From the NCBI GenBank assembly GCA_031256725.1, contig JAIRQE010000016.1, positions 4,099-36,098 on the forward strand: a DNA stretch of 32,000 nucleotides, read 5' to 3'. A model generated the notes under the pieces. That model did not search any database, was not told where the DNA came from, and saw only the letters and a program-made list of their open reading frames with translations. The first letter of the stretch is position 1. Each line of letters opens with the position of its first letter. A program made the position numbers and the translations under genes. Shown here piece after piece: positions 1 to 32,000 of this stretch. The stretch comes from Propionibacteriaceae bacterium (GTDB lineage Bacteria; Actinomycetota; Actinomycetes; Propionibacteriales; Propionibacteriaceae).

Positions 1-371
1 ATGGAAACCCGATGGGTAGACCTACCTTCTCTCGGCAAAATCCAAGTAAACATCCGCCCTGTACCAGCGTACACATCATGCCCGCAAAGAATCGTGTCCC
101 CAGGGCGGGTGAGGACGCGCACTAGGGTGTCCTCGGCATTTAGCCCTGAGGGAAAGGCGACGGCTCCAGCCCCAGATTCGAGGCTAGCTAAGGCTTCCTG
201 GTAGCGGTCCCTCGTCGGATTTCCTGAGCGGGAGTAGTTGTACCGATCTGGTGCTCCTTCAATACCGTCGAGTTGAAAGGTTGATGCAAGAACAATGGGT
301 GGTACAACGGCCCCGGTGAGGGGATCACTGGCTTGGCCGACTTGCACGGCTCGTGTCGAAAATCCTGGCAT
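1..371 (-). CDS. Cys/Met-metabolism PLP-dependent enzyme (cystathionine gamma-synthase/gamma-lyase-like), N-terminal 123 codons; continues beyond the left edge
   Basis: My own reverse-strand translation from the ATG (complement of 369-371) gives MPGFSTRAVQVGQASDPLTGAVVPPIVLASTFQLDG...YNYSRSGNPTRDRYQEALASLESGAGAVAFPSGLNAEDTLVRVLTRPGDTILCGHDVYAGTGRMF. This matches the conserved N-terminal blocks of MetB/MetC-type enzymes (SRxGNPTR, FxSGxxA, RPGD). It is missing from the ORF track because it has no stop codon inside the window. Confidence 0.8.
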   Translation of the reverse strand, partial: MPGFSTRAVQVGQASDPLTGAVVPPIVLASTFQLDGIEGAPDRYNYSRSGNPTRDRYQEALASLESGAGAVAFPSGLNAEDTLVRVLTRPGDTILCGHDVYAGTGRMFTWILPREGRSTHRVS

Positions 372-434
372 GAATCTCTTTCGTGTTCGGTGGGCGCACA
401 GATACGCCTAAAAGGTGTGGGGAGGGGTGTACAC

Positions 435-480
435 GCGCAGGCCAGCAGATGGCAGAGATGCTTTGGTTAGCGGCCCGCGC
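435..480 (-). promoter_or_regulatory. Leader-RNA stem in the 5' UTR of the cystathionine-enzyme gene
   Basis: The arms at 472-480 and 435-443 form 9 contiguous pairs on the minus-strand transcript: GCGCGGGCC ... GGCCUGCGC, including one G-U pair. On the plus-strand transcript the same position is an A/C mismatch, so the stem is strand-specific. The 5' arm lies inside the last four codons of the minus-strand mini-ORF. Confidence 0.4.
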
Positions 481-541
481 ACAGCATTCGACCACAGCAC
501 ATGGCGGAACACATCGCCATTGGGATCTGGGTCGTACACAT
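467..541 (-). CDS. Candidate leaderless Cys/Met-rich leader peptide (24 aa): MCTTQIPMAMCSAMCCGRMLCAGR
   Basis: My own translation of the reverse strand; the ORF is below the 60-aa cutoff of the ORF track. The peptide has 5 Cys and 5 Met in 24 residues. There is no SD, but a TANNNT-type hexamer (TAGCTT, complement of 549-554) lies 7 nt upstream of the ATG, which is compatible with a leaderless mRNA. The ORF lies about 95 nt upstream of the cystathionine-enzyme start codon. Confidence 0.45.
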   Translation of the reverse strand: MCTTQIPMAMCSAMCCGRMLCAGR

Positions 542-581
542 GGGAAAGAAGCTACAGTTCCTTACCTAAGAAACCTAATTA

Positions 582-598
582 GTCTCAATAATTGAGAC
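582..598. promoter_or_regulatory. Perfect 17-bp palindrome GTCTCAAT-A-ATTGAGAC (candidate operator) in the divergent promoter region
   Basis: The 8-bp arms are exact reverse complements around one central base. The site lies 41-57 bp upstream of the minus-strand mini-ORF ATG and 83-99 bp upstream of the plus-strand mini-ORF ATG. Confidence 0.35.
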
Positions 599-680
599 AA
601 ATAGACTTTTTTGGTGAACTATGAGTAATGTAATGCCCCAGCTGGGAAAGCCAGTTGTTTCGCAATAGCTAGGAGGAGTC

Positions 681-728
681 ATGGCCACAACCATGGTGAA
701 CACCTTCTGCTGTTGTATGTGTATGTGA
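681..728 (+). CDS. Candidate Cys/Met-rich leader peptide (15 aa): MATTMVNTFCCCMCM
   Basis: A strong SD (AGGAGG, 671-676) is followed by a 4-nt spacer and the ATG at 681. The codons are ATG GCC ACA ACC ATG GTG AAC ACC TTC TGC TGT TGT ATG TGT ATG TGA. The peptide has 4 Cys and 4 Met in 15 residues. Its stop lies 145 nt upstream of the URO-D-like gene. Confidence 0.5.
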   Translation: MATTMVNTFCCCMCM

Positions 729-873
729 CGCGCTAGCTATTCAGAGCTAGGGGATGGTCCGATTCTGGGCTGTCTTGGTGAATGAGCCCGCGTCATTTTC
801 TGTTGTCATCCAACACATCCTCCCCGTTATTCTCGGGGAAAATATCACAATCATACAACAATAGGAGTTTATT

Positions 874-1896
874 ATGTCCACACGTCTGGAAACCTTCCAG
901 AACATCATCAACGGCCAAGGCGAAGGGTACCTCACCGCTGCCTGGAAGCATTTCGTTGGCGAGGAGTACGACCGTGCCCGCTTCGTCAAAGCACATGTCG
1001 ACTTCGTCCAGCAATGGGATTGGGACTGGGTCAAGATCAACCCACGAGCCAATTATTATGCAGAAACATGGGGTGCAAGTTACGACCCCACCAACTATGA
1101 CATCATGGTCCCAACCCTCGTTGAGGCTGCGATCACGAAGCCAAGCGATCTGTCCAAGATCGTCCCACTCAAGGCTCAGGACAACCCGATTCTTCGTGAA
1201 GAAATCGCCAGAGCCCGAGAAATCAAGCAGGCTTTCCCCGATCGTGCAGTGATCCAATCGGTCTTCTCGCCACTGGGTGTACTGCTCTTCTTGGCAGACA
1301 TCCATCCCTTCCCGCCAGGTCCAGGTAGGGAAGCCAACGGCCCAGTCTCACTGACAGACCTGTTGGACACTGATCGAGCATTGACCCTCAAGGCTCTCGA
1401 AGCCATCACCGAGACCCTCAAGGACTATGTCATCGAACTATTGAAGCCAGTCGAAGAAGGTGGAGCCGGTCTCGACGGGATCTTCTATGCCGTCCTCGGA
1501 TTACCGTCAAAGAGCTTCATCCCCAAGGACAAGTTCGACCAGTTGTCCACCCCATTCGACTTGGGTGTCCTTGAAGCCGCCAAGGGTTCAGCTGTGGTCT
1601 TCCACACATGTTCAATGGACTCTCATCCTGATTGGTTCACTCAGTGGCCATTGAGTGCATTGCAATGGGATCAATTCCTTGACGGAAACCCCGATATTAC
1701 AACCGATCTGGGTGTGATCCCGGTGGGTGGACCCGAGGCTCGCCTGTTTGAAGAAGGGCAAGACCTTGACCTTCTCCAAGAGCAGTTGGCCCGTACCCTC
1801 GAACAGCGTCAGGGCAAGCCGTTCCTGCTCGCTTCAAGCTGCTCTTTGCCGCTGCATACATCCGATGAAGCCCTCGAGATCCTCAGCAAAGCCTGA
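874..1896 (+). CDS. Uroporphyrinogen-decarboxylase (URO-D) fold family protein with an MT2/MtaA-like HxC...C zinc-thiolate motif (putative thiol methyltransferase)
   Basis: This is a 340-aa ORF with an SD-like GGAG at 864-867, 6 nt before the ATG. The N-terminal pattern (HF..EEYD.A.F.KAH.DF...WDWD..KIN) is typical of non-HemE URO-D family members. It carries H244-T-C246 (VVFHTCS) and C323 (LASSCSL). The functional call is an inference. Confidence 0.6.
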   Translation: MSTRLETFQNIINGQGEGYLTAAWKHFVGEEYDRARFVKAHVDFVQQWDWDWVKINPRANYYAETWGASYDPTNYDIMVPTLVEAAITKPSDLSKIVPLKAQDNPILREEIARAREIKQAFPDRAVIQSVFSPLGVLLFLADIHPFPPGPGREANGPVSLTDLLDTDRALTLKALEAITETLKDYVIELLKPVEEGGAGLDGIFYAVLGLPSKSFIPKDKFDQLSTPFDLGVLEAAKGSAVVFHTCSMDSHPDWFTQWPLSALQWDQFLDGNPDITTDLGVIPVGGPEARLFEEGQDLDLLQEQLARTLEQRQGKPFLLASSCSLPLHTSDEALEILSKA

Positions 1897-1916
1897 AACA
1901 CAGAAAAGAGAAGAAA

Positions 1917-3068
1917 ATGAAAAAGAAAACACTCGCATCCCTTGTTATAGGTTTGGCCTTTGCTCTGAGCGCCTGCGCAGGACAGGGCGATCAGACGCAG
2001 ACAACTGACCAGGCCCAAGACTCTCCAGTGACCTTTGGGGTGATCTATCCTAAGACTGGTTCCTATGCAGAATATGGCCGTCTGTTCGAACAGGGTCTAG
2101 AACTCGCAGTGGAGAAGGTGAACACTGATGGTGGAATCCATGGTCGCGACCTGAAACTGAAGTACTTTGATACTCAGTCCGATCCGAAGCAAGCAGCAGC
2201 GGTCGCGCCCAAACTCGTTGTTGATCCAGAGATTATCGTCGTCCTTGGTGACTATTCTTCTTCCTCATCGAAGGCGGCCTCACCAGCATTCCAGCAGGCG
2301 GGTTTGGTTCACTACGGATTCAACAACTCGGCCACAGACTTCCCGTCAACTGGTGACCATGTGTGGTCCCCGAGTTTTGGTACAGACTCCCTGATGCCAG
2401 TATGGGCAGACGCTATCGCTGATACTGGCGCGAAGACAGTTTCGGTGATCTATATCGAAAATGACTGGGGTTTGCAGGCCTACGATTATTTCGCAGACCA
2501 CATCAAGACTCTTGGAGTCGAGATCGTCTACACCTCAGCCTACCCTGCGACACCAACTGATGATTATTCACCCATCCTCATCAAGGCTCGCGATGCCAAG
2601 GCGGATGCGATCGTACAGATTGGTTATGCCGAAGGTGCTCAGATTGTCAACACCCTTCGTGACACTCTCGGCTATAAAGGTCCCTTCTATGGTGGTCAGA
2701 GGACTCCAGAGTTCTTGGATATCGCAGGCAAGAATGCTGAAGGATCGATCCTGAATGGACACTTCTCGAACGAAACAACTGTGCCTAGGGTTCAGGAGTT
2801 CTTGGCTGACTTCCGTGCAGCTTATGGAGTGGATCCGGGTGACTTCAATCTTTCTGCTTACCAGGCGGTGATTGACCTTGCCTATGGGATCAATAAGACT
2901 TCTCCCACTCGTGAGGGAGTGCAAGAAGCCCTACAAACAGTGACCGATTTTCCTGCCTATATTGGTCAGGCCGACACCTTCGCTTTCGATCAGGAAACCC
3001 GTCGACTCCTTGATCCGAAGCCCGGGCTTGTCATCGTTGAAGATGGCGAATTCAAACCATACAACTGA
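1917..3068 (+). CDS. ABC transporter substrate-binding lipoprotein, type I PBP (LivK/branched-chain amino acid binding family)
   Basis: The N-terminus has a signal peptide with a lipobox (LAFALSAC). Family-typical blocks are present: FGVIYPKTGSYAEYG, KLKYFDTQSDP and VVLGDYSSS. Confidence 0.9.
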   Translation: MKKKTLASLVIGLAFALSACAGQGDQTQTTDQAQDSPVTFGVIYPKTGSYAEYGRLFEQGLELAVEKVNTDGGIHGRDLKLKYFDTQSDPKQAAAVAPKLVVDPEIIVVLGDYSSSSSKAASPAFQQAGLVHYGFNNSATDFPSTGDHVWSPSFGTDSLMPVWADAIADTGAKTVSVIYIENDWGLQAYDYFADHIKTLGVEIVYTSAYPATPTDDYSPILIKARDAKADAIVQIGYAEGAQIVNTLRDTLGYKGPFYGGQRTPEFLDIAGKNAEGSILNGHFSNETTVPRVQEFLADFRAAYGVDPGDFNLSAYQAVIDLAYGINKTSPTREGVQEALQTVTDFPAYIGQADTFAFDQETRRLLDPKPGLVIVEDGEFKPYN

Positions 3069-3075
3069 TGATCGT

Positions 3076-3103
3076 GTGGAGGGCCTCACAGGGGGCCCTC
3101 CAC
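3076..3103 (+). promoter_or_regulatory. Intercistronic GC-rich hairpin between the SBP and permease genes
   Basis: GTGGAGGGCC (3076-3085) and GGCCCTCCAC (3094-3103) form a perfect 10-bp stem with an 8-nt loop. It starts 8 nt after the SBP stop codon, and no U-tract follows. Confidence 0.6.
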
Positions 3104-3170
3104 GCTCCGTCAAGTCATCCCGCGTACTGCAATTGCATGCAGGACAGGATCCAGACCGAAAGACCACACC

Positions 3171-5027
3171 ATGATTGACACACTTATTGCCGGACTCCTT
3201 CACGGAAACATCTACGCTCTCATCGCCGTGGGGATGTCCCTGATTTTCGGCGTGACACACGTCGCCAACTTTGCTCATGGGTCCATCTTCGCCATTGGTA
3301 CCATGCTGGGTTGGTTCCTGGGAGCCCAATTGGGATGGGGGATCATCCCAACTCTTGCAGCTGTCATCGTCATCACATCACTGCTTGGCTGGATCATTTC
3401 TGTACTCGTCGTAGGCCCCCTCGCACAGGGTCCACCGATCGCTGCCCTTCTAGCCACGATAGCTGTGGCGATGATCCTCGACGCACTCTCCCAGGTGATT
3501 TTCACTCCCGTGACACGCAAATTCCCCGAATTGCTTCCCACTCACAATCTTCAACTCGGTGGAGTCCACTTTGGTACTTCCTCTGTCGTCATGCTCATCG
3601 TCACAATAGTCTCCATGGCTGCCCTGTGGGCCTTCCTTCGTTTCGGGAAGCTAGGTCAGGCTATTCGTGCAACGGCCCAAGACTCGGATTCGGCCAAGCA
3701 GGTCGGGATTCCGGTCGAAAGGATTCGCCACCTCTCCTTCATCATCGCTTCCGGCCTTGGGGGTATGGCTGGGATCTTCATGGGATTGTTCAACTCAACG
3801 ATCAATCCTTCCACTGGTGCCATCGCTGGCCTGACCGCATTCGTGGCAGCAACAATTGGTGGATTGGGATCCATGCCCGGTGCTGTCCTTGGTGGGCTCC
3901 TTCTTGGAGTAACGGAAGCCTTTGGTGTGTACTTCCTAGGCGGCTCCTATCGTGACATCATCATCTTTGGTGCTCTGGTTCTCATCCTCCTTCTGCGTCC
4001 AGCCGGGTTGGTTGGCAAGAAACTGGCAATTGAAACAGAGCCTATGACTCGTACCTTCCTTGGAGGTACACGCCCAATCCAGTTGCCATGGTTCGGCAAC
4101 CTGGCTCTCATCGCTGGCCTAGCATTCATCCCGATCCTCTTTGGCCCTCAAATGGGCTCAGTTATCGCTGGTGTTGGTACCCAGGTTTTCGCGTACGCCA
4201 TCGCAGCAATCGGGTTAACCATCATTGCTGGAGGTACAGGCCAGATTATTCTCGGCCAAGCTGGTGCAGTGGCTATGGGCGCCTATGGTTCAGCACTCCT
4301 ATCGGTTCACTATGGGTGGCCCTTCCTTGTCACCATCATTGCTGGGGCACTGATCGCTGCTGTGATCTGTTCGATTTTGATCTTCCCAGCATGGAAACTT
4401 TCAGGTCATTACGTGGCTATTGCCACGATTGGTGTGGGTTTCATCACAGTGGCCTTACTCAAGGTTTTAGAGCCCATCACCCGTGGTGTCAACGGAGTCT
4501 ATGGGATTCCTTATCCGGCAATCTTCGGTCTGCAGATCACCGATATTCGGGGGATCTACTGGGTGAATCTGGTTCTGATGGGGATTACCCTATTGCTCGT
4601 CACAAAGATCATGGCCTCCCATCTCGGGAAGACTATTTCATCGATTGGTGCCGATCCGGTTGCGGCTGCATCCTTGGGTATCCGTGTCACTGGGTACAAG
4701 GGGTTGGCTTATGCCATCTCCGCATTCTTTGCAGGTCTTGCGGGGGCTCTGCTAGCCCATCAGTACACCTACATTGAGCCAGGTCAGTTCGATTTGAATA
4801 TGTCAACAGTACTTCTGGCGATCATCGTGTTGGGTGGATTGCGTTCACCATTGGGTGCTGTCCTGGGGGCGATCATACTTCTGGGGGTACCAGAATTACT
4901 GAGAACCATCTTTGAAGACATCACCTGGTTTGTCTCCATCTTCCCCCATGCGCGCATCATCGTCTATGGACTGACCCTTATCCTCATCATCCGCTTCCGC
5001 CCGCAGGGCCTCTTCCAAAGGAGCTAG
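3171..5027 (+). CDS. Fused LivH-LivM type ABC permease (branched-chain amino acid transporter family)
   Basis: The product is 618 aa. The N-terminal half is LivH-like (GLLHGNIYALIAVGMSLIFGV..ANFAHGS). The C-terminal half is LivM-like (AGGTGQIILGQAGAVAMGAYG). It is highly hydrophobic throughout. Confidence 0.9.
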   Translation: MIDTLIAGLLHGNIYALIAVGMSLIFGVTHVANFAHGSIFAIGTMLGWFLGAQLGWGIIPTLAAVIVITSLLGWIISVLVVGPLAQGPPIAALLATIAVAMILDALSQVIFTPVTRKFPELLPTHNLQLGGVHFGTSSVVMLIVTIVSMAALWAFLRFGKLGQAIRATAQDSDSAKQVGIPVERIRHLSFIIASGLGGMAGIFMGLFNSTINPSTGAIAGLTAFVAATIGGLGSMPGAVLGGLLLGVTEAFGVYFLGGSYRDIIIFGALVLILLLRPAGLVGKKLAIETEPMTRTFLGGTRPIQLPWFGNLALIAGLAFIPILFGPQMGSVIAGVGTQVFAYAIAAIGLTIIAGGTGQIILGQAGAVAMGAYGSALLSVHYGWPFLVTIIAGALIAAVICSILIFPAWKLSGHYVAIATIGVGFITVALLKVLEPITRGVNGVYGIPYPAIFGLQITDIRGIYWVNLVLMGITLLLVTKIMASHLGKTISSIGADPVAAASLGIRVTGYKGLAYAISAFFAGLAGALLAHQYTYIEPGQFDLNMSTVLLAIIVLGGLRSPLGAVLGAIILLGVPELLRTIFEDITWFVSIFPHARIIVYGLTLILIIRFRPQGLFQRS

Positions 5028-5029
5028 TC

Positions 5030-6646
5030 ATGACCATGAACCAATACGAAGTATCTGCTCTGACAGTCACCCAACTCAGCAAGAGTTTCGGGTCCCTGAA
5101 AGCTGTTGACGACGTTTCTTTTGTGATCCAACCCGGTGAGGTGGTCTCCATCATCGGTCCTAATGGATCAGGGAAAACCACTCTCATCAACCTCATCTCA
5201 GGGCTTCTGCAACCCGATTCGGGAGCCATTGTCTTTGCAGGTCAGGATCTCACACGAGCCAATCAGGTGGGTGTGTGTGAAGCGGGCATAGGTCGTACCT
5301 TCCAAAATGGACGAGTCTTTGCAAGCATGACTGTCGATGACAACGTCGAACTTGGGCTACACAGCAAGCTGACAGCGAACCGTCCGGGTAAAAGGTTCTC
5401 CAGATTCCCTGTAGGTAACTGGGTCAACCTTCTCGCCGAGGCGGCTGTGTCCTTGATTCCCTCACCTCAAGCGAAGAAGGAGTTGGCCAAAGCTCAGGGC
5501 AAGATTGACGAGCAAATTGCCCGATTCAAGACTCGTCTCGAACCTCGACGCAACCACCTTGCGTATACACTCTCCTATGCGAACAGGCGACGTACGGAAA
5601 TTGCGCGAGCCCTCGTCGCCCAGCCCAAGCTTCTCCTTCTTGATGAGCCCACCGCTGGGATGAATCAGGCCGAAACCAAGGAGGTGTTACGCCAGCTTCT
5701 CGAACTGAAGCAAGAAGGACAGTCCATGCTCCTGGTTGAGCATAAGATCGATTTGGTGTTGACCCTCTCCGATCGGGTGATCGTCATGGACTCTGGCAAG
5801 AAGATCGCTGAAGGCAAGCCCGATAGCTTGCATGAAAATCCGGTCGTCATGGAAGCCTACCTGGGTACGCGCCGTGAGGCGATCACTGTACGACCACCGC
5901 GTCCCGCTAGTGATGAACCGCTCCTTGAACTGGACAATGTCAACATCTTTTATGGGCTAGTACAAGCCCTCACCGATGTGTCGCTTACAGTAGGCAAGGG
6001 AGAAATTGTCTCCCTTCTTGGAGGAAATGCTTCAGGAAAGTCGACAACCATGAAGACAATTCTTGGTTTGCTTGAGCCCAAGACTGGCACAGTCACATTC
6101 CAGGGGAATAATCTCACGACCGCGAGTACAGCCGCCCGGGTTCGAGCGGGGATGGCATCTGTACCCGAGGCTCGACGGATCTTCCCAGAGATGACTGTTT
6201 ACGAGAACCTCATGTCGGGGGCCTATACCCGCATGGATCGACAAGGTATTCGTGAGGATCTCGACAGGGTCTTCGAGTATTTCCCCCGCCTGTGGGAGAG
6301 GAAAAACCAGGATGCTGGAACCCTCTCAGGAGGGGAACAGCAGATGCTGGCCTTTGGTCGAGCCCTGATGACGAACCCCGTACTCATCTGCATGGATGAA
6401 CCCACAATGGGTTTGGCCCCCAAACTCGTCGAACAGGTACTAGAGCAGATAGCCCACCTGAGAAATGAACTTGGTGTCTCAGTTCTCATGGTTGAGCAAC
6501 AAGCAGAGTTGGCGCTGTCCATCGCCGACCGTGGCTATGTTCTCAACCAAGGGGAGATCACCCTTCAAGGATCTGCCCAGACACTCCTGGATGATCCCGG
6601 ACTTAAGGAGGCTTACTTTGGTCGCCAACCCGAGTACAACATCTAG
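5030..6646 (+). CDS. Fused LivG-LivF type ABC ATPase (two nucleotide-binding domains)
   Basis: Two Walker A motifs are present (GPNGSGKTT and GGNASGKST), along with two ABC signature/Walker B regions (LSYANRRRTEIARAL..LLLLDEP and LSGGEQQML..LICMDEP). The start lies 2 nt after the permease stop. Confidence 0.9.
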   Translation: MTMNQYEVSALTVTQLSKSFGSLKAVDDVSFVIQPGEVVSIIGPNGSGKTTLINLISGLLQPDSGAIVFAGQDLTRANQVGVCEAGIGRTFQNGRVFASMTVDDNVELGLHSKLTANRPGKRFSRFPVGNWVNLLAEAAVSLIPSPQAKKELAKAQGKIDEQIARFKTRLEPRRNHLAYTLSYANRRRTEIARALVAQPKLLLLDEPTAGMNQAETKEVLRQLLELKQEGQSMLLVEHKIDLVLTLSDRVIVMDSGKKIAEGKPDSLHENPVVMEAYLGTRREAITVRPPRPASDEPLLELDNVNIFYGLVQALTDVSLTVGKGEIVSLLGGNASGKSTTMKTILGLLEPKTGTVTFQGNNLTTASTAARVRAGMASVPEARRIFPEMTVYENLMSGAYTRMDRQGIREDLDRVFEYFPRLWERKNQDAGTLSGGEQQMLAFGRALMTNPVLICMDEPTMGLAPKLVEQVLEQIAHLRNELGVSVLMVEQQAELALSIADRGYVLNQGEITLQGSAQTLLDDPGLKEAYFGRQPEYNI

Positions 6647-6676
6647 GTTTCCTGGGGCCAAGCGGAGTACTGCTAG

Positions 6677-6772
6677 CTTGTCAACGGTGGAATTCGGGTA
6701 CCTGATACCCCAGGTCTCGGAGTTGAGCTTAACGAAGATATGATCGAGAGGTACCGGGTCAACCTGGAATAG
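6677..6772 (+). pseudogene. Remnant of the C-terminus of an enolase-superfamily (mandelate racemase / galactonate dehydratase-like) gene
   Basis: My own translation of the frame ending at TAG 6770-6772 gives LVNGGIRVPDTPGLGVELNEDMIERYRVNLE*. The P-D-x-PGLGVEL-xE motif is the characteristic C-terminal block of this superfamily. The frame is closed by TAG at 6674-6676 and no upstream gene body exists. Confidence 0.45.
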
Positions 6773-6855
6773 ACACAGGTCCAGTGGCGTGCACTGTCAG
6801 ACGAATCACAACGAAAATCAGTCACTTCTCGGAGATGCTAGACTGAGACTTTAAG

Positions 6856-6871
6856 TCGAACATATGTTCGA
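6856..6871 (+). promoter_or_regulatory. LexA (SOS) box TCGAACATATGTTCGA
   Basis: This is a perfect match to the actinobacterial/Gram-positive SOS operator TCGAAC-N4-GTTCGA. It lies 22 nt upstream of the ATG at 6893 and just downstream of a -10-like TAGACT. Confidence 0.8.
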
Positions 6872-6892
6872 TTCTGGTGTTCCGAGGTTGCG

Positions 6893-7168
6893 ATGGAGAC
6901 TGGTGATTTGGTTGCAGTGTGGGCCACTGAGACTGGTGTGCCCCAGAAGTTTGAGTGGCGTGGACACTCTTATGTGGTCTGTGGTCATCCTGTGCCATGG
7001 GTGGATCGCCTGCCGTGGTGGAGCCTTGGACAGGAGGGACCGCTGAATGCATTGGAGCAGCAGATGTGGAGGGTCTCGGGGGTGAATCCCGATACTGGTC
7101 ATGTCACCTGTGTGGATTTGGCTGTGGAAGAGCCCTCATGGTGGCGGCTGGCGAGTATTCACGAGTGA
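6893..7168 (+). CDS. Small Trp-rich protein of the kind found next to actinobacterial mutasome genes (DUF6504-like, family name from memory)
   Basis: The product is 91 aa: ...PQKFEWRGHSYVVCGHPVPW......WW......MWRVSG......DLAVEEPSWWRLASIHE. The GAGG SD is 6 nt upstream. The stop (7166-7168) lies immediately before the polymerase ATG at 7170. Confidence 0.65.
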   Translation: METGDLVAVWATETGVPQKFEWRGHSYVVCGHPVPWVDRLPWWSLGQEGPLNALEQQMWRVSGVNPDTGHVTCVDLAVEEPSWWRLASIHE

Positions 7169-7169
7169 C

Positions 7170-10100
7170 ATGTCGACAGGGTTTGTGCATTTGCATGTGG
7201 CGAGTTGTTTCTCGACACATTTTGGTACTGCGTGGCCTGAGGATTTTGTCCTGGCTCAGAGCTTATCCCCGGCGGCAGCATTAACGGATCGCGATGGATT
7301 TTATGGGGTGGTTCGCCATGTACGAACCTGTCTTGAAGTGGGGATCTCGCCCATCGTGGGGGTAGACCTATGCGTGGGTTCTCATGATCGTGTGAGGCTG
7401 GACAGTACCCGTGGAACCCGTGCTCATAACACCTATGACGGTGGAATAGTTGGTGGCCAGATTACGGTCCTGGCCCATGGGCATGATCATGGTGTGGGGT
7501 GGGCGAGTGTTTCTCGTCTTATTTCTGCTGCCCATCATGATGGGGTCAAGAATGGGCCAGGGACGATTAACCGAGCGGCGATGGTTACCCCGGATCGAAT
7601 CCCATCCCTTCTTTGTGGGGATGATGGACCCTGTGCGACCATTCTTCTTGGTCCGGAGTCTGATCTAGGACAGGCCGTCTTGGCTTCAGATGTACCACGG
7701 GCGAAAACCCTTCTCAGGGCTTGGAAATCCGCATTTCCGAATATCGTGATCGAGATCTCAAGTCATTACACGCAACCAGGGATGAGTGGGTCGATACCCC
7801 ATGCGGCCGGGATGTTTGAGATGGCTTTAGCGAGTGGTACTCCGTTTGTACTCACGAATGCTGTGCGCTATCTCCACCGCGATGATGCGATCACTGGGGA
7901 TCTTCTCGATTCAGCTGGACGCCTGCAACCAATGGGGAGTTTTGATCCGCAGCCGAATGCCCAAGCCTGGCTCAAGGATGCGAAATCTATGCGACAGGTG
8001 GCTGAGGATGTGGCCAGATATGCCGGGGAGCCTGGGTTGGCGACGAGGCTTTATGAATCACCACTGCCCTTGGTGGAGCGCTGTGTTGTGGATCCGCATG
8101 AGGATTTGGGGTGGCAGCGAGCCAAGGTGCCAGAACTGGAGGTGATAGGCCTGTCAGGGGACCCTCAAAAGATCTTGGATGAGCGATGTCGAGGAGGGTT
8201 GGTACATCGGTGGCCACGTCCTAATCAGGATCTTCTGAATCAGATCACAGATCGGTTAAACACTGAACTTCGGATCATCGAGTCCTTCGGTTTCGCAACC
8301 TATTTTCTCATGGTGGCAGATGTCGTTGATCTGATTAAAGGTCTCAAAATTAGGGTACAAGCGCGCGGTTCGGGAGCAGGGTCGCTGGTCAATTATTGCT
8401 TGGGAGTCTCGAACGTGGATCCGGTGGAGAATGATCTACTTTTCGAGCGTTTCCTTGGGCTCAAGAGGGAGACCTTGCCCGACATCGACATTGATGTGGA
8501 ATCTGCCAGGCGCCACGACGTGTACTACGCAGTCACGCGTAGGTATGGGTCCCATCGGGTGGCTCTGCTGTCGATGCAAAACCAGTACAAGACTCGTGGT
8601 GCTCTCAGGGATACTGGCCTGGCTCTGGGGTTGCCGAACGAGAAGATTGACCGTACCGCCAAATCCTTATGGAGACTCAATGTATCCGAGATATCTGAGG
8701 CACTGAAATCTCGACCCGAGTTGGCGGAACTCGCCCGTGAAGTCGACGCTGATCCACGATTGCGGGTACTTCTCAACCAGAGTAAGCGGCTGTATCGCTT
8801 GCCGCGCTATATTGCTATGCACCCGTGTGGGGTGATCCTTTCAGACCAGCATCTGCTCAGTCTGACGCCGACCCAGCCTTCTGGGCTGGGGATTCCAATG
8901 AGCCAATTTGATAAGGATGATATTGACGACATGGGATTACTAAAGCTAGATATTTTGGGGGTACGGATGCAATCCACGATTGCCTACACCCTCGACGAGA
9001 TTGAACGCCGTCACGGGGACAGGGTTGATGTGGAGACCATCGCCTTCGATGATGAACCCACTTTCGACCAGATTCGTAGTACCCACAACCTGGGGGTGTT
9101 TCAGATCGAATCCCGTGGTCAGCGTGAACTTGTCGGCACAATGCAGCCGGATTCTTTCGCTGATCTGGTGGCTGACATCTCGCTGTATCGCCCAGGGCCG
9201 ATGAAAAGCAATATGATTACTCCCTTTGTGGAGGCGAAACTGGGATTTCGTTCACCCCAATGCCTGCATCCGCGTTTTCGTCAGACTCTGGGGGACTCCT
9301 ATGGTGTGGTGATCTATCACGAACATGTGATTCGGATCCTCGCTGACTGTATGGGGATCACCTTGGGGGAAGCTGATGGGGTGCGCCGACGACTGGGGAA
9401 GCACCACGACGATGTTGAAGTGGAGTTCCGGACTCGAGCTGCGCAACGCAGTGATGAGCATGGGCGGCGACTGTTCACTGATGCCTATATTGATCGAATC
9501 TGGGAAACCATGAAGAGTTTTGGTAGCTTCGGATTCTGTAAGGCTCATGCAGCGGCTGTTGCGGTGACCACCTATCAGTCGGCCTGGTTGAAGACCCATT
9601 ATCCGGTCGAGTTCATGGCTGGGATCATGGAACATGGTCCAGGGATGTACCCCAAGAGACTCCTACTCACCGAAGCTAAACGCATGGGGATTCCCATCTA
9701 CGGGATCGACGTGAACACCTCGACTGACCATTATCGGGTTGACGAGGGGGCCCAGGGTGCGGGGATTCGGATGCCCTTCATCGAGATCAAAGGGATCTCT
9801 GGGACAGAGGTACGTCGCTTGATCGAGGGGCAACCCTATTCCTCTGTTCTTGATGTGATCCAACGTGGAAGGGTTTCGCGTGTCACGATGCAGCGGTTGG
9901 CTGGGATTGGTGGCCTCGATTCTGTGTCACGCGGCTCCTCTAGGGGTACAATCCTCGCGCAGGTACGCCATCTCACAGCTCGACCAATCGCGACACCCTG
10001 TGAAGATCAGGAGGCACTCGTGGATGAGGATGGGGTCTCAACTATCGTCTTTCCTGAGGTACCCGACGTGGATCCCCTTTCTGCAGAACTCGACATTCTC

Positions 10101-10481
10101 GGTATTGATGTCAGTGGCCATGCCCTTGATCCGTGGAGGGGACTCTTGGATGAGATTGGTGTCACCCCTGTTGATCAGCTCTTGAATCTGCGCAACAACT
10201 CTCGAGTAGTTGTCGCTGGAATCCGAGTTTCCGCCATGACCTCACCCAGCAAATCCAAGAAGCGTGTGGTCTTCATCTCCCTCGACGATGGTACAGGTGT
10301 GGCTGACTGTGCTTTCTTTGATGATGCTCAACATCGTGTTGGTCCCGACCTGTTTCGTACCCGGTTGCTCGCCGTCAAAGGGATCACCAGACGTACAGGG
10401 GCTAAGGGGATCAGCATCAATGCTACTGAAGCCTGGGATTTCACCCGTGCGGTGTCACAAGATACATCTCATGATATCTGA
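7170..10481 (+). CDS. dnaE2: Error-prone DNA polymerase III alpha-type subunit (DnaE2-like)
   Basis: The product is 1103 aa from the ATG at 7170. The ORF-track start at 7101 would overlap the upstream gene. It has an N-terminal PHP-like region (FVHLHVASCFS, ALTDRDGFYG), a polymerase core with LPDIDIDVES catalytic aspartates, FQIESRGQ, LYRPGPM and FGFCKAHAAA blocks, and a C-terminal OB region. The size and the LexA box favour DnaE2 over the replicative DnaE1. Confidence 0.8.
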   Translation: MSTGFVHLHVASCFSTHFGTAWPEDFVLAQSLSPAAALTDRDGFYGVVRHVRTCLEVGISPIVGVDLCVGSHDRVRLDSTRGTRAHNTYDGGIVGGQITVLAHGHDHGVGWASVSRLISAAHHDGVKNGPGTINRAAMVTPDRIPSLLCGDDGPCATILLGPESDLGQAVLASDVPRAKTLLRAWKSAFPNIVIEISSHYTQPGMSGSIPHAAGMFEMALASGTPFVLTNAVRYLHRDDAITGDLLDSAGRLQPMGSFDPQPNAQAWLKDAKSMRQVAEDVARYAGEPGLATRLYESPLPLVERCVVDPHEDLGWQRAKVPELEVIGLSGDPQKILDERCRGGLVHRWPRPNQDLLNQITDRLNTELRIIESFGFATYFLMVADVVDLIKGLKIRVQARGSGAGSLVNYCLGVSNVDPVENDLLFERFLGLKRETLPDIDIDVESARRHDVYYAVTRRYGSHRVALLSMQNQYKTRGALRDTGLALGLPNEKIDRTAKSLWRLNVSEISEALKSRPELAELAREVDADPRLRVLLNQSKRLYRLPRYIAMHPCGVILSDQHLLSLTPTQPSGLGIPMSQFDKDDIDDMGLLKLDILGVRMQSTIAYTLDEIERRHGDRVDVETIAFDDEPTFDQIRSTHNLGVFQIESRGQRELVGTMQPDSFADLVADISLYRPGPMKSNMITPFVEAKLGFRSPQCLHPRFRQTLGDSYGVVIYHEHVIRILADCMGITLGEADGVRRRLGKHHDDVEVEFRTRAAQRSDEHGRRLFTDAYIDRIWETMKSFGSFGFCKAHAAAVAVTTYQSAWLKTHYPVEFMAGIMEHGPGMYPKRLLLTEAKRMGIPIYGIDVNTSTDHYRVDEGAQGAGIRMPFIEIKGISGTEVRRLIEGQPYSSVLDVIQRGRVSRVTMQRLAGIGGLDSVSRGSSRGTILAQVRHLTARPIATPCEDQEALVDEDGVSTIVFPEVPDVDPLSAELDILGIDVSGHALDPWRGLLDEIGVTPVDQLLNLRNNSRVVVAGIRVSAMTSPSKSKKRVVFISLDDGTGVADCAFFDDAQHRVGPDLFRTRLLAVKGITRRTGAKGISINATEAWDFTRAVSQDTSHDI

Positions 10482-10482
10482 A

Positions 10483-11838
10483 TCATGTCTGGGGTTGAAC
10501 AATGAGGGGAGTCTCATTATTGAGGAGATCCTGGACATCGCTGTTGTCGAGGTGGGGGAGGTAGGGAGCAATGGGGCCCTGAGTGGAGTAGAGGACCACT
10601 GAGGCTAGTTCGCGTCGGCGCTGAAGAAGGCCAGCGCTCACATTGATTCCCTGGATCCTATTGTGGGGAACGATGGTGACTCGTCGGGTGAAGCGGCCAT
10701 TGCGAATAATGAGCGCGTAGGGGGTTGATGTGTATCCCTGGTGCTGCCAGGCCACAGGGTCAAAGAGCCGGGCTTTGGGGGAGGATTTGACGAACCCGGG
10801 ACCCGAGATCGCACCATGCATGACAGCATCAATGACCTCCCAGACCTCAGGTTTCGTGGCCTCGGGCATGATGGATGCTACAGCAAGGGACGCCATAGTT
10901 GGGTCGGCAACAGGAACAAGGAGTGTACGGGTCTCCGCTTGGAGTCCGTACCCAGCCACATTCAAGTCGATTCTCCACCAATTGGGTTTGCGCCACCACA
11001 GGCGTTGGCGTAGGCGTACCGCTTGAATTCGGTTGGCGGGAATGGATTGGTTAACCCGAGTGAGCAAGCCATGAGTGAGATGTACTCCGTCTGGATGTAC
11101 GTAGCCAGTGAATCCCATCTCGGTGATGACATGCTTCCAGAACACACGGACGAGCCCATAGAAGAAGGGCAGGAGTCCAATCAACCCAGTCCAGGTTTCA
11201 AAGTAGAGCGAGAAGGCGATAGTGGCAATGATTGCTGCCAGTGTGAACCAAGGTTCCCAGGTACGAAGATAGGACTGGATCGTCCAAGAGGGTGGTACCT
11301 GAAAAAGATGGGCATTCTCGGTTGGATCCTGGTGTGCAGGAGTGGAACTGATGGTCTTACGTGAGAGGATCTCCGCCCGTACTGCTTCAGCATGGGTTGC
11401 CGTTAAATAGGCTAGTGAAAGATGGGAATCGAGACCCCCAGCGGATTCCAACTTGAGTTCTGCGAGACCGAAGATACGTGCGACAACCGGGCGTACGATG
11501 TCGATGGCTTCGAGTTGGTCAAGCCTGAGACTGCGGTGACGTCGAGAGATGATTCCAGTGTTGAGTTCCACTGATTCGCTGCCCACACGGAAACGGGCCA
11601 TACGCCACCAAATGAAGTTGTACGTCGTTGCGATGGCGACGATACCGAGGACAGCCAAGACGATGGCCCATATTCCGGTTGCTCTCCCAAATTCGAGGGC
11701 TTCACGGAAATTGTCGCGCATAGAGTTGATCATGAATCCGATAATGGCCACGATCACCAGCCAGCCGCGCAACCATGGGGTCAAGGGATGAAGGCGCTGC
11801 CAGTCACGGTCAGCGGCGAGAGGTTCTTGAGGGATCAT
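10483..11838 (-). CDS. YdbT-like membrane protein with repeated bPH2 (bacterial pleckstrin-homology, DUF304) domains
   Basis: The product is 451 aa. TM hairpins are followed by a repeated motif of the type G.I.RR.RS..LD.LEAIDI..P...RIFGLAEL. The start overlaps the upstream gene by 4 nt. Confidence 0.85.
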   Translation of the reverse strand: MIPQEPLAADRDWQRLHPLTPWLRGWLVIVAIIGFMINSMRDNFREALEFGRATGIWAIVLAVLGIVAIATTYNFIWWRMARFRVGSESVELNTGIISRRHRSLRLDQLEAIDIVRPVVARIFGLAELKLESAGGLDSHLSLAYLTATHAEAVRAEILSRKTISSTPAHQDPTENAHLFQVPPSWTIQSYLRTWEPWFTLAAIIATIAFSLYFETWTGLIGLLPFFYGLVRVFWKHVITEMGFTGYVHPDGVHLTHGLLTRVNQSIPANRIQAVRLRQRLWWRKPNWWRIDLNVAGYGLQAETRTLLVPVADPTMASLAVASIMPEATKPEVWEVIDAVMHGAISGPGFVKSSPKARLFDPVAWQHQGYTSTPYALIIRNGRFTRRVTIVPHNRIQGINVSAGLLQRRRELASVVLYSTQGPIAPYLPHLDNSDVQDLLNNETPLIVQPQT

Positions 11839-12782
11839 TGGGTCGCCTCAGGGGTCTGGGGTTGCGGTTTGTCCCCAATGGACGATTCTGGGTTGGGAGT
11901 CCCCTCGTCATTGTGCGCACTGCGACTTTGCGCATAGGCTTCGTCGTAGAATCCAAGATTGTACCCAGGGTTCGGGTGCTGAAATCCTGGGTCTGCAGGT
12001 GGATAATTCCCTTGCACGGGTTGCCCCATGGGTGGTGGATAGCTTGGTTGCATGGGTTGGATCATCTGGGGCTGAGCCATCTGTGGGTACCCCTGTGGCG
12101 GGCCTGGTTGAACTGGGAAACCGGGGTACTGTGGAGTAGGGGAATGGTGTCCCATGGGTGGGAACATCGAAGGTACTGCCCCTGCAAAACCGGATGGTGC
12201 TGGAGGGGGCTGACCAATGTTCGGATTAATCTGGGGATCATCAAGGGTGGCTTTATCGACTGGGTGTCCAGTGAGGTTCTCCCGATCTGTGAGGATCTCC
12301 CTCATCTGAGCGGCAATATCGGGAGTTAGCCCCGCAATTGTGGCTGCCAAAGAGGGAGAGGCCGTACTCACGGAAACACTGGCAAGGCCAAAGGCTCGTT
12401 CCAGCGGACCGACATTAATGTCAACGTACTGGATGCGAACATAGGGAATGATGGTGAGGTTGCGGTTCAAGATTCCGGAACGATAGAAGAGGTCGCGGTT
12501 GCGTAGGGCATAGGCCATGGCCTTGACTCGACGTGGAATGAGGACCGCAGTCCAACCAAAGAAAGCAGCAATGATTCCTGTTATAAGGTAGGCCCAAATG
12601 GTCGACCACAGAAGGCAGGTGACGGCGCAAATGATCGCCATGGGGATTGCAGCGATGGCCAGGCTCACCAGCCGTACAGTCGCGAGTTGGGGTTGCACCT
12701 TATTCCACTGCACATCTGGTGGATCAAAGGGGTTTGCGGGAGCACTCGTGGTTAGAGATTCAACATCAGCCATAGATCCCAT
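11835..12782 (-). CDS. YdbS-like bPH2-domain membrane protein with a long Pro/Gln/Met-rich C-terminal tail
   Basis: The N-terminal roughly 175 aa contain two TM helices plus a bPH2 block (LFYRSGILNRNLTIIPYVRIQYVDINVGPLERAFGLASVSV). The C-terminal roughly 135 aa are low-complexity, for example PPMGHHSPTPQYPGFPVQPGPPQGYPQMAQPQMIQPMQPSYPPPMGQP. Confidence 0.85.
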   Translation of the reverse strand: MGSMADVESLTTSAPANPFDPPDVQWNKVQPQLATVRLVSLAIAAIPMAIICAVTCLLWSTIWAYLITGIIAAFFGWTAVLIPRRVKAMAYALRNRDLFYRSGILNRNLTIIPYVRIQYVDINVGPLERAFGLASVSVSTASPSLAATIAGLTPDIAAQMREILTDRENLTGHPVDKATLDDPQINPNIGQPPPAPSGFAGAVPSMFPPMGHHSPTPQYPGFPVQPGPPQGYPQMAQPQMIQPMQPSYPPPMGQPVQGNYPPADPGFQHPNPGYNLGFYDEAYAQSRSAHNDEGTPNPESSIGDKPQPQTPEATQ

Positions 12783-12836
12783 TGTTGCATAGGTCGTGGA
12801 TGGGTGATCAAGTACCAGAGATTAAGGGGTGATAAA

Positions 12837-12863
12837 CTGGCACTCCCGTAGGGTGAGTGCTAG
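12837..12863 (+). promoter_or_regulatory. CIRCE element (HrcA operator) CTGGCACTC-N9-GAGTGCTAG
   Basis: This is an inverted repeat matching the CIRCE consensus TTAGCACTC-N9-GAGTGCTAA in the high-GC variant form. It lies immediately upstream of the hrcA SD and start. Confidence 0.8.
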
Positions 12864-12871
12864 GAGGTGTG

Positions 12872-13879
12872 ATGCTCGACGACCGGAAACTGGCTGTACT
12901 GCGAGCCATCGTCACCGACTATGTGCAGTCTCATGAGCCTGTGGGGTCTCGCGCGATAGTGGAGAGACACAACCTTGATGTGAGTTCGGCGACTGTACGC
13001 AATGACATGGCTGCCCTAGAGGAAGAGGGGTACATCACCCATCCCCATACCTCTGCTGGTCGAATTCCGACTGACAAGGGGTATCGCCTCTTCGTGGATC
13101 GCTTGGCGGCCATGAAACCGTTGACGAATGCTGAGAAGAAGGCCATCACCCATTTCTTGAGTGGGGCGGCTGATATCGATGACATCGTGACCAGAACAGT
13201 ACGACTCCTTGCTCAGGTAACTCAACAGGTTGCGATCATGCAGTACCCAACCATGGGTGCCGCAGTGGTACGCCGAGTCGATCTCATATCCCTCCATGAT
13301 TCTCGGGGGCTGCTCATTGTGGTCAACTCCTTGGGGAAGGTGGCCCAGCGTTCTATTGATTTCGGATCGATGGATGAGGAGTCTTTGACCCAACTCAGGG
13401 ATCGACTCAATGATGCTCTTGCGGGGCTGGGGCCAAGCCGTGCTGCCCAGGTTCTCGCGGATTTTTCCTCTACCGTTTCCCCGGAAGTACGCCCGATCAT
13501 CCATGGGATTGTTGCTGGTGTACTCGATATCCTGGCTACAGATCAACCAACAAGAATTGTCGTTGCTGGGATCAATCATGTCTCCCAGTTTTCTGATGAG
13601 TTTGAGACCTCGATCCGACCCGTACTCGACACCTTGGAGGAGCAGATGGTACTCCTCAAACTCTTGGGGGAGGCCTCAGCTGAGGTGACTGTACGCATCG
13701 GTCAAGAAAATGAGCATGCGAATCTGTCCACGGCATCCGTGGTCGCCTCTGGCTATGGTGTCGATGATGCCTGGGCAGGGCTTGGAATCGTCGGGCCGAC
13801 CCGCATGGACTACCCCTCAACGATGGCATCCGTACGCGCCGTCGCCCGTTATGTGAGCCGGATACTGGCTGAAGGATAA
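12872..13879 (+). CDS. hrcA: Heat-inducible transcriptional repressor HrcA
   Basis: The sequence [72 protein letters not shown] is canonical HrcA. I chose the ATG at 12872 (AGGAGG 5 nt upstream). The ORF-track GTG at 12857 lies inside CIRCE. Confidence 0.95.
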
Positions 13880-13880
13880 A

Positions 13881-15029
13881 ATGACAACTGATTATTACTC
13901 TCTCCTTGGCGTGCCCAGGGATGCCTCCGACGAGGAGATCAAGAAGGCCTACCGCAAGCTCGCCATGAAGTACCATCCCGACGTTGCGAGCGAAGAGGGT
14001 GCAGCCGAGAAGTTTAAGGAGATTGGCGAAGCCTATGAGGTCTTGTCCGATCCCCAGAAGAAGAGCGTGTACGACCGTGGTGGAGATCCCTGGGGTGGCG
14101 GTGGTCCCGGCTTCTCAGGCTTCGGAGGTACCTTCGATTTCTCGACGATCATGGACGCGATGTTCGGTGGTGGAATGGGATCCAGAGGGCCACGATCTAG
14201 GGTTGCTCGCGGACAGGATCGCCTTGAGCGGATGTCGTTGCCCCTTGTGGATGCCTCTTTCGGTGTGATACGCGAGATTACTATCGAGTCTCTGGTTCTC
14301 TGTGGATCCTGTACAGGCTCAGGTGCTGCGGATTCCTCTAAGCCAGTGAGCTGTCGTATATGTCAAGGCCGTGGCGAGGTCACCCAGGTTCAACGCTCCT
14401 TCATCGGCGATATCCGTACCTCCTCCCCATGCCCCCAGTGTCGAGGATTCGGATCAATTATCGAAAACCCCTGCCCGGAATGCTATGGCGACGGGCGGGT
14501 CAAGATGAAGCGCAACCTCTCGGTCAAGGTTCCAGCAGGTGTAACAACTGGTAATAGAATCCGTCTTGAATCCCAAGGCGATGTGGGTTCCGGTGGTGGC
14601 CCTGCTGGTGATCTTTATGTTGAGTTGGTTGTCTCCGAACATGAGATGTTTACCCGCGCAGGGGACAACCTTGAGACCACTCTCAAGATTCCGATGACTG
14701 CTGCTGCCCTCGGGGCGGAACTCCATCTGGCAACTATTGATGCCGAACGTGAAGGCTGTGAACCTGGTGACGCCATCGCTATGGTGACGATCACAGCGGG
14801 TACCCAGACCGGTTCCAAGTTGGTGGTCAAAGGTCGTGGCGTACCAAAGCTTCGTGGGCGTGGCCGTGGAGACATGATCATCCATGTTGTCGTCAGCACA
14901 CCAACCAACCTTGATGATTCCCAGCGCGAATTGCTTGGGCAATTAGCAGGACTCCGTGGTGAGGATGGGCCCATCAAACCTCGTGCTGACAAGGGATTCT
15001 TCGACAAACTACGCGAGGCATTTTCGTGA
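13881..15029 (+). CDS. dnaJ: Molecular chaperone DnaJ
   Basis: It has a J domain ([31 protein letters not shown]), a G/F-rich linker and four CxxCxGxG zinc-finger motifs. Confidence 0.95.
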
Positions 15030-15808
15030 GCGACGGGTTCTTCGTCGGATATATTCCTGAGGATTCATCCCCTGGGAGTCAGGTTTTTCTCGAGGGTTCT
15101 GAGGCTCACCATGCTGCAGTGGTACGGCGGTTAGCCGTGGGTGAGTCGGTCGTGATCGCCGATGGATTGGGTCGAGGGGTTGTGGGGGTTGTTGACTCTG
15201 TATCAAAGACCCGAGTATGTGTTGAGGTTGAGTCTGTGGTGGATGCTCCCGAATCCCCACTGAGGATCACCGTGGCCCAGGCTTTCCCGAAGACCGATCG
15301 CGCTGAACTGGCGGTGGATCTGATGACCGAGGTTGGAGTCGATGAGATCCTGGGTTGGGCTGGGGCTAGATCCCAGGTTCGCTGGACGGGGGAGCGTGGT
15401 GAGAAGGCTCACAGTAAGTGGGTGAATGCTGCACGAGAGTCCTCAAAACAGTCTCGACGTTTGAGGTTCCCAATGGTCGGACCCTGGGTTTCTGCCACTG
15501 AGGTTGCTCGCAGGATCGCTGAATCCGAATACGGGATCATCATGCATGAGAAGGCCACTCGCTCGATTGTTGACTGTGTACTTCCAAGCCAGGGTGATGT
15601 TGTGATTGTCATTGGCCCCGAGGGTGGCCTAAGTGATGATGAGGTTCGTACCTTTGAGGATGCCGGTGGTCAGACCTATTCCATGGGGGAGACTGTGTTG
15701 CGTACCTCGACTGCTGGCGCGGTCGCTGTCACACAAGTCCGCCTGTTGTCTCAGCGGGGCCGGTTCGTTTCTGACACATTTTCGTGTCAGAGGGGACAGG
15801 TCATCTGA
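15026..15808 (+). CDS. rsmE: 16S rRNA (uracil1498-N3)-methyltransferase RsmE
   Basis: The GTG start overlaps the dnaJ stop. Family blocks are present: [40 protein letters not shown] and LRTSTAG. Confidence 0.9.
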
Positions 15809-15830
15809 CGTGAAGGGAATAAGGTAATCA

Positions 15831-17099
15831 ATGATGGATGATTCGCGCTTGGTGAGTTCTGGATCCCGCGACGAAGTCGACACTTTCTCATTCACTCCAG
15901 GTACTTCCATCCCGGGTCGACTTGGTCGTACCGGGGTCATCCACACCCCGCACGGGGATATTCGTACCCCTGCTTTCATTGTTGTTGGTACGGCTGCAAC
16001 CGTGAAGGGGGTACTTCCTCGAGACATTAAAGACCTGGGAGCTCAGGCCGTACTTGCGAATGCTTACCATCTGTACCTCCAACCAGGCTCTGATATCGTC
16101 GACGAAGCTGGAGGAGTGGGGTCCTTTATGGGATGGGATGGGCCAACTTTTACTGACTCGGGGGGGTTCCAGGTCCTGAGCCAGGGGGCAGGATTCAAGA
16201 AAGTGTTGGCTATGTCAACAGCGGGCCTGGCAAGCGATGATGTGATCGCCAAGGGCAAGGATCGACTGGCTGTGGTTGATGATGATGGGGTGAATTTCCG
16301 CTCCTATCGTGACGGATCCAAACACCGCTTCACCCCTGAGGTTTCGATGGGAATCCAGCATCAACTCGGTGCGGACATCATGTTTGCCTTCGATGAATGT
16401 ACGACGTTAATGAACACCCGTGGGTACCAAGAAAGTTCCCTGGATCGTACCTATGCCTGGGCTTTGCGCTGTCTCGCGGAACATCGTCGGTTGACTGTGG
16501 AGAGGGTAGGGAAGCCCTATCAGGCGCTCTTTGGGGTTGTCCAAGGAGCTCAATTTGAGGACCTCCGACGTAAGGCTGCGCGAGATCTGGCTGAGGCTGA
16601 GGTCGATGGACAGATCTTCGACGGCTTCGGTATCGGTGGGGCCCTAGAGAAGGAGAACCTGGGTACGATTTGCCGCTGGGTGAACGAGGAACTCCCAGTT
16701 GACAAGCCGAGACACCTGCTGGGCATCTCTGAGCCAGAGGATCTGTTTGCTGCTATTGAGCAGGGTGCGGATACCTTCGATTGTGTGAACCCTTCAAGGA
16801 CAGCACGCAATGGGCGGGCCTACACCCACGAGGGTTGGTACAACGTGGACACCCTCCCCTCAAAGCGTAGTTTCACCCCTATCGAGGAGGGCTGCGATTG
16901 CTACACCTGCGCCCACTACACCCGCGCCTACCTCCATCATCTTGCCCGCTCCAAGGAACTTGTTCTCTATACCCTGATGACAATCCACAATGAACGTTTC
17001 CATGTACACCTAGTCGACCAAATCCGAAAATCCATCGACGGTGGCTACTTTGATGACTACAGAACCGACTTCCTTGGAAGGTACCGCCGTCCAGCCTAA
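15831..17099 (+). CDS. tgt: tRNA-guanine transglycosylase (queuine/preQ1 tRNA-ribosyltransferase) homologue
   Basis: Conserved Tgt blocks include GRTGVIHTPHGDIRTPAFIVVGTAATVKG, LANAYHLYLQPG, FTDSGGFQV, MFAFDEC and TFDCVNPSRTARNG. The zinc site CDCYTC...H is also present. A roughly 25-30 aa insertion follows GGFQV, and GGALEKE replaces the usual GGLAVGE. Confidence 0.85.
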   Translation: MMDDSRLVSSGSRDEVDTFSFTPGTSIPGRLGRTGVIHTPHGDIRTPAFIVVGTAATVKGVLPRDIKDLGAQAVLANAYHLYLQPGSDIVDEAGGVGSFMGWDGPTFTDSGGFQVLSQGAGFKKVLAMSTAGLASDDVIAKGKDRLAVVDDDGVNFRSYRDGSKHRFTPEVSMGIQHQLGADIMFAFDECTTLMNTRGYQESSLDRTYAWALRCLAEHRRLTVERVGKPYQALFGVVQGAQFEDLRRKAARDLAEAEVDGQIFDGFGIGGALEKENLGTICRWVNEELPVDKPRHLLGISEPEDLFAAIEQGADTFDCVNPSRTARNGRAYTHEGWYNVDTLPSKRSFTPIEEGCDCYTCAHYTRAYLHHLARSKELVLYTLMTIHNERFHVHLVDQIRKSIDGGYFDDYRTDFLGRYRRPA

Positions 17100-17153
17100 C
17101 TCCGGCCAAAGATTAACGTCTGTACGCCATGGAAGCTCCAAAAGTGGTCGACT

Positions 17154-19253
17154 TCACCTGTCCGCGAGGCTGGCTTCTAGGGCTTCGCTGATGATGGGTT
17201 CCAGGAAGGGCGCAAGAGACAGGGCAAAGGTTTTGGTCATATGCTGGTCATCCCAGGTCCATAACAACCCGCCCACAACACTGCGGCAGGTACTCTCGTC
17301 ACACATGGCATCATTGAGGTCGACTGCTGTGATGGCTGGGCTCGTACTGTTAACGGCTGCTTCATAGAGATGATCCTCGTACACAACACTGTCTCGGGGA
17401 TAATCACAGGCACTGTAATCGGATTCATGACTAGAGACGCAATCCGGCGCACGTTCGTGAAGTACAGGTGCATGTCGGATGACGAGAACATGGAATCCTC
17501 GGGAAGTCAGGTCATCAAGAATGTCGACGAACATCTGTCGGTGTACCTCTGCCTGGTCCTGTTCAGGTACACCAACGAGACTGGTTTGGAGAGTACGGGA
17601 GACCATGACGATGAGATCCACATCTCGGTTGGTGAGTTCATCAATGGTGTAGTTTGTCCATCCGAGACATCCTGGGCGAGTCCTATCAGATCCAACTAGT
17701 TCCATGGTTGCCGGATAACAGGCGCCAGCAAGGTGGGAGGAAAGCTTCCAGTTGTTCTGATCGGCTAGGACTATAAGCGGATCAAGATAGGGGATTGCGT
17801 GGGAATTGCCCCACAGTGCCACTGAGGGAGCATCAGCATTCTTGGCCCCAAACTCGCAGACGGGATAATGAGTGGGATAGTCGACGGTCCAGCGGCAATC
17901 CGTTTTGTAGGTGATGCTCAGATCCTTGATTGTTTGGGTGGGTGTGAAGTACAGGGTCTCACCATGGGGATCGCGGCCCTCACAGGCTGGATCAAGTGTC
18001 ATCGCAGCACCCACACAGGTTTCACTCGCAGGAATGGTTGGCAGCTTCGTATTTCCTAGAACATAGGTAACAACTGCACCTGGTGCTACCGCGAGAGCCA
18101 TTCCCACTACTAGGAATATGAAGGTACGTCTCAGGGGTACTCCCAAAGGATGGAGTCCACGGAATTTATCCTCAATGAAGGTTTTGGTACACGCGGACAG
18201 AACCAGAGTTAATGCAATTGCCGCGAGTTTGATGGGCCAAGTCATCTCGCGTCCCACAGCATGAGGTGTCAAGACCACGAAGGGCCAATGCCACAGATAG
18301 ATGGAATAGGACCAATCCCCAATAAGTTGAACGGGTTTCCAGCGAAGTACCGTGTCGAAACTGATGGAATGCTCACCAGGGCCACCACCAATGACAAGAA
18401 CAGCGCCGAGAACGGGAATCGCAGCGATCCAGCCAGGGAAGTTCTCTCCAGTCACGAAGAACCCTGACCATATCATCATCGACAAACCTGCTGCGACAAG
18501 GCCAAGCTTGATCCAAGGATGTTTCGACAGCCGAGTCGCAAGCCACGGGTACACCACTGCAAGGAGGCCACCTAGACCTAGTTCCCACATTCGTGTGGTG
18601 GTTACAAAATAGGCCTTCGGTGGGTACACGGCGGTGTAGTATACCGACCAGGTGAAGGAGGTTAGGACGACTGCTGCAATGCCGATCCCTACTCCTCGAC
18701 GAAACCGGCGACCTGTGATCAGGGCGATGGCTGCGATAAGAATCGGCCACACGAGATAGAACTGTTCCTCAACTGATAAGGACCAATAGTGCTGGAGTAC
18801 TGTCGGTGGTGATCCTATGGCGAGGTAGTCAACCGAGCGTGCAGCAAGATGCCAGTTCTCGACGTAGAGTGCTGCCATGATACCTGAGAGTCCATTGGGA
18901 TCCCGCTGGGTTCTTGGGACGAGGAAAACCATTGCTGCTGTGGCCACGATGATGACCAGGAAGGCGACAGGTAAGAGTCGACGTACTCTGCGTCCCCAAA
19001 ATTCGACGACATCCATGAATCGCTTGGGTGGTTTATTCACCAGATGAGAGGTGATGAGGAAGCCTGAGATGACGAAGAAAACATCTACGCCGACAAAGCC
19101 GCCTTGAACACGGTGTGGCCAAAAGTGGTAGGCCAGAACAAGTCCGACCGCCAGAGCACGCATCCACTGAATGTCGATTCGGACACCATGGTGACTGTGG
19201 GTACTATCTCCAACTTTCGCCTCAGGGGCGTCGTTGTTGATGGTCCTCGTCAT
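17154..19253 (-). CDS. Acyltransferase-3 family membrane protein with a C-terminal SGNH-like domain (OafA/OatA-type O-acyltransferase)
   Basis: The N-terminus (RIDIQWMRALAVGLVLAYHFWP...GGFVGVDVFFVISGFLIT) is followed by about 10 TM segments and a soluble C-terminal domain. The start is uncertain: ATG at 19253 is used here, while the ORF track uses TTG at 19274. Confidence 0.85.
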   Translation of the reverse strand: MTRTINNDAPEAKVGDSTHSHHGVRIDIQWMRALAVGLVLAYHFWPHRVQGGFVGVDVFFVISGFLITSHLVNKPPKRFMDVVEFWGRRVRRLLPVAFLVIIVATAAMVFLVPRTQRDPNGLSGIMAALYVENWHLAARSVDYLAIGSPPTVLQHYWSLSVEEQFYLVWPILIAAIALITGRRFRRGVGIGIAAVVLTSFTWSVYYTAVYPPKAYFVTTTRMWELGLGGLLAVVYPWLATRLSKHPWIKLGLVAAGLSMMIWSGFFVTGENFPGWIAAIPVLGAVLVIGGGPGEHSISFDTVLRWKPVQLIGDWSYSIYLWHWPFVVLTPHAVGREMTWPIKLAAIALTLVLSACTKTFIEDKFRGLHPLGVPLRRTFIFLVVGMALAVAPGAVVTYVLGNTKLPTIPASETCVGAAMTLDPACEGRDPHGETLYFTPTQTIKDLSITYKTDCRWTVDYPTHYPVCEFGAKNADAPSVALWGNSHAIPYLDPLIVLADQNNWKLSSHLAGACYPATMELVGSDRTRPGCLGWTNYTIDELTNRDVDLIVMVSRTLQTSLVGVPEQDQAEVHRQMFVDILDDLTSRGFHVLVIRHAPVLHERAPDCVSSHESDYSACDYPRDSVVYEDHLYEAAVNSTSPAITAVDLNDAMCDESTCRSVVGGLLWTWDDQHMTKTFALSLAPFLEPIISEALEASLADR

Positions 19254-19275
19254 GGGATGAATACTATGGCACAAC

Positions 19276-19309
19276 CCATGTGAGGTGGAAGTCCATGTGA
19301 GGTGGAAGT
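19276..19309. repeat. Perfect tandem duplication of a 17-bp unit (CCATGTGAGGTGGAAGT x2)
   Basis: This was read directly from the sequence: 19276-19292 equals 19293-19309. It lies between the pnkp stop and the acyltransferase start. Confidence 0.9.
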
Positions 19310-19354
19310 CGAGTTAATCTGCTTGTCTGGAAAACTCGCAGAAAAAGTTTCTCG

Positions 19355-21940
19355 TCATAATCTGGGATCCACTGGTTCGCTTTCTAGGGCTAGGACACCG
19401 AAGATGCATTCGTGTACTCGATGAAGGGGGTCGCCGTTGACGAAACGATCCAGGGATTCCATGCCGAGTGCGAACTCTTGAAGTGCAAGTCGACGCTTTG
19501 TGGACAGGGAGCGTTTCTTCAAGCGGGGGAGGTTTTCCTTGAGAAGGTACTCTGGGCCGTAGATAATGCGCAGGTATTCCCGGCCTCGGCATTTAACTGC
19601 GGGCTGGATGGGTGCTGAATCGCCATGACCAATAAAGTCGAGGGGTTTGACCACCATCCCCTCACCACCGGAAGCAGTGAGATCCTGCCACCACTGGATT
19701 GCGGTCATCGTACTCTTCTCATCTGAAAGGTCCACAAGAAGGTGGTCAGTCGCCATGAAGATGGGGTCGATGCCAGTCATGTGTTTGGCAATGGTTTCCA
19801 TGTGCCACAGATGGTTTCGATCCGAGTACACATGCCCCTCGGTTGCAAGAATATGGAAGGGAGCGATGCGATAATCCTCGATGCTTGTGACCTCCCAGCA
19901 GTACCTCCGATAGGCTTCAGCATAGTGGTCTAGGGCCTCGGCGCGAGCCTGATACCTCTCGGCTAGAGCCGCAAGATCAAGGGTCTTCTTTTCTTGGTTT
20001 GGCCGTGCCAACGTGTCGTCCAGACAAGCGGATTCAAGCTTGTCCGTGAGTACAGCACAAGCACTTGTGATCGCAGCAACCCCAGCAGCTAAACCTACAC
20101 TCCCAGCGCGACTCACGGGAGCGAATTGTTCGCGGAGAAGACCCTGAGCCTTGGCTGACCAGGGCATGAGTTCTGCATCCAAACAAACCCAATCTGTGGA
20201 GTACTCATCCCAGAATCCTGTTCTGGTGAGGACATCATCAAGGCTTGTCAACAGGGTTGTCTCAGTATCATCCTCAAAGAAACGCCGACCTGTGCGTGTG
20301 TAGATGATTCCACGGGTACCATCAGCAATCCTGAATCGACGTTGAGCCACACTCTCATCTCGACACAGGATGATCACAGCACGTGACCCCATGTGTTTGC
20401 GCTCACAAACAACCTGGGTCACACCACGCTTGCGGTAGTACTCGAAGGCTTGCGAGGGATCTTCCAAATAATCATCAAGGGTACTCGTCTCGCAGGGGGA
20501 CATCGTTGGTGGCAGATAGATCAACCATCTGGGATCTGCAGCAAAACGACTCATAACCTCAAGGGCAGCAGCTGAGTTCTCTGCGTTGATCTTGATGGAT
20601 TTGCGTAGGGTCGTTGACAGGAATCTCTGCCCCAAAACATCATCCACATTCAATAGATCCCCGCTGGTCGTGGGTGGATGCAGTGGTTTGATGAGTGTGT
20701 AATACTCCCGAGCCGCCTCAATCTGTACGACTTCTTTTTCAGGGTAACGAAACCCTGTCAGCTTTCCACCAAAGACGCAACCGGTATCAATGCAGACAGT
20801 ATTGTTGATCATTTCGATCTCGGGGGTGGGCACATGCCCATAGACGACGAGGGCTGAACCACGGTAATCATTCGCCCAAGGCAGACGTACAGGCAGGCCA
20901 TACTCATCAGTCTCACCAGTGGTGTCTCCGTACAAACAGAAACTGCGAACTCGCCCAGAACTGCGCCCGTGGTACTTCTCAATCAGCCCAGCATGGGCGA
21001 CAACCAACCTGCCACCGTCGAAGACGTAATGACTGATCAAACCATCCAGGAAACTCTCGACCTCTGTACGAAATTGGCTGGTTTCCGCATCCAACTGAGC
21101 CATGGTGATGTCGATCCCATGGGTCATGTTTGTGAGTCCGCGACGCAAGATCCGAACGAGTTTCGCATCATGATTGCCAGCCACACAGTACGCTGCACCC
21201 GAGTTGACCATGGACATCACAAGACGCAGGACATCGGTGTTCTTGGGACCGCGATCACAGAGGTCACCAACGAAGATCGCTCGCCGCCCCGATGGGGGAG
21301 TAGCCTGATGATTCTCCTTGTCAACCGCATATCCCATGGTGTCCAAGAGTGAGCACAACTCATCGTAGCAACCGTGTACGTCTCCGATGATGTCGAAGGG
21401 TCCAGTCTCATCTTTCTTGTCATTCCACAGCCGAGTACGATGGATCTCCACGTGAGCGATCTCATCCTCACTGTTCAGAACATGAACATAGCGAAACCCC
21501 TCCTTCTTCAAGGTTTTGAGGGTATGACGCAACTGCTCCATCTGACGGTGGATCACCTTCGCAGGGAAACTCCGATCGCTACGCTGGGCATGGCGCTCCA
21601 CGCAGGTGGCTTCCGGCAGGTTGAGTACGATGGCGACCGCGTGAACATTCTGCTCCTTGGCGAGATTGAGCACAGCTGCCCGAGCATCCTTGTGGATATT
21701 TGTGGCATCGATCACAGTCAACAGCCCCAGATCCAGTCGCTTATTGGCGACGTAATACAGGGTGTCGAAGGCTTGGCGGGTCACCTTCTCGTTGTTCTCA
21801 TCATCAGAAACCATGGCTCTAAAGAAATCCGAAGAGAGGATTTCAGTTGGTTTGAAGTGGCGCTGAGCGAAGGTAGATTTCCCCGAGGATGACACTCCAA
21901 CCACGGCAACGACTGCGAGTTCAGGAATCTCTATGCGCAT
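19355..21940 (-). CDS. pnkp: Polynucleotide kinase-phosphatase/ligase Pnkp (bacterial RNA repair enzyme)
   Basis: The 861-aa product has three modules. The N-terminal P-loop kinase carries GVSSSGKST. The central calcineurin-type phosphoesterase carries GDVHGCYDEL, GDLCDRGP and GNHD. The C-terminal adenylyltransferase/ligase carries the KxxG lysine motif CERKHMGSRAV. The ATG overlaps the hen1 stop and is preceded by GGAGGTGA. Confidence 0.9.
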   Translation of the reverse strand: MRIEIPELAVVAVVGVSSSGKSTFAQRHFKPTEILSSDFFRAMVSDDENNEKVTRQAFDTLYYVANKRLDLGLLTVIDATNIHKDARAAVLNLAKEQNVHAVAIVLNLPEATCVERHAQRSDRSFPAKVIHRQMEQLRHTLKTLKKEGFRYVHVLNSEDEIAHVEIHRTRLWNDKKDETGPFDIIGDVHGCYDELCSLLDTMGYAVDKENHQATPPSGRRAIFVGDLCDRGPKNTDVLRLVMSMVNSGAAYCVAGNHDAKLVRILRRGLTNMTHGIDITMAQLDAETSQFRTEVESFLDGLISHYVFDGGRLVVAHAGLIEKYHGRSSGRVRSFCLYGDTTGETDEYGLPVRLPWANDYRGSALVVYGHVPTPEIEMINNTVCIDTGCVFGGKLTGFRYPEKEVVQIEAAREYYTLIKPLHPPTTSGDLLNVDDVLGQRFLSTTLRKSIKINAENSAAALEVMSRFAADPRWLIYLPPTMSPCETSTLDDYLEDPSQAFEYYRKRGVTQVVCERKHMGSRAVIILCRDESVAQRRFRIADGTRGIIYTRTGRRFFEDDTETTLLTSLDDVLTRTGFWDEYSTDWVCLDAELMPWSAKAQGLLREQFAPVSRAGSVGLAAGVAAITSACAVLTDKLESACLDDTLARPNQEKKTLDLAALAERYQARAEALDHYAEAYRRYCWEVTSIEDYRIAPFHILATEGHVYSDRNHLWHMETIAKHMTGIDPIFMATDHLLVDLSDEKSTMTAIQWWQDLTASGGEGMVVKPLDFIGHGDSAPIQPAVKCRGREYLRIIYGPEYLLKENLPRLKKRSLSTKRRLALQEFALGMESLDRFVNGDPLHRVHECIFGVLALESEPVDPRL

Positions 21941-23307
21941 GTCACCTCCAGGTTCCCATCACTGGTGAAAACCCCCATCTGTGTGGGGGTACCACAGGTT
22001 TCGTCCTCATCCCCAACACCAAGGAATGCCACTGTGTACCCATAGCGCTGGGCAGTTGTATGAGCCCATTCTTGGAACTCTGCGCGGGTCCACTCGAAAC
22101 GATGGTCCTCATGTCGATGCCCCGATTCGACTCCATAGATTTCGTTGTATTCACTATTGGGGGTTGTCACCACGATAGTGCGCGGCCTCGCGTATTCAAA
22201 GAGTACCCGTTCGAAGGCTGCCAAACGACCCAGATCAAGATGCTCAATGACTTCAACAACACATGCAGTGTCGTACCCAGAAAAGCGCGCATCCCTATAG
22301 GTGAGGGATCCTTGGATGAGGGTGATTCGGGACTGCATTGATTCGCTGGCATCGGTGAGCATTAGACGCTCAGAGCTTTTTTCGAGGGCATGGTGTGCTA
22401 CATCAACCCCAGTGATCTTCGTGAACTGACTATCTTTGACAAGGAGTTTTAGGAGGTTTCCTTCGCCACAACCTAGATCAATCACAGTGGAGGCACCACT
22501 AGCTTTGACCTGGTTGAGTACTGCTTGGAGTCGTACTTCGTTGAGACGGGGAGGCTTTTCGGGTGCCTCAGTGGGGATGAGATCCCCATCGTTTGCACTC
22601 ATGGCAGCCAGTTGCTCGAACGCCTGGTTGACAAGTCGTCGCTGACGTTTGAGATAGCGATCTGTGATGTACTGTTTCATCGGATGGTCAGCCAGCCAGC
22701 CCTCACCCATTCTCAACAGTTTGTCGACCTCTTCAGAATCCACCCAATAGTGTTTGTGGGCATCAAAGACCGGCATCAAAACATAGAGATGCTTGAGGAG
22801 GTCTCGCAGGCGTACCTCTCCTGTGATGGTGAGGTTAACATATGAAGCCTGCCCCCATTGGTGGAATTGATCATCAAGGGTGAAACTCTCCCATTCGACC
22901 TCATAACCCAAGGGTTCGAAGACTGCTGACAGATTCTGGTGGTTTCCCCGACAGGGAAGCATCGTGACCGTGGCGGAAAGGTTCAACCTAGAATCGGCCA
23001 ACTCCTGATGGAAGTCGCCTCGACCGGTCATGGCTGTACCAAAGGCTTTCGTGAGCGCTGTACTCATGAGGGAGGAAGAAACATAGGGGCGGTCGTTGAC
23101 ATAGTCGTAGCCTGATCTCTTGGAGAGTCCGATAGGGTCAACATCCAGCAGTAGTGCCACTGTGGTACGTTCACGCGAGACCTCAGGATAGAAGACATAG
23201 GCTTTCCCAAAACTGAGTTCCACCACCTGAGGGCGTGCCGGATTCTTAAACAGGAGGTACCCAAGTTCGGTCGTATTCTGTCCCAGATAGGTGATGGTCA
23301 ACAGCAC
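21931..23307 (-). CDS. hen1: 3'-terminal RNA ribose 2'-O-methyltransferase Hen1 (bacterial type)
   Basis: The product is 458 aa. The N-terminal MLLTITYLGQNTTELGYLLFKNP block is typical of bacterial Hen1. The C-terminal SAM methyltransferase carries VIDLGCGEGNLL and EVIEHLD. It overlaps pnkp by 10 nt. Confidence 0.9.
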   Translation of the reverse strand: MLLTITYLGQNTTELGYLLFKNPARPQVVELSFGKAYVFYPEVSRERTTVALLLDVDPIGLSKRSGYDYVNDRPYVSSSLMSTALTKAFGTAMTGRGDFHQELADSRLNLSATVTMLPCRGNHQNLSAVFEPLGYEVEWESFTLDDQFHQWGQASYVNLTITGEVRLRDLLKHLYVLMPVFDAHKHYWVDSEEVDKLLRMGEGWLADHPMKQYITDRYLKRQRRLVNQAFEQLAAMSANDGDLIPTEAPEKPPRLNEVRLQAVLNQVKASGASTVIDLGCGEGNLLKLLVKDSQFTKITGVDVAHHALEKSSERLMLTDASESMQSRITLIQGSLTYRDARFSGYDTACVVEVIEHLDLGRLAAFERVLFEYARPRTIVVTTPNSEYNEIYGVESGHRHEDHRFEWTRAEFQEWAHTTAQRYGYTVAFLGVGDEDETCGTPTQMGVFTSDGNLEVTCA

Positions 23308-23331
23308 GAAACTAGCTTATATGTACGATCC

Positions 23332-24048
23332 TTATTGAAGAACTCGAACTTCACGGCGTTTTAGCCAGGGGATGATCAGTAGTGTTAAGGGGAGTAGGAG
23401 TACTTCCAACCCGACTTTGTAGAGATAGCCGACAACAATGTAGTTGCCTAAGGTGCCCCAGTCGACGATGAAGGCCCAGGCAATGGTACAAAACAGGATG
23501 GTGTCTGCGGCTTCGCCAACAACTGTTGAACTGATGAGGCGGAACCACAGGGATCCGGGTTTTGCGCGATCACGGAGTTTCACCAGGATCTTAGCGTTGA
23601 GGAGTTGACCCACAAGATAGCCGACGAGGGAACCGATGACGATCCGAAGTACCACACCCATCACCGAGATCCAGGCTTCCTGATTCCCCCAACTCGGGTC
23701 GGGGGGGAGTACCCCTACGATGAAGAAAACTAGAGCCGCGACCGCAGAGACCACGAAACCCATGAAGATTGCTCGGCGGGCCTTTTTGAAACCATAGACC
23801 TCGGCCAAGCAGTCACCCAGGATATAGGTCAAGGGGAAGGTCAGGGCCCCACCGTCGAAGACGAGCGGAAAGACATGGATGCCCAAGGGAGTCCATGTGG
23901 GGCCAAGCGCAATGAGTTTCGAGGCTGCCACATTGGCGATCAGCAGGAGGGCGCAAAACCCTGCCACCACGAGGTCATAAACCCCAGTGGGAGTCTCACG
24001 AAGGGCTGCTCGTGAAGTTTCATTCTGCTCATTCACAGGTAGCATCAT
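23332..24048 (-). CDS. yhhQ: YhhQ/DUF165 family queuosine-precursor transporter
   Basis: The product is a 238-aa polytopic membrane protein with family blocks FDGGALTFPLTYILGDCLAEVYGFKKARRAIF and STVVGEAADTILF. Its stop lies 24 nt upstream of the hen1 start. Confidence 0.85.
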   Translation of the reverse strand: MMLPVNEQNETSRAALRETPTGVYDLVVAGFCALLLIANVAASKLIALGPTWTPLGIHVFPLVFDGGALTFPLTYILGDCLAEVYGFKKARRAIFMGFVVSAVAALVFFIVGVLPPDPSWGNQEAWISVMGVVLRIVIGSLVGYLVGQLLNAKILVKLRDRAKPGSLWFRLISSTVVGEAADTILFCTIAWAFIVDWGTLGNYIVVGYLYKVGLEVLLLPLTLLIIPWLKRREVRVLQ

Positions 24049-24098
24049 ACTGGTTGGAGAATCAGCGCTAGAATGGGTACCACATCATTACAGGGAGG

Positions 24099-25133
24099 TT
24101 GTCCATTACGTCGTCTGACACTGAGACTCGTTTAGACTCTCGGCGCGTTGTTGTGCCCACCTCCATACCGATGGTGGCTGTTCTTGGCCCCTCCGATGAG
24201 TTTCTGCGCCTCCTCGAGAAGACTCTGAAGGCCGACATCTATGTCCGTGGTAATGAGATTACGTTGAGTGGATCTCGTGAGGCTATGAACCATGCCGAGG
24301 ATGTACTTACCCAAATGGTGACCATTGTGCGTACCGGGCAGGGATTGAGCTTGGCAGATGTGTCCAGGATTGCCGAGATGGTAGGTACGGAAACCCTTGA
24401 AGCAGCAGAGGTTCTCACCCAGTCGATCCTCTCCCATAGGGGGCGTACCATCCGGCCCAAGACTGCGAACCAGAAGAGGTATGTGGATGCCATCGACTCC
24501 AATACCATCGTCTTCGGTATCGGCCCAGCCGGAACGGGGAAAACCTATCTGGCCGTGGCAAAGGCTGTACAAGCCCTCCAGGCCAAGCAGGTTTCCCGGA
24601 TCATTTTGACTCGTCCAGCGATTGAGGCAGGGGAGAGGTTGGGATTCCTTCCGGGGACGCTCTCCGAGAAGATTGACCCCTATCTTCGTCCCCTCTATGA
24701 CGCCCTTCATGACATGCTTGATCCTGCATCTGTACCGCGGCTGTTGACGGCTGGCACGATTGAGATCGCGCCACTGGCGTACATGAGGGGTCGTACGCTC
24801 AACGACGCATTCATCATCCTTGATGAGGCCCAAAATACTTCGATGGAGCAGATGAAGATGTTCCTGACCCGACTGGGATTCGGATCAACCATGGTTGTCA
24901 CAGGGGACATCACCCAGATCGATCTGCCTGGTGCGACGAAGTCGGGTCTCAAAGAGGTCACCGGAATCCTGGATGGAGTCAGGGACATCAGCTTCTGCCG
25001 GTTGACGAATCAGGACGTGGTACGTCACCCGCTCGTTGGGCATATCGCAGCAGCCTATGACACCTATGAGGCAAGGCGAGTCACACATGAAGAACCCAGA
25101 AAAGGGCAGAGGTCCCGGAAGGTAGTTGAATGA
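24099..25133 (+). CDS. phoH: PhoH-like ATPase
   Basis: Walker A is GIGPAGTGKTYLAV, and the blocks RIILTRPAIEAGERLGFLPG, DEAQNT and VVTGDITQIDLP are present. The TTG start taken from the ORF track directly abuts the GGGAGG, so the true start may be further downstream. Confidence 0.9.
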   Translation: MSITSSDTETRLDSRRVVVPTSIPMVAVLGPSDEFLRLLEKTLKADIYVRGNEITLSGSREAMNHAEDVLTQMVTIVRTGQGLSLADVSRIAEMVGTETLEAAEVLTQSILSHRGRTIRPKTANQKRYVDAIDSNTIVFGIGPAGTGKTYLAVAKAVQALQAKQVSRIILTRPAIEAGERLGFLPGTLSEKIDPYLRPLYDALHDMLDPASVPRLLTAGTIEIAPLAYMRGRTLNDAFIILDEAQNTSMEQMKMFLTRLGFGSTMVVTGDITQIDLPGATKSGLKEVTGILDGVRDISFCRLTNQDVVRHPLVGHIAAAYDTYEARRVTHEEPRKGQRSRKVVE

Positions 25134-25594
25134 TAGACATCAATAATGAATCCGGAAGAATGGCTGACGAAAAAGGCCTCGTCAGGTTGGCTCGATTTGC
25201 TCTAGACATCCTCCATATTCATCCTGAGGCAGAGTTGTCGATCCAGTTGGTTGATGAGGCAACCATGTCGGCTTATCACGAGAAGTTCATGGGGGAGCCC
25301 GGGCCGACCGATGTTTTGAGTTTCCCGATGGATGAACTACGTCCAGGCAAACCCAATGGCGAGGAACCGCTTGGGGTCCTCGGTGATGTTGTACTCTGCC
25401 CTGAGGTGACCGAGCGTCAGGCAGCTGACACGGGGCGCACCCCCCGACAGGAGGCTGAGTACCTTCTCATCCACGGAATCCTTCACCTTCTGGGTTTCGA
25501 TCATGGTGAGCCTCAGGAAAAGGCTGTGATGTTTGGGTTGAATGACCAGATCATTGAGGCATGGACGAAGGAATCTAGGAGTGCGAATGCCTGA
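25130..25594 (+). CDS. ybeY: rRNA maturation endoribonuclease YbeY
   Basis: The zinc motif HGILHLLGFDH is present and the ATG overlaps the phoH stop (ATGA). Confidence 0.95.
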   Translation: MIDINNESGRMADEKGLVRLARFALDILHIHPEAELSIQLVDEATMSAYHEKFMGEPGPTDVLSFPMDELRPGKPNGEEPLGVLGDVVLCPEVTERQAADTGRTPRQEAEYLLIHGILHLLGFDHGEPQEKAVMFGLNDQIIEAWTKESRSANA

Positions 25595-25618
25595 TCCTGT
25601 TCAACCTGGGAGTCCGCG

Positions 25619-26920
25619 ATGACCCTTGCAGTACAAATAATCCTGCTCGTGGTCTTCCTGGTGATCGCGGGGTTCTTCATGGCGATCCAGGAGGGTTTCT
25701 CCACCCTGTCCAAGGGGCAAGCTCGCAAGCTCGTTGACGATGAGGTGAAGAAGGCCGACAGGGTTGCCCAGATCGCAGCTGATCCCGCGCCAACAGTCTC
25801 CACGGCCCTATTTCTGAGGCTTGTCGGTGAGGTTGGTTTCGCTGTTGTTGTCGTGAACCTCTTTATGACTAGGGTTAATGCGAGCCCAATCTGGTCTCTC
25901 TTGGGCGCAGGAACAGTAGTTCTCATCACTTTGTTTGTGATTGTTCATGTGTCTGCTTGCACCCTTGGCCGCCAGAAGGTGGTCGCTGTGACTCTCAGCA
26001 CATGTACCCTCATGAAGCTGCTCACCTCTGTCTTTTTCGTTATCCCGCAGTTGATGATCCTGGTTTCCAACATCATCACCCCAGGTCGGGGATTTCCTGA
26101 CGGACCCTTTGCCTCTGAAGATGAGCTCCTAGAGTTCGTGGACAGGGCTGAGGCCTCCAACCAGATTGAGGCCGATGAACGCAAGATGATCTACTCGGTC
26201 TTCGATCTGGGTGACACCCTCGTTCGTGAGGTGATGGTACCTAGACCCGACGTGGTCTATATCGAGGAGGGGAAGACCCTCAGGCAGGCCTTAGCGCTCA
26301 CCCTGCGTTCAGGTTTCTCCCGTATCCCTGTGACTGGAGCCAAGGGCCTTGACGATGTGATCGGTATCCTCTACCTAAAAGACATTGTCAAGCGTGTTTT
26401 CGACAAGTCGGATGCCCAATCTTCGGAACTCGTTTCCTCTTTGGTACGGCCTGTCACATGGTGTCCTGACTCGAAACCGGCAGATGATCTCCTGCGTGAG
26501 ATGCAGGCGGCACATATACACATGGTTGTTGTGGTTGATGAGTTCGGTGGTACAGCTGGAATCGTTACCATTGAAGACCTCTTGGAAGAGATCGTTGGAG
26601 AGATCCAAGACGAGTTTGACCAGGAGATTGACCCTGTGACCCAGATCTCTGAGGGTGTCTACCGGGTTTCATCACGACTGTCGCTGGCAGACTTGGGGGA
26701 TCTGTTTGAGATGGAACTTGACGACGAGGACGTGGATTCTATTGGTGGGATCCTCGCCAAGAAACTCAACCAGGTTCCCATCCCAGGCTCAACACTGACA
26801 TGGGAGGGCCTGGAGATGACTGCCGATCAGTACGCAGGTCGCCGCCACCAAATAGCAACCATCATTGTTCACCGAGCAGTCGAAGGCGATGAAGGTACTG
26901 ATGAAGGGATCACACGGTGA
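25619..26920 (+). CDS. DUF21/CBS-pair/CorC_HlyC domain membrane protein (hemolysin/CorC family)
   Basis: The N-terminus has TM segments. These are followed by [23 protein letters not shown] pairs and a C-terminal transporter-associated domain. The gene sits in the conserved position between ybeY and era. Confidence 0.9.
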
Positions 26921-27846
26921 TCGAGACAACCCAACCCATCCACCACTCTGGTTTCGCCTGCTTTGTTGGGCGACCCAATGCTGGAAAGTCAACTCTGACG
27001 AATGCCCTTGTAGGTACGAAGGTAGCCATCGCCTCAGATAAGCCACAGACCACCCGCCACATCATTAAAGGGATTGTGACAAGGGATGATGGTCAACTCG
27101 TGATCCTGGACACTCCTGGGATTCACCGACCAAGGACACTGCTTGGTGAACGTCTCAATCAGTTGGTCTATGACACCTGGTCCGAGGTGGATGTGATCGG
27201 TGTATGTCTGCCTTGCCCGGAGAAGATCGGGCCAGGGGATCGTCACCTCATCACCGAGATTGCCAACCTCAAGAATCGACCAACCCTGATGGGGCTCGCC
27301 ACAAAGGTTGATCTCGCTGGGAAACCACGGATTCGGGAGCACCTGATCGACATTCAAAAACTTGAATCCGAGTTGGGTATCGAGTGGGCGCAGATCGTAC
27401 CCGTCTCGGCAAAGACTGGAGAGAATATCGACCTTGTTCGGGATCTCTTGGTGGGTACATTGCCTGAGGGGCCGCGGTACTATCCAGACGGAGAGGTGAC
27501 CGACGAACCGACGGAAACCCTTGTGACAGAGCTGATCCGAGAGGTTGCCCTAGGGCTTGTTCATGAGGAACTCCCGCATTCGATCACTGTCACCATTGAA
27601 GAAATGGGGTTGAGGCCAGAACGCGATAAGCCCCTGCTCGACATCTTTGCCAACCTCATTGTTGAAAGAGATTCTCAGAAACCTATCATCTTGGGGAAAA
27701 AGGCTGAGCGTCTCAAGCAAATTGGTACCGAGGCTCGCCAAAGGATCTCACGCCTAGTGGGAACGCCTGTTTACCTGGATCTGAAGGTCAAGGTGATGAA
27801 GGAATGGCAGCGTGATCCGAAGGCCCTCAACCGCTTGGGATTCTAA
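26917..27846 (+). CDS. era: GTPase Era
   Basis: G1 is GRPNAGKSTL, G3 is DTPG, and a C-terminal KH domain is present. The GTG start overlaps the upstream stop. Confidence 0.95.
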   Translation: MIETTQPIHHSGFACFVGRPNAGKSTLTNALVGTKVAIASDKPQTTRHIIKGIVTRDDGQLVILDTPGIHRPRTLLGERLNQLVYDTWSEVDVIGVCLPCPEKIGPGDRHLITEIANLKNRPTLMGLATKVDLAGKPRIREHLIDIQKLESELGIEWAQIVPVSAKTGENIDLVRDLLVGTLPEGPRYYPDGEVTDEPTETLVTELIREVALGLVHEELPHSITVTIEEMGLRPERDKPLLDIFANLIVERDSQKPIILGKKAERLKQIGTEARQRISRLVGTPVYLDLKVKVMKEWQRDPKALNRLGF

Positions 27847-28017
27847 GAGTCATGCGCCACACGGTGAAAACCCTTATCCATCTTTGTCCAGGTGGGGTAT
27901 CCTCGTAGTAGGCCCTAATTCCATGGTGACTCTTGGAGAATCCTGGACAATGCTGTGGCTGCATGTAACAAGGATGAAGAAAAGGCCTAGAGGGGGTATC
28001 TGGAGAAGGAGTTGATT

Positions 28018-28038
28018 TCGTTGGGGACAACGATTTTT
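28018..28038 (+). terminator. Candidate intrinsic terminator (TCGTTG-GGGA-CAACGA-TTTTT)
   Basis: It has a 6-bp stem, a 4-nt loop and a 5-T run. It lies about 170 nt after the era stop and 29 nt before the ATG of the large secreted protein. The stem is short, so confidence is moderate. Confidence 0.45.
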
Positions 28039-28066
28039 GACCCGTGATTCAGTGAAGGAGGAGGCG

Positions 28067-31000
28067 ATGAATAGTAGTCTGACACGCGTATTCAGTTGTT
28101 TTTGCGCCTTTGCCCTTGTTGTAGGTGCCCTCTTTGGTTCTACCCCTCACGCTGAAGCAGATGATTCCTTGTTCTCTGTGGAATCCTATCCTCGCGTCGA
28201 TGGCGCCCTCTCGGCTCAAACCCTCGCCTCTGCGTACCAGGATGCTTTCACGGGTGAATCCTCATCCCAGGTTTTCAGTGGTACAGACCTCGCCTACACG
28301 AAGCTCATTTCGGGCAATACTGATCTGATCATCGTTCCTGTACCCACTCCTGCGCAATTGGCCCTTGCTCAGAATGCTGGGATGGAACTCGAAGTCATTC
28401 CTGTCGCGAATGATGCACTCGTTTTCCTTGCCCAAGCTGATGCAGTGAATTCGGTGGGCGTGGATAACTTGCGCGCTATCTATGGTGGTGCGACCACCGA
28501 TTGGGCAAGTCTAGGATCAAGTCTCGGGCCAATCACTGCGTATCAGAACCTTGAGGATTGGGGTTCCTCCCAGGCCTTAATGGATCTGGTTATGAACGGA
28601 TCGCCTCTGGCGCCAGCCCCCAAGGACTCAGATGGAAACCCTCTGGTTTATGACGGGCAACAAGGAGGAATAGGGTACGCCTTCTACCACTATGTGAAGG
28701 CTATTTGGGGTGATCTTGTTGATCCTCGTGACGGTGGTGACTCGAAGATTAAGCTGCTTGATGTGAACAATATCTCCGCAAACCCAGTCTCCATACAATC
28801 AAGTGTCTACCCGCTGACCACCCCCTATTTCATTGTCATTAACAAGGCTCAACGTCCCAGTTCCAAGGTCCGTGTGCTCATTGAGGCGATGCTTGGTCCG
28901 ACTGGTCATGAGGCCGCTATCAAGGCTGGGTATATCCCAAGGCCTCCAGCAACAGTGACCAAGCCTGAGCCGGGTGCAACACCGGCCCAGGACCCGAATC
29001 GTCTTGAAAATCTCAACCAGGTCTATTCCCTGAATCCACTGGCAATCTCAACAGCGACAATCTATTTCCAAGCATGGCTTCCCACTGGGAACACTGGATG
29101 TGCGATGGTTGAATCCTTGGAGATCACGGGGCTTAAGAATCCTAATCGCCTGAAGGATCAGCTTACGGCCTTCACTGAGGCTCAACTGGATTATCTGAAG
29201 GATGTTTGGGAGGTTGAGAACATCGTTCAGGTTGAATCCTGTACAGGGGTAAAATCCGAGAATATCATCAGCTTGAGAACCTCACTGATGGCCAACTTCG
29301 CGAACCTGTTGTCTGTGGTCTCTCGTACCTCAGAAGCGGCGGAAACAACAGCGACGATACCAGTTGCTTCTATGAACCTGCGCTTGGATACTGCTGCTCC
29401 ATTGGCTTTGGCTGATCTGTTCACCCAGGATGCCAACATTGCCGCAATGATCCACGTTGCAGACTCAACTCCTCGAAAAGAGGAGGCTGTGGTTGCCTGG
29501 GCGAGTTCTGTGGACACCTATCCTTTCAGCTTCACTCCCATGGCTGCTCAACTCTATCTTCCTGCGGTTGCTGGGGAACCTGCGATGGAGTTGACGATCC
29601 CTTTCAGGACACATTGGTCCGAGTTGGCGCTATTCAATCTGGCCCAAACCACTGGGTTGTACACCTCAACCAGCCCAGCAACAACCTGCCCTGTACTGAC
29701 CTATCGCATGGACAACTATTGCTGGACGGGTGAAGACAAGACCTGGCCTGTGGTTGATGCCCCCCACGAGGGCGGGATCATGAGCGTCCCCCTTGAGGTT
29801 GCCCCCGGTTTCATGTGGAGGGTCCGTTCGAGTGAGGCCTCCGACCCGAAACCCATGTCTGGTACAGGTCCCATGACCATCGACGTTGGGTTGGCCGGAA
29901 ATCCATCCGAAACTCCCAGGGTGTTGAGGATCGAGATTGAGGTCCATGATCCCCAAACGGAGATCGCCTATAACGCCCATATCGATCTGAAACAGGCGGG
30001 TAAGCCCCTAGAGCAGTCCGAGTCACAGCTTACCGATAACTCCACATTAACCATTGAGTCAGGCCCGGTACGCGTAGTAGTACCCCCATGCAGTGGAGTG
30101 ATCGATGTTAGCGACGAGGTTGTGATCGCTTCTGTAACAGCGTTGGATATAGCTGGCCAGCCTCGGCCCAACACTCGGGTTCAGTTCTTCTCTGCGGGTG
30201 GTTTGATCCTGGGGCAATCCATCATTGTCACAGATGAGTTCGGTATTGCCTCCATCGCAGGTGTCCTTGATCCTGATGCTCTGGCAGCGGGGGCCCGACC
30301 AAGTGTGTCAGCCTTCGTAGAATCCGAGGGTACATGGGTGAATGTCACAGGTTCCTCTATGGATGTTGACTTGGAGTTGATCGCTGAACCTGATCCTCCT
30401 GGTGTACTCACCTTGAATAGTTCAGCTTCAACGGGCGCTCACGCAGATGGTCGTTCCAGCTATGCAGTCTCAGCCCACCTTGTTGACGGCTGTGGGGTCC
30501 TCGGGGCAGGCCAGATGATTGAGTTCACTGCAACCGGGTCGGCCCAGCTCTCGGAAGACACAATTCAGCTGGATGCCGAGGGGCGTGCCCATGTACTCGT
30601 GACAAACCTCGTTCCTGAAACCATTACCTTTGGGGCTAAGGTTCTTGCTGCCCAGGAGGGCGAAGTTGAAATCAAGCCCCTAACCATGAGATTCGAGCCA
30701 CCAGTCCCTGATATATTCCAATCTGCATTGATCGTGAACTCTATGGTGAATATCCCCTGTACAGGCGAGGGAGTAGCGCCAGTTTCAGTTGTCGTCAAGG
30801 ATGGTGACGGGGATGCCCTCCTTGGTCAAGAAATCGCATTCAGTGTTGAAGGTAGGGCCACGCTCTCAGATTCAACAGTACGAACAGACTCCACGGGTAT
30901 AGGCTCCATCACGCTGATCTCCAGTGAAGAGGAGACGGTAATCCTGCGGGCAACAATGGACGGCAAAGAGATTTCGGGATCACCCGTCGTGGTCTCTTTC

Positions 31001-31720
31001 CTCCCGGATTGCAGTCGACCAGCGCCAGCGTCGATGTGGTATTCCTTAAGCGCGGGCCCGAGGGTTGCTGATGGTGTTGATGGTTTCCTTCTCACCGTTT
31101 ATGCCAAGGATGTCAACGGCGGTTATGTGGGTGGCATGCAGGAGAAGATCAAGATCATATCCAGTGATTCCCATGTCACCATTGCCGAGGTTACAGAGAG
31201 TGGATATGGGGTTTACACAACGAGGATCACCGCCACCAAGGATGGAATCTTCGACTTGGGTATCTTCCTAGCAGGTGACGACTTTGACCGTGAGGTGGCC
31301 AAATCTCCTACAGAAGTGGTCTTTGTTCCTGCTTGGTCCTCACATCTGACAGCCCAGGAGGATTCAAGCGAGGGTAGTCTTACCAAGACCATCGCTAGGG
31401 TTGCCGACGGTCAAGATACCTTGACGATCACCGCTCAGATCACTTCACGGGCAGGAACCTCACCCTCAGTGCCCCTCGTAGGCCAAGCAAGTACTCTCTC
31501 GGCATCAATCGAATCCTCGGCTGGTGGGGTCATTGTTACCCCCTTCATCGAAGTGAGACCAGGCGTCTATACCGCAGACATAACCTCCACCATCCCTGGT
31601 GTCTATCAGGCCACGATTACATGGACCGGCTCAGCAGATGGTGCCATCACCACCGACCCGGTACCTGTGACTTTCGTACCCATAGGTTTTGACCGTAAAC
31701 AAGGATTCGAACCCCGATAA
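28067..31720 (+). CDS. Large secreted protein: signal peptide + PstS-like PBP domain + unassigned middle region + about 5 Big_1 (invasin/intimin-type Ig-like) repeats
   Basis: I prefer the ATG at 28067, with GAAGGAGGAGG 3 nt upstream, over the TTG at 28037, which lies in the terminator T-run. The signal peptide is MNSSLTRVFSCFCAFALVVGALFGSTPHAEA. The PBP_like_2-type blocks are YPRVDGALSAQTLA and IPVANDALVFLAQ...VGVDNLRAIYGGATTDWASLG. The C-terminal half has repeated motifs of the type ADG.d...vtv.v.D..G..l.gq.i.F. No LPXTG motif or TM anchor is seen. Confidence 0.85.
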   Translation: MNSSLTRVFSCFCAFALVVGALFGSTPHAEADDSLFSVESYPRVDGALSAQTLASAYQDAFTGESSSQVFSGTDLAYTKLISGNTDLIIVPVPTPAQLALAQNAGMELEVIPVANDALVFLAQADAVNSVGVDNLRAIYGGATTDWASLGSSLGPITAYQNLEDWGSSQALMDLVMNGSPLAPAPKDSDGNPLVYDGQQGGIGYAFYHYVKAIWGDLVDPRDGGDSKIKLLDVNNISANPVSIQSSVYPLTTPYFIVINKAQRPSSKVRVLIEAMLGPTGHEAAIKAGYIPRPPATVTKPEPGATPAQDPNRLENLNQVYSLNPLAISTATIYFQAWLPTGNTGCAMVESLEITGLKNPNRLKDQLTAFTEAQLDYLKDVWEVENIVQVESCTGVKSENIISLRTSLMANFANLLSVVSRTSEAAETTATIPVASMNLRLDTAAPLALADLFTQDANIAAMIHVADSTPRKEEAVVAWASSVDTYPFSFTPMAAQLYLPAVAGEPAMELTIPFRTHWSELALFNLAQTTGLYTSTSPATTCPVLTYRMDNYCWTGEDKTWPVVDAPHEGGIMSVPLEVAPGFMWRVRSSEASDPKPMSGTGPMTIDVGLAGNPSETPRVLRIEIEVHDPQTEIAYNAHIDLKQAGKPLEQSESQLTDNSTLTIESGPVRVVVPPCSGVIDVSDEVVIASVTALDIAGQPRPNTRVQFFSAGGLILGQSIIVTDEFGIASIAGVLDPDALAAGARPSVSAFVESEGTWVNVTGSSMDVDLELIAEPDPPGVLTLNSSASTGAHADGRSSYAVSAHLVDGCGVLGAGQMIEFTATGSAQLSEDTIQLDAEGRAHVLVTNLVPETITFGAKVLAAQEGEVEIKPLTMRFEPPVPDIFQSALIVNSMVNIPCTGEGVAPVSVVVKDGDGDALLGQEIAFSVEGRATLSDSTVRTDSTGIGSITLISSEEETVILRATMDGKEISGSPVVVSFLPDCSRPAPASMWYSLSAGPRVADGVDGFLLTVYAKDVNGGYVGGMQEKIKIISSDSHVTIAEVTESGYGVYTTRITATKDGIFDLGIFLAGDDFDREVAKSPTEVVFVPAWSSHLTAQEDSSEGSLTKTIARVADGQDTLTITAQITSRAGTSPSVPLVGQASTLSASIESSAGGVIVTPFIEVRPGVYTADITSTIPGVYQATITWTGSADGAITTDPVPVTFVPIGFDRKQGFEPR

Positions 31721-31798
31721 TCATCGTCCCATGAGGATCTGACTCTTTTCTGTATTGGTGCGGAGAGTACTACCTCGCCCTCTCCCGGATTCAATTCT

Positions 31799-31888
31799 GA
31801 AGTGCAACCCTTCTCTAGCAGTGAACATTGAACACGTCACATCCTACGGAAGGTGTTGCACTTCGGTTTAGAACCCAGGTTCCGAAGT
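31799..31888 (+). other. Two overlapping, mutually exclusive stem-loops downstream of the large gene
   Basis: Stem A pairs GAAGTGCAACCCTTC (31799-31813) with GAAGG-T-GTTGCACTTC (31849-31864), giving 15 bp with one bulge. Stem B pairs ACTTCGG (31860-31866) with CCGAAGT (31882-31888). The two stems share bases 31860-31864. Confidence 0.5.
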
Positions 31889-31901
31889 CGATCATGTCAA
31901 A

Positions 31902-31949
31902 TTGCCCGCGAAACATGACCCGTGTATCACATGGTTTTTGCCCGCGAAA
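31902..31949. repeat. 12-bp direct repeat TTGCCCGCGAAA x2 (36 bp start to start)
   Basis: Exact copies lie at 31902-31913 and 31938-31949. The first copy sits in the loop of a TCATGT/ACATGA 6-bp inverted repeat (31892-31897 / 31913-31918). Confidence 0.6.
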
Positions 31950-32000
31950 TCAGGTGGTGAGTCTGATCCCGGATGGGTCAGGTAAGGGCCTGGTTTGACG

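Follow-up and report, generated by a model that had tools for sequence, protein, structure and literature searches.

The intergenic region between a cystathionine gamma-synthase/lyase (CGS) family gene and a URO-D-like/ABC operon contains two Cys- and Met-rich short ORFs (sORFs), which we regard as probably being two independent ribosome-stalling leader-peptide attenuators, one per operon, standing back to back by chance. The window, i.e. the whole 32-kb stretch of a metagenome-assembled Propionibacteriaceae genome analysed here, was re-read at this locus, and both ORFs lie where the initial annotation had located them, flanked as described by a Cys_Met_Meta_PP gene on the minus strand and by the URO-D-like/ABC genes on the plus strand. 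The plus-strand ORF (681–728) consists of 15 codons encoding MATTMVNTFCCCMCM and a stop codon; its ATG at 681 follows the Shine–Dalgarno (SD) sequence AGGAGG (671–676) and the 4 nt AGTC. The minus-strand ORF (541–467) starts with ATG at 541, encodes MCTTQIPMAMCSAMCCGRMLCAGR in 24 codons and has its stop codon ending at 467; the hexamer TAGCTT (549–554, minus strand), a putative −10 element, precedes the ATG by exactly 7 nt. Features of regulatory leader ORFs, as initially proposed, are supported for both, as is a position 5′ of sulfur-amino-acid genes, putative ones in the case of the plus ORF.

The two ORFs are not chance occurrences. Among 282 ATG-initiated sORFs of 8–40 codons found in the six frames of the 32 kb, two contain at least four Cys, and they are exactly these two. 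When the region 372–873 was shuffled 20,000 times with dinucleotide composition preserved, 0.05% of the shuffles carried such an sORF on each strand (at least four Cys including CC, one sORF per strand). Rfam searches at the gathering score recovered zero known RNA families in the entire 32-kb window; relaxing E to 10 within 300–950 gave only two chance-level matches (E > 5). Known riboswitches and T-boxes (SAM; Met/Cys T-box) were dropped as candidates, the Rfam covariance models yielding no relevant match. Megablast of positions 1–3100 against plasmids gave no match.

The plus leader has homologues 5′ of orthologous genes. An ORF with a Cys run near its stop codon precedes the same operon in six lineages of the Propionibacteriales and Bifidobacteriales: MNHTMMPTSCCCICL at locus L002, MMNLMTPTSCCCMCL at L003 and L004, an ORF ending in CLCCCMSR at L001 and one containing CCPCQRCM towards its end at L005 and L099. 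A contig scan with a single URO-D-like protein as query returned one locus, that of Alloscardovia (L001). The C-termini compare as CCCMCM, CCCICL, CCCMCL, CLCCCMSR and CCPCQRCM..., each running to the stop codon; in the window the regulatory codons are those for Cys at 708–716 and 720–722 and for Met at 717–719 and 723–725. In alignment A3, hardly any position varies between the Cys codons and the end of TGACGCGCTAGCC, both included. Outside the Cys/Met cluster, the peptide varies between lineages. The conservation on which a regulatory role would depend was thus found for the plus ORF and its Cys run in orthologous upstream regions, and not for the Cys codons of the minus ORF (see below). The plus ORF is not leaderless: its SD is kept as a GGAGG core in L002 and as GGATG in L003 (alignment A3), and only the Alloscardovia version of this leader type shows a TATAGT-N7-ATG geometry. 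Further upstream, a putative 5′ UTR hairpin (CUGG-GAAAG-CCAG, 641–657, plus strand) is weakly suggested by two sequences; L002 has another hairpin, CUGCA-CCG-UGCAG, in the corresponding position. The perfect palindrome GTCTCAATAATTGAGAC at 582–598 is a candidate operator of the plus promoter. It is the sole perfect copy within the window, where a second good copy, as would be expected of a regulon motif, was sought and not found; palindrome-like sites occur in L002 (TCTCA-N5-TGGGA) and L003 (TCTCA-N5-TGGTC), 36–38 nt 5′ of the −10 element.

A conserved four-helix RNA junction is predicted by RNAalifold on alignment A3 at 726–795 (plus strand). Its closing helix P1 would pair UGACGCG (726–732) with CGCGUCA (789–795), the 5′ strand opening at the leader stop codon. 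In the alignment 98.6% of the cells are paired, as compared with 32–44% in slid controls, and five pairs show compensatory changes; covariation among three sequences thus supports the predicted junction. A further predicted pairing joins AUGUGU to ACACGU at the gene start. Only P1 of the branched structure precedes UUUUCUGUUG, and only in the window. The junction is followed by a pyrimidine-rich, G-poor spacer (796–854), a candidate for Rho loading by its base composition: the best 60-nt stretch contains 18 C and 6 G, and the ratio of about 2.7 exceeds the 99th percentile of the window. No convincing intrinsic terminator, i.e. a hairpin with a U tract, was found between leader and gene in the window, L001, L002 or L003, or in consensus scans. 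The segment 855–885, comprising the RBS (AGGAG, 863–867) and the first four URO-D-like codons, is nearly invariant: 29 of its 31 positions do not differ between the window, L002 and L003, whereas the proteins are merely 55–57% identical. Pairing between the Cys tract and the downstream RBS is not conserved over the six loci compared (duplex z −1.85, +1.17, −0.45, −0.81, −2.46 and +0.09). RBS masking of the type described for Ms5788A was rejected as a general mechanism, the pairing of the leader 3′ end being unconserved.

The sequence comparisons establish that both sORFs exist, are non-random and are conserved, and they also establish the junction, the leaderless geometry and the Met enrichment. 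Because neither a canonical terminator nor conserved RBS masking was found, we infer the exact mechanism, from ribosome stalling and its effect on folding to the mode of termination; in the plus arm it might operate as follows. With charged tRNA-Cys abundant, the ribosome would complete the 15 SD-led codons, which end Cys-Cys-Cys-Met-Cys-Met-stop, and depart. The four-helix junction would then fold, with its closing helix starting from the stop codon, and expression of the MtaA-like methyltransferase and the ABC importer would be reduced, most likely by premature termination, Rho-dependent or atypical, on the naked pyrimidine-rich spacer; a block of translation would be a less likely route. 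With cysteine in short supply, the ribosome would pause at the last regulatory codons and occupy the 5′ strand of the closing helix, so that the junction could not form and expression would rise. As estimated from ribosome footprint sizes, a ribosome on the first three Cys codons would miss P1, and only the last Cys codon, the Met codons and the stop codon would be near enough to it. The minus sORF, as a putative member of the polycysteine leaderless sORF lineage found 5′ of cbs/metB-type genes, would do the equivalent job for the CGS gene, and the palindromic operator between the arms would move with the plus module and add control of initiation. The C-rich, G-poor spacers present in both arms together with the lack of a canonical terminator agree with a description of Cys leaders published in 2005 (PMC1262725).

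The first gene of the plus operon (874–1896, plus strand) encodes a putative zinc thiol methyltransferase of URO-D fold, similar to MtaA. Its Pfam URO-D match is weak, and sequence searches of NCBIfam and the PDB gave no matches; only the fold comparison was informative. The AF2 model (pLDDT 95) found its best PDB folds in 4AY8/4AY7 (MtaA; TM 0.77), and an HTC...C sequence, corresponding to the HxC...C zinc-thiol motif, is invariant. Downstream lies a Liv-type ABC importer (1917–6646, plus strand; Pfam), composed of a Peripla_BP_6 binding protein, a fused LivHM-type permease and a double ABC ATPase; the importer genes follow the URO-D-like gene in the same order in L002, L003, L005, L096 and L099. 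The operon, whose importer is of the amino-acid type, may serve sulfur amino acid metabolism, a role that we infer.

In the minus arm, the leaderless geometry noted initially is shared by three other CGS-type loci: TANNNT, exactly 7 nt and ATG or GTG recur in the window, L007, L008 and L095, which fits a leaderless start as judged from sequence. These four loci also have in common their reading frame and a CGA ATG within it (same-frame homologues in L007, L008/L009 and L095), and the ORF stays open for 18–25 codons despite indels, several of which are in frame between the window and L007. Nucleotide identity with L007 is 69.5% in the sORF, 50% in the spacer and 67.5% in the CGS coding sequence, which puts the sORF on a par with coding sequence and above its flanks. 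The four leaders were anchored by hand and with a regular expression on a shared motif, which MAFFT misaligned. This motif, G[TA]CGAATGC, is common to all four; the conserved GGUCGAAUGC (mRNA nt 44–58) is predicted to pair with nt 3–15 in a 5′-terminal hairpin (484–539, minus strand), with duplex energies of −10.9 to −14.8 kcal/mol that 1–6% of shuffles equal. The MFE and centroid folds contain a second hairpin, GCGCGGGCC...GGCCUGCGC (435–480, minus strand), with the stop codon in its loop; it has an analogue in L007 (GCGGA...UCCGC) and is not statistically significant alone. Folds of whole minus-arm leaders were no more stable than those of shuffles (z −1.3 to +1.6). A spacer rich in C and poor in G follows at 372–434 (minus strand) and includes a weak SD (GAAAGAG) ahead of the CGS gene; its best 60 nt contain 23 C and 10 G, as compared with 25 C and 6 G in L007. 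The CGS family gene, the putative target, represented by its 5′ part (1–371, minus strand; Pfam PF01053), begins 95 nt downstream of the sORF, and its start, MPGFSTRAVQ, agrees with orthologs. The full gene, recovered in L006, scored best with NCBIfam NF005871, at 474 bits and below the cut-off of 513; in L095, the sORF precedes PALP-CGS genes.

Besides the unremarkable whole-leader folds, the conservation pattern speaks against a stalling function of the minus sORF. Its Cys codons are unconserved (5 in the window, 1 in L007, 2 non-adjacent ones in L008 and 1 in L095), and selection does not appear to keep consecutive Cys, since the window has CC at codons 15–16 and the relatives lack it; moreover, the element was sought and found lacking at three close CGS loci (L092, L094 and L010). 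A metagenome scan with a CGS alignment listed matches that are distant relatives (43–53% identity), with no close ortholog among the matches listed. Among the matches listed, classic polycysteine leaderless sORFs precede distant cbs-CGS operons at L013, L020, L028 and L074, with peptides such as MLTCRCCR, MALTCRCCL and MFDFSCCCCR; the L008 sORF has TGTCGCTGT...CGC in common with them. Cys-rich sORFs sought at most 400 nt upstream of the distant CGS genes listed were chance-like matches only.

Alternatively, the minus element might chiefly be a 5′ RNA structure or bind a protein, in which case its conserved part would be the 5′-terminal hairpin with the GUCGAAUGC motif, the ORF and its Cys/Met content being incidental. 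We consider this unlikely, even though what is best conserved in all four loci is a nucleotide motif able to pair with the very 5′ terminus, start codon included, and the Cys codons are not conserved. In L008, moreover, an in-frame TGA precedes the motif, which therefore lies outside the ORF there. Against this alternative, the −10 hexamer stands exactly 7 nt from the start codon in all four loci, the frame remains open over 18–25 codons despite indels and the ATG triplets are frame-specific (see below); Rfam is empty for this region and the overall fold is not significant. Very improbable is a reading in which the sORFs, instead of acting as sensors, yield small Cys/Met-rich peptides with a function of their own, for instance metal or redox binders or the precursors of modified peptides. 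The richness in Cys and Met does recall thiolate and thioether metal ligands, and the C-terminal Cys cluster is conserved; against this, conservation is limited to the Cys/Met cluster while the remainder differs between lineages, the neighbours encode an importer and metabolic enzymes with maturation and export genes absent, the predicted conserved RNA structure begins at the stop codon, and known attenuators match in position and length. A leader-peptide attenuator in each arm remains the reading that we prefer.

The Met codons interleaved with Cys, to which the initial annotation had drawn attention, are not noise. In ten related sORFs, 31 internal ATG triplets are in frame, as against 0 and 1 in the other two frames, and Met makes up 14% of the codons as compared with 2.0% in the window proteins; with one representative per lineage, P is about 4e-7 for the enrichment and 6e-6 for the frame bias. 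This excess makes dual Cys/Met sensing conceivable: both kinds of codon would be regulatory, shortage of either charged tRNA-Cys or elongator tRNA-Met would derepress each operon, and Met codons may fully have replaced Cys codons in some CGS leaders. We hold this only tentatively. The excess is strong and frame-specific in both leader families, and in 9 of the 10 sORFs Met lies within the last six codons, beside Cys, where a paused ribosome would cover the structure starting at the stop codon. L007 and L095 hold three internal Met and only one Cys, the C-R-M-R before the L095 stop codon corresponds to C-R-C-C-R of distant relatives, and among the matches listed the distant classic polycysteine sORFs are without internal Met. 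The targets, too, would stand at Cys/Met interconversion (a CGS family enzyme; an MtaA/MetE-like thiol methyltransferase). On the other hand, L002 has Ile in place of Met (CCCICL), some ATGs may serve RNA pairing (CAUG is self-complementary, and the AUGUGU/ACACGU pairing is predicted), and in-frame ATGs could be spare starts with out-of-frame ATGs avoided. Furthermore, a full-text literature search gave no precedent for a methionine-sensing leader-peptide attenuator, and initiation would also suffer in methionine shortage, which complicates the logic. That the leaders are OR-gates for cysteine and methionine starvation, and that in part of the Propionibacteriaceae the CGS leader (L007, L095) switched from Cys to Met sensing, is hence a speculation to which we give rather less than even weight. 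The initial annotation had further presented the back-to-back pair as a single arrangement in control of both arms. The URO-D and CGS modules, however, lie apart in all relatives examined, among unrelated genes (HAD hydrolase, luciferase-like, DUF805, amino-acid ABC, PALP and Aminotran_5 genes); because the neighbours differ in every relative, the divergent pairing is peculiar to this genome, not a system, and is, judging from these neighbourhoods, an accident of gene order. An integrated bidirectional unit, in which selection would have joined both sORFs and the intervening palindrome into a single control region, is accordingly quite improbable. It would agree with the position of the palindrome centre (590), about 49 nt from the minus start at 541 and similarly far from the likely plus start at about 641, and with the presumed bearing of both arms on sulfur amino acids; besides the separation of the modules, it is contradicted by the palindrome-like site, which goes with the plus module in L002 and L003 and is absent upstream of the CGS leaders of L007, L008 and L095.

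The novelty initially claimed for the locus was too strong. Cys leaders were predicted in Propionibacterium and Bifidobacterium in 2005, 'without obvious terminators' and with Rho proposed (PMC1262725), and Cys-dependent attenuation by polycysteine leaderless sORFs was shown experimentally in M. smegmatis in 2020 (10.1101/834739). What looks new is the target operon, the RNA junction and the strong, frame-specific Met excess shared by both families. The mycobacterial attenuators (Ms5788A/Rv0815A, the 'Cys ribulon'; 10.1101/834739) resemble the present elements in having a short ORF with consecutive Cys 5′ of operons assigned to sulfur/cysteine metabolism and in a control that would act separately at each locus while depending on a single amino acid throughout, and resemble the minus ORF in the leaderless geometry of a −10 hexamer and then a start codon; the sORFs 5′ of cbs-CGS at L013, L020, L028 and L074, among the matches listed, are classic members of this class. 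Unlike in that class, the plus leader has an SD, the minus sORF carries a short, internal Cys run that its closest relatives do not conserve, and there is a strong enrichment in Met codons, a feature unreported for the mycobacterial sORFs; base pairing between Cys tract and downstream SD, the proven mechanism of Ms5788A (10.1101/834739), is unconserved here. The leaders of Seliverstov 2005 (PMC1262725) come from the same two bacterial orders and are likewise short ORFs in which Cys codons run close to the stop; terminator hairpins are missing, the spacers are rich in pyrimidines and Rho-dependent termination was proposed. The plus ORF, with its Cys run near the stop conserved 5′ of orthologs in six lineages, is of this kind. 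The present cases differ in their targets (an operon of MtaA-like methyltransferase and Liv-type importer; a CGS gene standing alone), in the predicted four-helix junction after the stop codon, no conserved RNA structure having been found in the 2005 study, and in the Met enrichment, which was not noted there. Clustered regulatory codons and a ribosome whose position would decide the fold of the RNA just 3′ are shared with classical attenuators (trp, his, leu and ilv; the ilvB uORF of Corynebacterium/M. tuberculosis, PMC10272879, PMC13236596). Unlike these, the leaders described here have a multi-helix junction and neither a GC-rich hairpin with a U tract nor a clear terminator/antiterminator pair. 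A candidate Rho site right after the stop codon and the lack of an intrinsic terminator recall the tnaC/tna type, in which a ribosome at the leader end blocks Rho. In tnaC, arrest at the stop codon is peptide- and tryptophan-dependent and is not due to codon starvation; unlike in tnaC, nothing here indicates an arrest peptide.

Experimental tests of Cys-codon leader ORFs come, to our knowledge, from mycobacteria alone. Our comparisons suggest that the same Cys-leader logic is conserved in the Propionibacteriales and Bifidobacteriales, in both SD-led and leaderless forms, and would assign a new operon to the Cys-leader regulon, that of the MtaA-like zinc thiol methyltransferase and the Liv-type importer. 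This provides a functional lead for an MtaA-like family without annotation or solved relative, and the predicted junction beginning at the stop codon offers a concrete structure for how 'terminator-less' actinobacterial attenuators might work. The frame-specific, tenfold excess of Met codons is previously undescribed. For methionine control we know only of riboswitches, T-boxes and protein regulators; if the Met excess is functional, leader-peptide attenuation would reach methionine as well. Should dual sensing prove true, it is tempting to regard these leaders as the first leader-peptide attenuators, as far as the literature was searched, to read the charging of elongator tRNA-Met, and the operon of the MtaA-like thiol methyltransferase and importer would then be linked to methionine/cysteine salvage.

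Two mini-ORFs diverge between a Cys/Met-metabolism PLP enzyme gene of the cystathionine gamma-synthase (CGS) type, starting at 371 on the minus strand, and the gene for a URO-D-like protein (874-1896, plus strand), after which genes for a Peripla_BP_6 binding protein, a fused Liv-type permease and a double ABC ATPase follow on the same strand. The plus leader, MATTMVNTFCCCMCM (681-728, plus strand), is preceded by the Shine–Dalgarno (SD) sequence AGGAGG (671-676), four bases before its ATG at 681; the minus sORF, MCTTQIPMAMCSAMCCGRMLCAGR (541-467, minus strand), has its ATG at 541, exactly 7 nt downstream of TAGCTT. These features, read from the sequence, agree with the initial annotation. In this portion of a metagenome-assembled Propionibacteriaceae genome, 282 sORFs in the entire window start with ATG and span 8-40 codons, of which only these two contain four or more Cys codons; when the intergenic region was shuffled 20,000 times with dinucleotides preserved, a Cys-rich sORF appeared on both strands in 0.05% of cases. 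The two mini-ORFs are not a product of chance. No RNA family was recognised by an Rfam search of the window. Elsewhere in it, a DUF6504 gene lies directly 5′ of a DnaE2-type error-prone polymerase alpha subunit gene (6893-10481; 7898-8901 in L006, the locus containing the full CGS gene), which is the usual layout of a mutagenesis cassette and bears no relation to the leaders.

Orthologs of the URO-D-like gene came from a single genome plus metagenome assemblies, and their upstream regions were checked for sORFs. These encode MNHTMMPTSCCCICL in L002, MMNLMTPTSCCCMCL in L003/L004, MINSNNTFEGTAVQMLRSCLCCCMSR in Alloscardovia criceti (L001) and, as a second sequence type, MSRSMSG.SH.TMRA...CCPCQRCM.S.. 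in L005 and L099. Their constant feature is the Cys run close to the stop codon, which is kept at all of these loci. The plus leader matches actinobacterial Cys leader peptides as described in 2005 (PMC1262725) and, being SD-led, falls outside the polycysteine leaderless class. Its family nevertheless occurs in both initiation modes, since the version of A. criceti (Bifidobacteriales) is preceded by TATAGT, 7 nt and ATG (L001:2627-2642) and appears from this arrangement to be leaderless, whereas a strong SD precedes those of the Propionibacteriaceae. No clear Cys leader was found upstream of the URO-D-like gene in Bifidobacterium (L096-L098), where a class I/II aminotransferase and a LysR-type regulator precede it (L096-L098:1-1422); this suggests that attenuation has been replaced there by protein-based control.

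The URO-D-like protein, whose family is unannotated, matched nothing in NCBIfam or, by sequence, in the PDB. Throughout this family a His-x-Cys...Cys motif (HTC...C) is invariant, and presumably, as in MtaA and MetE, it binds a zinc that activates a thiol for methyl transfer. The predicted model is confident (pLDDT 95), and its nearest fold is the MtaA methyltransferase of Methanosarcina mazei (4AY8, TM 0.77), followed by uroporphyrinogen decarboxylases and then MetE. Judged by the model, the protein is probably a zinc thiol methyltransferase, and by analogy it may methylate a thiol such as homocysteine supplied by the importer. The Liv-type ABC importer is always found downstream of the gene, with the same pair of binding-protein and permease genes at every locus.

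In a three-sequence alignment of the window, L002 and L003, a near-invariant stretch runs from the Cys codons through TGACGCGCTAGCC, and RNAalifold predicts a four-helix junction. Its closing helix, P1, would pair UGACGCG (726-732), the first bases of which are the stop codon, with CGCGUCA (789-795). Paired cells amount to 98.6%, with compensatory changes in five pairs, as compared with 32-44% in slid-partner controls; from three sequences, this covariation is supportive of the junction but not conclusive. From footprint sizes, we assume that P1 is covered only when the last Cys, a Met or the stop codon occupies the ribosomal A site. On the 3′ side of the junction, the spacer is pyrimidine-rich and G-poor, with a C/G ratio above the 99th percentile of the window; UUUUCUGUUG follows P1 in the window only, and a search for a canonical terminator after the plus leader found none. 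Pairing of the Cys tract with the downstream ribosome binding site, the proven mechanism of the mycobacterial polycysteine sORF Ms5788A (10.1101/834739), scores well in the window (z -1.85), but its conservation does not extend to the relatives. At 855-885, which covers codons 1-4 of the URO-D-like gene and its ribosome binding site, 29 of 31 nt are identical in three lineages whose URO-D-like proteins are only 55-57% identical, implying constraint at the RNA level; AUGUGU (717-722), the predicted partner of this region, showed no covariation.

For the minus arm, the full CGS gene was taken from L006 and close CGS orthologs were fetched. The proposed leaderless geometry recurs, four loci having in common a start codon placed exactly 7 nt after a -10 hexamer and an open frame of 18-25 codons with an in-frame CGA ATG near its end: the window (TAGCTT, five Cys), L007 (TAATTT, MSMTGRFFMASSNSAISGRMLCADR, one Cys), L008/L009 (TATACT, GTG start, FSTDSMTTICRCRMPSA, two Cys) and L095, upstream of a PALP-CGS operon (TATACT, MFSTATATMMRGQFVLSACRMR, one Cys). 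Geometry and context match the polycysteine leaderless sORFs, for which attenuation in response to cysteine was demonstrated in M. smegmatis in 2020 (10.1101/834739), but a consecutive Cys tract is not conserved, and the Cys codons on which the initial annotation relied for this arm dwindle from five to one or two in relatives. Between the window and L007, nucleotide identity is 69.5% in the sORF, 50% in the spacer and 67.5% in the CGS coding sequence. The element is absent from three close CGS loci (L092, L094 and L010); at L094 (~1830-1960), tandem CCGAACCGTCCCGGAC-like repeats occupy its place upstream of the CGS ortholog. Among the matches listed in a metagenome scan, at least four distant CGS loci have textbook polycysteine leaderless sORFs (MLTCRCCR, MALTCRCCL, MFDFSCCCCR and MFNFSCCCCR) upstream of cbs-CGS operons. 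L008 and these distant loci have TGTCGCTGT...CGC in common, and the L095 sORF ends in C-R-M-R where the distant ones have C-R-C-C-R. From such sequence comparisons, the minus sORF looks like a diverged member of the polycysteine lineage. In all four loci, the 15 nt at the 5′ end of the mRNA, start codon included, form base pairs with the shared motif G[TA]CGAATGC (-10.9 to -14.8 kcal/mol, equalled by 1-6% of shuffles); the complete minus-arm leaders are no more stable than shuffles.

It is conceivable, though doubtful, that the leaders read Met as well as Cys codons. Internal ATG triplets in ten related sORFs number 31 in frame, none in the +1 and one in the +2 frame, and Met makes up 14% of their codons as compared with 2.0% in twelve window proteins. 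With kinship controlled by keeping the Met-poorest member alone from each of five lineages, there were 13 Met in 112 codons (P ~4e-7) and 13 of 14 ATGs in frame (P ~6e-6). A Met codon adjoins Cys within the last six codons of nine of the ten sORFs. However, these ATGs might be retained for RNA pairing, or might be spare in-frame starts, out-of-frame starts being avoided, and in L002 the Met position is taken by Ile. The classic distant polycysteine sORFs among the matches listed have no internal Met, and a literature search for a leader-peptide attenuator reading Met codons found none.

Midway between the two divergent starts lies a perfect 17-bp palindrome, GTCTCAATAATTGAGAC (582-598), the sole perfect copy within the window. 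Related sites, TCTCA-N5-TGGGA in L002 (2691-2705) and TCTCA-N5-TGGTC in L003 (~65-80 nt upstream of 2220), lie on the upstream side of the plus-leader promoter at a constant 36-38 nt from its -10, and no such site was found upstream of CGS leaders in other loci. The palindrome therefore goes with the plus module, and looks like a candidate operator for some regulator of the plus operon. A publicly annotated gene of 39 residues (575-694, minus strand; L006:1580-1699), opposite the palindrome and the plus-leader start, has no Pfam match and is probably spurious. The upstream neighbour of the URO-D-like module varies among the recovered orthologous loci and is a CGS gene in none of them; together with the distribution of the candidate operator, this synteny shows that two modules, each conserved on its own, meet in the back-to-back layout. 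It is thus improbable that the pair forms one unit controlling both arms, as initially proposed.

Accordingly, the original observation holds, while its interpretation is supported in part only. The likeliest reading, in which we place reasonable confidence, is that of two independent attenuators of known kind, each of which would work by ribosome stalling; the target operon, the junction structure and the excess of Met codons are the new elements.

Follow-up and report, generated by a model that had tools for sequence, protein, structure and literature searches.

The window, a stretch of 32,000 nucleotides from a Propionibacteriaceae bacterium, carries a conserved actinobacterial backbone, all of whose genes lie on the plus strand. 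The left part consists of hrcA (12857-13879), dnaJ (13881-15029) and rsmE (15026-15808), each matched by Pfam and NCBIfam models, and the right part of phoH (24099-25133), ybeY (25130-25594), a gene for a CNNM/CBS/CorC protein (25619-26920) and era (26917-27846). Between rsmE and phoH, in a gap occupying exactly 15809-24098, lie tgt on the plus strand and, on the minus strand, yhhQ, hen1, pnkp and an AT3-SGNH acyltransferase gene. The coordinates and strands of all twelve genes, as called in an earlier sequence-only reading of this DNA, were confirmed. Its description of the backbone as conserved was also borne out: the hrcA-dnaJ-rsmE order is kept in about 75 of 80 genome loci, and in the closest relative found (locus L083, about 80% amino-acid identity) the DNA of these genes is collinear with that of the window at about 72% identity. 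The rsmE-phoH interval is likewise a variable slot within this backbone, as had been proposed, since the distance between the two genes, measured in the 79 related actinobacterial loci that have both, runs from 149 to 7,976 bp (median 3.6 kb). The 8.3 kb of the window lies above all 79 values.

Two of the five genes in the slot form a pair. The tRNA-guanine(34) transglycosylase gene tgt (15831-17099, plus strand) matches TIGR00430 with 401 bits, against a cut-off of 307, and the catalytic aspartates and zinc site (CxCxxC...H) of its product align to the Z. mobilis TGT. The queuosine-precursor transporter gene yhhQ (COG1738/QPTR; 23332-24048, minus strand) matches TIGR00697 with 116 bits against a cut-off of 51, and is divergent from phoH across a 50-bp gap. 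Directly after rsmE, tgt is found in 14 loci, and the order rsmE-tgt(+) ... yhhQ(-) ... phoH recurs in L083, L003, L086, L087/L088, L093 and L111. The two genes are thus found convergent in the slot in seven related loci; an eighth has tgt only. These eight are every sufficiently related Propionibacteriaceae-like locus recovered. The pair is between 117 bp (L087/L088) and 3.6 kb (L083) apart, and as much as 8.5 kb apart in L092, where phoH lies beyond the end of the fetched sequence. The window Tgt is 86% identical to those of L083 and L001 and 71-75% identical to those of L003, L085-L088 and L111; its identities rank with those of the backbone (Spearman rho 0.74, p = 0.058, seven loci). YhhQ is 72% identical to its L083 counterpart, which has the same position and orientation, and the aligned DNA of the two loci continues without a break through the yhhQ-phoH intergenic region. 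Since the identities of tgt and yhhQ track the backbone, the pattern is the one expected under vertical inheritance, and both genes are residents of the slot in the Propionibacteriaceae-like clade.

The remaining three genes occupy a segment, 17078-23389, with no counterpart in L083. Collinearity between the two sequences (blastn) breaks at window positions 17077/23390, corresponding to L083 positions 5274/8891, between which L083 holds an unrelated cargo of 3.6 kb with an ABC ATPase and four ORFs; remnants of the other's cargo were sought in both sequences and found in neither. Of the five interval genes, only AT3-SGNH, pnkp and hen1 are missing in L083, and the complete five-gene arrangement has been seen in a single genome, that of the window. 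The earlier reading had seen no integrase, tRNA gene or flanking direct repeats, and this was corroborated: ARAGORN found no tRNA gene in the window, the scanned ORFs of at least 100 amino acids contain no integrase or transposase domain, and the repeat search gave only short two-copy matches of a kind often due to chance. No IS remnant was found either. The compositional deviation that had been suggested as a check of 15809-24098 did not appear, since GC, codon usage and tetranucleotides of the segment do not depart from the rest of the window; in fact, pnkp has the lowest codon-usage divergence of the window. With neither a mobility nor a composition signal, how and when the segment was acquired is not visible, and the composition fits an old event or an intragenomic move as well as a recent transfer, which cannot be told apart.

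Two of the three genes of the segment are pnkp (19355-21940, minus strand), encoding a trifunctional polynucleotide kinase / 2',3'-phosphatase / ligase (TIGR04075, 1339 bits against a cut-off of 750), and hen1 (21931-23307, minus strand), encoding a 3'-terminal RNA 2'-O-methyltransferase (TIGR04074, 621 bits against a cut-off of 340). The domains of Pnkp match the Clostridium thermocellum Pnkp structures 4DRF, 4J6O and 4GP6, and the motifs GVSSSGKS (residues 15-22), GDVHG (186), GDLCDRG (225), GNHD (255) and KHMGSR (515) are present. Hen1 matches PDB entries 4DQZ and 3JWG, carries the SAM motif DLGCGEG at residue 277, and is covered across residues 1-234 by PF12623 (Hen1_L), the type of N-terminal domain which activates the Pnkp ligase. 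The hen1-pnkp pair is the canonical RNA-repair cassette of the C. thermocellum type, with its catalytic motifs intact. The two genes overlap by 10 nt, hen1 lies 24 bp from yhhQ, and no terminator was detected in that spacer, features which together suggest that the cassette may be co-transcribed with yhhQ.

The affinities of these proteins point outside the family. The window Pnkp is 66-70% identical to proteins of MAGs labelled at source as Clostridiales, Peptococcaceae, Oscillospiraceae, Spirochaetes and Holophagales, and 67% identical to that of one Propionibacteriaceae MAG, where the gene sits at a different locus, adjoining guaA, whereas identity to the Rhodococcus and Nonomuraea proteins is 50-53%; Hen1 shows the same split (59-63% versus 46-50%). 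In a neighbour-joining tree of 22 Pnkp sequences, with taxon labels taken from MAG annotations, the window protein and P0054 are not sisters, each branching beside a Clostridia-dominated clade to which it is 66-72% identical. Furthermore, the neighbourhood of hen1-pnkp differs in each of 11 other contexts, and full-length Pnkp was found on 16 plasmids, flanked by IS elements in the two plasmid loci with annotation. The cassette is part of a clade that is widely exchanged and has its centre in anaerobic Clostridia. The claim that the interval holds accessory DNA stands for this part of it, which is both lineage-specific, by the comparison with L083, and phylogenetically foreign, by the identities and tree of Pnkp. 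As the nearest named relatives of Pnkp are Clostridia, and the only contig on which the protein is recorded measures 36 kb, a fragment from Firmicutes could have been joined chimerically into an actinobacterial metagenome contig during assembly. The probability of such an artefact is close to negligible, since pnkp and hen1 do not differ from the remaining window sequence in GC3, codon usage or tetranucleotide profile, an AT3-SGNH gene and a yhhQ of Propionibacteriaceae type flank the cassette across short intergenic spacers, and the best Clostridia protein is only about 70% identical rather than near-identical.

The third gene of the segment (17154-19274, minus strand) encodes a membrane O-acyltransferase of the OafA/YrhL type, with PF01757 and PF19040 domains. 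Its true start is likely the ATG at 19253, and 22 nt upstream of it, in the intergenic region between pnkp and this gene, lies a perfect tandem repeat of two 17-nt copies (19276-19309). The best homologs, 48-54% identical, are all from Propionibacteriaceae MAGs wherever a source is named, and homologs follow actinobacterial taxonomy; one of them, P0126, adjoins a teichoic-acid-type Glyphos_transf gene. The protein is accordingly classed, from its homologs, as an envelope O-acyltransferase typical of the family and unrelated to RNA, and it probably decorates a cell-envelope glycopolymer.

These data bear directly on the proposal that all five genes constitute a tRNA-modification and RNA-repair island acquired as a unit into an rsmE-phoH hot spot. 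The slot is indeed variable, the window gap exceeds all those measured, and four of the five products either work on RNA or provide a base for it, so that the count of at least four RNA-related genes stands, with the envelope-directed AT3-SGNH as the exception. Nevertheless, a single island is highly improbable: tgt and yhhQ occur without the other three genes in seven related loci, the collinearity with L083 takes in both of them, and the three components differ in phylogenetic affinity, so that L083, L003, L086, L087, L093 and L111 already contradict it. The synteny and phylogeny checks proposed with the island idea divide the genes in the same way. By synteny, tgt and yhhQ are shared with relatives while AT3-SGNH, pnkp and hen1 are missing in L083; by phylogeny, Pnkp and Hen1 have foreign affinities, but tgt identity tracks the backbone. 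Two of the five genes, tgt and yhhQ, thus show the pattern of vertical inheritance and drop out of any accessory block.

The preferred reading, to which a probability of about 75% is given, is that the genes between rsmE and phoH are a nested composite whose parts have no fewer than three separate histories. It builds on gene identities, intact motifs, presence or absence in relatives, DNA breakpoints and phylogenetic affinities, all observed directly. The convergent tgt and yhhQ would have been in the slot since before the window lineage split from its Propionibacteriaceae-like relatives, and the actual plastic site would be the gap between their 3' ends, filled here by hen1-pnkp, most likely gained horizontally or relocated, and by an AT3-SGNH of the family's own type. 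YhhQ would import a 7-deazaguanine base, which Tgt would exchange for G34 in the Asp, Asn, His and Tyr tRNAs. As for the cassette, Pnkp would heal RNA ends bearing 2',3'-cyclic-phosphate and 5'-OH, Hen1 would add a 2'-O-methyl group at the RNA 3' end, and the ligase of Pnkp, switched on by the N-terminal domain of Hen1, would seal the break, leaving a junction resistant to re-cleavage. We infer the number of events behind the segment, as well as a gain here rather than repeated loss elsewhere, this polarity resting on parsimony, since the arrangement was seen in one genome and L083 is the nearest relative found. The opposite polarity, in which hen1-pnkp, with or without AT3-SGNH, was ancestral between tgt and yhhQ, with later loss or replacement in every relative sampled, would suit a segment whose composition is indistinguishable from its flanks, and the related cassette (67% identity) in a second Propionibacteriaceae MAG means that it may be old in the family. 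It is nonetheless unlikely: seven distinct related loci, whose cargos differ or are absent, would each need a loss or replacement, the cassette of the other MAG lies elsewhere, adjoining guaA, and the window Pnkp and P0054 are not sisters, both branching next to the Clostridia-dominated clade.

The vicinity of the two RNA modules might also reflect selection, with yhhQ-hen1-pnkp as an operon coupling queuosine-precursor import to the repair of anticodon-loop breaks, and their immunisation by 2'-O-methylation, in the tRNAs targeted by Tgt, as could be inflicted by colicin-E5-like ribotoxins cutting Tyr, His, Asn and Asp tRNAs at 34/35. Colicin E5 reportedly has this target set. The tight spacing, the terminator-free junction and a yhhQ-side promoter region conserved with L083 are consistent with such an operon, and Pnkp-Hen1 repairs ribotoxin-cleaved tRNA in vitro (PMC4411300). 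The idea is quite improbable all the same, since the association does not recur (of 82 tgt loci, none has pnkp or hen1 nearby, and of 11 pnkp contexts, none has tgt or yhhQ), neither a preQ1 riboswitch nor any other Rfam element was found, and a site downstream of a convergent gene is where insertions are expected under neutrality. The RNA theme perceived earlier dissolves into two separately known pairs side by side, tgt with yhhQ and hen1 with pnkp, in a backbone itself rich in RNA genes (rsmE, ybeY, era), and their nearness is presumably coincidental. A tgt-yhhQ pair interrupted by a known mobile cassette and an unrelated envelope gene amounts to ordinary genome plasticity.

Compared with known systems, the segment resembles classical genomic islands in its patchy phyletic pattern, the incongruent phylogeny of pnkp/hen1 and its variable slot, but, unlike them, has neither an integrase or tRNA gene nor flanking repeats or a deviant composition. 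The tgt-yhhQ pair corresponds to the queuosine-precursor salvage pair of Tgt and YhhQ (QPTR/COG1738; Zallot et al. 2017, PMC5372724; Quaiyum et al. 2024, PMC11570991), with tgt near a COG1738 transporter and both proteins above equivalog cut-offs. The transporter gene often clusters with queuosine genes (PMC5372724), and among 82 actinobacterial tgt loci yhhQ lies within the fetched locus in 31 and at most 400 bp away in 22, although in the window 6.2 kb of unrelated cargo separate the two. The Tgt substrate loop, GGALE, matches neither of the described patterns, GGLAVG for preQ1 and GG[LS][AS]G for queuine (PMC11570991); this loop and an insertion of about 30 residues are common to the whole clade. 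The salvaged base is not predictable from the window. The acyltransferase shares with other AT3-SGNH fusions of the OafA/YrhL type an N-terminal Acyl_transf_3 membrane domain, a C-terminal SGNH domain and a family homolog adjoining a glycerophosphotransferase gene, while M. smegmatis SucT is a distant relative rather than an ortholog (216 bits against an equivalog cut-off of 1275). Finally, Pnkp-Hen1 is an operon-like cassette found in 10 phyla, with an established repair-and-immunise mechanism (PMC3675462; PMC4411300). The window version agrees with the C. thermocellum / Anabaena variabilis type described by the Shuman and Huang laboratories in its co-oriented, overlapping hen1-pnkp order, in the kinase, phosphatase and ligase of Pnkp and the Hen1_L and methyltransferase domains of Hen1, in all catalytic motifs, and in full-length NCBIfam equivalog matches far above cut-off, with no structural difference. 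It is particular only in that a Clostridia-affiliated version is hosted by a Propionibacteriaceae-like actinobacterium, and in its position, directly downstream of yhhQ inside the hrcA-era backbone.

The gene arrangement in the rsmE-phoH gap of the window (15809-24098) is probably a one-off juxtaposition that arose through ordinary gene turnover at the meeting point of two convergent genes, and its components are all members of known families. The ORF map, together with Pfam and NCBIfam scans, placed hrcA (12857-13879), dnaJ (13881-15029) and rsmE (15026-15808) on the plus strand to the left of this slot, while the family scans identified phoH (24099-25133), ybeY (25130-25594), the gene of a CNNM/CBS/CorC protein (25619-26920) and era (26917-27846), also on the plus strand, to its right. 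Between them lie tgt on the plus strand (15831-17099; TIGR00430) and, on the minus strand, an AT3-SGNH acyltransferase gene (17154-19274; ORF map with Pfam and NCBIfam scans), pnkp (19355-21940; TIGR04075), hen1 (21931-23307; TIGR04074) and yhhQ (23332-24048; TIGR00697). The NCBIfam equivalog cut-offs were passed widely by Tgt, Pnkp, Hen1 and YhhQ, and the gene identities and coordinates proposed in the sequence-only reading were all borne out by the ORF map, Pfam and NCBIfam. Beyond the backbone, a DnaE-type DNA polymerase III alpha homolog of 1,126 residues (7101-10481, plus strand) precedes, and is convergent with, two genes for bPH_2 (bacterial PH domain) proteins (10483-11838 and 11835-12782, minus strand) directly 5' of hrcA. 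On the other side, 28037-31720 encodes a probable surface protein of 1,227 residues, in which a PBP_like_2 domain (phosphate-binding-protein-like) is joined to Ig-like repeats of the Big_1 and Invasin_D3 types.

A scan of the genome collection with RsmE gave 80 loci, against which the twelve window proteins were run by tblastn, and the same tblastn was applied to the loci from the metagenome scan with Tgt. The order hrcA-dnaJ-rsmE ... phoH-ybeY-CBS-era is kept in Micromonospora, Streptacidiphilus, Actinoplanes, Catellatospora, Jiangella, Frankia and others, and the rsmE-phoH gap spans 149-7,976 bp (median 3.6 kb) in the 79 loci with both genes; therefore, the conserved backbone does contain a variable slot, as claimed from the sequence. 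The window gap, at 8.29 kb, exceeds all 79. The window's own lineage is thinly represented among these genome-collection loci, the top RsmE match being that of a Propionibacteriaceae MAG (L001, 66%) and the next named family member Granulicoccus (L003).

The closest relative, L083, was recovered by the metagenome scan queried with Tgt, and its proteins are 77% (HrcA), 78% (DnaJ), 86% (Tgt), 72% (YhhQ), 81% (PhoH) and 78% (Era) identical to those of the window. Its order is hrcA-dnaJ-rsmE-tgt(+), 3.6 kb of other sequence, yhhQ(-) and phoH-ybeY-CBS-era, and pnkp, hen1 and AT3 were not found in it even with relaxed thresholds. The 3.6-kb cargo consists of an ABC-type ATPase gene and four ORFs without Pfam matches; no remnants of it were found in the window, nor remnants of pnkp, hen1 or AT3 in L083, the sole ABC-ATPase match in the window being an unrelated transporter gene (5030-6646). 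At the DNA level the two are collinear over window positions 12828-17077 and 23390-27827, so that only 17078-23389 lacks a counterpart. The scale of the variable segment is thereby corrected: only 6.3 kb of the 8.3-kb gap is lineage-specific. Within the backbone, the CBS/CorC protein differs from that of L083 in its N-terminal CNNM membrane half (25619-26213), for which neither DNA alignment nor tblastn gave a counterpart there, and the C-terminal half is 81% identical; this mismatch may represent local divergence or a domain replacement.

The frame rsmE-tgt(+) ... yhhQ(-) ... phoH is also present in L003, L086, L087/L088, L093 and L111; L085 carries tgt in the slot with yhhQ undetected. In total, tgt lies directly 3' of rsmE in 14 loci, and in none of the 71 loci that are not Propionibacteriaceae-like is it in the slot. 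The tgt-yhhQ spacing goes from 117 bp (L087/L088) to the 3.6 kb of L083, and reaches 8.5 kb in L092, where phoH lies beyond the fetched end. Moreover, loci with a more similar backbone tend to have a more similar Tgt (Spearman rho 0.74, n = 7, p = 0.058). Because the frame is shared in relatives and Tgt tracks the backbone, we conclude that tgt and yhhQ have long been settled in the slot within this clade, and the real turnover site is the junction of their convergent 3' ends, not the whole rsmE-phoH gap. The proposal of one acquired five-gene block is thus contradicted by tgt and yhhQ occupying the same position in L083 and the other relatives: synteny supports a variable slot, but not five genes forming a joint accessory set. 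In L001 (2145-5780), a tgt 86% identical to that of the window is followed not by yhhQ but by genes for a permease (cytosine/purine), a hydrolase of the isochorismatase family and a nucleoside phosphorylase (PNP_UDP), a set which could constitute an alternative salvage route for the queuosine precursor.

As regards hen1 and pnkp, the best 120 Pnkp homologs are 65-70% identical to the window protein. Those with a named source come from Clostridiales Family XIII, Peptococcaceae, Oscillospiraceae, Gracilibacteraceae, Defluviitaleaceae, Spirochaetes/Treponema and Holophagales MAGs and from a single Propionibacteriaceae MAG (P0054, 67%), while the Rhodococcus and Nonomuraea proteins are only 50-53% identical. 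In the neighbour-joining tree the window Pnkp and P0054 branch separately, beside a Clostridia-dominated clade and far from Rhodococcus and Nonomuraea. Hen1 shows the same split (59-63% vs 46-50%), and the cassette, judged by these affinities, departs from host taxonomy. Affinity was thus incongruent with taxonomy for pnkp and hen1, though not for tgt, yhhQ or AT3-SGNH, and absence from relatives combined with an incongruent phylogeny holds for pnkp and hen1 and fails for tgt and yhhQ. A closer relative with the window arrangement was not found by the locus scans, which used RsmE (genome collection) and Tgt (metagenomes) as queries; the nearest Pnkp is at 70% and the window's Pnkp cluster is a single contig.

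The two genes are adjacent and co-oriented, hen1 preceding pnkp, in all 11 comparison contexts as well as in the window, and their neighbourhood differs in every one of the 11. The cassette lies beside guaA and MazG in a Propionibacteriaceae MAG (L081), beside ksgA and rsmI in L082, between guaB and a guaA-like gene in L171, and in the RtcB-PrfH ... RlaP RNA-repair island of L174; at single loci its neighbours are GmrSD and a serine recombinase, an RtcB gene 7 kb off, the CCA-adding enzyme and a MiaB-like gene, or a two-component system with an ABC/FtsX transporter and, on the other side, an uncharacterised 508-residue protein. In Rhodococcus and Leptospira plasmids it occupies IS-flanked positions. 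Full-length Pnkp occurs in sixteen plasmid records and in none of 50,697 phage records, where partial kinase-phosphatase similarity (22-26%) was all that appeared. In the published description (PMC3675462), Pnkp-Hen1 is an operon-like cassette with a scattered distribution in 10 phyla, and the varied neighbourhoods and plasmid carriage fit this. What is added here is one more probable crossing of a phylum boundary, with a Propionibacteriaceae-like genome carrying the Clostridia type of the cassette. Purine genes were seen near hen1-pnkp in L171 (154-7375), L081 (324-6611) and L082 (1-4285, with a pur operon 4-10 kb off); the neighbourhood may be recurrent, three loci being too small a sample to judge.

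The remaining gene of the slot, AT3-SGNH, has its best homologs at 48-54%, in Propionibacteriaceae MAGs wherever the source is named, and the next ones in Microbacteriaceae, Nocardioides and Cellulomonas at ~40%; therefore, it follows taxonomy. One family homolog adjoins a teichoic-acid-type glycerophosphotransferase gene. Assignment to SucT, the M. smegmatis acetyl/succinyl-transferase equivalog, was rejected (NF058601, 216 bits vs a cut-off of 1275). The gene is best read as that of an envelope-glycan O-acyltransferase with no RNA link. It was present in the slot of none of 162 comparison loci. Its start is likely the ATG at 19253, which would leave a spacer of 101 bp after pnkp. This spacer contains, at 19276-19309 and 22 nt 5' of the likely start, a 17-mer perfectly duplicated in tandem (minus strand, ACTTCCACCTCACATGG twice), which may be an operator sequence or the scar of a junction.

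Regarding mobility, no tRNA gene or tmRNA integration target is present in the window, no integrase or transposase domain was found by Pfam in the ORFs scanned, and no flanking direct or inverted repeats were detected beyond short two-copy matches, often attributable to chance according to the tool; the 17-nt tandem repeat is internal to its spacer and flanks nothing. Window scans therefore agree with the sequence-only reading on all three absences. The deviation in GC, codon usage or k-mers that had been proposed as a check was not found either: GC was 0.52-0.53 against flanking values of 0.54-0.56, AT3, pnkp and hen1 had codon-usage divergences (KL) of 0.03-0.06, within or below the range of the backbone genes, the tetranucleotide distance profile was flat across the window, and neither these measures nor GC3 set the three genes apart from the others. 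No compositional or other signal marks the route or date of acquisition, and the cassette as it now stands is fully ameliorated and free of mobility genes. Parsimony and the affinities of Pnkp and Hen1 point to a gain here, not a loss elsewhere.

The residents tgt and yhhQ are a known functional pair (PMC5372724), and yhhQ, convergent with tgt in relatives, lies <400 bp from it in 22 of 82 tgt loci. Tgt scored 401 bits against TIGR00430 (cut-off 307), and its catalytic Asp and Zn site (TDSGGFQ, FDEC, FDCV, CxCxxC, HN) align to Z. mobilis TGT. Substrate-pocket loops of the pattern GGLAVG denote preQ1 and those of the pattern GG[LS][AS]G queuine (PMC11570991). The window loop, GFGIGGALEKE, matches neither and is two residues shorter than the canonical one (GGLAVGE in Z. 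mobilis), a shortening common to 82/82 actinobacterial loci examined; this mismatch bears on the substrate prediction, not on family membership, and the specificity of the GGALE-loop subfamily may be worth testing. Also, an insertion of ~30 residues (window residues ~120-149, 'GFKKVLAM..DDVIA..RLA') runs across the actinobacterial clade (L083-L162), and the Cys158-equivalent is Cys in 45 loci, the window included, and Leu in 37. YhhQ belongs to PF02592 (Vut_1) and scored 116 bits against TIGR00697 (cut-off 51). No Rfam element reached the gathering score anywhere in the window, and so no preQ1 riboswitch for yhhQ was found, such control being frequent in the family but not obligatory, and at E <= 5 the stretch 15700-24300 gave only a single chance-level snoRNA match.

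The question then is whether tgt-yhhQ and hen1-pnkp are functionally joined. Since the yhhQ-hen1 spacer is of 24 bp with no terminator detected in it, and the intergenic region from which yhhQ and phoH diverge is also conserved in L083, co-transcription of hen1-pnkp with yhhQ is plausible; promoter-like sites were fewer than in shuffled sequence, and a terminator-like site was found at none of the block junctions. On this basis the yhhQ transcription unit might have captured hen1-pnkp, with selection keeping the pair there as part of a module for both anticodon maintenance and ribotoxin defence. Queuosine-precursor import would then be co-expressed with repair of anticodon-loop breaks in Q-family tRNAs, and 2'-O-methyl immunisation would guard the Asp, Asn, His and Tyr tRNAs against ribotoxins targeting Q34/G34 tRNAs; colicin E5 cuts exactly the four tRNAs that Tgt modifies. 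Should the coupling be true, the locus would offer a natural setting in which to find out which tRNAs are protected by Pnkp-Hen1 in vivo. A selected coupling of this kind is very improbable. In none of the 82 tgt loci do the fetched flanks contain pnkp or hen1, and none of the 11 pnkp contexts has a tgt or Vut_1 gene; the functional RNA theme proposed for the block fails in that the two known pairs do not recur together. PADLOC assigned no defence-system membership, Hen1 giving only a generic methyltransferase match. Furthermore, with rsmE, ybeY and era the backbone is already an RNA-gene neighbourhood in which whatever was inserted would seem thematic, and a cassette landing in such surroundings can mimic a functional theme by chance. 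Overall, the observations of the sequence-only reading stood and its interpretation is only partly supported, holding for slot variability and failing for the single block; the one-off juxtaposition is the reading retained.

Compared with a genomic island, pnkp and hen1 share the absence in relatives and the incongruent phylogeny, but integrase, tRNA gene, repeats and deviant composition are lacking; AT3-SGNH is likewise not in the slots of relatives, but its affinity is to its own family. A real RNA-repair island is found in L174 (6115-13887; GCA_031551205.1, JAVBNY010000008.1), where RtcB, a PrfH-like RF-1 protein, DMP19, hen1 and pnkp are encoded together, with an RlaP nucleotidyltransferase gene ~0.5 kb further 3' on the opposite strand and a resolvase near, a thematic clustering which is missing from the window. 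By contrast, the window pair matches the Pnkp-Hen1 system itself in full. Pnkp (TIGR04075, 1339 bits vs a cut-off of 750, residues 1-861) joins an N-terminal P-loop kinase (PF13671), a central binuclear metallophosphoesterase (PF00149) and a C-terminal adenylyltransferase or ligase domain (PF16542), each matching the corresponding C. thermocellum Pnkp crystal structure. The kinase Walker A motif is GVSSSGKS (15-22), and the lysine of the ligase motif KHMGSR (515) corresponds to Lys531 of CthPnkp. The phosphatase metal ligands (GDVHG 186, GDLCDRG 225, GNHD 255) are the residues listed in PMC3675462. Hen1 (TIGR04074, 621 bits vs a cut-off of 340; PDB matches 4DQZ and 3JWG), whose gene overlaps pnkp by 10 nt on the same minus strand, carries the N-terminal Pnkp-binding, ligase-activating domain Hen1_L (PF12623, residues 1-234) and C-terminal SAM-dependent 2'-O-methyltransferase domains with DLGCGEG at residue 277. 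In C. thermocellum and related systems the 5'-OH is phosphorylated, the 2',3'-cyclic phosphate removed, the 3'-terminal ribose 2'-O-methylated and the ends sealed, giving a junction which resists re-cleavage (PMC3675462; PMC4411300). [quoted passage not shown]
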